From contig CAVXJS010000015.1 of the NCBI GenBank assembly GCA_963762145.1, positions 128,001 to 192,000 on the forward strand: 64,000 nt of DNA, written 5' to 3'. How positions within the stretch are numbered: position 1 is the stretch's first letter; each line of letters opens with the position of its first letter. Of this stretch, positions 1 through 64,000 are shown piece after piece. Under the pieces are notes generated by a model. The model was not told where the DNA came from. It saw only the letters and a program-made list of their open reading frames with translations, and did no database searches. The position numbers were made by a program, and so were the translations under genes. The DNA comes from an uncultured Candidatus Rokubacteria bacterium (GTDB lineage Bacteria > Methylomirabilota > Methylomirabilia > Rokubacteriales > CSP1-6).

Positions 1-454
1 CGCCCAGGGCCGCCTGGGCCCCGGCCGCATCCACCACTGCATGCGCCAGATCGGCGTGGCCGAGCGGGCGATCGAGCTGATGTGCAAGCGCGCCACCAAG
101 CGCGTGGCCTTCGGCAAGCCGCTGGCCGACAACGACATCACGCTCGAGCGCATCGCGGAGTCGCGCATCGAGATCGACCAGGCGCGGCTGCTCGTGCTCC
201 ACGCCGCGTACATGATGGACACCGTCGGCAACAAGGCGGCGCGGCAGGCCATCGCGGAGATCAAGGTCGCGGTGCCGAACATCACCGGCCGCGTGGTGGA
301 GCGGGCCATGCAGCTCCACGGCGGCGGCGGCGTGAGCCAGGAGTTCCCGCTCGCGTCCATGTGGGCGCACTCGCGGACGCTCCGCTTCGCCGACGGGCCG
401 GACGAGGTGCATCGGCGGCAGATCGGGCGGCTCGAGCTTCGCAAGCACAGTTAA
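1..454 (+). CDS. Acyl-CoA dehydrogenase family protein, C-terminal part (5' end outside window)
   Basis: Frame is open from the window edge ([15 protein letters not shown]...). Contains ACAD motifs [17 protein letters not shown] and [11 protein letters not shown]; ends at TAA 452-454. Confidence 0.9.
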
Positions 455-634
455 GCGGAGGGGAGCGGGCGGGGCGGGGGTGCGGGGGGTGCGGCCTCTG
501 ACCACGACCCGCTCCCTCGCCACCTCGCTGCAGGAGTTCCCAATCCGGGAAGGTGCGCTCTAGGCATTCCCTCGGAGGGAACGGGTCACCCGGCCGCACC
601 CCCCGCACCCCCGCCCCGCCCGCTCCCCTCCGCT
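454..634. repeat. 181-bp element bounded by perfect 43-bp G-rich inverted repeats (MITE/REPIN-like or structured RNA)
   Basis: 454-496 is the exact reverse complement of 592-634. The interior holds short hairpins (TTCCC-AATCC-GGGAA, TTCCCTCGGAGGGAA) closed by GACCCG/CGGGTC. Confidence 0.85.
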
Positions 635-719
635 CGGGTCTTTTGAAACTGCTGAACCACAGAACCAACCCCTCCCCAGACACAGAGCGCGTTCGGAACA
701 ACTATCTGCAATTTCGAAA

Positions 720-770
720 CGGTTGTCCGCCGACTGGGGGAGTGCGGGAGGCATGTCTGGGCCCCCGCAT
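720..770. repeat. REP-like palindromic repeat, family A copy 1
   Basis: GGAG-TGCGGGAGGC-ATGTCTG-GGCCCCCGCAT with flank CGGTTGTCCGC. Near-identical to the reverse complement of 2718-2767 and 45861-45910. Confidence 0.85.
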
Positions 771-864
771 TAAATAGAGAAGCGGAACCGTAAATCTCGC
801 AGCAGCCGGTTGACCCGACCGTGTCGCCGCGGGGCCATTCGCGCGAGGGCTGAATCTCCTGGGG

Positions 865-1728
865 CTACTCCCGCCAGCGCGGGTCCAGCAAGTCTCGCAA
901 TGCGTCGCCCAGCAAGTTTATCCCCAGGACCGCGAGCAAGAGCGCGGCGCCGGGGAAGAACGCGACCCAGGGGGCGGCGGCGAGGAAGGTCTGGCCCTCG
1001 GCGAGCATGCTGCCCCAGGAGATCGTGGGGGCCTGGGCGCCCAGGCCCAGGAACGACAGGCCGGCCTCGGCGATCATGTTGCTGCCGACGCCGATGGTCG
1101 CCGCGACGATGATCGGGCCCACCGCGTTCGGCAGGAGATGGCGGACCAGGATCGTGGCGTGGCCCACCCCGAGCGCGCGGGCGGCCTGCACGTAGTCGCG
1201 CTCCTTGAGCGAGAGGATCTCGCCGCGTACGACCCGCGCGATCGTGGTCCAGCCCAGCGCGACCAGAACCAGCGCCACCTTGTCGAGCCCGGGCCGCTCG
1301 AAGACCGCAATCAGCCCGATGGCCAGGATCAACGAAGGAAAGGCCATCACCACGTCGGTGGCCCGCATCAGCAGCGAATCGCGCCAGCCGCCGTGGTAGC
1401 CGGCGAGCAGGCCCACCGCGATGCCCAGGGTCGCGGCCAGCACCTCCACCCCGAGGCCGAGCGCGAGCGAGACGCGGCCCCCGTGGAGCACGCGCGAGAA
1501 GAGATCGCGAGCCAGCGCGTCGGTGCCGAAGAGGTGCGCGGGCTCCGGCGGGCGCAGCATGACCTCGCTGAGCGCGGCCGGCACCGCGGTCGGATCGTAG
1601 GGCGCGAGCCACGGGGCGAGGAGCGCCGACGCGGCGAAGAGACCCACCAGCGTGGCGCCGATGATGAGGCGTCGGCCGCGGCGTGAGCGAAGCTCTCCCG
1701 CCGGGCGCCGGAGCGTGTCAACCGCCAC
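865..1728 (-). CDS. Peptide/nickel ABC transporter permease (DppC/OppC type)
   Basis: HLFGTDALARD, EAA loop YVQAARALG, RHLLPN, EAGLSFLGLG, GDALRDLLDP. Probable GTG start at 1728 overlaps the end of the upstream permease. Confidence 0.9.
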   Translation of the reverse strand: MAVDTLRRPAGELRSRRGRRLIIGATLVGLFAASALLAPWLAPYDPTAVPAALSEVMLRPPEPAHLFGTDALARDLFSRVLHGGRVSLALGLGVEVLAATLGIAVGLLAGYHGGWRDSLLMRATDVVMAFPSLILAIGLIAVFERPGLDKVALVLVALGWTTIARVVRGEILSLKERDYVQAARALGVGHATILVRHLLPNAVGPIIVAATIGVGSNMIAEAGLSFLGLGAQAPTISWGSMLAEGQTFLAAAPWVAFFPGAALLLAVLGINLLGDALRDLLDPRWRE

Positions 1729-2659
1729 GGCGGATCCGCGGATCGATGACGAGATAGGCCAGGTCAACCACCAGGTTGGCGAGGACGTAGATCACCGCGA
1801 AGACGAGCACCGCGCCCATCACGACCGGCAGGTCGCGCTGCCCCACCGCGGCCACCAGCATCCGGCCGAGGCCGGGCCACGCGAAGACCGTCTCGGTGAG
1901 GGGCGCGCCGACGAGGAGATCCGCGATCCCGATGCCGATCACGGTGATCACCGGGATCAGGGCATTGCGCAGGGCGTGCTTGGCGATCACCAGCCATTCG
2001 CCGAGCCCCTTGGCGCGTGCGGTCTGGATGTACTCCTGCCGGATCACCTCGAGCAGGTTCGAGCGGGCCATGCGCGCAATGGTGCCGGTGTGGATGGCGC
2101 CCAGCGTGAACGCGGGCAGGACCAGGTTGGCCCAGGCGCCGTCGCCGTAGCCCGAGACCGGCAGCCATCCGAGCCACACCGCGAAGAGCAGCGAGAGCAT
2201 CATGCCGAGCCAGAACACCGGCGTGGAGATGCCGAGCACCGCCGCGCTCATGAGGAGCTGATCGAGCAGCCGACCCGGCCGCAGCGCGGCCACGATCCCC
2301 ATCGCGAGGCCGACGACGACCGCGATCACGGTGGCGGCCAGGGCCAGGCGCACGGTGGCGGGCAGCCGCTCGGCGATGATCTCCGCGACCGGCCGCTGCT
2401 GGTGATAAGACGTCCCGAGGTCCCCGCGGCCCAACCGCGACATCCACGTGAGGTAGCGCACGTGCACCGGTTGGTCGAGCGCGTAGTCCCGGCGGATCTG
2501 CTGGACCAGCTCCGGATCGGCGCGCTGGCCCAGCATGGCCCGGGCCGGATCGCCCAGGCCGACCGCGGTGAGCGCGAAGACGAGCAGGCTGACGCCCAGC
2601 AGGACTGGGAGGAGGGCCAGGACGCGCTTGGCCGCGGGTTCTAGCAGGTCGGAAAACAT
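1718..2659 (-). CDS. Peptide/nickel ABC transporter permease (DppB/OppB type)
   Basis: GDPARAMLG, GDLGTSY, EYIQTARAKGL, KHALRNAL, ETVFAWPGLG, DPRIR. Confidence 0.92.
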   Translation of the reverse strand: MFSDLLEPAAKRVLALLPVLLGVSLLVFALTAVGLGDPARAMLGQRADPELVQQIRRDYALDQPVHVRYLTWMSRLGRGDLGTSYHQQRPVAEIIAERLPATVRLALAATVIAVVVGLAMGIVAALRPGRLLDQLLMSAAVLGISTPVFWLGMMLSLLFAVWLGWLPVSGYGDGAWANLVLPAFTLGAIHTGTIARMARSNLLEVIRQEYIQTARAKGLGEWLVIAKHALRNALIPVITVIGIGIADLLVGAPLTETVFAWPGLGRMLVAAVGQRDLPVVMGAVLVFAVIYVLANLVVDLAYLVIDPRIRRGG

Positions 2660-2717
2660 TGGGCGGTCAGCCGGCGCGCTGGCGCGCGCTTGCTTGGGCA
2701 GCCGTTCTTTCTTTCAT

Positions 2718-2767
2718 ATGCGAGGGCCCAGACATGGCCCCCGCACTCCCCCAACCGCGGACAACCG
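2718..2767. repeat. REP-like palindromic repeat, family A copy 2 (intergenic)
   Basis: ATGCGAGGGCCCAGACATGGCCCCCGCACTCCCCCAACCGCGGACAACCG; matches copies at 720 and 45861. Confidence 0.85.
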
Positions 2768-2782
2768 GCCGCGGACAATCCG

Positions 2783-4354
2783 TTACTCGATCTTTACTTT
2801 GCGCAGGGGGGCGAGGAACTCGGGCGCGGTGGAGAGGGGGGAGCGCTCGAGGCCTTTCACGGTGGGGCGGATCAGGGCTCGGCTCGCGTAGTGGTAGAGC
2901 GTGATCCACGCCCCGTCGTCGAGCAAGCGCTGCTCGGCACCCTGGTAGACTTTGAAGCGCGCCGGGCCGGCCGGCATCACGTCGGCCTGGTCGAGGAGAC
3001 GGTCGAGCTCCGGGCTGCGATACCGGGAGGTGTTGCCCGCCGCGCCGATGTTCCGCGAGTGAAACAGGACGGTCAGGAAGTTCTCCGGATCCGGATAGTC
3101 GGCGATCCAGCCCTGACGGAACATGGTCACCGCTCCCTCGTCCACCACCTTGAGGTGCGCGGCCCAGTCGAGCCGACGCAGCTCGAGCGTGATCCCCACC
3201 TCCCGGAGCTGCGCCTGCAGCAGCTCGCCGATGCGCTGGTTCAGATCGCTGGTGTTGAAGTGGTAGGTGATGGGCGGCAGGCCCCGGCCCCCCGGGAATC
3301 CCGCCTCGGCGAGAAGCTGGCGGGCGCGGGTCCGATCGAGGCCGGGCGCGGTCACGGCCGGGTTGTAGCCCGGCAGCGCGGGAGGCAGGATGCCCTGGCC
3401 CGCGATCACGCAGCCCTCGAGAAGTCCCTGGACGATGGCGGCCGGGTCGATGGCATGCGCCACGGCCAGGCGCATCCGGCGGTCGTTGAACGGCGGCTTC
3501 TCGACGTTGAAGCGCACCCCGTGGGTGCCCAGGGTCGGCCAGATCGCCACCTGGGCGCGAAGCCCGGGATCGGCCTGCACGGCCCGGCAATGGCCGGTCG
3601 GAATGTCGCTGATGTCGAGGTTACCGGCCTTGTAGTCGTTGAACCGGGTGATCTCGGCCGGGATGATGCGGAACACGACGCGCTCCAGGTGGGGCGCGCC
3701 CCGAAAGTGACCGGGGAAGGCCTCCAGCACGACGCGGTCGTCTCGCCGCCACTCCTTCAAACGGAACGCGCCGGTGCCGACCGGGCGACTCGCGAAGGCC
3801 ATCCCCAGGCGCAGGACCTCCTCACGCGGCACGATGGACGCCGCGTCGTAGGCCATCAGGTGGAGGAACGGGGCGAAGGGCTTCTCGAGGGTCAGCTCGA
3901 CGGTGCGCTCGTCCACCACCCGCACCCCCGAGATCTCGGGCGCCCCGCCCTTGATGAAGGCGGGCGCGCCCACGATCTTCTCGAAGACCCACGGCCGCTT
4001 GCCGCGCGCGGCGCGCTCGAAGGAGAACTTCACGTCGGCCGCCACCAGCGCGCGGCCGTGGTGGAACTTCACGCCGGGCCGCAGCACGAAGGTATAGACG
4101 CGATGATCGGCCGAGACCGTCCAGCGCTCGGCCACGCCCGGCAGGGGCTCGAGCTTCTCGTCCAGCTCCACCAGGGTGTCGAAGATCTGGCGCACGACCG
4201 CGGAGGAGGTCGTGTCGGTGGCCTGGGCCGGATCGAGCGTCGGCGGATCGGAGATGAAGACGCCGCGCAGCGGGCCCACCGGCTTGCCGCTCTGGGCCTC
4301 CGCCGGCCCGGCCGCGAGGAGCAGGCCCAGCAGCAGGACGCGGAGGCCCTTCAC
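2783..4354 (-). CDS. ABC transporter substrate-binding protein, family 5 (DppA/OppA-like)
   Basis: GTG start overlaps the upstream stop (GTGA); signal peptide ending AEAQ; motifs TLDPA, FVLRPGVKFHHG, PVGTGAF, GWIADYPDPENFL. The 1041-aa ORF call is an upstream over-extension. Confidence 0.9.
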   Translation of the reverse strand: MKGLRVLLLGLLLAAGPAEAQSGKPVGPLRGVFISDPPTLDPAQATDTTSSAVVRQIFDTLVELDEKLEPLPGVAERWTVSADHRVYTFVLRPGVKFHHGRALVAADVKFSFERAARGKRPWVFEKIVGAPAFIKGGAPEISGVRVVDERTVELTLEKPFAPFLHLMAYDAASIVPREEVLRLGMAFASRPVGTGAFRLKEWRRDDRVVLEAFPGHFRGAPHLERVVFRIIPAEITRFNDYKAGNLDISDIPTGHCRAVQADPGLRAQVAIWPTLGTHGVRFNVEKPPFNDRRMRLAVAHAIDPAAIVQGLLEGCVIAGQGILPPALPGYNPAVTAPGLDRTRARQLLAEAGFPGGRGLPPITYHFNTSDLNQRIGELLQAQLREVGITLELRRLDWAAHLKVVDEGAVTMFRQGWIADYPDPENFLTVLFHSRNIGAAGNTSRYRSPELDRLLDQADVMPAGPARFKVYQGAEQRLLDDGAWITLYHYASRALIRPTVKGLERSPLSTAPEFLAPLRKVKIE

Positions 4355-5910
4355 CGCTGGGGGGCCGGCGCGGGTGCCGCCGCCGGCGGCGGCGCGTCGA
4401 GCCAGACGCGGTCGAAGCGAGGATTGCCGCTCGGGTGCAGGCGAAGGTTCCGCACCTCCACGCGGCTCGCCGCCCAGTGCAGCCGCACGTAGAGGGGCAC
4501 CCACGGCATCTCCTCGGCCAGCATGGCCTGGGCGCGCACATATAGGCGCTGCCGCTCCGGCCGGAACGACACCTGGCTGGCCCGGATGAGCAGGTCGTCG
4601 AGCGTCCGGTTGCGGTAGAAGGACATGTTCAGCGCCGTCGGCCCCTTGGTCGCCCCTTCGCTGCTGGTCAATGGGTAGAGCAGGAAGTGCGGGTCGCCCG
4701 CCTCCACCCGGGCCTCGAGCAGCGCCATCTGATGCTGACCGGTCCGGGCGACCTGGAGCGCCGCCTCCGGCGCCTCGACCTGGATCGGCACCGTAAAGCC
4801 CGCGTTGGCCAGCGAGGCGCGGATCGCCTCGGCCACCTGCGTCTGGTCCGGGCGCTTGTCGCCGTCGCTGATCAGCAGGCCGGCCGCAGTCCCACGCGGG
4901 AAGCCCGCGTCCGTCAGCAGGCGCTTGGCGTTCGCCGGGTTCGCCTCGAGCACCGGCGAGCCGTCGCGACGCGCCCAGACCCCGAGCGGCAGAAACGAGA
5001 GCAGCGGCACGCCGGCCGGCGCGACGGTGGGGGCGAGCAAGCGCGGATCGAGCGCGGCCGCCACCGCCTGGCGCGCCTTGAGCCGGTTGAAGGGCTCCCG
5101 CTCCGCCTCGAGCGCCAGGTAGCCGATGCGCCAGCTCGGGATCGACTGGGTCCCGACGGTTCGGGACGGGGCGATCTCGGTGAGCAGGACGTCCACCGCC
5201 TGCGCCGCCAGCATCGCCTCGCCGCGGGCGTCCTCGCCGGTCTCCAGGAAGACCAGCCGCGTCGAGCGTGGCGGCCCGCCCCAGTAGGCCGGATTCGCGT
5301 CGAGCACCACCCTGCCCTGGCTCGCCTCGGTGAGCGCGAACGGTCCGGTGCCGACCCACCGCTGCCCCGCGCTGCTCGCCAGCACGATCGAGAACCCCGG
5401 ATGGGCCAGCACCGCGGGCAGCGGCGCGTAGGGCAGGAGCAGGCTGATCTGGACGGTCCGCGCGTCCACTGCCTTGACTTCCTTGACGACCCCGGGCGTC
5501 CCCCGGATCAGACGCGGCGCGATCATGTTGGGCTGGGGCGCATGGACCGCGGTGGGCTGGATGACCCGGTCGAGACTCTCCACCACGTGCTGGGCGGTCA
5601 GCGGGGTGCCGTCGTGAAACCGCACGCCGTCCCGTAGCCGGAAGGTCCACAGGAGGCCGTCGCGCGACACCGACCACTGGGCGGCCAGCCCCGGCTCGAC
5701 ATCGCTGGTGACGTCGCGGTACTGCACCAGGGTGTCGAAGATTTGCCGTGCGATGACGGAAACTGGTCCCTCGAGCGTGGTCGCGGGGTCGAGCGCGGCT
5801 GGCACCGACGGCAGCCCCACGCGGAGGATGCCGCCCTGCGCCCAGGCGCCATCCGCCAGCGTGAGGACGGCGGCGAGCGTGATCGCGATGCGCCCGCATG
5901 CGCTCCACAT
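4351..5910 (-). CDS. ABC transporter substrate-binding protein, family 5 (DppA-like)
   Basis: Signal peptide MWSACGRIAITLAAV...AWAQ; LDPA, PGLAAQWSVS, FRLRDGVRFHDG, VGTGPF. Confidence 0.88.
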   Translation of the reverse strand: MWSACGRIAITLAAVLTLADGAWAQGGILRVGLPSVPAALDPATTLEGPVSVIARQIFDTLVQYRDVTSDVEPGLAAQWSVSRDGLLWTFRLRDGVRFHDGTPLTAQHVVESLDRVIQPTAVHAPQPNMIAPRLIRGTPGVVKEVKAVDARTVQISLLLPYAPLPAVLAHPGFSIVLASSAGQRWVGTGPFALTEASQGRVVLDANPAYWGGPPRSTRLVFLETGEDARGEAMLAAQAVDVLLTEIAPSRTVGTQSIPSWRIGYLALEAEREPFNRLKARQAVAAALDPRLLAPTVAPAGVPLLSFLPLGVWARRDGSPVLEANPANAKRLLTDAGFPRGTAAGLLISDGDKRPDQTQVAEAIRASLANAGFTVPIQVEAPEAALQVARTGQHQMALLEARVEAGDPHFLLYPLTSSEGATKGPTALNMSFYRNRTLDDLLIRASQVSFRPERQRLYVRAQAMLAEEMPWVPLYVRLHWAASRVEVRNLRLHPSGNPRFDRVWLDAPPPAAAPAPAPQR

Positions 5911-6058
5911 GATCGAGTTATACGACGGAATCCGGCCGCTGCGCGATGCGTAGCCACTTTCCGCGCCGCTGATCACCGGGTGGGCTCGCGCGCAGAGCCG
6001 CGCGCCCGTCCGCCGCTCGAAACGCGCGGGAACCGGCGGGATCGGCCGGCGGCGGGCG

Positions 6059-6074
6059 TGGCACCGAACGTGCT
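6059..6074 (+). promoter_or_regulatory. Candidate sigma54 (-24/-12) promoter upstream of arc
   Basis: TGGCAC-CGAAC-GTGCT with exact GG-N10-GC spacing and one mismatch to TGGCAC-N5-TTGCW, followed by an AT-rich stretch. Confidence 0.5.
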
Positions 6075-6226
6075 TTCTTGTTAATCAGAGGAGTCGGGAG
6101 CGCTCCGGAACCGGGTCGGGTGAGCCACGGTTAAAGCGGTGAGAGCGATAGGTGATCGCCGCACCACGAATCGGAGAAAAGGAAATGAAATCAATGGCTC
6201 CCGAGGGCAAAATGAGGCCAATTCGC

Positions 6227-6256
6227 TTGACTTAACGCGAAACGGACTCCTATACT
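6227..6256 (+). promoter_or_regulatory. Sigma70-type promoter of the proteasome operon
   Basis: TTGACT-N18-TATACT, 85 bp upstream of the arc ATG. Confidence 0.7.
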
Positions 6257-6340
6257 GAGTTCACCTTTCGGAGGCTTGGGCGGCGCGCGACGGAGCGCTG
6301 GAAGTGCCCGCTGGTTCACCCGGAAAGGAAATGGGCGAAC

Positions 6341-8173
6341 ATGAAGGAGTTCGACAAGAAGGGCAATCCTAGCCGAGAGCCCGCATCCGAAGGGATGAAA
6401 GGCCTCTCGAAATTCCTCCCCATGACCGACTCTAACTACCGGCGACGCCTCACGGAGTACGAGGTCCAGGTCCAGGACCTCCAGGCCTACGTCCGCTCGC
6501 TCGAGACCGAGACCGGGCGGCTGCGCAAGAAGCTGGAGGACGCGCCGAAGGAGTTCATGATCCTGGAGAACAAGCTGCGCGAGGCCAATCGCCAGCTCGT
6601 CCAGGCGTTCAATCAGAACGAGAAGCTCGTCAACGCGCTCTACGAGGCGCGCGAGCAGATCACCTCGCTGAAGGAAGAGGTCGACAAGCTCTGCGCGCCG
6701 CCCTCGACCTACGGGGTCTACCTCTCGGTCAACGAGGACGGCACCGTCAACATCCTGTCGCAGGGCCGCAAGGTGAAGGTCAACCTGCACCCGTCGATCA
6801 AGGCGGAGGACATCAAGCCCGGTCAGGAGCTGATCCTGAACGAGGGTCTCAACGTGGTGGAGACCGCGGGCTACGAGATCCAGGGCGAGGTCGTGATCCT
6901 GAAGGAGCAGCTCGACGCCGAGCGCGCGATCGTCACCCAGCGGGCGGACGAGGACCGCGTCGGCATCATCGCGGACCCGCTGCGCCAGGTGAAGCTCAAG
7001 ATCGGCGACCACCTGCTCATCGACGCCAAGAGCGGCTACCTGCTCGAGAAGCTGCCCAAGAGCGAGGTCGAGGATCTCTCGCTGGAAGAGGTGCCGGACA
7101 TCTCCTACGAGGACATCGGTGGCCTCGGGACCCAGCTCGAGACGATCAAGGACGCGGTCGAGCTGCCGTACCTCTACTCCGAGTACTACAAGGAGCATCA
7201 CCTCGCCCCGCCGAAGGGCGTGCTGCTCTACGGCCCTCCGGGCTGCGGCAAGACCATGATCGCGAAGGCGGTGGCCAACAACCTCGCCGCGCGGATCTCG
7301 GAGAAGCGCGGCGAGAAGGTGAAGGGCTTCTTCCTCAACATCAAGGGCCCCGAGCTGCTCAACAAGTACGTCGGCGAGACCGAGCGGAAGATCCGCGAGA
7401 TCTTCATCAAGGCCCGCGAGAAGGCGGCCGAGGACGTGCCGGTGGTGGTGTTCTTCGACGAGATGGACGCGCTCTTCCGCACCCGCGGCTCGGGCATCTC
7501 CTCGGACGTGGAGACCACGATCGTGCCGCAGCTCCTGGCCGAGATCGACGGCGTCGAGCACCTGAAGAACGTCATCGTGATCGGCGCCTCCAACCGGCAG
7601 GATCTGATCGACCCCGCCATCCTGCGGCCGGGCCGGCTGGACGTGAAGATCAAGATCGAGCGGCCGGACCAGCTGGGGGCAGCCGACATCTTCAACAAGT
7701 ACATGACCACCGAGCTGCCGATCCACGAGTCGGAGATCCGCGAGAGCGCGGGCGACGCGCAGGCGGCGGTGGACCGGATGATCCAGGCCACCATCGAGGA
7801 GATGTACAGCCTCGAGGAGGAGAACCGCTTCCTGGAAGTGACCTACGCCAACGGGGACAAGGAGGTCCTGTACTTCAAGGACTTCTCCTCGGGGGCCATG
7901 ATCGAGTCGGTGGTGCGGCGGGCCAAGAAGCTGGCCCTGAAGCGCTACATCCAGCTCAGCGAGAAGGGCATCAAGGTCGAGGACCTGCTGAACGCGGTGC
8001 GCGAGGAGTTCAAGGAGAACGAGGATCTGCCCAACACGACCAATCCGGACGACTGGGCCAAGATCGCGGGCAAGAAGGGCGAGCGCATCGTCTACGTGAA
8101 GCCGCTCATGGGTGAGACGAAGGAAAAGCAGCGCGCCGTCGAGCGCGTGATCAATACCGGCCAGTACCTGTAG
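6341..8173 (+). CDS. arc: Proteasome-associated AAA ATPase (ARC/Mpa)
   Basis: N-terminal coiled coil, CAPPSTYG, Walker A GPPGCGKT, Walker [30 protein letters not shown] and C-terminal GQYL proteasome-docking motif. Confidence 0.97.
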
Positions 8174-8178
8174 GCCCT

Positions 8179-8213
8179 GCGGCGGGGGGGAGCGCTGGGC
8201 TCCCCCCCGCCGT
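8179..8213 (+). terminator. GC-rich hairpin between arc and dop (terminator, attenuator or REP-like)
   Basis: GCGGCGGGGGGGAGC-GCTGG-GCTCCCCCCCGCCGT followed by GTGTCTTT. Confidence 0.5.
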
Positions 8214-8257
8214 GTGTCTTTCAACCGCCCAGCGCGATCGAGCATCCGGGGACGTCA

Positions 8258-9757
8258 ATGGCGATTCCGAAAGTAATGGGGATCGAGACCGAGTACGGGA
8301 TCACGGTCAAGAACCAGCCGGACTTCAACCCGATCCTTTCCTCGCTGCTCCTGATCAACTCCTACGAGACCTATCGCTCCTCCCGGATCCGCTGGGACTA
8401 CGAGGCGGAGAGCCCGCTGCGCGACGCGCGCGGCTTCGAGTACATGGAGGACAAGGAGGTCCCGTCGAAGGAGGAGTCGCGCCTCATCAACCTGATCCTC
8501 TCCAACGGCGCACGCTTCTACGTGGATCACGCGCACCCGGAGTACTCCTCCCCGGAGACCACCAACCCGCGCGACTGCGTGATCTGGGACCGGGCGGGCG
8601 AGCGCATCCTGGATCTCTCGCGGACCCGGGCGGAGGCGGTCTCGCCGCCCGAGCAGCGCATCCTGATCTACAAGAACAACACCGACTCCAAGGGCAACTC
8701 CTACGGAACCCACGAGAACTACCTCATGGACCGCAAGGTGCCCTTCGCGCGGATCGTCCAGTACCTGCTCCCCTTCTTCGTGAGCCGCCAGGTCTACACC
8801 GGCGCGGGCAAGGTGGGGGCGGAGAACAACACCGAGTTCTGCGAGTTCCAGATCTCCCAGCGGGCCGACTTCCTGGAGACCGAGGTGGGGCTGGAGACGA
8901 TGCACAGCCGGCCCATCATCAACACCCGGGACGAGCCGCACGCGGATCCCGAGAAGTACCGCCGCCTCCACGTGATCGTGGGCGACGCCAACATGAGCGA
9001 GGTCTCCACCTACCTCAAGTGCGGGACGATGGCGATCGTGCTCAGCATGATCGAGGACGACTTCATCGACCGCGATCTGAGCCTGGACAGCCCGGTGGTC
9101 TCGTACCGGCGCGTCTCCCGCGACCTGGGCTGCCGCGAGACGATGCGGCTCAAGGACGGCCGCAACCTGACCGCGGTCGATCTCCAGCGCGAGTTCCTCG
9201 ACCTGGCCCACCGCTACTACCGCGACCGGGAGCACGAGCCGTGGGTGGAGGACGTGATGGCGCGGTGGGGCTCGGTGCTGGACCGGCTCGCGGTGGATCC
9301 CATGAGCCTCGACCGCGAGCTCGACTGGGTGATCAAGCACCAGCTCATCGAGAACTACCGGGCCAAGCACAGCTGCGAGTGGTCGGACTCGCGGGTGGCC
9401 ATGATCGACCTCCAGTACCACGACATCCGGCCCAGCAAGGGGCTCTACTACAAGCTCGAGGAAGCGGACGCGGTGGAGCGTCTCAGCACCGAGGACGAGG
9501 TGACCAAGGCGATCTACGATCCGCCCAAGGACACCCGGGCCTACTTCCGCGGCATGTGCCTGCAGAAGTACTCCGACGAGGTCGTCTCCGCCTCGTGGGA
9601 CTCGGTGATCTTCGATCTCAAGGAGGGCCCGCTCAAGAAGATCTTCATGCTCGAGCCGCTCCGGGGCACCGAGGCCCACGTGCGCCAGCTCTTCGACGAG
9701 TCGGCCACCGCGGGCGCCCTGCTCAAGAATCTCGGCAAGCCGAGCGGCGACTTCTAG
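8258..9757 (+). CDS. dop: Pup deamidase/depupylase Dop
   Basis: [74 protein letters not shown]. Confidence 0.95.
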   Translation: MAIPKVMGIETEYGITVKNQPDFNPILSSLLLINSYETYRSSRIRWDYEAESPLRDARGFEYMEDKEVPSKEESRLINLILSNGARFYVDHAHPEYSSPETTNPRDCVIWDRAGERILDLSRTRAEAVSPPEQRILIYKNNTDSKGNSYGTHENYLMDRKVPFARIVQYLLPFFVSRQVYTGAGKVGAENNTEFCEFQISQRADFLETEVGLETMHSRPIINTRDEPHADPEKYRRLHVIVGDANMSEVSTYLKCGTMAIVLSMIEDDFIDRDLSLDSPVVSYRRVSRDLGCRETMRLKDGRNLTAVDLQREFLDLAHRYYRDREHEPWVEDVMARWGSVLDRLAVDPMSLDRELDWVIKHQLIENYRAKHSCEWSDSRVAMIDLQYHDIRPSKGLYYKLEEADAVERLSTEDEVTKAIYDPPKDTRAYFRGMCLQKYSDEVVSASWDSVIFDLKEGPLKKIFMLEPLRGTEAHVRQLFDESATAGALLKNLGKPSGDF

Positions 9758-9758
9758 G

Positions 9759-10568
9759 ATGCTCGATCCGGAGCGCTGGAAGCAGGCCTTCTTCGACTAC
9801 TCGACCTCGAGCTTCGCCGAGATCCTGCACCGTGCCGCGCCCCACCTGCTGCCCGGCCGCGCCGAGGGCGGGTCGGACGAGGGGAGCGTGCCCTCGGTGC
9901 CGCACGGCACCACGGTGCTGGCCCTGCGCTACCGCGACGGGGTGATCATGGCGGGCGACCGGCAGGCCAGCGAGGGCTACCAGGTGGCCCATCGCCGCAT
10001 CGAGAAGATCTTCAAGTCCGATGACCTCTCCGGCGTCGGCATCGCGGGCGCGGCCGGGCCCGCCATGGAGATGGCCCGCCTGTTCCAGACCGAGCTCGAG
10101 CACTACGAGAAGGTCGAGGGCGAGAACCTCTCGCTGGACGGCAAGGCCAACAAGCTCGGGCAGATGATCCGCATGAATCTGCCCATGGCGATGCAGGGCC
10201 TCGTGGTGGTGCCGATCTTCGCGGGCTTCGACGAGCGGGCCGGCGTGGGGCGGCTGTTCAAGTACGACGTCACCGGGGGCCGCTACGAGGAGACCGACTA
10301 CTTCGCCCAGGGCTCGGGCGGCAAGGACGCGCGCGACTCGCTGAAGAAGCGCTTCCGGCGCGACATGAACCGTGAGGAGGCGCTGCGAGTCGCCATCGAG
10401 GCGCTGATCGACGCGGCCGACGAGGATCTCGGCACCGGCGGGCCCGACCTGACGCGCGGCATCCTGCCGTCGGTGAAGACCATCACGCGCTCGGGCTTCG
10501 CGGACGCGCCCGAGGACGAGATCCGGCGCCACTGCGAGGCCGTCCTCAATGACCGCAACCGTCTCTAG
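9759..10568 (+). CDS. prcB: 20S proteasome beta subunit with propeptide
   Basis: Propeptide ends PHG|TT (catalytic N-terminal Thr); AGDRQA, ELEHYEKVEG, LDGKANKL, QGSGG, DLGTGGPD. Confidence 0.96.
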   Translation: MLDPERWKQAFFDYSTSSFAEILHRAAPHLLPGRAEGGSDEGSVPSVPHGTTVLALRYRDGVIMAGDRQASEGYQVAHRRIEKIFKSDDLSGVGIAGAAGPAMEMARLFQTELEHYEKVEGENLSLDGKANKLGQMIRMNLPMAMQGLVVVPIFAGFDERAGVGRLFKYDVTGGRYEETDYFAQGSGGKDARDSLKKRFRRDMNREEALRVAIEALIDAADEDLGTGGPDLTRGILPSVKTITRSGFADAPEDEIRRHCEAVLNDRNRL

Positions 10569-10583
10569 CCCGCGGGGACTCTG

Positions 10584-11276
10584 ATGCCGCTGCCCTACTA
10601 CGTATCGCCCGAGCAGATGATGAAGGACAAGGCGGAGTATGCCCGCAAGGGCATCTCCCGCGGCCGGGCCATCGTCACGATCGAGTACCGGGACGGCATC
10701 CTGCTGGTGGCCGAGAATCCGTCGACCCTGCTGCACAAGATCTCGGAGATCTACGACCGCATCGCCTTCGCGGGCGTGGGCAAGTACAACGAGTTCGAGA
10801 ACATGCGGGTGGCCGGGGTGCGGCACGCCGACGTCAAGGGCTACTCCTACAGCCGCGGCGACGTGAGCGCCAAGTCGCTCGCGAACGCCTACTCGCAGGC
10901 CCTCGGCAACATCTTCACCCAGGACATCAAGCCGTTCGAGATCGAGGTGCTGGTGGTGGAGGTGGGCGACGCCAACGGCACCAAGAACGAGATCTACCAC
11001 ATCCTCTACGACGGCACGATCGAGGACGAGAAGAACTACGCCGCGATGGGCGGCCAGTCCGAGGAGATCCGGCGGTACCTGAAGGACAACTTCCAGGAGA
11101 ACCTCGACGTGGCCGCGGCCTTGAAGCTGGGCGTCCGGGCCCTCATGGTCACCCAGAACAAGACCCTCACCGAGCGAGATCTCGAGGTGGCGGTCCTCGA
11201 CCGCACCAAGGAGCGCCGCAAGTTCCGCCGCATCCCCGCCGAAGCCCTCCACCAGCTCCTCACCGAGACCACCTAG
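10584..11276 (+). CDS. prcA: 20S proteasome alpha subunit
   Basis: PYYVSPEQMMKDKAEYARKGISRG, KISEIYDRIAFAGVGKYNEFE, LEVAVLDR. Confidence 0.96.
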   Translation: MPLPYYVSPEQMMKDKAEYARKGISRGRAIVTIEYRDGILLVAENPSTLLHKISEIYDRIAFAGVGKYNEFENMRVAGVRHADVKGYSYSRGDVSAKSLANAYSQALGNIFTQDIKPFEIEVLVVEVGDANGTKNEIYHILYDGTIEDEKNYAAMGGQSEEIRRYLKDNFQENLDVAAALKLGVRALMVTQNKTLTERDLEVAVLDRTKERRKFRRIPAEALHQLLTETT

Positions 11277-11344
11277 CCCGGCAGTTTGAAGCGACGTCGA
11301 CCTGCTTCGTTCGAGCGCCGGCTCCGCCGGCGCAATCCGTCTTT

Positions 11345-11381
11345 GGGGAGGCTCGGAGGGGGCCGCCGAGGCCCCCTTCGA
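11345..11381. repeat. REP-like palindrome between prcA and pafA
   Basis: GGGGAG-GC-TCGGAGGGGGCC-GCCGA-GGCCCCCTTCGA; shares the GGGGGCC/GGCCCCC core with family A. Confidence 0.6.
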
Positions 11382-11427
11382 ATGTCTATTTGCCCGGCGG
11401 CCACTCCCCTGCTACCCTGAGGGTCAC

Positions 11428-12783
11428 ATGAAGCGCCGGATCTTCGGCCTCGAGAACGAGTACGGTCTCACCTGTACCCTGAACGGTCAGCGCCGCCTGT
11501 CGCCCGACAACGTGGCGCGGTACCTCTTCGAGAAGGTGATCCCGGGCGCCCGCAACGCCAACGTCTTCCTCGAGAACGGGGCGCGGCTCTACCTCGACAC
11601 CGGCTTCCACCCCGAGTACGCCACTCCCGAGTGCGACGACATCACGGATCTGGTGATCCACGACAAGGCGGGCGAGCGCATCGTGGAGGACCTGCTGCAC
11701 CAGGCCGAGAAGCGGCTCCGCGAGGACGGCATCTCCGGCCACATCCTGCTCTTCAAGAACAACACCGACTCCGCGGGCAACTCGTACGGCTGCCACGAGA
11801 ACTACCTGGTCAGCCGTGACGTGTCGTTCCAGCGCCTGGCCGAGGGCCTGATCCCGTTCTTCGTGACCCGTCAGATCTTCGCGGGCGCGGGCAAGGTGCT
11901 GCAGACCCCGCGGGGCTTCCACTACTGCCTCTCGCAGCGGGCCCAGCACATCTGCCAGGAGATCTCGGGCGCGACCACCTCGTCCCGGTCCATCATCAAC
12001 ACCCGCGACGAGCCCCACGCCGACGCCGAGAAATACCGCCGCCTGCACGTCATCGTGGGCGACTCCAACATGTCCGAGGTCGCGACCTATCTGAAGGTGG
12101 GCACCACCGCGCTGATCCTGGACATGATCGAGGACGGCCACTTCGACCGGGACTACAGCCTGCAGTCGCCGGTCCAGGCCATCCGGGACATCAGCCACGA
12201 CCCGACGCTGCGCGAGACGATCCGCCTGAAGGACGGGCGGGCCATCACCCCGCTCCAGCTGCAGATGGAGTACCTCGAGCACGCGACCCGCTACGTGCAG
12301 GCCATCGACGCGGACCCGGTCACCCGGGACGTGCTCGCGCGCTGGACCTACGTGATCGAGCAGCTGGCCGACGACCCCATGCAGCTCAATCGTGAGGTCG
12401 ACTGGGTGATCAAGCAGCAGCTCATCCAGGCTTACATGGAGAAGAACCGCCTGTCCTGGCGCGACCCCAAGGTCTCGCTCATGGACCTGCAGTACCACGA
12501 CATCCGGCCCGACAAGGGCCTCTACTTCAGTCTGGTACGCCGCGACCTGGTGGACCGCATCACCGACGATGAGTCCATCGAGCGCGCCAAGCACATGCCC
12601 CCGCAGACCACACGGGCCCGGCTGCGGGGCGAATTCATCCGCCAGGCCAACCTCAAGGGCAAGGACTACCGGGTGGACTGGGTCTATCTCAAGCTCAACG
12701 ATCCGGAGCGCGAGACCATTCTCTGCAAGGACCCATTCCAGAGCCACGACGAGCGCGTCGAGCGACTGATTCGCTCGTTCTAG
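11428..12783 (+). CDS. pafA: Pup-protein ligase PafA
   Basis: [93 protein letters not shown]. Confidence 0.96.
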
Positions 12784-12833
12784 ACGACACCGCTCGCGCG
12801 GGTGCCGGCGAGCGGCGCAGGACCAACCAACCG

Positions 12834-15035
12834 ATGCCTCTCACGCCGCTTTCCTCCGACGTCATGGACACCATCGTCGCCGGGCAGCACGGCGACCCGT
12901 TCGCCGTACTGGGCCCGCACCCTGGAGGCGCCGGCACCGTCGGCGTCCGCGTCTTCCTGCCCGCGGCCCGCGCGGCCTCGGTCGTCACGCCCGACGGCGC
13001 GATCACCCCGCTGCGCCGGGCGCATCCGGGCGGCCTCTGGGAGGGCCCGCTGCCGGGCCGGCGCAGCCTCCCCCTGGCCTACCGCCTCCGCCTCGAGGAC
13101 GATCAAGGACGCGTCACCGAGATCGAGGACCCCTACCGGTTCACGCCCACCCTCAGCGGCTACGATCTGCACCTGCTCGGCGAGGGCACGCACTTCCGCC
13201 TGTTCGAGCGGCTCGGGGCCCACCCCCTTCGCCACGAGGACGTGGACGGCGTGCGCTTCGCGGTGTGGGCGCCCAACGCCCGGCGCGTCAGCGTGGTGGG
13301 CGACTGGAACGGCTGGGACGGGCGGACCCAGCCCATGCGCCTGCACCCGGGCAACGGCATCTGGGAGATCTTCCTGCCCGGGGTACCGCTGGGCGCCCGC
13401 TACAAGTACGAGATCGTCGGGCGGGACGGTGGGCTGCTCGCGCTGAAGTCGGACCCGCTGGCCTTCGCCTTCGAGCCGGACGATCCGCGCACCGCCTCCG
13501 CGGTCGTGGACATCAACGGGTTCGCGTGGGGCGACGCGGAGTGGATGGACGAGCGCAAGCGCCGCAACACGCTCCACCGCCCCATGTCGGTCTACGAGGT
13601 GCACCTGGGCTCGTGGCGGCGCCCCGAGCCCGGCACGCTCCCGAGCTACCGGGAGCTGGCCGAGCAGCTCGCCGACTACGTGAGCGAGATGGGCTTCACC
13701 CACGTCGAGCTCATGCCGATCACCGAGCACCCGTACTACGCCTCCTGGGGCTACCAGACCCTCGGCTACTTCGCGCCCACCCGCCGCTACGGCACCCCCG
13801 CCGACTTCATGGCGTTCGTGGACACGCTCCACCGCCGCGGCATCGGGGTGATCATGGACTGGGTCCCGGCCCACTTCCCCAAGGACGCCCACGGGCTCGC
13901 CTTCTTCGACGGCACCCACCTCTACGAGCACGACGATCCGAACCTGCGCGACCACCCCGACTGGGGCACCCGCGTGTTCAACTACGGCCGCCGAGAGGTC
14001 GCCAACTTCCTGATCGCCAACGCGGTGTTCTGGCTCGAGCGCTACCACATCGACGGCCTGCGCGTGGACGCGGTCGCCTCGATGATCTACCGCGACTACT
14101 CGCGGAAGGCGGGCGAGTGGGTCCCCAACGAGTACGGGGGCCGCGAGAACCTGGAGGCGCTCGCCTTCCTGCGGAAGCTGAACGAGGTGGTCTACGGCGG
14201 CCAGCCCGGCGCGTCGACTATCGCGGAGGAATCGACCGCGTGGCCCCAGGTCTCGCGCCCGGTCTACCTCGGCGGGCTCGGCTTCGGCTTCAAGTGGAAC
14301 ATGGGCTGGATGCACGACATCCTCGACTTCATGCAGAACGAGCCGGTGCACCGGAAGTACCACCACAACCAGCTCACCTTCGGTCTCCTCTACGCGTGGA
14401 CCGAGAACTTCGTGCTGCCGCTCTCCCACGACGAGGTGGTCTACGGCAAGCGCTCCCTCGCCCGCAAGATGCCGGGCGACGACTGGCAGCGCTTCGCGAA
14501 CCTGCGCCTGCTCTACGCGTTCATGTGGGCCTATCCCGGGAAGAAGCTCCTCTTCATGGGCGGCGAGTTCGGCCAGTCCGACGAGTGGAGCCACGACCGC
14601 GCCCTGGACTGGTCGCTGCTCGAGATGGGCCCCTACCACCGCGGGGTCCAGCGGCTCGTGCGAGACCTCAATCACGTCTACCGGAGCGAGCCGGCTCTCT
14701 ACGAGGTCGACTTCGACTCGGCGGGCTTCCAGTGGATGGACTGCAGCGACTGGGAGCAGAGCATCGTGGCGTTCTGCCGCTTCTCCCGCGGCCAGGAGCG
14801 CCTGCTGCTCTGCGCGTGCAACTTCACGCCGGTGGCGCGGCGGGGCTATCGGGTCGGCGTCCCCAGGCCCGGCTTCTACCGCGAGGTCATCAATTCCGAC
14901 GCCTCGGTGTACGGGGGCAGCGACGTCGGCAACGGGGGCGGCGTGGCGAGCGAGCCGACGCCGTGGCACGGGCAGCCGCACTCGGTGGTGCTCACCCTGC
15001 CGCCCCTCGCGGCGGTCTGGCTGATCCCGGCCTGA
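12834..15035 (+). CDS. glgB: 1,4-alpha-glucan branching enzyme
   Basis: [52 protein letters not shown]. Confidence 0.97.
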
Positions 15036-15049
15036 GCCGGCGCCCACCG

Positions 15050-17226
15050 ATGGCCGACGCTCCGCGCACCCGGCCGGGCCGGCCATACCCGCTCGGCGCC
15101 ACCTGGGACGGCGACGGCGTCAACTTCGCCCTCTTCAGCGAGCACGCCACCGCGGTGGCGCTCTGCCTCTTCGACGAGCGCGATCCGGGCAAGGAGCTCC
15201 GCCAGATCCGGCTCGAGGAGCGCACCGATCAGGTCTGGCACACCTACGTTCCGGGCATCCGGCCGGGCGCGCTCTACGCGTACCGGGTGAACGGGTCGTA
15301 CGAGCCCGCTCAGGGGCACCGCTTCAACCCGGCCAAGGCGCTGCTCGATCCGTACGCGAAGGCGATCGCGGGCACGCTCGAGTGGCAGGACGCCTTCCTC
15401 GGCTACCGCATCGGCGACCCGGCGGGGGACGTCACGCCGCACGATCGCGACAGCGGGCCGTACCTGCCCAAGAGCGTGGTGGTGGACGGGACCTTCGACT
15501 GGGAAGGCGACCGGCCGCCGCTCACCCGCTGGTCGCGCACCATCATCTACGAGGTCCACGTCAAAGGCTTCACCCGACTCCATCCCGACGTGCCGCCCGA
15601 GCTTCGCGGCACCTACGCGGGCCTCTCGTGCGACGCGGCGGTGCGGCACCTCACCGAGCTGGGCGTCACCGCGGTCGAGCTGCTGCCCATCCACCACTCG
15701 GTCACCGAGAAGTACCAGGCCGATCGCGGGTTCACGAACTACTGGGGCTACAACTCGATCGGCTTCTTCGCCCCCGACTCGCGCTTCTCCTCCTCGGGCC
15801 AGCGGGGCCAGCAGGTGGACGAGTTCAAGACGATGGTGAAGCGGCTGCACCGGGCGGGCATCGAGGTCATCCTCGACGTGGTGTACAACCACACCGCGGA
15901 GGGCAACCACCTAGGGCCGACGCTCTGCTTCCGCGGCATCGACAACGACGCGTACTATCGCCTCTCGCCCGAGGATCCGCGCTTCTACGTCGACTACACC
16001 GGGACCGGTAACACGCTGAACATGCGGCACCCGCGCACGATCCAGCTCATGATGGACAGCCTGCGCTACTGGGTGCTCGAGATGCACGTGGACGGCTTCC
16101 GCTTCGACCTCGCGGCCGCGCTGGCCCGCGAGCTGCACGACGTGGACCGGCTCTCCGCCTTCTTCGACGTCATCCACCAGGATCCGGTGATCTCGCAGGT
16201 CAAGCTCATCGCCGAGCCGTGGGACTTCGGCGAGGGCGGTTACCAGGTGGGCAACTTCCCGGTGGGCTGGGCGGAGTGGAACGGCAAGTACCGCGACACG
16301 ATCCGCCGCTACTGGAAGGGCGACGAGGGGCAGGTCGCGGAGATGGCCTACCGCCTCACCGGCTCGAGCGATCTCTACGAGATGGGCGGGCGCCGGCCCC
16401 ACGCGAGCGTCAACTTCATCACCGCCCACGACGGCTTCACCCTGGCCGACCTCGTCTCCTACAACGACAAGCACAACCTCGCGAACGGCGAGAACAATCG
16501 GGACGGCACCGACGACAACAGCTCCTGGAACTGCGGCGTCGAGGGTCCCACCGACGACCCCAAGATCGTCGCGCTCCGCGAGCGGCAGGCAGCGCAACTT
16601 CCTGGCCACCCTCTTCCTGTCCCAGGGCATCCCGATGCTGCTGGGCGGCGACGAGATGGGCCGCACCCAGCGCGGCAACAACAACGCCTATTGCCAGGAC
16701 ACCGAGCTGTCGTGGTTCCACTGGCCGCCCACCGAGACCGGGCGGCGCCTCATCGAGTTCACCCAACGCCTCATCCGGCTCAAGAAGGCCAACCCGGTCT
16801 TCCACCGGCGCATGTTCTTCCAGGGCCGTCGGATCCAGGGCTCGGCGGTGAAGGACCTGGCCTGGTTCCGCCCCGACGGCCAGGAGATGACCGACGAGGA
16901 GTGGCAGAACAGCTTGAGCCGCTGCCTCGGGCTCCGGCTGGCCGGCGACGCCATCGAGGAGGTGGACGACCTGGGCGAGCCCATCGTCGGCGACACCTTC
17001 CTGATCCTGCTCAACGCCCACCACGAGCCGGTGCCCTTCGTGCTGCCCGCCCACGCGACGCGCGTGCACCTGGGAGCCCGTGCTCGACACGCGCGACTGG
17101 GACGGCGACGCCGATCGCCCATCCCTCCGCACCGGCGAGCAGTACATGCTCGAGGGCCGCTCCGTCGCGGTCCTGCGCCTGCGGCCACCCACGCGCCCCG
17201 CTCGCGAGCCTGCCCAAGGAGCCTGA
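15050..17226 (+). CDS. glgX: Glycogen debranching enzyme (frameshifts near 16590 and 17070 in this assembly)
   Basis: [57 protein letters not shown]; continues in other frames as [12 protein letters not shown]...GNNNAYCQD and VLDT...LEGRSVAVL to TGA 17224-17226. Confidence 0.92.
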
Positions 17227-18500
<1,274 letters not shown>

Positions 18501-19387
18501 CCGACGCGGCGGCGGCCGGCGCCGCCTCGATCGAGGGCCGGCGCAGGGCCCACCGGATCCCCGCCGCGGCCACCAGCACGCCCGCCACGCTCGCGAGCTG
18601 TCCGACCCGGAAGGGGCCGATCCAGAAGCTGTCGAGCCGCAGCGCCTCGATGAAGAACCGGCCCACCGAGTACAGCCCGATGTAGCTGAAGAAGACCGCT
18701 CCGGGATACCGACCGACTCGCGGGCGGATCCAGCGCACCAGCAGCGCGAACACCACCAGGTTCCACAGCGATTCGTAGAGGAACGTGGGGTGGAAGAAGT
18801 CGAGCTGCCGGAACTCCATCGGCCGGTGGCTCGGTGAGATGTAGAGCTTCCACGGCAGATCGGTGGGCGCCCCGAAGGCTTCCTCGTTGAAGAAGTTCCC
18901 CCAGCGTCCGATCGCCTGGCCCAGGACCATGCTGGGCGCGATGACGTCGAGCGCGCGAAGCACCGGCACGCCCCACCGCCGCGCGAGCCACGCGCCGACG
19001 AGCGGGCCCACGATGATGCCGCCGTGCATCGCGAGCCCGCCCTCCCAGACCGCGACGATCTTCGCCGGATACCGGCCGTAGTAGTCCCAGTTGAAGGCCA
19101 CCTCGTAGAGGCGCGCGCCGACCAGGCCCGCGACGACCCCCCACTGCGCGGCCCGCACGAGCTGGTCGGCCGGCAAGCCCTCCTGGACCGCGCGCCGGTG
19201 AGCGAGCCAGAAGCCCACCAGGATCGCGGCGGCCATGAGGACGCCGTACCAGCGGATCTGGAGCACGCCGAAGTCGAGCGCGATGGCGCCGGGAGAGGCG
19301 AACACGCCCAGCACGATACCACGGCCTCGGCGCCATTGACGCCACGTGCGATCGTCCCTAGACTCGGCGCACCCGAGAGGAGATCCC

Positions 19388-20077
19388 ATGCATCCGGTTC
19401 ACCGCCGCACGTGTGGCGGCCCATCGATCTACACGCCGGCGGCCGCGCTCACCGTCCTGACCCTGGTCATCGTGGCGGCGGTGACGATCGTGGACTCCGA
19501 GCTCGCCGCCCGGCTGATGCGCGAGAACGGCCCGATCGAGTGGCTCCAGGTCATTCTGTTGGTCGGGACGGCGCTGATCACGGCGAGGCTCGCCACGATC
19601 GAGTGGGCGGAAGGTCGAAGCGGCGCGCCCGACCTCTTGCTCACCACGGGCTTCGCGCTCCTCGCGTTCTGCGAGATGGAGCTACCCCGGCGCATTCTCG
19701 GGAAGTCGACCAAGATCGCCCGCCTGGCCCGCGAGGTGGCGGCGGGCATGCCGCGCGAGACCGTGATCGTCCTGCTCGTGGCCGGAGTCGCGGTGGCCCT
19801 GGGCGTCTACGCCTTCCGCTATCGCGCCGACATCGTCATCTGGGGATGGTCCGTGCTGGAGACCGCGTGGGGCCGGCTGTTCCTCCTGGGCATCTCCCTC
19901 CTCGTCCTCACCGAGCTCTTCGAGCGATCGCTCAACCAGATGGCGGGGGCAGGCCTTCCGAAGCCGCTGCTGGAAGAATCACTCGAGCTGCTGGCCGCCC
20001 TCTACTGCTTTCTCGCCATGATGCGACGGCGTGCGGTCAGTGGCTCACCTGGCGGCCGGGTTCAGGGCTACCGGTAG
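19388..20077 (+). CDS. Hypothetical integral membrane protein
   Basis: ATG after GAGAGGAG; about 5-6 hydrophobic segments with RENGPIEWLQ and LLEESLEL motifs; family not recognised. Confidence 0.7.
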   Translation: MHPVHRRTCGGPSIYTPAAALTVLTLVIVAAVTIVDSELAARLMRENGPIEWLQVILLVGTALITARLATIEWAEGRSGAPDLLLTTGFALLAFCEMELPRRILGKSTKIARLAREVAAGMPRETVIVLLVAGVAVALGVYAFRYRADIVIWGWSVLETAWGRLFLLGISLLVLTELFERSLNQMAGAGLPKPLLEESLELLAALYCFLAMMRRRAVSGSPGGRVQGYR

Positions 20078-20841
20078 TCGAGCCCCGCGGCCGCGAACTT
20101 GGCCTTGAACGCGGGGCGGGTCAGGAAGGCGATGAAGGCCCGGGCGGTCTCCGGCGAGGCGCTGCGCGCGGCCAGGCCCGCGGAGTAGACGGTCACCTTC
20201 TGGAGATCCGGCGGCAGCGGGCCGACCAGCACCACGCCCTTCACCGGTACGATCTCGCTGATCTGGTGCACCACCACCTCGGCCTCGCCGGTCGCGACCT
20301 TCTCGGCGGGATAGCCGCCCGGCACGAGCTGGGTCTTGCCCTTCACCGCGTCCGCGATGCCCAGCCGGTCCAGCACGCTCGCGAAGTGGATGCCACTGGT
20401 GGCGCCCTGCGCCGGATCCACGTAGACGATCGACTTCGCGGAGAGGAGCGCCTGCTTGAAGGCGTCCGAGGTGGCGATGTCGGGTCTCGGCGCGCCCTCC
20501 CGCACGCCCAGCCCCATGCCCGTCCGCGCGAGGTCGGCGCGGCTGCCCGCCACCACCGCGCCCTGCTTCGCCACGTCGTCGATGGCCACGTCGGTCATGA
20601 TGACCACGTCCACCGGCTCGGCGGAGGCCAGCTTGCCGCGCGTGACGCCGACGGTACCGAACGAGAGCGTCACGGTATTCCCGGTCTCCTGCTGAAAGGC
20701 CTGCGCGAGCTCGGTGACGATCGCCCGCACCGCGCCCGCGCTGAAGACCCGGATCTCGGCGGCGGCGGTCACGCCGACCCCCGCGCTCGTGATTGCCGCC
20801 CACGCCACCACCGTGATCGCTATCCGCAACAGGGTCGTCAT
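20068..20841 (-). CDS. ModA-like substrate-binding protein
   Basis: Signal peptide; IRVFSAGAV, YVDPAQGATSG, HQISEIVPV.GV.LVGPLP, typical of ModA-like periplasmic binding proteins. Confidence 0.85.
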   Translation of the reverse strand: MTTLLRIAITVVAWAAITSAGVGVTAAAEIRVFSAGAVRAIVTELAQAFQQETGNTVTLSFGTVGVTRGKLASAEPVDVVIMTDVAIDDVAKQGAVVAGSRADLARTGMGLGVREGAPRPDIATSDAFKQALLSAKSIVYVDPAQGATSGIHFASVLDRLGIADAVKGKTQLVPGGYPAEKVATGEAEVVVHQISEIVPVKGVVLVGPLPPDLQKVTVYSAGLAARSASPETARAFIAFLTRPAFKAKFAAAGLDYR

Positions 20842-20922
20842 GTCTTGTCCCCTTCGGAGGCCGGGACCGGGCCCACCTCCGGGTTCAGGTCGTGAAGCGG
20901 CCCGCCCGGCGAACCTCCGGCG

Positions 20923-23268
20923 TCAACCTCCATGACCGCCTCGGAGGAAGGCGGGCAGGATCGGCAGCGCGGTGATCGCCACGCCGAGCGGTTTCATCGC
21001 GTCGGCCACCGCGTTCGCGATGGCCGCCGGCGCGCCGATCGTACCGCCCTCGCCCATGCCCTTGTAGCCGCCCGGCGTCAGCGGCGACGGCGTCTCCAGA
21101 TGGCCGATGACGAAGAACGGGAGCGCGCCCGCCGTCGGGAGCGCGTAGTCCATCAGAGTGCCGGTCACGAGCTGGCCGCTCTCGTCGTAGACGAGGCGCT
21201 CGCCCAGGGCCTCGCCGATGCCCTGGGCCACCGCCCCGTGGATCTGCCCCTCGACGATCATCGGATTGATCACCGGCCCGCAGTCCTCGACGACCGTGTA
21301 TTCGCGGACCGTGACCCGCCCGGTCTCGGGCTCCACCTCGACGCCGGCCACGTGCACCGCGCCCGAGAAGGTCGGCCCCGGCGGATCGAAGGACTGGGTC
21401 GCCTCGAGTCCCGGCTCCATGCCCGCGGGCAGACCGCCGGGCGGCGGCGCGCAGGCCAGCCGCGCGACCTCGGCCACCGACACGCCACGATCGGGCATCC
21501 CTCGCACGCTCACGCGCCCGTCACGAAGCAGCAGGTCCGCCGGGCTCGCCTCGAGCACCGCCCCCGCGATCGCCAGCAGCTTGCGCCGCACGGTGCCCGC
21601 CGCCGCGTCGGCCGCGCCGCTCTGGGCGATGGCGCCGCGGCTCGCGAAGGTGCCGGTCCCGCCGGGCGCGCTGTCCGTATCGGGCTGCCGCACCGTCACC
21701 GCCTCGAGCGCCACCCCGAGCTGATCGGCGACGAGCTGCGCGGTGGTGGTGGCGTGCCCCTGCCCCTGGGAGGGAAACGACACGTAGCAGGTGACCTGGC
21801 CGTCCGCCGCCATCTCGACCCTCGCGGCCTCGTGTCCCGGCACGTCCGCCATGCCGCGGCGGCGATACGTCTCGGAGCCGATGCCCGTGTACTCCGTGTA
21901 GCACGCCAGGCCGACGCCCAGCAGCCGGCCCCGCGCCCGTCCGGCCTCGCGCTCGCGCGTGAGCCGGTCGTAGCCGGCCAGGGTGAGCGCCTCCTCGAGC
22001 GCCTTCGGATAGTCGCCGCTATCGTAGACGAAGCCGGTGGCCGAGGTGAAGGGGTAGGCGTCCCGCGAGATGAGGTTGCGGCGGCGGATCTCGGCGGGGT
22101 CGAGGCCGAGCCGCGCGGCGAGCAGGTCCAGCGTGCGCTCCATCACGAAGGCGCCCATGGTCATGCCCACTCCGCGGTAGGCGCCGAGCGGCGGCTTGGT
22201 GGTGGCGAGCGAGGTGAGATGGAACGCGTAGGCCGGCGTGCGGTACGGCCCGGGCAGGATGGACGCGGTGCCCAGCGGCTCGAGGGCGGCGGTGAGCGGG
22301 TAGATGTGATAGGCGCCCGCGTCCGACCACAGGCGCGCGCGCAGCGCCAGCAGCAGGCCGGTCGGATCGGCGGCCGCCTCGATCTCCACGCGTGCCTCGC
22401 GGGTCTGGGCGGCCGCGGAAAGGTTCTCGCTCCGGGTCTCGATCCACTTCACCGGGCGCCCGACCCGACGGGCCAGCGCGGCCACCGCCAGGTCCTCGGG
22501 CATCAGGTGCATCTTCTGGCCGAAGCCGCCACCGGTATCCGTCACGATCACGCGCACGCGGGCCTCGGGCAGATCGAACGCCCGGGCGACGCCGACGCGA
22601 AAGACGTGCGGCACCTGGCTGCCCGTCCAGAGCGTGAGCGCGTCGCCCTCCCACCGCGCGATCACTCCGCGGCCCTCGAGGGGCGAGGCGGAGCAGCGGG
22701 CGTGGGTGAACGTCTCGCGAATCACGACGGCCGCCGCCGCGAAGGCCCCGTCCACGTCGCCCTGGCCGCCGCGCCGCTCGAAGAGCACGTTGGAGCCGTG
22801 CTCGGGGTGCAGGCGCGGCGCCCGGGGATCGAGCGCGGCGGCCGCGTCGGGCACCGCGGGCAGCGGATCGTAGTCGACCTGGACGAGCCCGCAGCCGTCC
22901 ACCGCGGCGTAGGGCGTGGTGGCGGCGACCGCCGCCACCGCCTCGCCGACGAAGCGCACGCGAGCGGTCGGCAGGGCGGGCCAGGCCGTCGCGGCGAAGC
23001 CGGGCGCCTCGAGCCGCGGCGCGAGCGGGGCCACCACCCCGTCGAGATCACGGCCGGTCAGCACCAGCTCCACCCCGGCCGCGGCGCGCGCGGCCGTGGT
23101 GTCCACCGAGCGCAGCTCGGCGTGGGCGTGCGGACTCCGCGCGAAGGCGGCGTGCAGCAGGCCGGGCAGCGTGACATCGTCCAGAAAGCGTCCGCGCCCC
23201 GCCAGCAGGCGCGGGTCCTCCAGCCGCTTGACGTGAGCGCCGAGATAGCGCGGCGGCGGCGCGGACAG
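20923..23268 (-). CDS. Xanthine dehydrogenase/CoxL-family molybdopterin-binding large subunit; apparent CTG start
   Basis: Frame extends upstream of the ORF call through RYLGAHVKRLEDPRLLAGRGRFLDD...ARSPHAHA to an in-frame TAG at 23274. Motifs GGGFGQK, AYRGVG, QGQGH, GTFASR, VEGQIHG, KGMGEGG. Confidence 0.88.
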   Translation of the reverse strand: MSAPPPRYLGAHVKRLEDPRLLAGRGRFLDDVTLPGLLHAAFARSPHAHAELRSVDTTAARAAAGVELVLTGRDLDGVVAPLAPRLEAPGFAATAWPALPTARVRFVGEAVAAVAATTPYAAVDGCGLVQVDYDPLPAVPDAAAALDPRAPRLHPEHGSNVLFERRGGQGDVDGAFAAAAVVIRETFTHARCSASPLEGRGVIARWEGDALTLWTGSQVPHVFRVGVARAFDLPEARVRVIVTDTGGGFGQKMHLMPEDLAVAALARRVGRPVKWIETRSENLSAAAQTREARVEIEAAADPTGLLLALRARLWSDAGAYHIYPLTAALEPLGTASILPGPYRTPAYAFHLTSLATTKPPLGAYRGVGMTMGAFVMERTLDLLAARLGLDPAEIRRRNLISRDAYPFTSATGFVYDSGDYPKALEEALTLAGYDRLTREREAGRARGRLLGVGLACYTEYTGIGSETYRRRGMADVPGHEAARVEMAADGQVTCYVSFPSQGQGHATTTAQLVADQLGVALEAVTVRQPDTDSAPGGTGTFASRGAIAQSGAADAAAGTVRRKLLAIAGAVLEASPADLLLRDGRVSVRGMPDRGVSVAEVARLACAPPPGGLPAGMEPGLEATQSFDPPGPTFSGAVHVAGVEVEPETGRVTVREYTVVEDCGPVINPMIVEGQIHGAVAQGIGEALGERLVYDESGQLVTGTLMDYALPTAGALPFFVIGHLETPSPLTPGGYKGMGEGGTIGAPAAIANAVADAMKPLGVAITALPILPAFLRGGHGG

Positions 23269-23275
23269 GAGCTAG

Positions 23276-23314
23276 CCCCTCACCCTGCCCTCTCCCCTTC
23301 GGGGAGAGGGTGAG
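23276..23314. repeat. BoxC-like palindromic repeat, family B copy 1
   Basis: CCCCTCACCCTGCCCTCTCCCC-TTC-GGGGAGAGGGTGAG; recurs at 26211, 29552 and 39918. Confidence 0.85.
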
Positions 23315-23323
23315 CCCACCGGC

Positions 23324-24427
23324 TCATGGCCGCGCCACGCGGGGCAGCACCTCGCTGGCCAGCAGCTCGAGCTGGTCCATCCCCCAGGTGAGCGGGTTCA
23401 GCACGACGTACTCGCAGCCGCCGAGGTTGGCGACCTTGGCCCGGATCTTCTCGGCCAGCTCCTCCGCTTCCCCCAGGAGATAAAACTCCCGCCAATAGGG
23501 GAGATCCATGCCGGAGTAGGTCTTGAAATGCGGGATCGCGGTCTCCGGCTTCTCGCCCTTGCGGAGCACCCACACGAAGTTCGAGTAGACCTTGTTCATG
23601 TCGCCGGGCTTGCGGCCGAACTCGCCCATGAAGCGCTGGATCTTCTCCCAGTCCCCCTTCACCATGTCGGCGGTGGCGGAGGAGTGCGGGACCCAGGTCT
23701 TCGCGTACTTGGCGATGCGCCGCAGCACCGGGTCGATGTTGGTGACGGTCTGGCCGTACACCTTCTCGAAGGGCTGGCTGCCGCCGCCGATCCAGATGGG
23801 CGGATGGGGCTTCTGCGCGGGCTTGGGATCGATCGTGAGGTTGCGGAACTTGTAGTACTTGCCCTCGTACGTGACGTTGTCGCCCGCCCAGAGCGCGGTC
23901 ACCGCCTCCAGCATCTCGTCCATCCGCCGGCCGCGCTCCTTGTGCGGCACGCCCATGAGGGCGAACTCCTCCTCGTGCCAGCCGACCCCCGCGCCCAGGA
24001 TGCTCCGCCCGCCCGAGAGCAGGTCGAGCGTGGCCCACTCCTTGGCGAAGTAGGCCGGGTTGCGGAGGGGGAGGACCAGCACCATGGTGCCGAGCTTGAT
24101 CGTCCGCGTGACGCCGGCCAGGGCCGAGAGCAGCGCGATCGGCTCCAGCCAGGTGCAGGCGTAGGCGGGCGGGGTCAGCAGGAGATGGTCGATGGACACC
24201 GCGCAGTCGAAGCCCAGGTCCTCCGCGCGCCGCAGGTAGGCGCCCATCTCGGCGAGCGAGGCGGTCCGGGGGCCGAGCGCGAAGCTCGGGAGGCGCAGGC
24301 CGAACTTCATGCCTCCGGCACCGAGGCCGCCTTTGGCGCGCGGCCCACCGGAACGACTCTTTTCCGGGCGCGTCCCCGCGACCTTCTGCGGTTTGCGGTT
24401 TGGCCTCTTCGCCCCTTTGGGGCTCAT
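23324..24427 (-). CDS. LLM-class (luciferase-like) flavin/F420-dependent oxidoreductase
   Basis: AEDLGFD...DHLL, TRTIKLGT, ATLDLLSGGR, GVGWHEEEF, PKPAQKPHPPIWIGG. ATG 24427 overlaps the upstream stop; alternative start at 24310. Confidence 0.9.
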   Translation of the reverse strand: MSPKGAKRPNRKPQKVAGTRPEKSRSGGPRAKGGLGAGGMKFGLRLPSFALGPRTASLAEMGAYLRRAEDLGFDCAVSIDHLLLTPPAYACTWLEPIALLSALAGVTRTIKLGTMVLVLPLRNPAYFAKEWATLDLLSGGRSILGAGVGWHEEEFALMGVPHKERGRRMDEMLEAVTALWAGDNVTYEGKYYKFRNLTIDPKPAQKPHPPIWIGGGSQPFEKVYGQTVTNIDPVLRRIAKYAKTWVPHSSATADMVKGDWEKIQRFMGEFGRKPGDMNKVYSNFVWVLRKGEKPETAIPHFKTYSGMDLPYWREFYLLGEAEELAEKIRAKVANLGGCEYVVLNPLTWGMDQLELLASEVLPRVARP

Positions 24428-24993
24428 CGGAGTCCGTCCTCTTTCTTGGCCTCGGCCACCGTGAGGCCGCCGACCCGCGCATGGGGCCGCCCGCCGTCGG
24501 TGACCACCAGGGCCACCAGGATCTCGTTGGCGCGAGGGGCGTCGTTGACCCGGACCTCCATCGCGTCGAAGTGGGTGCGCACGAAGGCCGCGTCCTTGTA
24601 GTGGAGCGGGACGTCGATGGTGGCTCCGGGGCCGCCGAGCTTCTTGGCGGACGGGATGATCGCCTTTCCGCCGTGCACGAGCGCGCGGAACGGGGTCCCC
24701 AGGGTGGGATGCAGGATCGCGGCCGCGTGCTCGTACTCGCCGTCCGTTCCCACGATGGCCGCCTTGCCGTAGGAGTGCACCGGCCCGCCCAGCGCCATCA
24801 CCGCGCGGCGGCCGAGGAGATCGCCCAGCTCCTCGCCGGTCTTGACCAGCTCCTGGAGGTCCTCGACGTAGCGCCCCGCGAACGGGTTCGCGATCACCGC
24901 GATCGCCGCGATCTTCCTGAGCGGCTTCTCCAGGCGTCGCCCCCCGTCCTCCTGGATCTCCTCCACCACCGTGAGCAGCTTCCGAATTTTCAT
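24424..24993 (-). CDS. 'Amino acid synthesis' family protein (DUF1185-type)
   Basis: VIANPFAGRYVEDL, SYGKAAIVGTDGEYEH, IDVPLHYKDAAFVRTHFD, DAPRANE, GGRPHARVGG. Confidence 0.88.
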   Translation of the reverse strand: MKIRKLLTVVEEIQEDGGRRLEKPLRKIAAIAVIANPFAGRYVEDLQELVKTGEELGDLLGRRAVMALGGPVHSYGKAAIVGTDGEYEHAAAILHPTLGTPFRALVHGGKAIIPSAKKLGGPGATIDVPLHYKDAAFVRTHFDAMEVRVNDAPRANEILVALVVTDGGRPHARVGGLTVAEAKKEDGLR

Positions 24994-25012
24994 CGAGTGA
25001 CCTCCTGCGGCA

Positions 25013-26188
25013 TCAGTGACCTCCCGCGGCCGGACCCTGCCCCTTCACGACCTCCGCCGCGCGCGTGGCGGGCGGGGTGTTCCGGCTCCGCCCGATCTTG
25101 ATCTGCCCGTCGATGAGAATCATGGAGACCCCGAAGAGATCGCCGACCCGCAGCGCCTCCAGCGCGGTCCGGCCCTGCGAGCCGATCGGCGCGTCCACGA
25201 TGCAGACGTCGGCCTCCCGGCCCGGCGCGATCACACCCACCGGCAGCTTGTAGACCCGCGCGGTATTGCCGGTCGCCATGCACACCGCCTCCTCGGGGGC
25301 GACGCCGCCGAGCGAGACCAGGTGGGCGAGCACGCGCAGGATGCCCAGCGGGACCACGCCGGTGCCGGAGGGCGCGTCGAGCCCGATGATGATGCGGTCG
25401 GTCGCCTTCGCCTCCTGGGCCCGGCGCAGGGCGTGGAGCGCGGCCTTGCCGTTGCCGCAGTGGACGATCTCGAGTGCCATCCGGGTGGCCACCAGGGCAT
25501 CGATCTCGCGCTCGCTCATCGCGGTGGTCCCGCCGTTGATGTGGCCGACCACGTCCGGGTCGGCCTCCAGCACGACCTCGCCACTGATCGCGTTGGAGCC
25601 CGCGATGGACGGCCCGCCGGTATGGATGGTCACGGTCATGCCGTGCTTCTTGGCCCACCGGACCATCGGCGCCGCGTCCTTGCCGGTCTTGACCGAGCCG
25701 AGCCCGATCTCGCCGACCAGCTTGACGCCGGCCTTCGCCATCTCCGCGAAATCCGCCTCCTCCATGCCCAGCTCCAGGATCGGGGCGCCCGCGTGCATCT
25801 TGACCCCGGCGGGCCGCGCGTTCGCGTAGGCCTTGGCGGCCACGATGGCGAGCGCCTTCAGCCCCACGATGTCCCTGGGGCGCCCGGGCAGGTGCACCTC
25901 GCCCGCCGAGATCATGGTGGTGATGCCGCCGTTGAGGCCGGAGTCGATGAAGTCGATGGTCCGCTGCCGAGGCGTGAAGTCGCCGAAGACGGGATGGCAG
26001 TGCGAGTCGATGAGGCCCGGGACCACCGTGCTGCCCCGGGCGTCGATGACGGTGTCGGCGTCGTCCTCGAGGCCGCGCCCGATCGCCGCGATCTTGCCGT
26101 CCGCGATGGCGATCGAGTCGCCGTCGAGCAGGGGCTTCGCGATGTCGCCGGACACGATCTGCCCGATGTTCCTGATCAGCGTCTTCAA
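25013..26188 (-). CDS. Enamidase-like amidohydrolase
   Basis: TTG start after GGAGG. Colinear with Eubacterium barkeri enamidase as I recall it (NIGQIVSGDI, PRQRTIDFI, GEIGLG, HTGG, HINGG, DAPSGTG, SRNTPPA); metal ligands HxH/E/H/H/D present. Confidence 0.88.
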   Translation of the reverse strand: MKTLIRNIGQIVSGDIAKPLLDGDSIAIADGKIAAIGRGLEDDADTVIDARGSTVVPGLIDSHCHPVFGDFTPRQRTIDFIDSGLNGGITTMISAGEVHLPGRPRDIVGLKALAIVAAKAYANARPAGVKMHAGAPILELGMEEADFAEMAKAGVKLVGEIGLGSVKTGKDAAPMVRWAKKHGMTVTIHTGGPSIAGSNAISGEVVLEADPDVVGHINGGTTAMSEREIDALVATRMALEIVHCGNGKAALHALRRAQEAKATDRIIIGLDAPSGTGVVPLGILRVLAHLVSLGGVAPEEAVCMATGNTARVYKLPVGVIAPGREADVCIVDAPIGSQGRTALEALRVGDLFGVSMILIDGQIKIGRSRNTPPATRAAEVVKGQGPAAGGH

Positions 26189-26210
26189 GGCGCCTCCGGC
26201 CTCCCTATGT

Positions 26211-26245
26211 CCCTCTCCCCTCAGGGGAGAGGGCAGGGTGAGGGG
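26211..26245. repeat. BoxC-like palindromic repeat, family B copy 2 (opposite orientation)
   Basis: CCCTCTCCCC-TCA-GGGGAGAGGGCAGGGTGAGGGG. Confidence 0.85.
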
Positions 26246-26264
26246 TGGTAAGTGAAGGTGATGC

Positions 26265-26959
26265 TCATACCGTCAGATACTTCCTTCGCAGTGCCTCGTC
26301 GGCCATGAGCTGGCTCATGGGCCCGTCGAAGCGGATCTCCCCCTTCTCGATGATGTAGGCGCGATCGGCGAGCCGCGCCGCGAACTTGAGATTCTGCTCG
26401 GAGAGCAGGATCGTCAAGCCCTCTCGCTTGAGGGCGGCGATCTGGTCGCCGAGGGCCCGCACGATCACCGGGGCCAGGCCCTCGGACGGCTCGTCGAGCA
26501 GCAGCACACGCGGGTTGCCCATCAGCGTGCGCGCCACCGTCAGCATCTGCTGCTCGCCGCCCGAGAGGCTCCCGGCCCGGCGGCTCGCCAGCTCCAGGAG
26601 CTTGGGAAAGAACTGGTAGACGCGCGCCTCGCTCCACACCCCGCCGCCCTTGGCGCCCACCGTCAGGTTCTCCTCGACGGTGAGATCGGCGAAGATGCGG
26701 CGGTCCTCCGGCACGTATCCCACCCCGACCCGGCTGATCTCGTGGGTCGGCCGCCGCGTGATCTCGCGTCCGTCGAAGCGGATGGCGCCGGCGGTCACCT
26801 CGACCAGACTCACGATCGCCTTGAGCGTGGTGGACTTGCCCGCGCCGTTGCGCCCCAGCAGCGACACCACCTCGCCCGCCCGCGCGGAGAGCGTCACGCC
26901 GTGGAGCACCCGCGACAGGCCGTAGCCGGCCTGCACCGCCTCGAGCTCGAGAGAGTCCT

Positions 26960-26963
<4 letters not shown>
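26265..26963 (-). CDS. Branched-chain-type ABC transporter ATPase (LivF-like)
   Basis: GRNGAGKST, YVPEDRRIF, LSGGEQQML, LLLDEPSEGLAP, EQN. Confidence 0.92.
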
Positions 26964-27720
<757 letters not shown>

Positions 27721-27724
<4 letters not shown>

Positions 27725-29547
27725 GAGCGCCGCCCGGCGAGCATGCCCGCGATGCCGCGCGGGAAGGCCAGCACCAGCACCAGGAGAATCGCGCCCAGCA
27801 CGATCTGCCAGTAGTCGGTGTAGCGCGTGATCACGGTATCGAGCAGCTTGTAGACCGCGGCGCCGATGAGCGGCCCTGCCGGCGAGCCCACCCCGCCCAG
27901 CAGCACCATCACCAGCGGCTGCACCGACATGGGTGACTCGGTGTAGACCGGGAACACGCTCCCCTTGAGGAAGGCGTAGATGGCGCCCCCGAGGCCCGCC
28001 ACGAATCCGGCCACCACGAACGCGGTCCACTGGAGCGCGCGGATGTTCACGCCGACCGCCTCCGCGCGGCGCGCGTGATCGCGCACGGCCCGCAGCGTGA
28101 GGCCGAAGGGCGACGCGGTCACTACCCGAAGCAGGAGCAGGCCCACGAGGGTGGCCGCGAGCGCCCAGTAGTAGTAGCGGCTCGGCGTGCCCAGCCAGCG
28201 GGCCGGCCAGACGCTCAGCATGCCGTTGTCGCCGCCGGTGACGTCGTCCCACTGGTGCACCACCGCGTAGACGATCTGGGCGAAGGCGAGCGTCAGCATC
28301 GCGAAGTAGATGCTGGTGAGCCGCACGCAGAAGTAGCCGAAGACGCAGGCGGCCAGCCCGGCCACCACCGGGGCGAGCACGAACGCGGCGGGCATGGGCA
28401 GGCCGGCCAGCTGGAGTAGCACCGCCGCGCCGTACGCGCCCAGCCCGAAATAGGCCGCGTGGCCGAACGACACCATGCCGCCCACCGACATCAGGAGATG
28501 CAGGCTCGCCGCGAAGAGGGCGAAGGCGAGGATCTCGACCGCGATCGAGACCCAGAAGGTCGGCAGCACCAGGGGCAGGCCGGCGAGCGCGATCAACCCG
28601 GCGCCGAGCCAGATCGGCCCGAGCCGCCGGGGCTCCGCCTCCACCACCCCGCCGCTACCCGGCGGACGGAGCTGGATCTCGGGCCGGCCCAGCAGGCCCC
28701 ACGGCCGGACCACCAGCACCACCGCCATCACCACGAAGATCAGCACGATGGCGATCTTCGGCAGCAGGAGCACGCCGTAGGCATTGAGCACGCCGATGAG
28801 GAGCGAGGCGAGCAGCGCGCCCCAGACCGATCCCATGCCCCCGATCACCACCACCACGAACGCCTCCACGATGATGGAGGTGTCCATCACGGTGGTCAGC
28901 GCCAGCCGCGGGACCTGGAGGGCGCCGCCGAGGCCGGCCAGGAAGGAGCCCAGCACGAACACGGAGGTGAAGAGCCGCGACTGGTCCACCCCGAGCGCGG
29001 CGACCATCTCGCGATCCTGGGTGGCGGCGCGGATGAGCACGCCCCACCGCGTGCGATGGAAGAGCAGCCAGAGGCCGAGCGCGACGAGCGGCCCGAAGGC
29101 GATGACCGCGAGGTCGTAGGAGGGAAAGAGCTGGCCCGCGATCTGCACCGAGCCGGCCAGGCCCGGCGCGTTCGGGCCGGTCTTGTTGTCGGCGCCCCAG
29201 AGGTACCGGACCGCGTCGGCGGTCACCAGCACCAGCGCGAAGGTGAGGAGGAGCTGGTAGAGCTCGGGCGCCTTGTAGACACGCCGGAGCAGCAGCACCT
29301 CGACCAGGCCGCCCAGCGCCGCCACCAGGACCGCCGCCAGCAGCACCGCCGCGTAGAAGGCCACCGGACCGCCGGGGAGCGCCGCGGCCAGCGAGTAGGT
29401 CAGGTAGGCGGCGAGCATGTAGAAGGAGCCGTGGGCGAAGTTGACGATGCGGGTGACGCCGAAGATCAGCGAGAGCCCGGACGCGATGAGGAACAGGAAC
29501 ATCGCGTTGGCGAGCCCGCTCAGCAGCTGGACGAAGAGGAGGGACAT
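27721..29547 (-). CDS. Fused LivH-LivM-type ABC permease
   Basis: GLSLIFGVTRIVNFAHG (LivH half) and GMVSFGHAAYFGLGAY, YFAMLTLAF, TGGDNG (LivM half) in one 608-aa ORF. Confidence 0.92.
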
Positions 29548-29551
29548 GAGG

Positions 29552-29592
29552 CCCCCTCACCCTGCCCTCTCCCCCGCGGCGGGGGAGAGGGA
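29552..29592. repeat. BoxC-like palindromic repeat, family B copy 3
   Basis: CCCCCTCACCCTGCCCTCTCCCCCGCGGCGGGGGAGAGGGA, ending 4 nt before the permease ATG on the minus strand. Confidence 0.85.
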
Positions 29593-29611
29593 GATCGAGT
29601 GAGAGTCGGTC

Positions 29612-30826
29612 TTAATTGGCCGGGCGAAGCTTCTTGGCTTCTTCTTCGGTCGGCAGCACCTTCTCGCCCGGCACGTACTCGTGGTTCACCATGATGCCGA
29701 CCCCGCGCTGGGGATCGAGCTTGGTCGTCCCCACCCACGCACCCATGGTGGACTGCCCGTCCGCGGCGCGGAACATGACCGGTCCCATCGGGGTCTCGAC
29801 CTTCAGGCCCTTGAAAGCGGCGACCAGCTTGGGCGTCTCCGTGGAGCCCGCCTTCTTGATCGCCTCGGCCACCGACATGTAGGCGATGTAGCCGATGATC
29901 GAGCCGAGCACGGGGGTCTTGTCCCCGCGCTTGATGTAGCGCGCGACCCACTCCGGATGTCCCGCGGTCTTCACGTCGTACCAGGGATAGCCGGTCACCA
30001 GCATGCCCTCGGGCGCCTCGAGCTTGAGCGGATCGATGTACTCGGGCTCGCCGAGCAGGATGCCCACCACGAACATCTTCTGGAAGAGCCCCCGCTTCTG
30101 GGCCTCGCGCACGAACGCGAGCCAGTCGCTGCCGAAGAGCGAGACGTAGAGCGCGTCCGGGTTCTGGGCCATGATCGCGGTGACGAGCGGGCCAGGCTCG
30201 ATCTTGCCGAGGGTCGGCCAGTGCTCGCCCACCATCTGCACGTCGGGCTTCAGCTCCTTGAGCCGGTCCCGGAAGGTCTCCCACGCGCGCTTGCCGTACT
30301 CGTAGTTGGGGCCGATGGTGGCCCACTTCACGTACTTCATCTTGCCGGCCTTGTCGGCCAGCATGCGCCCCTGCTCGTAGGTGTTGGGGCGCAGGCGCAC
30401 CGCGTAGTCGTGTCCCTTGGACCAGGTGAGCGCCTCGGTCAGCGACTCGGAGGCCATGAACATGGTCTTGTTCTGCTTGGCCCAGTCCGAGACCGCGAGC
30501 CCCACGTTGGAGAGGAAGGTCCCGGTGATCATCGCGACCTTGTCGGACTCGACCAGCTCCTGGGCGTGCTTGACCGCCTCCGCCGGCTGGGCCTTGTCGT
30601 CGCGGAACAGGACCTCGATCTTGCGGCCGAGCACGCCTCCCTTGGCGTTGATCTCCTCCACGGCCATCTCGACGCCGACGCGGTAGGGTCCCGTGAAGGG
30701 CGCGCCGATGCCGCTGTAGGTATTGATGTCGCCGATCTTGATCGGCGCCTGGGCCGCGACGGAGCCGGCCCCCAGCGCGAGCAGGAGCGCGGCCGTCAGG
30801 AGGGACAGGAGACGGGGTGCACGCAT
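29612..30826 (-). CDS. Branched-chain-type ABC substrate-binding protein
   Basis: ATG after GGAGG; signal peptide ending AAQ; IKIGDIN, AVEEINAKGGVLGRKI, RDD, PNYEYG. Confidence 0.9.
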   Translation of the reverse strand: MRAPRLLSLLTAALLLALGAGSVAAQAPIKIGDINTYSGIGAPFTGPYRVGVEMAVEEINAKGGVLGRKIEVLFRDDKAQPAEAVKHAQELVESDKVAMITGTFLSNVGLAVSDWAKQNKTMFMASESLTEALTWSKGHDYAVRLRPNTYEQGRMLADKAGKMKYVKWATIGPNYEYGKRAWETFRDRLKELKPDVQMVGEHWPTLGKIEPGPLVTAIMAQNPDALYVSLFGSDWLAFVREAQKRGLFQKMFVVGILLGEPEYIDPLKLEAPEGMLVTGYPWYDVKTAGHPEWVARYIKRGDKTPVLGSIIGYIAYMSVAEAIKKAGSTETPKLVAAFKGLKVETPMGPVMFRAADGQSTMGAWVGTTKLDPQRGVGIMVNHEYVPGEKVLPTEEEAKKLRPAN

Positions 30827-30950
30827 GCGGAACCTCCTCGTGGTTCGTGTGTCGCTGAGTAGAGCAAATGCGCGGAGACAGTCAAGCCGATTCTCCCGCT
30901 TGACAGGAAGGATAGCCGAGTGGTTTCCTCTGGGGCAAGCGGAGATTGCT

Positions 30951-31637
30951 TTGGACGAAAGCCCGGAAACGAGGCAGCTGGTCGACGCGGTGGCGGCACG
31001 CCTGCGGGAAGCGCGGCGCGCCCATCGCCTCACCCTGCGCGCGCTCAGCGAGAAGACCGGGCTCTCGGAGCCGTTCCTCTCGCGGCTCGAGCGGGGGCGC
31101 GTCTCGACCTCGATCGCCAATCTCATCCTCATCACCCGCACCGTCGGCATCGATCTGGGGCAGCTCTTCCAGGGCGTGTCGGGCACGACCACCACGCAGC
31201 ACTACGCGCTGGTGCGCGCGGCCGAGCGGCGCCCGCCCCAGGACGTGCCGGCCACCGGCTACACCTATCAGCCGATGGCGGTGGGCTGGCCGGGACAGCG
31301 GATGGACGCATTCGTGCTGACGTTCCCGGTCAAGAACCGGGCCGACGTGCTCACCGCGCACGAGGGCGAGGAGCTGTCGTTCGTGCTCCAGGGCGAGATC
31401 CTCTTCCAGCTCGGCGACGAGAAGATCCCGCTCAAGACCGGCGACTGCCTCTACTTCAACGCCGAGATCCCCCACATGGGCAAGAACGTCGGGCGCGTGG
31501 ACGCCAAGGTGCTCATGGTGGCGGCCCCCGGCCGCGGGCCCGGCCGCGAGTACGGCTGGTGGAAGGTGCCGGGCCCGGCCGCGACAGCGCCGCCGCGCCG
31601 GGCGCGCCGGTCATCCCGGACAAGGAGAGATCCCTAG
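30951..31637 (+). CDS. XRE-family HTH + cupin transcriptional regulator
   Basis: TTG start after GGAG; HTH LTLRALSEKTGLSEPFLSRLERG; cupin HEGEE...GDCLYFNAEIPH; divergent from the Liv-type operon. Confidence 0.9.
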   Translation: MDESPETRQLVDAVAARLREARRAHRLTLRALSEKTGLSEPFLSRLERGRVSTSIANLILITRTVGIDLGQLFQGVSGTTTTQHYALVRAAERRPPQDVPATGYTYQPMAVGWPGQRMDAFVLTFPVKNRADVLTAHEGEELSFVLQGEILFQLGDEKIPLKTGDCLYFNAEIPHMGKNVGRVDAKVLMVAAPGRGPGREYGWWKVPGPAATAPPRRARRSSRTRRDP

Positions 31638-31638
31638 G

Positions 31639-33598
31639 ATGGAGCAGAAGATCTACACCTCGTGCACGCTGGACTGCCCGGACGGCTGCGGGATCATCGC
31701 CCACGTGAAGGACGGGCGCGTGGTGAAGCTCGAGGGTCACCCGGATCACGAGTTCACCCAGGGCTATCTGTGCGGCAAGACCTACCGCTTCCCGGAGCGC
31801 GTCTACAGCCCCGAGCGGCAGCTCCATCCCCTCAAGCGCGAGAACGGGCGTCCCGGCGGCGGCTGGGTGCGGATCGGCTGGGACGAGGCGCTCGACCTGG
31901 TGGCGGACAAGATCCGCGGCTACCTGGCCGACCCGGGCCCGCTCTCGATCATGCACTACCAGCGCACCGGGTCCTGGGGCGCCACCAAGCTGCTGAGCCG
32001 GCGCTTCTGGAACCTGCTGGGCGGCGTCACCACCACCAGCGGCTCACTCTGCAGCGGCGCCGCGCGCGCGGGTCAGGCCCTCGACTTCGGCGTGCGCGCG
32101 GGCCACGACCCGTCCGACATGCTGAACAGCCGCCTCGTGCTGCTCTGGGGCCGCAACCCGATGGCCACCAACCTCCACACGGTGCCGATCCTCAAGGAGA
32201 TCCGGAAGCGCGGCGGCCGCGTCATCCTCATCGACCCGGTGCGGAGCGAGTCGGCGAACTTCTGCGACGAGCACGTGCAGCCCCGCGTGGCCTCCGACGC
32301 GGAGCTCGCGATGGCCATGGCCAAGGTCATCCTCGAGGAGGGACTCGAGGACCGCGTCTACCTCGAGCGGCACGCGCACGGCCTGGCCGACTACCGCGCC
32401 CTGCTCGACGCCCGCTCGCTCGGCGAGCTGGCCGCCGCGTGCGAGCTGACCGAAGAGGCGATCCGGAAGCTCGCGCGCGAGTACGCGAGCACCAGGCCCG
32501 CGTCGGTGCTCCTCGGGTGGGGCCTCAACAAGTACCAGCACAGCGCGGAGATCTTCCGCTGCGTGGACGCACTCGGGGCCCTCTGCGGGCACATCGGGGT
32601 GCCCGGCGGCGGCGTCTCGCACGGCTACAACACCCAGCGGCACTTCGACAAGACGGTGGAGGCCGCCGACCGCGCCACGCACCATCGCGCGATCCCCGAG
32701 CCCCTGCTCGGCGCGCGGGCTCCTGGAGGCGCAGAAGCCGCCCATCCGGATGATGTTCGTCAACAGTGGCAACCCGGTGAACCAGTCGCCGAACTCGAAC
32801 AAGGTGGCCCAGGGCCTGGCCGGCCTGGAGTTCGTGGTGGTCGTGGACCAGGTGCTCACCGACACCACCGACTACGCCCACGTGTTCCTCCCCACCACCA
32901 CCTTCCTCGAGGAGGAGGACATGCTGGTGTCGTGGGGGCACAACATCATCGGCGGGGTCAACCGGGTCATCGAGCCGGTGGGCGAGGCGCGCTCCGATCT
33001 CCTGATCTTCCAGCAGCTCGCCGACCGTCTCGGCATCGGCCCCGAGATGGCGGGCGCGCCGCGGGACTGGCTCTCGCGCATCTTCACGCCGCTCACCCGG
33101 CGCGGTGTGAGCATCGACCAGGTCATGGAAGCGCCGGTGCGGTGCCCGGTGGCCCCCATGGTGCCGTTCGCGGATCACGTCTACCCGACCAAGTCGGGCC
33201 GCTTCGAGTTCATCACCCAGCTCAAGCACGAGCCTCGCGTGGTGCCGGACTACCCGCTGACGCTCGTGACCAACTACAGCAAGAAGTGGCTCCTCTCGCA
33301 GATCCTCGAGAAGGAGCACCCGTCCATCGCCTCGATCCGCATCGGCACCGAGACCGCCCAGCAGAACGGCATCGCGAGCGGCGAGCGTGCGATCATCCGC
33401 TCCCCGGTGGGCCACCTGGAAGTCGAGGTGCTGGTGGACGCGCGGATCGGCCGCGGCATGGTCATCATGCCGGTCGGCACCTGGATCAAGCGCGGCGGGG
33501 GCGCCAACGTGCTGACCGAGGACATCATGTCCAACTTCGGCCAGATGGCGGCATACGGCGAGACGCGGGTGCGGCTCGAGCGGGTCGCCGCGGCCTGA
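31639..33598 (+). CDS. Molybdopterin oxidoreductase (DMSO reductase superfamily, bis-MGD, 4Fe-4S); frameshift near 32710
   Basis: CTLDCPDGC...LC N-terminal Fe-S motif, WDEALD, WGRNP, IDP; continues in another frame as NPVNQSPN, TDTTDYAHVFLPTTTFLE and a C-terminal dinucleotide-binding domain. Confidence 0.88.
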
Positions 33599-33651
33599 GC
33601 GGGAACCGGGCGCGGTCCCGGCAGGTTAAAGTCGGCCAGGGAGGAACACCC

Positions 33652-34494
33652 ATGGCCAATCCGCTCAGCCGTCGCGAGGTTCTGAAGTACGGCGCCTTCA
33701 CCACCGTCGGAGGCGTGCTCACGCCGGGCGTCGTGCTCGCCCAGGCTATCACCACCGATAGCAAGGGCATCATCGCCCGGGACATCCCGCTCACGTCGAG
33801 CGGCGCCACCATCCCCGCCTACGACGCCCGCCCCGAGGCGGCCGGCCGCTACCCCATCGTGGTCGTCATCTCCGGCTTCACCGGCAACTCCGACCAGAAC
33901 AAGGACGTGGTCCGCCGCTTCGCCCAGGCCGGCTACTACGCGATCGCCCCCGAGCTGTACTCTCGCGAGGGCGGCATGCAGGGCAAGAACTTCCAGGAGA
34001 TGGGCCAGATCGCGGGCCGCGTCACGCGGGCCCAGTACCTGAGCGACATCCGGGCCGCCGCCGACTACGCGAAGCAGCAGTCCTGGGCGCGGGCCGACCG
34101 CCTCGGGGTCACCGGCTTCTGCGGGGGCGGCGCCCTCACCCTGCATACCGCGGCCGAGTATCCCGGGGTGACCGCGGCGGTGCCGTGGTACGGGCAGGTC
34201 AAGCGGGTCTACTCCGACGCGCCCGGCGTGGACGCCTTCAGCCTCGTGGGCCGGATCAAGGCGCCCGTGCTGGGCCTCTACGGCGACGCCGACCCGGGCA
34301 TCCCCTCCGCCGACGTCCGCAGCTTCGAGGCCGAGCTGCGGAAGGCGGGCAACGCGAACGTCGAGTTCATCCTGTACCCCGACGCGCCGCACGCGTTCTT
34401 CTCGGACGATCGGCCGCAGGTGTACAAGAAGGAAGCCAGCGAGGACGCCTGGAAGCGCTGCCTGGCGTTCTTCGAGAAGCACCTGAAGGCCTGA
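33652..34494 (+). CDS. Dienelactone hydrolase family protein with Tat signal peptide
   Basis: GGAGG RBS; SRREVLK twin-arginine motif; nucleophile motif GFCGGG; YGDAD and YPDAPHAF. Confidence 0.9.
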   Translation: MANPLSRREVLKYGAFTTVGGVLTPGVVLAQAITTDSKGIIARDIPLTSSGATIPAYDARPEAAGRYPIVVVISGFTGNSDQNKDVVRRFAQAGYYAIAPELYSREGGMQGKNFQEMGQIAGRVTRAQYLSDIRAAADYAKQQSWARADRLGVTGFCGGGALTLHTAAEYPGVTAAVPWYGQVKRVYSDAPGVDAFSLVGRIKAPVLGLYGDADPGIPSADVRSFEAELRKAGNANVEFILYPDAPHAFFSDDRPQVYKKEASEDAWKRCLAFFEKHLKA

Positions 34495-34517
34495 GCCTGG
34501 CCCGGCAAACTCCAAGC

Positions 34518-34546
34518 TTGACATCGGGCGGGTTTGCCTCCAGATT
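34518..34546 (+). promoter_or_regulatory. Putative sigma70 promoter
   Basis: TTGACA-N17-CAGATT upstream of the gene at 34611. Confidence 0.45.
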
Positions 34547-34610
34547 GGCGCAAATCCAGAGGTTTGCGGTTACCCATCTCACACGTCAGCGACGACTTGG
34601 AGGATAGAGG

Positions 34611-36265
34611 ATGAGCCCAAACCATGCCCATCTCCTGCTGAGCCGCCGGGACCTTCTCAAGCTTGGCGCTACCGGCGCCGCCCTGGCGCCGATGATGTCC
34701 CCCTTCCCCGCCTCCGCCCAGACACCCAAGCGGGGGGGGACCCTGAGCCTGCGCCTCTGGGACCCGCCGCACTGGGACCCGCACCTCACCGTCTCCTACA
34801 AGACCCATATCGCCTACTCGTTCACCCATAGCCGGCTCGTGAAGCACAAGGCCGGGCCCGGCGTGCAGCCCGGCACCTTTCCCCTCGAGGGCGATCTCGC
34901 CGAATCGTGGACGCAGCCGAACGAGAACACGTACGTGTTCAAGCTGCGCCGCGGGGTGAAGTGGCACAACAAGCCCCCGGTGAACGGGCGGGAGCTGGTG
35001 GCCGACGACGTCGTCTACACGTTGGAGCGCTTCCGCACCGTGAAGGGCAACGCGAATGCCTACATGCTGGCGGCGCTCGATCGCGTGGAGGCGGTGGACA
35101 AGTACACGGTCAAGTTCACGCTGAAGGAGCCCTACGCCTGGTTCCTCGACATCCTGGCCAACCCGCACGCGGTCTGCATCGTCGCCAAGGAATGCGTGGA
35201 GAAGTTCGGCGATCTCAAGAAGCCCGAGGCGACGGTGGGCACCGGGCCCGTGGATGCTGGACAGCTACCGGCCCGAACGTCGGCTTCACCCTCGTGCGCA
35301 ACCCGAGCTACTTCGTGGCCGGTCTCCCGAACATCGACAAGGTCGAGGCTTTCGTGGACGAGGACAATGCCTCGCGCATGGCCGCGTTCATCGCGGGCAA
35401 GTACGACCTCGGCTGGGAGTTCCCGGGACAGATCAACCGCACCGATTGGGTGCAGATCAAGGACACGCCTGAAGCAGCGGCGGCCCAATCTCAAGACCCA
35501 GGACTACCCCGCCAACGTGATGACCCATCTCTACTTCCGCAACGACAAGGCCCCGTTCAGCGACGTACGCGTGCGGCGGGCCATGTCGATGGCCATCGAC
35601 CGCAAGGGCATCATCGACGCGACCGCGGAAGGGCTCGGGGTCCAGAACCCGGCGGTGCCCGCCGCGCTGAAGGAGTGGTCCATCCCGGTCGACCAGCTCG
35701 GTGAGGGTGCCCAGTACTTCAAGCACGACCCGGCGGCGGCCCGGAAGCTCCTGGCCGAGGCCGGCCACCCCAAGGGCTTCCCGGTCACGATCGACTTCAC
35801 CACGTACGGATCCCAGGTCCTGGTGGACGCCTGTCAGCTCGTGCTCAAGAACCTCAAGGACGTGGGCATCGAGGCCAAGCTGAACACCAAGGAGTACGGG
35901 GCGTACATCTCGAGCACCTTCTACGGCAAGTACGAGTCCATGGCCCTCGGCCCGCAGACTCCGTTCCTCGAGCCGGACAACTTCCTCTTCGGCCAGTACT
36001 ATCCGGGGGAGATCAAGAACCACGGTCACATCAACGACCCGGTGCTCGCCGACATGCTCGTCCGGCAGCGCCGGACGATGGACGCCGCGAAGCGCCGCGA
36101 GATCATCTACGAAGATCCAGCGACACATCGCCAAGCAGCAGTGCGTACGTGCAGCTGTGGTCCGGCGTGTACGTCGGGGTCTGGGACGGGGCGCTCATGA
36201 ACTATGGCCCGAACCTGGGATACGACTACGGTGGCCGGCTCATGGCCGCCTGGCTCGACCGCTAG
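34611..36265 (+). CDS. Family 5 ABC substrate-binding protein with Tat signal (frameshifts near 35250, 35465 and 36110-36145)
   Basis: SRRDLLK; PKRGG, DPH, GDLAESW, VGTGP; ends ...DYGGRLMAAWLDR-TAG like the intact tandem paralogue. Confidence 0.85.
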
Positions 36266-36288
36266 CCGACGGCAAGGAGGCCATCGCC

Positions 36289-37929
36289 ATGGACCAGTCC
36301 GGATCGTCCCTCACCCGCCGTGACGTGCTCAAGCTTGGCGGCGCCGCGCTCGCGGCGTCCTCGGTCCTGACCGGCGCCCGGCCGGCGGAGGCCCAGACCC
36401 CGAAGCGCGGAGGCCGGTTCCGGCTGCGCTCGCACGTGCCGCCGGTGCACTTCGACCCGCACCAGACCCTCGCGTTCTCCACCATGATCCCGCTGTCGTT
36501 CGTGTACAGCCGCCTCGTGAAGGTCAAGGGCGGCTCCGCGGTGGTGCCGGGCACCCAGCCGGTGGAGGGGGACCTCGCGGAGTCGTGGGAGCGGCAGGGC
36601 GACACTGTCTACGTGTTCAAGCTGAGGAAGGGCGTGCGCTGGCACAACAAGCCCCCGCTCAACGGCCGGGAGCTGACCGCCGAGGACGTGCGCTACACCT
36701 ACGACCGCTTCCTCAACATCAAGGGCAACAGCAACCGCTTCACGCTCGAGATGGTGGAAAAGGTCGAGGCCGTCGACAAGTACACCGTCAAGTTCACGCT
36801 GCGCGAGCCCAACGCCTGGTTCATCGACCGGCTCGCCTCGACGTCCACGTGGATCATCGCCAAGGAGTGCGTGGACCAGTACGGCGATCTCAAGCGGCCC
36901 GAGACCTTGGTGGGCACCGGCCCGTTCCTGTACCAGAGCTACGAGCCCAACGTGCGGATGACCTTCAACCGCAACCCGAGCTACTTCGTCCCGGGACTGC
37001 CCTACGTGGATGGGGTCGACATCACGCTGTCGCAGGATCCCGCCGCCGCGTTCGCCCAGTTCCTCTCCGGCGACTTCGACTTCGGCCCGGAGTACGGCAT
37101 GGTGATCCGCCGGAGCGACCTCGACATCGCCCTCCGGCGCGTCAAGGGACTCGGCATGCGGGATTACATCGTGGTGTTCGGCGGCTACACCGCGGTGAAG
37201 CTCGACCAGGAGCCGTTCAAGGACGTGCGGGTGCGGCGGGCCTTCGCGATGTCCCAGGACTGGCGTGAGGTGCTCGAGACCAATGCGTGGTCGCAGGGCA
37301 AGGGCGCCCCGAACCCGCTCATCCCGGCCGCGCTCAAGGAATGGTCGATCCCGATCGACCAGCTCCCGGCGGAAGGGCGCAAGCTCTATGAGTTCGATCC
37401 GGCCGGCGCCAAGCGCCTGCTCGCGGAGGCCGGCCATCCCAACGGAATCAAGATCCCCATCGAGACCACGCCCGGCTACGGGCCGGACTGGATGGACGCG
37501 GTACAGGTGGGCCTCCGCAACTGGAAGCAGGGCGGCATCGAGGGAGAGCTCAAGCTGAAGGAATACGGGGCCTTCGTCTCGAGCGCGATCTTCGGCAAGT
37601 TCGAGAAGAGCATCGTGACGCTCCGGGGCGGCACCACCGACCCCGACACCTACTTCACTCCGTTCCTGCCCGGCGAGGCGCTGAACGCCTCCGGAGTGAA
37701 CGACCCGAAGCTCACCGAGATGATCAAGCTCCAGCGCCGTACCTTCGACGACAAGAAGCGGCGCGACATCGTCTACGACATCCAGCGCTACGCCTCCCAG
37801 CAGGTCTACTACGGCTACGGCGCCTCGGTGAGCGCGGTCGGCGCCTGGATGCCCTACGTCAAGAACTTCGGCCCGAACATCGGCCACGACTACGGCGGCC
37901 GTCTCATGGTCGCGTGGCTGGACAAATAA
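36289..37929 (+). CDS. Family 5 ABC substrate-binding protein with Tat signal
   Basis: AAGGAGG RBS; TRRDVLK; GDLAESW, LRKGVRWHNKPP, VGTGPF, PFKDVRVRRA. Confidence 0.92.
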   Translation: MDQSGSSLTRRDVLKLGGAALAASSVLTGARPAEAQTPKRGGRFRLRSHVPPVHFDPHQTLAFSTMIPLSFVYSRLVKVKGGSAVVPGTQPVEGDLAESWERQGDTVYVFKLRKGVRWHNKPPLNGRELTAEDVRYTYDRFLNIKGNSNRFTLEMVEKVEAVDKYTVKFTLREPNAWFIDRLASTSTWIIAKECVDQYGDLKRPETLVGTGPFLYQSYEPNVRMTFNRNPSYFVPGLPYVDGVDITLSQDPAAAFAQFLSGDFDFGPEYGMVIRRSDLDIALRRVKGLGMRDYIVVFGGYTAVKLDQEPFKDVRVRRAFAMSQDWREVLETNAWSQGKGAPNPLIPAALKEWSIPIDQLPAEGRKLYEFDPAGAKRLLAEAGHPNGIKIPIETTPGYGPDWMDAVQVGLRNWKQGGIEGELKLKEYGAFVSSAIFGKFEKSIVTLRGGTTDPDTYFTPFLPGEALNASGVNDPKLTEMIKLQRRTFDDKKRRDIVYDIQRYASQQVYYGYGASVSAVGAWMPYVKNFGPNIGHDYGGRLMVAWLDK

Positions 37930-37956
37930 CCCAGGTCACGGCTCGACTGGCGTGAC

Positions 37957-38898
37957 GTGAAGCGCTACATCCTGCGCCGTCTGCTGGTGGCGATCCCGTC
38001 GTTGCTGATCGCCTCCCTCATCGTCTTCAGCCTGCCCCGGCTGATCCCGGGCGACGTCGTCCAGCTCATGCTCGAGGAGAAGGCCTACGGCAAGGACCTC
38101 GAGGACCTCCGCGCCAAGCTCGGCCTGAACCGGCCGATGTACATCCAGTACGTGGAGTGGCTCGGCCAGGTGACCCGCGGGGACCTTGGCGAGTCGCTGT
38201 GGACCAAGCGCCCGGTGCTGGAAGAGCTGGCGCGCCGCCTGCCCATCAGCCTCGAGCTGGGGGTGCTGGCCCTGTTCTTCGCGATCGTCATCGCGGTGCC
38301 GATCGGCGTGCTCGCCGCGATCCGTCAGGACACGCTGGCCGACTTCCTCATGCGGAGCATGGCCATCCTGGGACTCTCGGTGCCGGGCTTCTGGATCGCC
38401 ACCCTGTGCGTCCTGCTCCCCGCGATCTGGTGGGGCTGGAGCCCTCCGATCCAGTTCACCGCCTTCTCGGTGGATCCGTGGGCCCACTTCGCCCAGTTCC
38501 TGCTGCCCGCCTTCATCCTCGGCATCGCCTCCGCCGCGGCGATCATGCGCCTCACCCGCGGCACGCTCCTCGAGGTGCTCCGTCAGGACTACGTGCGCAC
38601 CGCGTGGGCCAAGGGGTTGCGCGAGCGCGTGGTGGTCGTCAAGCACAGCCTCAAGAACGCCCTGATCCCGGTCATCACCATCCTCGGCATCCAGATCGCG
38701 CAGATCCTGGGCGGCACCGTGATCTTCGAGAGCATCTTCGGGCTGCCCGGCATGGGCCGCTTCCTCTTCGACGCGATCAACCAGCGCGACTATCCGGTCA
38801 TCCAGGGCGTGAACCTGCTCATCGTGAGCGTGGTGGTCCTGACCAACTTGATCGTCGACGCGTTCTACGCCTTCCTGGACCCCCGCATCCGCTACTAG
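37957..38898 (+). CDS. Peptide-type ABC permease (DppB-like)
   Basis: MKRYILRRLL, PGD, GDLGES, QDYVRTAWAKGL, KHSLKNAL, DPRIRY. Confidence 0.93.
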   Translation: MKRYILRRLLVAIPSLLIASLIVFSLPRLIPGDVVQLMLEEKAYGKDLEDLRAKLGLNRPMYIQYVEWLGQVTRGDLGESLWTKRPVLEELARRLPISLELGVLALFFAIVIAVPIGVLAAIRQDTLADFLMRSMAILGLSVPGFWIATLCVLLPAIWWGWSPPIQFTAFSVDPWAHFAQFLLPAFILGIASAAAIMRLTRGTLLEVLRQDYVRTAWAKGLRERVVVVKHSLKNALIPVITILGIQIAQILGGTVIFESIFGLPGMGRFLFDAINQRDYPVIQGVNLLIVSVVVLTNLIVDAFYAFLDPRIRY

Positions 38899-38928
38899 AA
38901 CAATGCGAAGCAACCCGAACATAAAGCA

Positions 38929-39870
38929 ATGCAAAGCAACCCTATAGAGGTCGCCCCTTGGGGCGACCGGATACAAAAAAACAAGAGCGCGTCGCCCAAC
39001 CGCCTCGCGGCCGTCCTCACGGCCCTCTGGCAGTTCACCTGGCGCAAGCCGCTAGGCGCCCTCGGCGGGTTCATCGTGCTGGGGCTGCTGATCATGGCGA
39101 TCTTCGCGCCGTGGATCGCGCCCTACCAGTACGACGAGACCATCCCGGGCGCGCGCATGAAGGCCCCCGGCGCGCAGTTCTGGATGGGCACCGACAACCT
39201 GGGCCGCGACGTCTACAGCCGCGTGGTCTACGGCGCCGCGGTGTCGGTGACGGTTGGTTTCGGGGCCGTCCTCCTCGCCAACATCCTCGCCACCGCCATC
39301 GGTATCACCAGCGGCTACTTCGGCGGCGCCTACGACATCTGCGTGCAGCGGGTGGTAGACGCCTGGCAGTCCTTCCCGTTCCTGGTGGTGATCCTCTCGC
39401 TCATGGCGGTGCTGGGGCCGGGCCTGCTCAACCTGATCCTCGCGCTCGGGGTGCTGGGCGCGGCGGCCGCCTCCCGGGTGATCCGCGGGACCACCATCAG
39501 CGTGATGCAGAACACCTACGTGGAAGCGGCGCGGGCCCTCGGCGCGGGACACCTGCGCATCATGCTCCGCTACATCCTGCCCAACGTGGCCGCCACCGTC
39601 ATCATCCTGGCCACCATCGGGCTCGGGGGTGCCATCCTCGCGGAGTCCGCGCTGTCGTTCCTGGGCTTCGGCGTGCCGCCTCCCTACCCCTCCTGGGGCG
39701 CCATGCTGTCCGGCTCGGGCCGCTCGTTCATGTACCGCGCGCCGTGGATGGCCATCTGGCCGGGCGCGGCCATCTCCCTTGCCGTCTTCGGCTTCAACAT
39801 GCTGGGCGATGCGCTGCGCGACGAGCTCGACCCGCGGCTGCGGGGCGGGGGCGGGCGACCGGTCAGCTAG
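38929..39870 (+). CDS. Peptide-type ABC permease (DppC-like); atypical N-terminus
   Basis: GTDNLGRD, YVEAARALG, ESALSFLG, GDALRDELDPR; first ~20 codons are AT-rich and contain a palindrome. Confidence 0.9.
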   Translation: MQSNPIEVAPWGDRIQKNKSASPNRLAAVLTALWQFTWRKPLGALGGFIVLGLLIMAIFAPWIAPYQYDETIPGARMKAPGAQFWMGTDNLGRDVYSRVVYGAAVSVTVGFGAVLLANILATAIGITSGYFGGAYDICVQRVVDAWQSFPFLVVILSLMAVLGPGLLNLILALGVLGAAAASRVIRGTTISVMQNTYVEAARALGAGHLRIMLRYILPNVAATVIILATIGLGGAILAESALSFLGFGVPPPYPSWGAMLSGSGRSFMYRAPWMAIWPGAAISLAVFGFNMLGDALRDELDPRLRGGGGRPVS

Positions 39871-39876
39871 ACAAGC

Positions 39877-39954
39877 AAGGGGGCAGCGGCGGTTACCGCT
39901 GCCCCCTTTGAAGACCGCCCCTCACCCTGCCGTCTCCCCTGAGGGGAGAGGGGG
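39877..39954. terminator. Hairpin plus BoxC-like repeat (family B copy 4) between convergent operons
   Basis: AAGGGGGCAGCGG-CGGTTA-CCGCTGCCCCCTT (39877-39908), then CCCCTCACCCTGCCGTCTCCCCTGAGGGGAGAGGGG (39918-39954). Confidence 0.7.
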
Positions 39955-39963
39955 ATGAGGTGG

Positions 39964-41262
39964 CTAGGCGAACTTGGCGTAGATGGCCTTGATCTTCTCC
40001 TCGGCCCACTTGATCGTCTGCTCGAGGTCCATCTTGTCGGTCGCGAACTGCGCGAGCGCGTCCACCATCACGAACTGCTGGTAGACCTCGTCCGCGGCCG
40101 GGGTGAGCGGCCCCGGGTAGCCGGTGGTGAAGTGGTACTCGGCGTCCTGCTCGAGCGGCTTCAGCTTCGGGTCCTCGCTGATGATCGGGAGCGGCGGCTT
40201 GGCGTAGTTCTTGAGGAACGGCATGTTGTAGCCGGTGCTGGCCTTGGCGCCCTCGCGGTAGACGTCCACGAGCGCTTCCAGGAACGCCTTCGCCCCGTCG
40301 CCGTTCTTGGAGAACTTGGTGACGCCGTAGGCGCGGCAGTTGGCGAACGACCGCCGCGTCGCCGGGCCCTTGGGCGAGAGCTGCACGAAGATCTTGTCGG
40401 CGAGCTCCTTGTTGGAGCCCTCGATCGTCCGGTAGGCGCTGATCGGATTGTGGATCCAGGAGCCGCGCCCCGAGGCGAGGAAGCGGTTGTTGGAGGCGTC
40501 GTCCCAGGCGAGGACCTCGGGCGTCATGGCGTCCTTGTAGAGCGCCTTGTTGAACTTGAGCGCCTCGCGCATCTCCTTGGAGCTGTAGGTGATGGTCTTG
40601 CCGTCCTTGCCCACCTCGGAGGCGCCGTGCGACCACATGACCGCGCGCCAGGACGCGCGGGAGTCGTCGTGGTGCGCGAGCCCGATCCCGACCGGGAAGC
40701 CCTTGGCCTTGAGCTTCATGCCACCCTTGTGCAGGTCGTCCCAGGAATCGGGGCCGTTGGGCATGCCGATCTCGGTCCACAGATCCTTCCGGTAGAGACC
40801 CGGGAAGTCGATGAAGAAGTCGGGGATGGCGTGGAACTTCCCGTCGGCCCGGACCTGGCAGTAGTTCTCGGCCAGCGGGCGTCCAGCCGCCGTGCTTCTT
40901 GGCGAGCTTGTCGGCCACGTCCTGGACGTCCATGAGGGCGCTGGCCCACTTCTCGGTGCCGGTGCCCACCAGCTGCACGATGTCGTGACCCGACTGGGTC
41001 GCGATCTCGGCCGCGATCTTGGCCGGGATCTGCAGGTGCGGGACGTGGTCGATGGTGACCTTGATCCCGCTCTTGGTGCTCCACTGCTCGGCGAAGGCGT
41101 CGAACCACTTGTCGTAGGCGGGCACGAAGTGGGTCCAGGCGAGCACTCGGACCTCCTTGGCCTGCGCCCACGCCGGGCGGATCCAGACGTGGGGAAATGC
41201 GCCGAGACGGCGGTGGCGCCCGCCGCGGTGCCGAGGAACTGCCGTCGCGAAAGCTTGCTCAT
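39964..41262 (-). CDS. Carbohydrate-type (CUT1) ABC substrate-binding protein with Tat signal; compensating frameshifts near 41190 and 40875
   Basis: MSKLSRRQFLG; the segment LAWTHFVPAYD...QSGHD lies in another frame; WDDASNNRFLASG; paralogous to the gene at 60783. Confidence 0.85.
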   Translation of the reverse strand: MSKLSRRQFLGTAAGATAVSAHFPTSGSARRGRRPRRSECSPGPTSCPPTTSGSTPSPSSGAPRAGSRSPSTTSRTCRSRPRSRPRSRPSRVTTSCSWWAPAPRSGPAPSWTSRTWPTSSPRSTAAGRPLAENYCQVRADGKFHAIPDFFIDFPGLYRKDLWTEIGMPNGPDSWDDLHKGGMKLKAKGFPVGIGLAHHDDSRASWRAVMWSHGASEVGKDGKTITYSSKEMREALKFNKALYKDAMTPEVLAWDDASNNRFLASGRGSWIHNPISAYRTIEGSNKELADKIFVQLSPKGPATRRSFANCRAYGVTKFSKNGDGAKAFLEALVDVYREGAKASTGYNMPFLKNYAKPPLPIISEDPKLKPLEQDAEYHFTTGYPGPLTPAADEVYQQFVMVDALAQFATDKMDLEQTIKWAEEKIKAIYAKFA

Positions 41263-41296
41263 GCGGTTTACCCCTCCTTGGGTCGTGAGTTGCGGA

Positions 41297-42151
41297 TCAC
41301 TTCAGCGCGCCGGCGGTGAGCCCGTGGATGAAATGGTCGAGGCTGAACGCGTACACGATGGCCACCGGCACCGCGCCGATGAGCGCGCCCGACATGAGCG
41401 AGCCCCAGTAGAAGACGTCGCCCCGGATGAGGTCGCTCGTGACCCCGTACGAGATCGTCTTGTTGGCGGACGCGGAGATGAACGTCAGGGCGTAGATGAA
41501 CTCCTGGTACGTCAGCGTGAAGGCGAAGATCCCGGCGGTGATGATGCCGGGCACGATCACCGGGATGATGATCATGCGGAAGGCCTGGAAGCGGGTGCAG
41601 CCGTCGATCTGGGCGCTCTCCTCGATCTCCTTGGGCACCGTCCGCACGAAGCCCATGAGGAGCCAGGTGCAGAACGGCAGGGTGAAGGAGGGGTAGACGA
41701 TGACCAGCGCCCAGACCGAGTCGATGAAGCCCGAGCCCGCGCACGAGCTGGGAGAGCGGCAGGAACAGCAGCGTCGACGGGATCAGGTAGGAGAGGAACA
41801 TCGCGGTGGATAGCGGCTGGGCCGCCCGGGAAACGCATGCGGGCCAGCGCGTAGGCCGCGGGCAGCGCGAGCAGGAGCGTGATGATCACGACGCAGGACG
41901 CCGATGAGGAGGCTGTTCTTCAGCCAGGTCGGGAACAGCGTGCCCTGGAGCAGGAGCTTCATGTGGTCGAGGGTCGGGGGCTCCTTGAACCAGAACGGGG
42001 CGGTCTCGAGGTTGTAGAGGTCGCGGTCCCGCTTGAAGGCGGTGATGACCATCCAGTAGAACGGGAACAGCACCACGAAGAGGTAGGGCGACAGCGGCAG
42101 GTACGGACCGTAGTCGCGCTTGATTCGTCGCCAGGGTCCATGGGCGGCCAT
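41297..42151 (-). CDS. CUT1 ABC permease (MalG-like); frameshifts between about 41725 and 41895
   Basis: Fragments FPFYWM, YALARMRF, SYLIPSTLLFLPL, EIEESAQIDG and GDVFYWGSLM lie in successive frames. Confidence 0.85.
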
Positions 42152-42154
42152 GCC

Positions 42155-43096
42155 CTAGTCCCTCCGGAGAAACCGCAGCATCAGGATCACGATCAGGGCG
42201 AGGAACGGGAAGATGAACAGGGTGATGGCGGCCCCCATGCCGAGGTCGCCGGCGTTGATGCCGATGTTGTAGGCATAGGTGCCGAACACGTGCGTGGTGT
42301 TGTACGGCCCGCCCTGGGTCAGGAGCCACACCGCCGAGAAGTCGGTGAACGAGAACACCACCGAGTAGAGGAGGCCGACGAGCAGGATCGGCCGCACGAT
42401 GGGCACGATCACGTAGTGGAAGCGGCGCAGCGGCCCGGCCCCGTCGATCTTGGCCGCCTCGATGACCTCCTGGGGCACCGCGGTCAGCCCGGCGAGCAGG
42501 ATCACCGCCGAGAACGGGAAGCCCCGCCAGACGTTCATGATGATGACCGACCACATGGCCAGCCCGGGCTCGCCGAGCCACTGCCACGGGTAGTCGATGA
42601 TGTGCGCGCGCATCAGCATCCAGTTGATGACGCTGTAGAGCGAGTCGAACATCCACTTCCAGGCGAGCGACGAGAGCGCGATCGGGATCACGAACGGGAT
42701 CAGGATGATCCCCTGCGCGATGCGCTTGCCCTTGAACGAGCGGTTGAGGGCGAAGGCCAGCGGCAGCCCGATGATGAGCCGGATCAGCTCCGAGCCGATG
42801 GTGAAGACGAAGGAGTTGCGTACGGTCTGCCAGAAGGTCGGGTCGGCGAACAGACGGGTGTAGTTCTGCAGGCCCACGAAGTGGGAGTCGGGCGAGCCGA
42901 CTCGGGCGCTCGAGACCGACAGGTAGATCGACATGAAGAACGGGTAGGCGATGAAGAAGGCCAGGTAGAGAAACGCGGGGGCGATCCAGAGGAAGCCCTG
43001 CACCGACTCGCGCTGGAACCAGCCGCCCCGCGCCGATGCCCGGGCGCGCGCGACCGGCTCCGCCGTCGCGCCGGCCAGCCCGGGGCCGTTGGTCAT
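42155..43096 (-). CDS. CUT1 ABC permease (MalF-like)
   Basis: FVGLQNY, WKWMFD, NVWRGFPF, EAAKIDGA, TQGGP. Confidence 0.93.
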   Translation of the reverse strand: MTNGPGLAGATAEPVARARASARGGWFQRESVQGFLWIAPAFLYLAFFIAYPFFMSIYLSVSSARVGSPDSHFVGLQNYTRLFADPTFWQTVRNSFVFTIGSELIRLIIGLPLAFALNRSFKGKRIAQGIILIPFVIPIALSSLAWKWMFDSLYSVINWMLMRAHIIDYPWQWLGEPGLAMWSVIIMNVWRGFPFSAVILLAGLTAVPQEVIEAAKIDGAGPLRRFHYVIVPIVRPILLVGLLYSVVFSFTDFSAVWLLTQGGPYNTTHVFGTYAYNIGINAGDLGMGAAITLFIFPFLALIVILMLRFLRRD

Positions 43097-43238
43097 GGAT
43101 CAGGCCCCGGCGGCGCCGGTGCGACCGGATGAGCGGGCAAGGGCCCAACGCTGGGTGTCCATGGTCCTAGTCTTATCCTCGGGATGGCGGACGTGCGGCG
43201 AGGCCGGAACGTGTGGCCAATCGAAGCGAGGCTCGAAT

Positions 43239-43268
43239 GTTATAGCACCCGCTCCGAAGGAGTGTCAA
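43239..43268 (-). promoter_or_regulatory. Putative sigma70 promoter for the minus-strand ABC operon
   Basis: Minus strand TTGACA-N18-TATAAC with an extended -10 TG. Confidence 0.55.
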
Positions 43269-43314
43269 CTTCCGGCGGGACGCCCGGGCGGTGCTTTTCT
43301 GATAGGGTAGCGCC

Positions 43315-44046
43315 GTGATCATCCTCGGCGTGATCCCGGCGCGGCTGCGGTCCACTCGCCTGCCCCGGAAGGCCCTGCGCGCGATCGGCGGCGTGCCGAT
43401 GGTGGTGCAGGTCTTCCGCCAGGCCTCCCGCGCTTCCGTGCTCTCCGATCTCCTCGTGGCCACCGACAGCGAAGAGATCGTCGAGGCCTGCCACGCCCAT
43501 CACGTGCCCGCCGTCATGACCAGCGCGGCCCATCCGTCGGGCACCGACCGGCTCTGGGAGGTCTCGCGGGCCCGTGCGGCCGACGTGTACGTCAATATCC
43601 AGGGCGACTATCCGACGATCACCCCGGGCCACATCGAGCGGCTCGTGAGGCCCTTCCTGAACGAGCCCGAGGTCCAGGTGACCACGCTCAAGATCCGCGC
43701 CACGCGGGAGGAGGTCGCGAGCCTCACCGTCAACAAGGTGGTCACCAACGTGCACGGCGACGCCCTGTACTTCTCGCACCTGCCCATTCCGTTCGACCGG
43801 GACAACCGCGGCGGCATCACCTACTGGAAGCACATCGGGCTCTACGCCTATCGGCGGGCGGTCCTCGACACCTTCCACTCGCTCGCCCCGTCCTCGCTCG
43901 AGCGAGCGGAGCAACTCGAACAGCTGCGCCTGATGGAGGCCGGCATCCCGATCCACGTGCTCGAGACCCACGAGCCCATCATCGGAGTGGATACCGAGGA
44001 GGACCTCCGGGCCGCCGAGGCCCAGTTGTCGTCGCGACCCCGGTGA
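43315..44046 (+). CDS. kdsB: 3-deoxy-manno-octulosonate cytidylyltransferase (CMP-Kdo synthetase)
   Basis: IPARLRSTRLPRK, VATD, SGTDR, VNIQGD, ALYFS, HIGLYAY, EQLEQLR, GVDTEEDL. Confidence 0.92.
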   Translation: MIILGVIPARLRSTRLPRKALRAIGGVPMVVQVFRQASRASVLSDLLVATDSEEIVEACHAHHVPAVMTSAAHPSGTDRLWEVSRARAADVYVNIQGDYPTITPGHIERLVRPFLNEPEVQVTTLKIRATREEVASLTVNKVVTNVHGDALYFSHLPIPFDRDNRGGITYWKHIGLYAYRRAVLDTFHSLAPSSLERAEQLEQLRLMEAGIPIHVLETHEPIIGVDTEEDLRAAEAQLSSRPR

Positions 44047-45233
44047 CCAATCGCTGGGTCGTGCTGGCCCTGATCATGGCCGCCCAGGTCATGGCCAACG
44101 TAGGTCCCCTCGGCATTCCCTCGATCGCCCCGCTCATCCGCGAGGACCTCGGCCTCTCGGTGACGCAGGCGGGCTCGTTCCTCTCCGCGTACTACATCGG
44201 ACCAGTGCTGATCTCGCTGCCCGCGGGTTGGCTCGCCGACCGCTGGGGCGTCCGGGGCGCCATGATCCTGGGCCAGGGCCTGATCGCGATCGGGCTCTTC
44301 GCGGCCGCGGCCGCGCCGAGCTTCTCGTTCCTGGTCGTGATCCTGGTGCTGGCCGGCGCCGGCTATGGCGTCCTCAACCCCACCACCACCAAGGCGGGCA
44401 TGGCGTGGTTCCCTCCGCACCAGCGCGCCACCGTCGTGGGCCTCAAGCAGATCGGCCTGCCGGGCGGCGGCGCGCTGGGCGCACTGATGATGCCCCCGCT
44501 GGCGCTGGCCTTCGGCTGGCGCCCGGCGGTCGCGTTCTCGGCGGCCGTGGTGGCCGGCCTCGCGGTACTGACCTGGGCGCTCTACCGCGATCTCCCGGAG
44601 CCGGCCTCGACCAGCCCCGCGCGGGCCCGGACCAGCTTCTGGACCGTGCTGGGCAATCGCGATCTCTGGCTGGTCGGCATCAGCACGCTGATCTTCGCGG
44701 GCGTGCAGACGGTGTTCCTCTCGTTCCTCGTGCTCTACCTGCGCGACGTCGTGGAGCTGCCCCTGGTGGTCGCGGCCAAGTACCTGGTCGCGGCGCAGGT
44801 GAGCGGGGTGGCCGGGCGCGTGCTGTTCGGGCTCCTCTCCGACCGGGTCTTCGGCGGACAGCGCCGCATCGTGCTCGGGATCGCGGGCCTGGGCTCGATC
44901 GCCTGCGCGCTCCTGCTCGCCGGCGCCGCGCCGGGCGCCGGTCCCGGGCTGCTGGCGCCGCTGGCCGCCGGCATCGGCTTCTTCGGCGTCGGGTGGAACG
45001 GCGTGCAGCACACGCTGATGGCCGAGCTGGCCGGGCCCCGCGCGGCGGGGACGGCGGTCGGGCTCGGCCTCGCGATCTCCTCGCTCGGCGTCACGGTCTG
45101 CCCGCCCGTGTTCGGCCTCGTGGTGGAGCGCGTGGGCGGCTACGGCTTCGCGTGGGCAACGCTGGCCGCGGGCATGGTGGTCGCGCTACTCTTGCTCATT
45201 CCCGTGCGCGAGAGGGCAATGGCGACCTCATGA
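44043..45233 (+). CDS. MFS transporter
   Basis: About 12 hydrophobic segments; motif A GWLADRWGVR and GLLSDR. Confidence 0.9.
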   Translation: MTNRWVVLALIMAAQVMANVGPLGIPSIAPLIREDLGLSVTQAGSFLSAYYIGPVLISLPAGWLADRWGVRGAMILGQGLIAIGLFAAAAAPSFSFLVVILVLAGAGYGVLNPTTTKAGMAWFPPHQRATVVGLKQIGLPGGGALGALMMPPLALAFGWRPAVAFSAAVVAGLAVLTWALYRDLPEPASTSPARARTSFWTVLGNRDLWLVGISTLIFAGVQTVFLSFLVLYLRDVVELPLVVAAKYLVAAQVSGVAGRVLFGLLSDRVFGGQRRIVLGIAGLGSIACALLLAGAAPGAGPGLLAPLAAGIGFFGVGWNGVQHTLMAELAGPRAAGTAVGLGLAISSLGVTVCPPVFGLVVERVGGYGFAWATLAAGMVVALLLLIPVRERAMATS

Positions 45234-46540
45234 CGCAGCGGTTGTTCTACGGCTGGGTGGTGCTGGCGGCGGCCTTCGTCATCATCACGATGTCCATCGG
45301 CACGCTCTTCACGCTCGGGGTCTTCCTCCGGCCCATCGAGGACTCGATGGGCTGGAGCCGGTCGGGCATCGGCGCCATCGGCCTCTTCAACTGGATCGTG
45401 ATGGGCGCGGGCGGCGTGGTGTCGGGCTTCGTCTCCGATCGCCTGGGCACACGCCGCGTCGTGATGGTCGGCGCGGTGCTGCTCGGCCTGGGCCTCGTGC
45501 TCTCGAGCTACGTGCAGCAGGTCTGGCAGCTCTACGTGACGTTCGGGCTCCTGGTGGGCGCGGGCGTGAGCGCCTTCTACGTGCCGCTCACCGTGCTCGC
45601 GATCAAGTGGTTCGAGGGACGTCGCGGCATGGCGGCCGCCGTCGTCTCCGCCGGCAATGGACTCGGCATCCTGGCGCTGGCTCCCCTCAGCCGCTGGCTG
45701 ATCAACGAGTTCGACTGGCGCGTGGCGTTCCTGGTGCTGGGGAACCTGGCGTGGGTCGTCGTCTTGCCGACCGCGTTGCTCTTGAGGGCGCCTGGCGGAC
45801 AACCGGGCGGCAGCGGGCAACCGGCTGGCAGATTGTCGTTTAGTTCTTCAAGCTCTCCAAATGCGGGGGCCCAGAAATGGCCCCCGCACTCCCCCAGTGG
45901 CGGACAGCCGTCTCCAGCGTTGGGCTTCGATGGGCGGTCTCCGTGGAAGACCTGGCCGTTCTGGGCGATTGCGCTCACGCACTTTTGCTGCTGCGCGGCG
46001 CACTCGGGGCCGCTGTTTCATCTCGTGAGTCATGCCATGGACCAGGGCGTGCCCAGGATGGCGGCCGCCGGCATCCTCGGCGCGTCGGGGCTGACGTCGA
46101 TCTTCGGCCGGGTCGGCACCGGCGATGATCGCCGACCGGGTCGGTGCCAAGCGCACCCTGCTGATCGCCCTGAGCCTGCAGGCGGCCCTGATCTTCCTGT
46201 ACCTCTTCGCCGGCACCGAGAGCGCGCTCTGGATCCTTTCACTGGCCTTCGGCGTCGCCTACGGGGGCGCCATGCCGCTGTATGCGGTCGTCACCCGGGA
46301 GTACTTCGGTGAACGCGTCTTGGGCACGGCCTACGGCGGGGTCTTCTTCATCTCGTGCATCGGAATGGGCCTCGGCTCCTACGCCGGAGGGGCGATCCAC
46401 GATCTGCTGGGCAGCTATCAGTGGCTCTTCCTGGGCTCATTCGCGATCGGGACGATGGCGATTGTTCTGGGCGTGACACTGAGGGCCCCGGTGACGGCCC
46501 CGGTCCCGCGGCCGAGCCCCGCGCCCCGGGGGCTGAACAG
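45230..46540 (+). CDS. MFS transporter (OFA-like) with an in-frame repeat in the central loop; frameshift near 46125, 3' end uncertain
   Basis: ATGA-coupled start; FYGWVV, GFVSDRLG, KWFEGRRG; second half (ADRVGAK, REYFG) in another frame. Likely stop near 46536, otherwise 46754. Confidence 0.8.
45861..45910. repeat. REP-like palindromic repeat, family A copy 3 (inside MFS CDS)
   Basis: ATGCGGGGGCCCAGAAATGGCCCCCGCACTCCCCCAGTGGCGGACAGCCG. Confidence 0.85.
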
Positions 46541-46756
46541 CCGTTTCCCGTTGACAGGACGTGGCGTTCCTTGCAAGAATCTGCCACCACTTAGCCAGCG
46601 CTCTTACCATCCCAATCGCAATCTCCGTGATGGCCGTCACGAGGTCTCGACCTCGCAGCCGGGGCACCTACCCCGCAGGGAAAACCTCGCGCACATGAGA
46701 CGCGATGGAACGCTGCCCCAAAACCGCTGGTTCACCGGGTCAAGGAGGACCTGATC

Positions 46757-48112
46757 ATGACCGAGCAAGACCCGAAGGAGACCGGCGTCGTCCAGCTCGA
46801 TCGCCGCGCATTCATCAAGACGGCGGGAGCCGCCACGGCGGTCGCCGGAGGCATCGAGGGGATCCTGGCCGCACGGCGTGCGCCGGCCTTTGCCCAGGGC
46901 ACCAAGCTGCACCTCGTGCGCTGGGTGGACTTCATCCCGGAAGCCGACGTCGAGCTGAAGCGCCAGATGCCGGAAGCGGGCAAGGCCCTGGGCGCCGAGG
47001 TGACGCTCGAGACGATCAACGCCAACGACCTGCAGCCGCGCATCACCGCCGCGATCCAGTCGGGCTCGGGCGCCGACCTCTTCATGATGGCGTACAACTG
47101 GCCTCAGCTCTACCAGAACGCGCTCGCCGACGTCACCGACGTCGCGGAGGCGATCGGCAAGGCTCAGGGCGGTTTCTACGGCGTCTACCGGCCGTCGTTC
47201 CAGACGGGCGGCAAGTGGCTGGGCGTCCCCCACTCCATCGTGGGCAACGCGATCGCATACCGGAAGTCCTGGTTCAAGGAGATCGGGATCGACGGGTTCC
47301 CCAAGACCTGGGACGAGCTGCGCCGCGCCGCGACCGCGCTCAAGAAGAAGGGCAAGCCATACGGCCAGACCCTCGGCCACACGTTCGGCGACGCGCCCAC
47401 CTGGGCCTATCCCTTGCTCTGGTCCTTCGGCGGTGCCGAGACTGACCCGAGCGGCAAGAAGGTCGTGATCAACTCGAAGGAATCGATGGAAGCGGTCAAG
47501 TACATGGCCGCGCTGTGGAAGGACGGCTGCGACGAGGGCGGGCTGGCCTGGGACGACACCAACAACAACCGCGCGTTCCACGCGGGCGAGATCGCGGCGA
47601 CACTGAACGGGGCCAGCATCTACATCGTGGCCAAGCGCCAGAAGGAGAAGATCAAGGACGACAAGGGCGAGCCCCTGTTCATGGACGTCGATCACGCGAT
47701 CTACCCGCTCGCCGGAGGCAAGGGGATCTACCCCCTGTACTTCAGTAACGGGCACGCGATCATGAAGTACTCGAAGAACCAGAAGCTGGCGAAGGATCTC
47801 CTCCGCTGGATACACAAGGACGAGAACTTCGAGAAGTGGTTCCAGGTGTGCGAGGGCTACAGCGTGGCCGCCACGACCGCGTGGGAGAAACACCCCATGT
47901 GGGGCCGGATCGACAAGCCGCTCCAGATGTTCCGCACCGCGGCGCGGGACACCCGCATCTTCGGCTACGCGGGGCCGTCCACCGGCAAGGCCACCGAGGC
48001 GTTCTCCAAGTACATCGTCGTCGACATGTTCGCGAAGGCAGCCCAGGGGATGAAGCCCGAGGACGCGGTCAAATGGGCCGAGGGCGAGCTCAAGAAGGTC
48101 TACGAGGCCTGA
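46757..48112 (+). CDS. CUT1 ABC substrate-binding protein with Tat signal
   Basis: AAGGAGG RBS; DRRAFIK; RWVDFIP, YRKSWF, PKTWDEL, WDDTNNNRAF. Confidence 0.92.
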   Translation: MTEQDPKETGVVQLDRRAFIKTAGAATAVAGGIEGILAARRAPAFAQGTKLHLVRWVDFIPEADVELKRQMPEAGKALGAEVTLETINANDLQPRITAAIQSGSGADLFMMAYNWPQLYQNALADVTDVAEAIGKAQGGFYGVYRPSFQTGGKWLGVPHSIVGNAIAYRKSWFKEIGIDGFPKTWDELRRAATALKKKGKPYGQTLGHTFGDAPTWAYPLLWSFGGAETDPSGKKVVINSKESMEAVKYMAALWKDGCDEGGLAWDDTNNNRAFHAGEIAATLNGASIYIVAKRQKEKIKDDKGEPLFMDVDHAIYPLAGGKGIYPLYFSNGHAIMKYSKNQKLAKDLLRWIHKDENFEKWFQVCEGYSVAATTAWEKHPMWGRIDKPLQMFRTAARDTRIFGYAGPSTGKATEAFSKYIVVDMFAKAAQGMKPEDAVKWAEGELKKVYEA

Positions 48113-48149
48113 TCGACGGGGCCCGACCGGCGGGCCCAAGGAGGGGTCG

Positions 48150-49502
48150 ATGACGACTCCCGATCGAGACAGCAGCATCGGTTCACGCGCGGTCAGCCGT
48201 CGCACGTTCCTGGCCGGATCCGCCGCCGCCGGCGTCGCCGCCGCGGCGGGCCTGGAAGGCATCCTGGCCGCGGGGCGCGCCCCGGCCTTCGCCCAGGGCA
48301 CGCGCCTCAACATCGTCCGCTGGGTGGACTTCATCCCCGCGTGCGACGTGGAGCTCAAGCGCCAGGCAGTCGACGCGAGCAAGGAACTCGGGGCCGAGGT
48401 GGTATTCGAGTTCATCAACGCCAACGACATCCAAGCCCGGGTCACCGCGGCCATGCAGTCGGGCGCGGGCCCGGACATCATCCAGATGCTCCACAACTGG
48501 CCGCACCTCTACGCGAACGGGCTCGTGGATGTGAGCGACCTCGTCGCCTGGCAGGTGAAGGAGCAGGGCGCGCTCTACCCCCTGTCCGATGCCAATACCA
48601 AGGTGGCCGGCAAGTACCTGGCGCTGCCGCACGGCATCGTGCCCGGCCTCATCGCCTACCGGAAGTCGTGGTTCGACGAGATCGGCGCCACCACCTTCCC
48701 CAAAACCTACGAGGAGCTGCGCCAGGTCGCGATGAAGCTCAAGAAGAAGGGCAAGCCCTACGGCCAGACCCTCGGCCACACCTTTGGCGACGCCCCGGGC
48801 TGGGCCTACCCGCTGATGTGGAACTACGGCGGGATGGAGGTCGACAAGAGCGGCAAGACCGCCATCGACAGCAAGGGCACGGTCGAGGCGGTCAAGTTCA
48901 TGACCGCGTTCTGGAAGGACGGCTGCGACGAGGGCGGACTGGCCTGGGACGACACCAACAACAACCGCGCCTTCCTCGCCGGCGAGATCTGCGCCTCGCT
49001 CAATGGGGCCTCGATCTACATCGCGGCCAAGCGCGGCCAGGAGAAGATCAAGGACGACAAGGGCGAGCCGATGGTGCGTGACATCCAGCACGCGCGCCTG
49101 CCCGCCGGCCCGGCCGGCTCGTGGAGCTACCAGGCCTCTTTCCACCACGGGGTCATGAAGTACGGGAAGAACCAGAAGCTGGCCAAGGACTTCCTGAAGT
49201 GGCTCCACGGCAAGGAGCAATTCGGCAAGTGGTTCCAGGTGGCGGAGGGCTTCTCGATCGGCTCCACCAAGTTCTGGGAACAACATCCCCTCTGGACGAC
49301 GATCGACGAGCCGATGAAGGGCTTCCGGACCGCCGCCGACAACTCGCGGGTCTTCGGGCACGCGGGGCCGCCGTCGGCAAAGGCCACCGAGGCCTACTCC
49401 AAGTACGTCGTCGTGGACATGTTCGCCAAGGGGGCCCAGGGCATGAAGGCGGAAGACGCCACCGCGTGGGCGGCGACCGAGCTCAAGAAGATCTACGGAT
49501 GA
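48150..49502 (+). CDS. CUT1 ABC substrate-binding protein with Tat signal (tandem paralogue)
   Basis: SRRTFLA; long blocks identical to the 46757 gene (GKPYGQTLGHTFGDAP, WKDGCDEGGLAWDDTNNNRAF, EKIKDDKGEP). Confidence 0.92.
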   Translation: MTTPDRDSSIGSRAVSRRTFLAGSAAAGVAAAAGLEGILAAGRAPAFAQGTRLNIVRWVDFIPACDVELKRQAVDASKELGAEVVFEFINANDIQARVTAAMQSGAGPDIIQMLHNWPHLYANGLVDVSDLVAWQVKEQGALYPLSDANTKVAGKYLALPHGIVPGLIAYRKSWFDEIGATTFPKTYEELRQVAMKLKKKGKPYGQTLGHTFGDAPGWAYPLMWNYGGMEVDKSGKTAIDSKGTVEAVKFMTAFWKDGCDEGGLAWDDTNNNRAFLAGEICASLNGASIYIAAKRGQEKIKDDKGEPMVRDIQHARLPAGPAGSWSYQASFHHGVMKYGKNQKLAKDFLKWLHGKEQFGKWFQVAEGFSIGSTKFWEQHPLWTTIDEPMKGFRTAADNSRVFGHAGPPSAKATEAYSKYVVVDMFAKGAQGMKAEDATAWAATELKKIYG

Positions 49503-49503
49503 G

Positions 49504-50469
49504 ATGAAGAAACCCATCGCGGGCGGGTCGGGAGTGGCCGGCATGGAGGTCGTGCTGCCCCATCCAGGCACCTCCCGGCCCTCCGGGATGACGCGCTTTC
49601 TCGAGAACGAGCGGCTGCTCGCCGCGATGCTGCTCGCCCCCACCGTCGTCCTGCTCGGCCTGTTCATCGCCTACCCGTTCGTGATGGGGGTGTGGCTGTC
49701 GCTCACCAACGTCAGCGTGGGCAACCCGGGCGAGTTCGTCGGGATCAAAAACTTCATCAAGGCGTGGAACGACTCGATCTTCCGGACCGCGTTCTACAAC
49801 ACGACCTTCTACACCTTCTGGGCTACGATCTTCAAGCTGGCGCTGGGCATGTGGCTGGCGCTTCTGCTCAATCGCCATTTCCGGGGCAAGCGCATCGTGC
49901 GGGCCGCGATGCTGCTGCCGTTCATCGTGCCCACCGTGCTCTCCACCTTCGCGTGGCGCTGGATGTTCGATCCCACGTTCAGCGTGCTGAACTGGCTGCT
50001 CTACCAGGGCGGCTTCATCACCACCAAGCTCCCGTTCCTCTCCGACGGCACCTACGGCATGTGGTGCGCGATCGTGGTGAACACCTGGCGCGGCATGCCC
50101 TTCTTCGCCATCACGCTGCTGGCCGGCCTGCAGACCATCAGCACGGATCTCCAGGAAGCGGCCTCGCTGGATGGCGCCAACGGCTGGCAGCGGTTCTGGC
50201 ACGTGACCCTGCCGCTGCTCAAGCCGGTGACCCTGGTGGTGGTCGTCTTCTCGATCATCCAGACGTTCTCCGACTTCCAGCTCATCTACGTCCTGACCGG
50301 CGGCGGGCCCGCCAATGCCACTCACCTGCTCTCCACGTACGCCTACCAGATCGGGGTCGCCACCGGGTTGCTCGGCGAGGGCGCGGCCATCTCGCTGTTC
50401 ATGCTGCCGGTCCTCTTCCTCGTGGTCTGGCTCCAGCTCCGCTACCTCCGCCGCATGGAAGGGGCCTAG
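49504..50469 (+). CDS. CUT1 ABC permease (MalF-like)
   Basis: FVGIKNF, WRWMFD, NTWRGMPF, EAASLDGA, TGGGP. Confidence 0.92.
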   Translation: MKKPIAGGSGVAGMEVVLPHPGTSRPSGMTRFLENERLLAAMLLAPTVVLLGLFIAYPFVMGVWLSLTNVSVGNPGEFVGIKNFIKAWNDSIFRTAFYNTTFYTFWATIFKLALGMWLALLLNRHFRGKRIVRAAMLLPFIVPTVLSTFAWRWMFDPTFSVLNWLLYQGGFITTKLPFLSDGTYGMWCAIVVNTWRGMPFFAITLLAGLQTISTDLQEAASLDGANGWQRFWHVTLPLLKPVTLVVVVFSIIQTFSDFQLIYVLTGGGPANATHLLSTYAYQIGVATGLLGEGAAISLFMLPVLFLVVWLQLRYLRRMEGA

Positions 50470-50475
50470 CCCGAC

Positions 50476-51396
50476 ATGCAATCTCCGAAGCTGGTGGGGG
50501 GGCACGGGGGAGGAGCGGCAGCGGCGCTCCCCCCATTCAGAACAATGGTTATTGAAAGGCGCTGGAAGCGGTGGGTGTACTTCTATATCCCGCTCACCAT
50601 CTTCATCATCGGCACCTTGTTCCCGTTCTACTGGATGCTGATCACCGCGATCCGGCCGGACGCGGAGCTCTACCGCTCCTGGCGGGCCGCCAACAACACG
50701 CCGTTCTGGACGCTGCAACCGACCCTCGAGCACTTCCGGGATCTCATGGCCAAGACCACGTTCCCGAAGTGGCTGTGGAACACGTTCTTCATCGCCTGCG
50801 TGTCTACCGTGATCTCGCTGTTCTGCGGGCTCCTGGCCGGCTACGCGCTCGGGCGGCTCAAGTTCCCGATGGCGGGCACGCTCGGCACCAGCATCTTCGT
50901 CACCTACCTGGTGCCGCCGACCCTGCTCTTCATCCCGCTCGCCAACATCATCCGCACCTTCCAGCTCGGGGACACGCCGTGGGCGCTGATCCTCACCTAC
51001 CCGACCTTCCTGATCCCCTTCTGTACCTGGCTCCTGATGGGCTACTTCAAGACGATCCCCAAGGAGCTCGAGGAGTGCGCGCGCATCGACGGCGCCACCC
51101 GTTTCGGAGCCATGGTGCGCATCATCTTCCCGATCGCGGTGCCCGGGATCCTGTCCGCGGGCATCTTCGCGTTCACCCTGTCCTGGAACGAGTTCATCTA
51201 TGCGCTGGTGTTCCTCTCCTCGCCGGAGAAGAAGACGGTGCCGGTGGGCGTCGTCTCGGAGCTGATCCGCGGCGACATCTACTTCTGGGGCCAGCTCATG
51301 GCGGGAGCGCTGCTCGGCTCCATCCCCGTCGCGATCGTCTACTCGTTCTTCGTCGAGTACTACGTCACCGGCCTGACCGGCTCGGTCAAGGGCTGA
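50476..51396 (+). CDS. CUT1 ABC permease (MalG-like); start may be ATG 50545
   Basis: FPFYWM, ELEECARIDG, SWNEF, GDIYFWGQLM; first 23 codons contain a palindromic insert. Confidence 0.9.
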   Translation: MQSPKLVGGHGGGAAAALPPFRTMVIERRWKRWVYFYIPLTIFIIGTLFPFYWMLITAIRPDAELYRSWRAANNTPFWTLQPTLEHFRDLMAKTTFPKWLWNTFFIACVSTVISLFCGLLAGYALGRLKFPMAGTLGTSIFVTYLVPPTLLFIPLANIIRTFQLGDTPWALILTYPTFLIPFCTWLLMGYFKTIPKELEECARIDGATRFGAMVRIIFPIAVPGILSAGIFAFTLSWNEFIYALVFLSSPEKKTVPVGVVSELIRGDIYFWGQLMAGALLGSIPVAIVYSFFVEYYVTGLTGSVKG

Positions 51397-51499
51397 CGCC
51401 GGCCAAGAGGAGGTGATCAGGCCCCCCAGAAGCGCGCAATCGCATCCGTAAGCAGGGATCGATCTCTCGGCCCCCAAACCCTCATCGCGGAGGCTCGCC

Positions 51500-52588
51500 A
51501 TGCGATATCGATCGCTCAGGACGTTCACCGCCCTCGCCGTCGCCCTGGTCGGTGCGGCCTACCTAGGGTCCGCTTTGACCGCCCCGCCCGCCGAGGCCCA
51601 GCGCAAGGTACAGTGGAAGATGCCGAGCGCCTTCGGCAGCAAGCTGCCTCACCTCGGCACGTCCGCCACCCGCTTCGCCGACAACGTCAAGGTCATGTCG
51701 GGCGGCTCCCTCGAGCTGAAGTTCTTCGAGCCCGGCGCGCTGGTCCCCGCGCTCGAGTGCTTCGACGCGGTCTCCAAGGGCTCGGTGGAGTCGTGCTGGA
51801 CGACCCCCGGCTACCACACCGGCAAGTATCCCGCCCTCGCGTTCTTCACCACCGTGCCGTTCGGCCCCCAGATCGGCGAGTTCCTCGCCTGGAAGTGGTT
51901 CGGGGGCGGTAACGAGCTCCGCAACGAGATCTACGCCAAGCACAACCTGATCGCGCTCGACTGCTTCGCGATCGGGCCCGAGACGTCCGGGTGGTTCCGC
52001 AAGGAAGTCAAGAACGTGGCCGAGATGAAGGGCATCAAGATGCGCTTCTTCGGCCTCGGCGCCCAGGTGATGCAGAAGCTGGGCGTCAACACCCAGCTCA
52101 TGGCCGCCGCCGACATCTACCCCGCGCTGGAGCGGGGCGTCATCGACGCGACCGAATTCTCGATGCCGACGATGGACCTGGCGCTGGGCTTCCACCAGAT
52201 CGCCAAGAACAACTACTACCCGGGCTGGCACCAGCAGGTCTCGGTGAGCGAGCTGTTGATGAACAAGACGGAGTGGGACAAGCTCTCCGAGCAGCACAAG
52301 CGCATCATCCAGGTCGCGCTGAACGACGCGGTGATCCACACCTACGTCGAGACCGAAGCGAAGAATCCGCCGGTGATGCAGGAGATGAAGGACAAGCACA
52401 AGGTCATCAACCGCCGCTGGTCCGACGAGGACCTGGGCACGTTCGAGAAGGCGTGGCTCGAGGTGCTGGCCGAGGAGAGCGCCAAGGACCCCCTGTTCAA
52501 GAAGGTCGCCGACCATTTCCTCAACTGGCGGAAGACATACAAGATCTGGGGCGACGCCCAGGAATTGAAGAGCAGCTACATCAAGTAG
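51500..52588 (+). CDS. dctP: TRAP transporter substrate-binding protein
   Basis: Signal peptide; WKMPSAF, PGALVPA, GWFRKE, KMRFFG, ALERGVIDATEF, YYPGWH. Confidence 0.92.
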   Translation: MRYRSLRTFTALAVALVGAAYLGSALTAPPAEAQRKVQWKMPSAFGSKLPHLGTSATRFADNVKVMSGGSLELKFFEPGALVPALECFDAVSKGSVESCWTTPGYHTGKYPALAFFTTVPFGPQIGEFLAWKWFGGGNELRNEIYAKHNLIALDCFAIGPETSGWFRKEVKNVAEMKGIKMRFFGLGAQVMQKLGVNTQLMAAADIYPALERGVIDATEFSMPTMDLALGFHQIAKNNYYPGWHQQVSVSELLMNKTEWDKLSEQHKRIIQVALNDAVIHTYVETEAKNPPVMQEMKDKHKVINRRWSDEDLGTFEKAWLEVLAEESAKDPLFKKVADHFLNWRKTYKIWGDAQELKSSYIK

Positions 52589-52595
52589 CGCGCAC

Positions 52596-52628
52596 GGAGC
52601 GCGTGGGGGGCCGTCCGGCCCCCCACGC
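52596..52628. terminator. GC-rich hairpin (REP-like or bidirectional terminator) between convergent dctP and dctM
   Basis: GGAG followed by a GCGTG-G-run-CC/GTCC loop/GG-C-run-ACGC stem. Confidence 0.55.
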
Positions 52629-52630
52629 TT

Positions 52631-54028
52631 CTACTCAAGGAACCCGGCGAGCTTCGGCAGCCACAGCACGATGCTGGGAAAGTAGATGCAGAGCAGCAGC
52701 CCGACGACCTGCAGCGCCACGAAGGGATACATGCCCTTGTAGACATCGCTCATGGTCACGCCGGGCGGCGCGGTGCCCTTCATGTAGAACAGGGTGGCTC
52801 CGAAGGGCGGGGTCATGAACGCGGTCTGCAGATTGACCGCGACGAGCGTGCCGAACCAGGCCATCAGGTACTGGTTGCTGCCCAGGTGAGCGGAAAAATC
52901 GTACTTCGCGATGATCGGTCCGAACACCGGCAAAACGATCAGGCAGATCTCGATCCACTCGAAAGGAAACCCCAGGAGGAAGACGAGGACCATCACGAAG
53001 GCGAGCACCTCCCACCCGGTGTCGATCCCGAACGAGCCCAGCATCCCGATCATCAGCTCATCGCCACCCAACACCCGGAACACGTAGGAGAAGCCGGTCG
53101 CGCCCAGGAAGATCATGAAGACCAGGCCGTTGTTCTTGCAGCACGACCACAGGGCCTCGTTCATCATCTGGAGCGTCAGGCGCCGGTTCAGCGCCGCGAT
53201 GAGGAGGGAGCCGAACACCCCGACCGCCCCGCTCTCGGTCGGCGTGGCCCAGCCCGCGAAGATCGAGCCGATCACGATCACCATCAACGCGGTCATCGGG
53301 AACAGCCCCCGCCAGACCGCGGTCCAGAACTCGCCTCGGGTCTGGGGCCCGTACTCGGGCGGGAGCTTGGGCGCCTTCCGGGGCTGGAAAATCGCGACCG
53401 CGATGATGTAGAGCAGGTACAGCCCGGAGAGCACGAACCCCGGCATCGTGGCGGCGAGGAATAGGGCGCCCGCCGAGGTCACCAGCATCTCCGCCATCAC
53501 CACCAGCATGATCGCGGGCGGGATGAGGATCCCGAGGGTGCCGGCGGAGGCGATCGTCCCGATGGCCAGGCGCTTGTCGTAGCCGGAGGACAGCATCTGG
53601 GGCAGCGCGATGACCGAAAGGGTGACCACCGCCGCGCCCACCACCCCGATCGGCGCGGCCAGAATGGTGCCCATCACCATGACCGCGACCGCGAGGGCGC
53701 CCGGGACCCGTTTCAACAGCACCTCGGTGGCCTTCAGCATGTCCATCGCCGAGCCGGAGCGCTCGAGGACCGACCCCATGAAGATGAACATCGGGATCGA
53801 CGCCAGCACCGGGTCGGCGGCGACGCCACCCCACATGCGGAGCACCACGTCGTAGAGGCCGATCAGGTTGAACACCCCGAGCGCCCAGCCCGCGAGGGCG
53901 AACAGGAGCGCCATTCCGCCCATGATGAACGCGACCGGATAGCCCATGAAGATGACGAAGAACATCGCCACGAACATGATCAGGGCGAGGTGATCGGCGA
54001 TCCAGTCGAGCACGATGGAGATCTCCAC
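52631..54028 (-). CDS. dctM: TRAP transporter large permease
   Basis: GYPVAF, IPMFIFMG, GTLGILIPP, ATPTESGAVG, NLQTAFMTPPFG. Confidence 0.93.
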   Translation of the reverse strand: MEISIVLDWIADHLALIMFVAMFFVIFMGYPVAFIMGGMALLFALAGWALGVFNLIGLYDVVLRMWGGVAADPVLASIPMFIFMGSVLERSGSAMDMLKATEVLLKRVPGALAVAVMVMGTILAAPIGVVGAAVVTLSVIALPQMLSSGYDKRLAIGTIASAGTLGILIPPAIMLVVMAEMLVTSAGALFLAATMPGFVLSGLYLLYIIAVAIFQPRKAPKLPPEYGPQTRGEFWTAVWRGLFPMTALMVIVIGSIFAGWATPTESGAVGVFGSLLIAALNRRLTLQMMNEALWSCCKNNGLVFMIFLGATGFSYVFRVLGGDELMIGMLGSFGIDTGWEVLAFVMVLVFLLGFPFEWIEICLIVLPVFGPIIAKYDFSAHLGSNQYLMAWFGTLVAVNLQTAFMTPPFGATLFYMKGTAPPGVTMSDVYKGMYPFVALQVVGLLLCIYFPSIVLWLPKLAGFLE

Positions 54029-54032
54029 GGGG

Positions 54033-54593
54033 CTAGATTTCCAGCTCGGTGTGACCGATCTGCAGGTTGACCTCGTCCTCCGGCAGTCCCCCGAACAGGA
54101 AGACGATCACCCGGGCCAGGACGCTCAGGATGCCGAGCACCACCATCCAGAGCCCGGCCGCGTAGATGCCCTTGATGAGCCACCGGTAGCGGAGTCCGAC
54201 CGTACTGTCCGACTGCTCGGCGAGCGCGTAGGACGACGCGACGAAGTCCAGGCTGTGGTAGGCGACGAGCGCGCAGTACGGCAGCGCGAAGACCAGGCAG
54301 CCGACCAGCTCGATCCAGGCCTTGCGCCGGAACGTCAGCTTCTCGGTGAAGGAGTCGACCCGGGGATGCGCGTTGACCGTGTAGCCGTAGCCCATCCAGA
54401 GCGAGAAGAGGGCGGCGTGGAAATGCCACTCGAGCTCCTGGAGCTTGGTGAGGGGAACCGGGAGGCCGGTCTTGCGGGCGATGACGTCGAAGCACGTCAC
54501 CGCGGCCATGACCACGAGCAGCCACGCGGACGCCCGCGCGACCGACTCGAGCATCCGTCGCGTACCTTCAGAAAACTTGAGGAGAGCGGACAC
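54033..54593 (-). CDS. dctQ: TRAP transporter small permease
   Basis: Four hydrophobic segments; ELEWH and HPRVD motifs; directly upstream of dctM. Confidence 0.88.
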   Translation of the reverse strand: MSALLKFSEGTRRMLESVARASAWLLVVMAAVTCFDVIARKTGLPVPLTKLQELEWHFHAALFSLWMGYGYTVNAHPRVDSFTEKLTFRRKAWIELVGCLVFALPYCALVAYHSLDFVASSYALAEQSDSTVGLRYRWLIKGIYAAGLWMVVLGILSVLARVIVFLFGGLPEDEVNLQIGHTELEI

Positions 54594-54727
54594 GACACCA
54601 CTCCTTACTCCGCGGCGGGGCGAGCAGAGGGCGAGTGTCCGACGTGAAGCTCCCCGGTGCCGCGGGGCATGACGTTTTTACCCCGCCGGGGGCCTCGCGA
54701 AGCACGAGGGGGCCAGCGAGCGCGACC

Positions 54728-54928
54728 ACGCTAGGGTCGAACCGGAACGCTGTCAAGGACTATCTGTCATTGACAAGTGATCTGGCCGCTCGCGTTTGAC
54801 ACGTGATCTGACCGCTTTCGGCCCCCTGTGGAGCGGTCAGATCACGTGCTCTCGGGAGCAGTCAGATCATGTGCTCCCGACACCCGCTGTCAAGGACTCT
54901 TGACAGCGGGTGGTCACGCCCTTAAAAT
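54728..54928. promoter_or_regulatory. Divergent promoter region with a repeated operator-like array
   Basis: Minus strand TTGACA-N17-TAGCGT (54756-54728); plus strand TTGACA-N17-TAAAAT (54900-54928); four GTGATCTGACCGCT-like boxes and a perfect 14-bp inverted repeat (54881-54912). Confidence 0.75.
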
Positions 54929-54997
54929 CCCGCAACTCGTCCCGTCCCGTTCCTTCGATTCGGATTTGGCCCGCTCCTCACACAAGGAGGTGCCCCG

Positions 54998-56140
54998 ATG
55001 AAAAGGTCCCTTGGAGTTTTCCTGGCCGGCATCGTCGCCGGCCTCCTCGTTGCGGTGGTCGTCCTCGGTGGGTTCTTCGCCGGTCGGGGCGCGCCACCTC
55101 CCGCCAGCGCCCAGACTCCGATCCGCTGGAAGATGCAGACCGCTTGGCCGCTGGGCGTGTTCCCCGACGATGCGGCCAAGCTGCTGGTGGCCACGATCGA
55201 CAAGACCTCCGGCGGCCGGCTCAAGATCGACGTGTCGCCGGCGGGCGCCGTCGTCCCGCCCTTCGAGATCCAGGACGCGGTGAGCCGCGGCGTCCTGGAC
55301 GCCGGGCACACCACCCCCGGGTACATCATCGGCAAGCTGCCCGCCTTCATCCCCCTGACCCACGGGCCCCTCTTCGGCATGGACTTCATCGACTACTACG
55401 GCTGGTACTGGGAAGGCGGCGGGCACGAGCTGCTCCAGGAAGCCTACCAGCAGAAGCTGAAGATGAACGTGGTCAGCTTCCAGGTCCATCCGGAAGGTCC
55501 CCAGGCGATGGGATGGTTCAAGAAGGAGATCCGAACCTTCAACGACATCAAGGGGCAGCGGTACCGCATCTTCGGGATCGGCGCCGAGACCTACAGCAAG
55601 CTCGGCATCGCCACCGTGACGCTCCCGGGCGGCGAGATCGTCCCGGCCCTCGAGCGGGGCGCGATCGACGGCGCGGAGTGGGTCAACTGCTCCGACGACA
55701 AGATCCTGGGCATCGACAAGATCGCCAAGTTCCACTACGCCCCGGGGATGCACGAGCCGGTCACGGTCGGCGAGTTCATCATCAACAAGGCGAAGTATGA
55801 CGCGCTGCCCGCCGACCTGAAGGAGATCGTCAAGGTCTCCGTCCAGGCCTCCTACTGGAATCACTTCGTCCGCTTCCAGGAGAAGACGGCCAAGGCCTGT
55901 GTGGACATGCTCGCTTCGGGCGTCAAGATCATCAAGACGAGCGACGAGCTGAACCGAAGCTTCCTGAAGGCGTACGACGACATCCAGGCGGCGAACGCGG
56001 CCAAGGACGACTTCTACCGGAAGGTCATCGACTCGCAGAAGAAGTACTCCGCCCTGGTGGTGCCCTACCGGATGTCGTACTGGCCGAACTACAACTTCAT
56101 CGGAGAGCACTACTACAAGGACAAGATCTGGCTGAAATAG
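54998..56140 (+). CDS. dctP: TRAP transporter substrate-binding protein
   Basis: AAGGAGG RBS; WKMQTAW, SGGRLKID, GWFKKEI, ALERGAIDGAEW. Confidence 0.92.
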   Translation: MKRSLGVFLAGIVAGLLVAVVVLGGFFAGRGAPPPASAQTPIRWKMQTAWPLGVFPDDAAKLLVATIDKTSGGRLKIDVSPAGAVVPPFEIQDAVSRGVLDAGHTTPGYIIGKLPAFIPLTHGPLFGMDFIDYYGWYWEGGGHELLQEAYQQKLKMNVVSFQVHPEGPQAMGWFKKEIRTFNDIKGQRYRIFGIGAETYSKLGIATVTLPGGEIVPALERGAIDGAEWVNCSDDKILGIDKIAKFHYAPGMHEPVTVGEFIINKAKYDALPADLKEIVKVSVQASYWNHFVRFQEKTAKACVDMLASGVKIIKTSDELNRSFLKAYDDIQAANAAKDDFYRKVIDSQKKYSALVVPYRMSYWPNYNFIGEHYYKDKIWLK

Positions 56141-56277
56141 CCCGTTGGTGAGGCGGGACCCCGGACGGCGGAGCGGCGCCAACCCGCCGTCCGGGCCTTC
56201 GACAAAGCGCTCCGCCGACCCACGGATTCACTTTCCCTGAGCTCGGCTCTAATGTCCGCGAACCGAAGGGAGGGGCC

Positions 56278-56862
56278 GTGGCGACGGCTGCGCCGGTAGA
56301 ACCCGAGCATCGTGACGCGAGTCCGGCCTACCGGACTACGATCGAGCTGATCGACCGCTTCGCAAGCTACGTCGGCCGCATCACCGCGTGGCTCATCATC
56401 CCGATGACTATCGCGGTCACCTGGGAGGTGGTCGCCCGCCACTTCTTCCGCGCCCCCACCATCTGGGCCTTCGACGTGATCTACATGATGTACGGCACCC
56501 ACTTCATGCTGGGAACCGCCTACACCCTCATGCGCATCGGCCACGTGCGCACCGACATGCTCTATTCGCGCTGGTCCATCCGCCGCCAGAACCGGATCGA
56601 CGCGATCGGCTACTTCTTCTTCTTCTTTCCGGCCATGATCTTTCTGTTCTACTTCGGCTGGCAGGAGGCCTATCACGCGTTCCAGATCGGGGAGACCTCG
56701 GACGCGAGCCCGTGGCGGCCGATCGTCTGGCCGTTCAAGTTCGTCATCCCGTTCACCGCGCTGTTCATGCTCATCCAGGGCGTCGCGGAGCTCATGAAGA
56801 GCCTGTACGCCATCCGGACCGGCCGCGAGTGGGTCCATCGTGAACACTTGGAGATCGGATGA
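56278..56862 (+). CDS. dctQ: TRAP transporter small permease
   Basis: EVVARHFF.APTIWAFD, AYTL...GHVRTD, WPFK. Confidence 0.9.
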   Translation: MATAAPVEPEHRDASPAYRTTIELIDRFASYVGRITAWLIIPMTIAVTWEVVARHFFRAPTIWAFDVIYMMYGTHFMLGTAYTLMRIGHVRTDMLYSRWSIRRQNRIDAIGYFFFFFPAMIFLFYFGWQEAYHAFQIGETSDASPWRPIVWPFKFVIPFTALFMLIQGVAELMKSLYAIRTGREWVHREHLEIG

Positions 56863-58178
56863 GCCCCGAGCTGCTCGGCGCGTTTATGCTGGTGTTGATG
56901 CTGGGGGCCATCTTCATCGGCTTCCCGATCTCGTTCACCTTGCTGCTCCTCGCCCTGATCTTCGGCTGGGCCGGCCTCGGCGACCGGGCCTTCTACATCA
57001 TGGTCTTCCAGACCATCGGCCTCATGAAAGAAGAGGTGCTGGCCGCGGTCCCGCTCTTCATCTTCATGGGCTACCTCATGGAGCAGGGCGGGCTCATGGA
57101 TCGTCTGTTCAAGGGTTTTCAGCTCATGATGGGGCCGGTGCCCGGCTCGCTGTACGTGGGCGTGCTCATCACCGCCACCATCTTCGGGATCGCCGCGGGG
57201 ACGGTGGGCGCGACGGTGGTCCTGATGGGCATCATGGCGGTGCCAATCATGACGAAGGCCGGGTACAACATCCCGATGTCGGCGGGGGCCATCACCGCCG
57301 GCGGCACCCTCGGCATCCTCGTTCCCCCCAGCGTCATGCTGGTCGTGATGGGCCCGGTGATGGGGGTCTCGGTCGCCGAGCTCTATGCCTCGTGCTTCGG
57401 CCCCGGGTTCCTCCTGGCGGCAATCTTCATCATCTACTGTCTCGTCCGGAGCATTATCAACCCGAAGCTCGGGCCGCCCCTCCCGGTCGAGGAGCGAACC
57501 GGGAGCATCACGCAGATCGCCATCGAGCTGACGCTGGGAATGGTGCCGCACGCCATCCTCATCATCGCGACCCTCGGGACGATCGTCTGGGGCTGGGCGA
57601 CACCCACCGAAGCCGCCGCGATGGGCGTCGTGGGCGCCGCATTCCTCGCGGTGATCTACGGGCAGTTCACGTGGCTGCGGCTCAGGGACGCCGTGTACAA
57701 CACGCTGCTCCAGTCCAGTACCGTCATCTTCCTCGCGGTCTGCGGCAACGTCTTCGGGGCGGTGTTCTCGAGGCTGGGCACCGCTACGATGGCCACCGAC
57801 GCACTCCTCGCGTGGCAGATCCCGCCGGTGGCGATGTTGACCCTGATCATGGTGGTCATCTTCCTGCTCGGCTGGCCCTTCGAGTGGCCGGCCATCATCC
57901 TGGTCTTTGTCCCTCTCATGCAGCCGGTCATCGTGGCGATGAAGATCGACATGCTGTGGTTCGCCACCCTCATCGCGATCAATCTGCAGACCGCTTTCCT
58001 CTCGCCACCGGTGGCCATGTCCGCGTATTACCTCAAGGGGGTGGCGCCCCAGTGGTCGCTCGGGGACATCTACCGGGGCATGGGGCAGTTCATGGTCCTC
58101 CAGCTCATCGGACTGGCCCTCTGCATCATCTTCCCCGAGATCTCCCTCTGGCTTCCGCGCTACCTGTTCGGCAAGTAA
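56859..58178 (+). CDS. dctM: TRAP transporter large permease
   Basis: GFPISF, AVPLFIFMG, GTLGILVPPS, ATPTEAAA, NLQTAFLSPP. Confidence 0.93.
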   Translation: MSPELLGAFMLVLMLGAIFIGFPISFTLLLLALIFGWAGLGDRAFYIMVFQTIGLMKEEVLAAVPLFIFMGYLMEQGGLMDRLFKGFQLMMGPVPGSLYVGVLITATIFGIAAGTVGATVVLMGIMAVPIMTKAGYNIPMSAGAITAGGTLGILVPPSVMLVVMGPVMGVSVAELYASCFGPGFLLAAIFIIYCLVRSIINPKLGPPLPVEERTGSITQIAIELTLGMVPHAILIIATLGTIVWGWATPTEAAAMGVVGAAFLAVIYGQFTWLRLRDAVYNTLLQSSTVIFLAVCGNVFGAVFSRLGTATMATDALLAWQIPPVAMLTLIMVVIFLLGWPFEWPAIILVFVPLMQPVIVAMKIDMLWFATLIAINLQTAFLSPPVAMSAYYLKGVAPQWSLGDIYRGMGQFMVLQLIGLALCIIFPEISLWLPRYLFGK

Positions 58179-58211
58179 CGCCCAAGTAATCCCAATAACG
58201 GAGGACGTGCC

Positions 58212-59339
58212 ATGAAACCCCGCAAGCTCATCGTCGCCTGGATCGCCTTTGCGCTGCCGGTGCTGATCCTCGCCGCGGTCCTCTGGCGCGGCCCCGGAGA
58301 CGCCGGGGCACAGCAGAAGATCGTCTGGAAGGTGCAGAGCACGTGGCCGGCCAACAACCTCCTGCACATCTCCGCCCTCGAGCTGGCCAAGATGGTGGAG
58401 GAGATGTCGGGCGGCCGCCTCAAGTGGGAGATGTCGGCAGCGGGCACCACGGTGCCCGCCTTCGAGGTGCTCGATGCGGTCAACCGCGGGATCATTGACG
58501 CCTCCCATGCCTGGCCGGGCTACTGGGCGGGCAAGAACTCCGCGGCCGGCCTGTTCGCGCCCGGCCCCGGCGGGCCCTTCGGCATGGACCGCGAGGAGTA
58601 CCTCGGCTGGCTCTTCGCGGGCGGCGGGCTCGAGCTCTACAACGAGATGCTGCAGAAAGAGCTGAAGATGAACGTGGTGGTGCCGGTCTTCACCACCAGC
58701 CTGCCCTACTGGGAGCCGCTCGGCTGGTTCAAGAAGCCGTTCAACAGCCTCGACGACCTGCGCAAGATGCGGTTCCGCACCTCCGGCCTGGGCATGGAGA
58801 TGATGAAGGGCATGGGCGTCTCGGTGGTGACGCTCGCCGGCGGCGAGGTCATCCCCGCGCTCGAGCGAGGCGCCATCGAGGGCGCGGAGTGGGCCGTCCC
58901 GAGCCACGACATCCTCATGGGGTTCCAGAACGTGGCCAAGAACTACTACATGCCGGACCTGCGCCAGCCCGCCTCCTATCAGGAAGTGCTGATCAACAAG
59001 GCCAAGTGGGACGCGCTGCCGAAGGACCTCCAGGCGATCGTGAAGTGGGCCGGCATGGCCGAGATCATCCGCATGACCGCCTACAGCGTGGACCAGGACA
59101 GCAAGGCGGTGGAGGAGCTCGAGAAGAAGCATGGCGTCAAGATCCTCAAGACGCCGGACGACGTCCTCAAGGCCCAGCTCCCCGCCATCGACAAGGTGTA
59201 CGAGGCCGAGGCGCAGAAGAACCCCTTCTTCGCCAAGGTCCTCAAGTCCCAGAAGGACTTCGCCTCCCGGGCGGTGCCCCACGCCCAGAAGATCCGGCCG
59301 CCCATCGAGGTGGTCGTGGCCCACTACTGGAAGAAGTAG
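58212..59339 (+). CDS. dctP: TRAP transporter substrate-binding protein
   Basis: WKVQSTW, MSGGRLK, GWFKKP, GGEVIPALERGAIEGAEW. Confidence 0.92.
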   Translation: MKPRKLIVAWIAFALPVLILAAVLWRGPGDAGAQQKIVWKVQSTWPANNLLHISALELAKMVEEMSGGRLKWEMSAAGTTVPAFEVLDAVNRGIIDASHAWPGYWAGKNSAAGLFAPGPGGPFGMDREEYLGWLFAGGGLELYNEMLQKELKMNVVVPVFTTSLPYWEPLGWFKKPFNSLDDLRKMRFRTSGLGMEMMKGMGVSVVTLAGGEVIPALERGAIEGAEWAVPSHDILMGFQNVAKNYYMPDLRQPASYQEVLINKAKWDALPKDLQAIVKWAGMAEIIRMTAYSVDQDSKAVEELEKKHGVKILKTPDDVLKAQLPAIDKVYEAEAQKNPFFAKVLKSQKDFASRAVPHAQKIRPPIEVVVAHYWKK

Positions 59340-59508
59340 ACCCCGTCGCCTCACCCTCCGGGCCCTCCCGCCGACGGCCGGCCCCGCCGGCGGGAGGGCT
59401 CCCACCCTGCCCCCGGTGAGCCGCAACTGCCCGCCAAGCTGTGCTAGTATCGGCGCCCAGAGCCCGGAGCACCCGACTTCGGGGAACCTATTTGAGGGAG
59501 AGCGCCCA

Positions 59509-60602
<1,094 letters not shown>

Positions 60603-60603
<1 letters not shown>

Positions 60604-60648
60604 GGAACGCGGCGGGGGAGGCGGTGACCCGCCCCCCGCCGCGTTCCC
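60603..60648 (+). terminator. Long GC-rich hairpin after the ATPase gene
   Basis: GGGAACGCGGCGGGGG...CCCCCGCCGCGTTCCC inverted repeat; no U-tract. Confidence 0.5.
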
Positions 60649-60782
60649 ACGGGGCTTGACAACGGTCGGGCCACCGGCTAGAAGTGGGCCGTCCTAGCCT
60701 GCTCAACGTTGAGGAGGTGAGAACAAAAGCGCCAGGGTTCTCCATATGGTCCGAGACCTCCCGACTCCGACGGAGGCTATTC

Positions 60783-62096
60783 ATGGATCAGACGGCTCCC
60801 CGTAAGATGCAACGGCGTCAGTTCCTTCGCATCGCCTCCGGCACCACGGCCGGAATGGCCTCTTGGCTCGCCCTCGGCAAGGCACCCGCCTTCGCCCAGA
60901 AGCGCGAGCTGACCTTCCTCTCCTGGAACCACTTCGTGCCCGCGTCCGACGACGAGCTCCGCAAGCAGGCGGAAGCCTTCGGCAAGGCCAACAACTGCAC
61001 GGTGCGGGTGGACACCATGGCGCACCTGCAGATGCCCTCCAAGATCGCCGCCGAGGCCCAGTCACAGTCGGGCCACGACATGTACCGGACCGCGAGCGCC
61101 GACCCGTTCCTCTACGAGAACCTCCTCGTCACGATGGACGATCTGGTCGCCAAGGTCGGCAAGCAGGGCGGTGGCTGGTACAACTTCGCGGCGGAGAGCT
61201 GTCAGACCAAGTCCGGCTGGAAAGCCGTCCCGTGGTTCTGGGTCTCGTTCCCCGGCACCTACAACATGGCCCACTTCAAGAAGGCGGGCTTCGAGCAACC
61301 TCCGAAGACCTGGGACGAGCTGCTGAAGATGGGCAAGGTGCTCAAGAAACAGGGTAACCCGGTGGGCATTCCCATCAGCCACTGCTCGGACGCGCACTCG
61401 ACGTACTGGTCGGTGGCGTGGTCGCAGGGCGCCAAGGTGCTCGAGGCCGACGGCAAGACACCGGCCATCGTCTCCGAGAAGACGGCGGCTGTCATCGAAT
61501 GGTACAAGGAGCTCTATCGGGACGCGATGGAGCCCGAGGTCCTGTCCTGGGACGACGCGGGTAACAACCGCTTCATCCTCTCCGGCAAGGGCTCCTGGAT
61601 CCACAACCCGGTGAGCCCGTACAATGCCGCGCTCGCCAACAAGCAGCCCATCGCCGACGACATCAACCACCACAATAGCCCCGGGGGACCGGCGGGCATC
61701 CACTCGGCACCGCCAAACCTGAGCATCGGCATCTGGAAGTTCTCGAAGAACCAGGAACTGGCCAAGGAGTTCATCACCTACCTGTTCCAGAAGCAGAACT
61801 TCGACGCATGGATCGTCGCGTCGAACGCCTTCAACCATCCGCCGCTCAAGAACCTCGCCGACCATCCGATCTGGGCGCGGAACCCGAAGTTCGCCATGCT
61901 GCCCAAGGAGGCCGAGTACGCGCACCCACGCGGCTGGCCGGCCAAGCCGAGCGAAGCGGTTCAGCGCATCGACGACAACTACATCATGACCGACATGGTG
62001 GCCAAGGCGGTCAACGGCATGCCGACCAAGCGCGCCATGGACTGGGCCCAGGAGCAGATCGCGCTCGCGGTCAAGGGACAGTTGAAGGTCGGCTAG
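60783..62096 (+). CDS. CUT1 ABC substrate-binding protein with Tat signal
   Basis: GGAGG RBS; QRRQFLR; WNHFVPA, QSGHD, WDDAGNNRF. Confidence 0.92.
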   Translation: MDQTAPRKMQRRQFLRIASGTTAGMASWLALGKAPAFAQKRELTFLSWNHFVPASDDELRKQAEAFGKANNCTVRVDTMAHLQMPSKIAAEAQSQSGHDMYRTASADPFLYENLLVTMDDLVAKVGKQGGGWYNFAAESCQTKSGWKAVPWFWVSFPGTYNMAHFKKAGFEQPPKTWDELLKMGKVLKKQGNPVGIPISHCSDAHSTYWSVAWSQGAKVLEADGKTPAIVSEKTAAVIEWYKELYRDAMEPEVLSWDDAGNNRFILSGKGSWIHNPVSPYNAALANKQPIADDINHHNSPGGPAGIHSAPPNLSIGIWKFSKNQELAKEFITYLFQKQNFDAWIVASNAFNHPPLKNLADHPIWARNPKFAMLPKEAEYAHPRGWPAKPSEAVQRIDDNYIMTDMVAKAVNGMPTKRAMDWAQEQIALAVKGQLKVG

Positions 62097-62097
62097 G

Positions 62098-63036
62098 ATG
62101 GCCGTCGGACCACGCGTTCTGGAGGCGGCCGGGCTCCCGGGGCCCGGCCGCCACTCACGGCTTCGCGAGTGGTGGGAGCAGGAGCACGTCTTCGGTTACA
62201 GCCTCATCGTGCCGGCCCTGGTGCTGCTCGTCGCGCTGGTCGCCTTCCCCTTCGGGATGGCGATCTACTTCAGCCTCTCCGATTACTGGGTCGGATCACC
62301 CGGCGCCTTCGTGGGCCTGTCGAACTACCGCGACATCCTCGGCAACGAGACGTTCCGCCAGACGGTGCAAAACTCCTTCGTGTTCACCGGCATCGCGCTC
62401 ACCCTCAAGGTCGTGCTCGGGGTCTGGCTCGCGATGCTCCTGTCCCGGAATCTGAAGTTCAAGCGCATCATCCGCGGCGTCGTCCTCCTGCCCTTCGTCA
62501 TCCCGACGGCGCTGTCGACCCTGGCATGGCTCTGGATGTTCGATTCGCTCTACAGTGTCGTCAACTGGACTGCCATCCACCTGCACCTGATCAACGCGCC
62601 GGGGCCCAACTGGCTCGGCCAGTCCGCGTACGCCATGACCGCAGTCATCGCCGTCAATGTCTGGCGTGGCCTGCCCTTCTTCGCCATCACCGTTCTGGCG
62701 GGGTTGATGGCGGTGCCCAAGGAGTTCCACGAAGCCGCCGAGGTAGACGGGGCCAGCTCGTGGGGGCGCTTCTGGCACGTGACCCTCCCCCTGATCAAGC
62801 CGGTGCTTGCGGTGGTCATCCTCTTCTCGACGATCTTCACCTTCGCCGACTTCAACATCGTCCAGGTGTTGACCCGCGGAGGCCCGATCAACACGACCCA
62901 CCTCTTCGCCACCCTCGCATACCAGGTCGGCCTCCAGGGCGGAAACCTCGGCCAGGGCGCGGCGATCTCCCTCTTCCTCTTCCCCCTCCTGGCGCTGGTG
63001 GTGTTCCTCCAACTCCACTACGTCAGGAAGGACTAG
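62098..63036 (+). CDS. CUT1 ABC permease (MalF-like)
   Basis: FVGLSNY, WLWMFD, NVWRGLPF, EAAEVDGA. Confidence 0.93.
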   Translation: MAVGPRVLEAAGLPGPGRHSRLREWWEQEHVFGYSLIVPALVLLVALVAFPFGMAIYFSLSDYWVGSPGAFVGLSNYRDILGNETFRQTVQNSFVFTGIALTLKVVLGVWLAMLLSRNLKFKRIIRGVVLLPFVIPTALSTLAWLWMFDSLYSVVNWTAIHLHLINAPGPNWLGQSAYAMTAVIAVNVWRGLPFFAITVLAGLMAVPKEFHEAAEVDGASSWGRFWHVTLPLIKPVLAVVILFSTIFTFADFNIVQVLTRGGPINTTHLFATLAYQVGLQGGNLGQGAAISLFLFPLLALVVFLQLHYVRKD

Positions 63037-63038
63037 CC

Positions 63039-63896
63039 GTGGCCACGGCCAGAAGCCGCGGCGCCCGCATCCGGTCCAACGTGTTCGCGTACGCGAACCT
63101 GACGCCGTACGTCTTCTTCGTGCTCTTCCCGTTCTACTTCATGATCGTGACGTCCTTCAAGTCGAACGCCGAGCTATACAACCTCAAGTCGATCCCGTTC
63201 TGGATCCAGAGTGGCGTGATCATGGACCACTACGCGCTCCTCTTCCAGAAGACCGATTTCGTCACCTGGATGAAGAACAGCCTGGCCGTGGCAGTTGTGG
63301 CGACGACGGTCTCGGTGGCCATCTCGATCCTGGCCGGCTACAGCCTGGCGCGCCTGCGCTTCCGCGGCGCCGCCGCCTTCGGCACCGCCATCTTCATCAC
63401 CTACCTGATCCCTCCGACCTTGCTCTTCCTCCCGCTGTCGCAGGTGGTCGTCTGGTTCGGGCTTGCCGACTCGATCTCCGCGCTCATGGTCATCTACCCG
63501 ACCTTCCTGGTGCCGTTCTGTACCTGGCTGCTGATGGGCTACTTCCGGACCATCCCGCGTGAGGTCGAGGAGTGCGCCCTCGTGGACGGTGCTACCCGCA
63601 TGCAGACCCTGTCGAAGATCGTGCTGCCGATGGCCATCCCCGGGGTCATTTGTGCCGTGCTCTTCAGCTTCACGCTCTGCTGGAACGAGTTCACCTACGC
63701 GCTCACCTTCATCTCCCAGTCCGCGAACAAGACGGCAGTGGTGGGCGTGACCTCGGACCTGATCCGCGGCGACATCTACTTTTGGGGCTCGCTCATGGCG
63801 GGCGCGCTGCTCGCGAGCATCCCCATCGTGATCGTGTACGTGCTCTTCCTCGACTACTACGTCTCCGGTCTCACCGCCGGCGCCGTCAAGGGTTAA
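63039..63896 (+). CDS. CUT1 ABC permease (MalG-like)
   Basis: GTG start; FPFYFM, EVEECALVDG, WNEF, GDIYFWGSLM. Confidence 0.92.
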   Translation: MATARSRGARIRSNVFAYANLTPYVFFVLFPFYFMIVTSFKSNAELYNLKSIPFWIQSGVIMDHYALLFQKTDFVTWMKNSLAVAVVATTVSVAISILAGYSLARLRFRGAAAFGTAIFITYLIPPTLLFLPLSQVVVWFGLADSISALMVIYPTFLVPFCTWLLMGYFRTIPREVEECALVDGATRMQTLSKIVLPMAIPGVICAVLFSFTLCWNEFTYALTFISQSANKTAVVGVTSDLIRGDIYFWGSLMAGALLASIPIVIVYVLFLDYYVSGLTAGAVKG

Positions 63897-64000
63897 CCGC
63901 CGACCAGCGAGGCGACGGCTTTCCCTACCTCGGTGGTGGTGGCGGTGCCGCCGAGGTCGCGCGTGAGGCCCTTGCCCTCGGCCACGAAGCGCTCGATCGC
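63893..64000 (-). CDS. C-terminus of an isocitrate/isopropylmalate/tartrate dehydrogenase family protein (partial)
   Basis: Manual translation AIERFVAEGKGLTRDLGGTATTTEVGKAVASLVGG*; T.DLGG...T.E is the family C-terminal motif. Confidence 0.75.
   Translation of the reverse strand, partial: AIERFVAEGKGLTRDLGGTATTTEVGKAVASLVGG

Follow-up and report, generated by a model that had tools for sequence, protein, structure and literature searches.

The window analyzed here, a 64-kb stretch of DNA, derives from the genome of an uncultured soil bacterium of the Rokubacteria (Rokuibacteriota; Methylomirabilota in GTDB). It contains five forward-strand genes of a Pup-proteasome system (PPS): arc/mpa, encoding a proteasomal AAA+ ATPase (6341..8173, 610 aa); dop, a depupylase/deamidase (8258..9757, 499 aa); prcB and prcA, the 20S proteasome beta (9759..10568, 269 aa) and alpha (10584..11276, 230 aa) subunits; and pafA, a Pup-protein ligase (11428..12783, 451 aa). 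These open reading frames agree with the intergenic gaps of 84, 1, 15, and 151 nt listed in a first-pass annotation of this DNA. At the usual place of pup, the dop stop and prcB start form a TAG-G-ATG junction (9755..9761, forward strand). A sigma-70-like promoter candidate lies upstream of arc (6227..6256, forward strand; TTGACT, 18-nt spacer, TATACT), with 10 of 12 positions matching the consensus. Judged by consensus match only, it was the sole promoter-like site in 5900-13000, where shuffled sequences averaged 0.5. Two G+C-rich hairpins are present on the same strand. The first, of 16 pairs, lies 3' of arc (8178..8214) and is a possible terminator or attenuator between arc and dop. The second, of 12 pairs, occupies the 151-nt spacer between prcA and pafA (11353..11381).

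The M. tuberculosis locus reads mpa-dop-pup-prcB-prcA-pafA. The Rokubacterial locus shares its five families and their order, as well as, for ARC, an N-terminal coiled coil, a double OB domain, and a C-terminal GQYL, the loop insertion of Dop, and the propeptide and Thr1 of PrcB. The Rokubacterial arc is also set off from dop by a hairpin-bearing spacer, like actinobacterial arc, which a review describes as forming its own operon upstream of dop (PMC3511204). Unlike actinobacterial systems, the interval between dop and prcB is a single nucleotide with no pup directly upstream of prcB, pafA is followed by glgB with no pafBC, and the host bears kdsB (43315-44046; TIGR00466, 182 bits, cut-off 155). 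The genome also carries lgt, and its Rokubacterial identity bears out the earlier description of a non-actinobacterial host with kdsB. The same review calls the gene order of pupylation loci rigidly conserved (PMC3511204).

The first-pass annotation had described arc-dop-prcB-prcA-pafA as intact, and Pfam domains together with NCBIfam equivalog cut-offs, passed by all five proteins, place them in the canonical Pup-proteasome families. ARC scored 755 bits on TIGR03689 (cut-off 505) and contains the AAA domain and both proteasomal-ATPase OB domains (Prot_ATP_ID_OB_N and Prot_ATP_ID_OB_C). It aligned to M. tuberculosis Mpa chains (7px9) with 678 bits, beginning at residue 52 and running through the terminal GQYL, so the coiled-coil segment and C-terminus said to be retained are indeed conserved. 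Dop scored 599 bits on Pfam Pup_ligase and 626 bits on TIGR03688 (cut-off 492), and just 425 bits on the PafA model, under its cut-off of 551. It is thus distinct from PafA, which also lacks the additional stretch that follows the N-terminal GxExEYG of Dop at the position of the Dop loop. PafA itself scored 547 bits on Pfam Pup_ligase and 630 bits on TIGR03686 (cut-off 551), consistent with a Pup ligase, and matched solved PafA and Dop chains with about 410–415 bits. PrcB (TIGR03690, 302 bits, cut-off 192) and PrcA (TIGR03691, 323 bits, cut-off 139) both carry the Pfam Proteasome domain and are bacterial-type 20S subunits. PrcB has a propeptide of ~50 aa before the processing site (HG|TT).

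The pup gene is not part of this locus. None of the 117 stop-to-stop frames of 25–200 aa on either strand of 5600-13000 matched Pfam Pup at E≤1, and no frame within these coordinates ends in G[EQ]. Three of the 117 gave unrelated Pfam matches (E 0.13–0.16). Across the window, one of 1226 frames of at least 20 aa has a G[EQ] C-terminus; it lies antisense to an MFS gene (46239-46436, reverse strand). None of the 36 window frames of at least 25 aa ending in E or Q matched the NCBIfam Pup model, on which a positive control, an actinobacterial Pup, reached 73.6 bits, and the 151-nt prcA-pafA spacer contains no Pup-like frame. The earlier observation that the operon lacks a Pup frame therefore stands, and it extends to the 64-kb window. 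A pup hidden within the locus, whether it shares sequence with dop or prcB in a different frame or is so short or odd that it went unlisted, would be conceivable in DNA of such high G+C content, which generates many long overlapping frames (e.g. 8212-9945, forward strand). However, a local Pup HMM was run at maximum sensitivity over all stop-to-stop frames of at least 15 aa on both strands (26,909 frames from the window and 80 related loci), and the control alone matched at E≤10. With the empty Pfam and C-terminus scans, this makes a hidden pup very improbable.

We compared the locus with those of the 80 best of 594 Dop relatives (Dop 81–99% identical), drawn from separate species-representative assemblies. 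Of these, 47 are titled Rokubacteria or Rokuibacteriota and 19 Methylomirabilota or Methylomirabilia, while 4 are given as "uncultured bacterium" and the remaining 10 go under different bin names. The order arc-dop-prcB-prcA-pafA was kept in every sufficiently long locus. In one (L019), pafA and prcA at first appeared to be lost; this was rejected, as both genes are split by frameshifts, an assembly error. The spacing between dop and prcB had a median of 7 nt (79 loci) and was at least 150 nt in only two (L076 and L078), neither of which holds a Pup-like frame in the spacer. Translations of the larger spacers (dop-prcB in eight loci, arc-dop in two) were inspected by eye and revealed nothing Pup-like.

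The synteny comparison upholds the first-pass annotation's view that the junction is native. That annotation had also considered a collapsed pup of ~200 bp at the dop/prcB junction. We assign such an artefact, whether a collapse or a deletion, a negligible probability: the same abutting junction without pup recurs in 79 further loci, whose separate assemblies stem from different projects and assemblers, which refutes it. The recurrence of TAGGATG had been offered as a further sign of a native junction. The three sites in the window (9755, 31635, and 62094) are each at a gene junction, but their number shows no excess over chance (shuffles averaged 2.6, and 45 of 100 reached three), so the recurrence adds little. 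The real argument is conservation across 80 assemblies.

The surroundings of the related loci likewise yielded no recognizable tag. The Pup HMM was applied to 1.25 Mb, comprising these loci and as much as 10 kb of flanking DNA, and found no match. Frames ending in G[EQ] numbered 59 in 1.18 Mb. None of them combined coding-like composition with conservation, and none matched NCBIfam, in which controls were positive and which may hold no UBact model. Clustering of 1028 ORFs from the loci recovered bactofilin-like and RuvA/B-like proteins (named by eye from sequence starts), SBP_bac_5 proteins (Pfam), and small membrane proteins, with no conserved small acidic ORF among them.

UBact offers a second point of comparison. 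This Pup-like tag, reportedly described by Lehmann et al. in 2017, is said to accompany homologues of Mpa, Dop/PafA, and the proteasome in diderm bacteria, with NC10 among the hosts. The Rokubacterial locus is like UBact systems of Gram-negative phyla in having these homologues. The first-pass annotation gives R[ST]G[EQ] as the C-terminus of UBact. With this motif, widened to [RK][ST]G[EQ], we found no such frame that was coding-like or conserved between loci in the window and the 80 loci, and no small ORF of the UBact type stands beside the genes for Mpa, Dop/PafA, and the proteasome.

Purifying selection acts on each of the five genes. Relative to the window sequence, the median dN/dS was 0.11 for PafA (n=69), 0.17 for ARC (n=71), 0.17 for PrcA (n=75), 0.18 for Dop (n=80), and 0.28 for PrcB (n=78). 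PafA is therefore the most constrained protein of the locus, while conservation is lowest in PrcB and in the N-terminus of ARC ahead of residue 52. Retention of a ligase and deligase this tightly implies a substrate tag. These values weigh on the suggestion that there is no tag at all, with a Pup-independent proteasome and with PafA and Dop kept for, e.g., another gamma-glutamyl ligation or an amidase activity. Only the failure to find a tag speaks for it. The constraint on PafA speaks against it, as do the scores of PafA and Dop, which exceed equivalog cut-offs on models derived from enzymes of pupylation. A ligase/deligase pair beside a coiled-coil ARC would also be hard to explain without a protein tag, and we consider this option quite improbable.

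Pupylation has been described mainly for Actinobacteria and Nitrospirae. Loci of the latter (Leptospirillum, Nitrospiria) share with the Rokubacterial one a non-actinobacterial host. Such hosts are thought to have acquired the system by horizontal transfer (PMC3511204; PMC7947786). Sporadic Dop/PafA homologues have been reported in NC10, Armatimonadetes, Verrucomicrobia, and Nitrospinae, and Rokubacteria go unmentioned in the passages on these hosts. Canonical 66-aa Pups ending in GGQ or GGE do exist in non-actinobacterial hosts (e.g. P0422, named Nitrospiria) and are still detectable, as a Nitrospiria-named Pup scored 65.9 bits on TIGR03687.

We searched protein databases for a Rokubacterial Pup. 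An exhaustive profile search yielded 2898 representatives at E≤1e-3. In this search and in three word-indexed ones, all matches listed (best 120 or 150 of each) were of actinobacterial or Nitrospiria type. No Pup named for Rokubacteria or Methylomirabilota appeared among 360 matches from the three word-indexed searches (best 120 of 1837–6783 each), which counts, as weak evidence, against an unlinked canonical Pup. An initial ESM Atlas search with an actinobacterial Pup as query returned actinobacterial clusters only. The Atlas does hold a cluster of 82 members, 66 aa in length and 100% PF05639. The phylum is given for 14 of these members, with Candidatus Methylomirabilota the most frequent. 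Features (0.92) and structure both led to the cluster. Its label may refer to NC10-type Methylomirabilales and not to Rokubacteria; a Methylomirabilota-type label is also carried by 19 of the 80 loci of the window's own lineage. This cluster is the only positive lead to a Pup for Rokubacteria.

The same searches bear on whether the tag was replaced by a divergent modifier encoded outside the locus, one missed by Pup and UBact models and still handled by PafA, Dop, and ARC. The 1.25 Mb around Rokubacterial operons without a Pup-like frame, the lack of a Rokubacteria-named Pup among the 360 best-listed matches, and the comparatively low conservation of PrcB and of the ARC N-terminus would fit such a replacement. 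Against it, Dop shares 57% identity with an actinobacterial counterpart, PafA matches C. glutamicum PafA (4b0t, 4bjr) with about 410 bits, and ARC has a well-conserved version of the coiled-coil segment of Mpa. Conservation of these tag-handling parts argues for a conventional partner, and a PF05639 cluster labeled Methylomirabilota exists. We regard replacement as unlikely, and the balance leans toward relocation on account of ARC coiled-coil conservation, the constraint on PafA, and the Atlas cluster.

Our data suggest that Rokubacteria probably possess a functional canonical Pup-proteasome system whose pup gene is encoded outside the locus. We favor an unlinked pup because of the canonical machinery, the lineage-wide architecture, purifying selection, the Atlas cluster, and the detectability of non-actinobacterial Pups. 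Counted against it are the lack of a demonstrably Rokubacterial Pup among the protein matches listed and of any pup in the flanks, up to 10 kb from the operon, of the 80 loci; an unlinked pup would be unusual. By family membership, a Pup of ~60–70 aa would be encoded elsewhere in the genome, and PafA would join it, by way of the C-terminal glutamate, to lysines on protein targets. Dop would remove Pup and would also deamidate a Gln-ended tag. The ARC coiled coil would capture pupylated proteins for unfolding and delivery to the PrcAB 20S core, on which ARC is predicted to dock via its GQYL tail. Loss of pup from the dop-prcB interval would be old, being common to the whole Rokubacterial species set sampled. 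It would have brought dop and prcB into near contact, an arrangement suggestive of translational coupling, and expression of the tag may be independent of its enzymes.

In an abundant uncultured soil lineage, strong selection thus maintains the full complement of enzymes and proteasome subunits, and in every species sampled the tag gene is gone from the locus. No prior account of a pup-less Rokubacterial PPS locus was found in the literature searched. If pup has merely moved, regulation of the tag is separated from that of its enzymes, and well-documented Pup-proteasome systems extend to Rokubacteria. If Rokubacterial genomes hold no Pup, the locus would indicate a protein modifier not yet known. 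We doubt that Rokubacteria lack a recognizable Pup or UBact and that their strongly conserved PafA, Dop, and ARC handle a novel tag encoded elsewhere, either unrelated or highly divergent; if true, this tag would bring to three the ubiquitin-like modifiers of bacteria that feed a proteasome. The converse case is known from Corynebacterium and Micrococcus, whose pupylation loci lack a proteasome and whose remaining parts stay functional (PMC3511204, PMC8223512). There, prcBA was lost and pup kept, whereas in Rokubacteria pup is gone from the locus and prcBA is kept.

The operon at 6341-12783 comprises five co-directional genes separated by spacers of 84, 1, 15, and 151 nt, reproducing the gene set and spacing described in the first-pass annotation. 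All lie on the + strand: arc (6341-8173), encoding the proteasomal ATPase; dop (8258-9757), the depupylase/deamidase; prcB (9759-10568) and prcA (10584-11276), the 20S beta and alpha subunits; and pafA (11428-12783), the Pup ligase. Between the dop TAG (9755-9757) and the prcB ATG stands a single G, again as first described. All 5/5 proteins exceeded the curated NCBIfam equivalog threshold of their own family: ARC with 755 bits (cut-off 505), Dop with 626 (492), PrcB with 302 (192), PrcA with 323 (139), and PafA with 630 (551). Pfam matches comprised AAA and both proteasomal-ATPase OB domains for ARC, Pup_ligase for Dop (599 bits) and PafA (547 bits), and Proteasome for PrcB and PrcA. Since the Dop-like protein did not reach the NCBIfam PafA cut-off, nor the PafA-like protein that of Dop, these paralogues are clearly assigned. 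ARC aligned with M. tuberculosis Mpa (7px9; 678 bits) from residue 52 onwards, coiled-coil segment included, as far as its C-terminal residue, and its translation ends in GQYL; both features had been listed as retained. PrcB carries a propeptide of ~50 residues ahead of HG|TT, Dop has an additional segment past its N-terminal GIETEYG that is absent from PafA, and PafA scored 408-415 bits against PafA and Dop chains of solved structure.

Passages in reviews place pup directly upstream of prcB, usually following dop, and arc mostly upstream in its own operon (PMC3511204). The Rokubacterial locus differs from this order in the absence of pup between dop and prcB, which leaves a 1-nt spacer. None of 117 stop-to-stop frames (25-200 aa, both strands, 5600-13000) matched Pfam Pup at E<=1, bearing out the lack of a Pup-like frame originally noted for the operon. 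Likewise, 0 of 36 window frames of at least 25 aa with a terminal E or Q matched NCBIfam Pup, for which Nonomuraea Pup served as positive control (73.6 bits). A G[EQ] C-terminus occurred in just 1 of 1226 window frames of at least 20 aa, and that frame (46239-46436, -) is antisense to an MFS transporter gene. Recurrence of TAGGATG had been taken as a sign of a native junction; its three copies in the window, each at a gene junction, are at chance level (mean expectation 2.6) and therefore carry little weight.

Related loci were obtained by scanning the window Dop against 185,579 species-representative genomes. This gave 594 relatives, of which the best 80 were kept (Dop identity 81-99%; 99% for locus L001). 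Their deposited labels were Rokubacteria/Rokuibacteriota (47), Methylomirabilota/Methylomirabilia (19), "uncultured bacterium" (4), and other bin names (10). These last ten (L002, L003, L004, L007, L017, L018, L022, L025, L068, and L080), whose bin names include Nitrosotalea, Nitrosocosmicus, Verrucomicrobiia, Binatia, Limnocylindria, and Eisenbacteria, have Dops 84-98% identical to that of the window, unchanged gene order, and near-identical DNA; they are likely mis-binned Rokubacterial contigs. The window itself has a G+C content of 64-73%, numerous ABC and TRAP transporter genes, kdsB (TIGR00466, 182 versus cut-off 155), and lgt. Its gene content and G+C fit a diderm, non-actinobacterial host, and this earlier assignment is upheld by kdsB, lgt, and the mainly Rokubacteria-labelled relatives.

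The arc-dop-prcB-prcA-pafA order is conserved across the lineage, being present in every sufficiently long locus of the 80 (tblastn map); where pafA seemed to be missing, the contig had ended or, in L019, the genes were frameshifted. The dop-prcB spacing had a median of 7 nt (79 loci) and was at least 150 nt only in L076 (297 nt) and L078 (239 nt). One negative spacing was an artefact, most likely from L015, where the dop alignment ends at residue 461. Because this pup-less order is lineage-wide and no tag was found in the related loci, an assembly artefact is excluded as the cause of the missing pup, its probability being negligible. The synteny of relatives thus confirms the native dop-prcB junction over a collapsed pup gene, and the original observation is strengthened.

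Three-frame translation of the larger spacers in related loci revealed nothing Pup-like. A local HMM built from 35 Pups (set A1) was run at maximum sensitivity on all 26,909 frames of at least 15 aa in the window, the control locus, and the 80 related loci; at E<=10 it matched the control alone. Together with the Pfam result, this makes a tag concealed inside the locus a very remote prospect. Clustering of 1028 locus ORFs yielded no conserved small acidic neighbour. In none of the species sampled does the tag gene lie within ~10 kb of the operon. Frames of at least 25 aa ending in G[EQ] numbered 59 in 1,183,302 bases of loci; they were rejected as tag candidates on composition, which marks them as other genes read antisense or out of frame, and 0 of 59 matched in NCBIfam (Nitrospiria-named Pup control, 65.9 bits).

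Small ORFs ending in GGAGGE or GGGGE were present in three of the 80 loci, ~5.5 kb upstream of dop (L069:4370-4729, L070:4423-4581, and L073:4385-4546, all on the - strand). They have a hydrophobic, signal-like N-terminus and no family match, that of L069 adjoins a response-regulator-like ORF, and they are probably unrelated to pupylation. Apparent frameshifts in dop (L015:10001-11531) and in prcA and pafA (L019:12300-14500), both from "MFD" assemblies, more likely reflect indels made in assembly than pseudogenes.

All five genes are under purifying selection. Median pairwise dN/dS against the window (Nei-Gojobori) was 0.11 for pafA (69 loci), 0.17 for arc (71) and prcA (75), 0.18 for dop (80), and 0.28 for prcB (78), values that are overestimates if anything because extreme GC3 constrains synonymous sites. 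The tag ligase gene pafA is the most constrained of the locus, which suggests that the ligase still has a substrate; repurposing of the enzymes in a cell with no tag appears highly improbable.

Three natural Pups were used to query protein collections. Among the best 120 of 4887, of 1837, and of 6783 matches, those that were named were actinobacterial or Nitrospiria and none was named Rokubacteria, a result that says nothing on absence. An exhaustive Pup profile search, equally silent on absence, gave 2898 representatives, the best 150 of which were canonical Pups. The single positive lead to the tag came from the ESM Atlas, where a Nitrospiria-type Pup (P0422) recovered, via features (0.92) and via structure, a cluster with 82 members, 66 aa long and 100% PF05639. 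Where a phylum is recorded (14 of 82 members), Candidatus Methylomirabilota is the most frequent. Rokuibacteriota and Methylomirabilota are separate phyla at NCBI; nonetheless, 19 of the 80 loci of this lineage bear the Methylomirabilota label, so the cluster may be Rokubacterial or NC10-type. Among the matches listed for the third protein-collection query (6783 in all), one Pup subtype (P0441, P0442, P0409, P0454, and P0493) is rich in the residues Ala, Pro, Arg, and Glu, a composition that would suit a high-G+C host. The 98-aa "Pup" predictions P0253 and P0268-P0386, a large family of metagenomic origin, consist of a 66-aa Pup ending in VQRGGE and a weakly conserved 32-residue upstream extension, probably an over-called start.

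We consider it probable that the operon belongs to a canonical Pup-proteasome system and that pup left it in an ancestor of the Rokubacteria sampled. Its departure would have left dop and prcB abutting. The tag, if it exists as we suppose, would be regulated separately from its enzymes and joined to targets by pupylation chemistry, and ARC would deliver the tagged proteins to the 20S core. The first-pass annotation, whose interpretation is supported in part, had allowed for a tag either relocated or replaced; the evidence leans to simple relocation, and a divergent, unrecognised tag in place of Pup seems unlikely. Our search of openly accessible literature found no published Rokubacterial Pup-proteasome system or pup-less locus. 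The locus represents a new variant of that of a known system.

A candidate sigma-70-like site (6227-6256) and two strong G+C-rich hairpins on the + strand, one 3' of arc (8178-8214) and one in the prcA-pafA spacer (11353-11381), were predicted from consensus matches only. These long hairpins flank the dop-prcB-prcA block, which suggests three transcription units or attenuation points inside the locus.

In the actinobacterial locus of Nonomuraea gerenzanensis (L081:6001-9464), pup (8093-8302) lies ~580 nt from dop, across a gap holding an antisense membrane-protein-like ORF, and is followed by a minus-strand ORF, DinB-like by eye, where prcB would be expected. As this pup has no adjoining prcB, even Actinobacteria do not always keep pup linked to prcB. 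At 11.85 Mb the record is chromosome-sized, and it is listed as a plasmid.

Elsewhere in the window, a second GH13-type gene (15038-17497, +; CBM_48 and alpha-amylase catalytic domain) lies 3' of glgB. Its frame is open to 17497 and its codon-position G+C signal changes phase near 16,550, suggesting a frameshift or two overlapping genes. A 951-aa ORF (31639-34494, +; GC3 0.79) combines N-terminal molybdopterin-oxidoreductase domains with a C-terminal dienelactone hydrolase domain, which probably reflects separate genes read through in this high-G+C DNA, not a genuine fusion.
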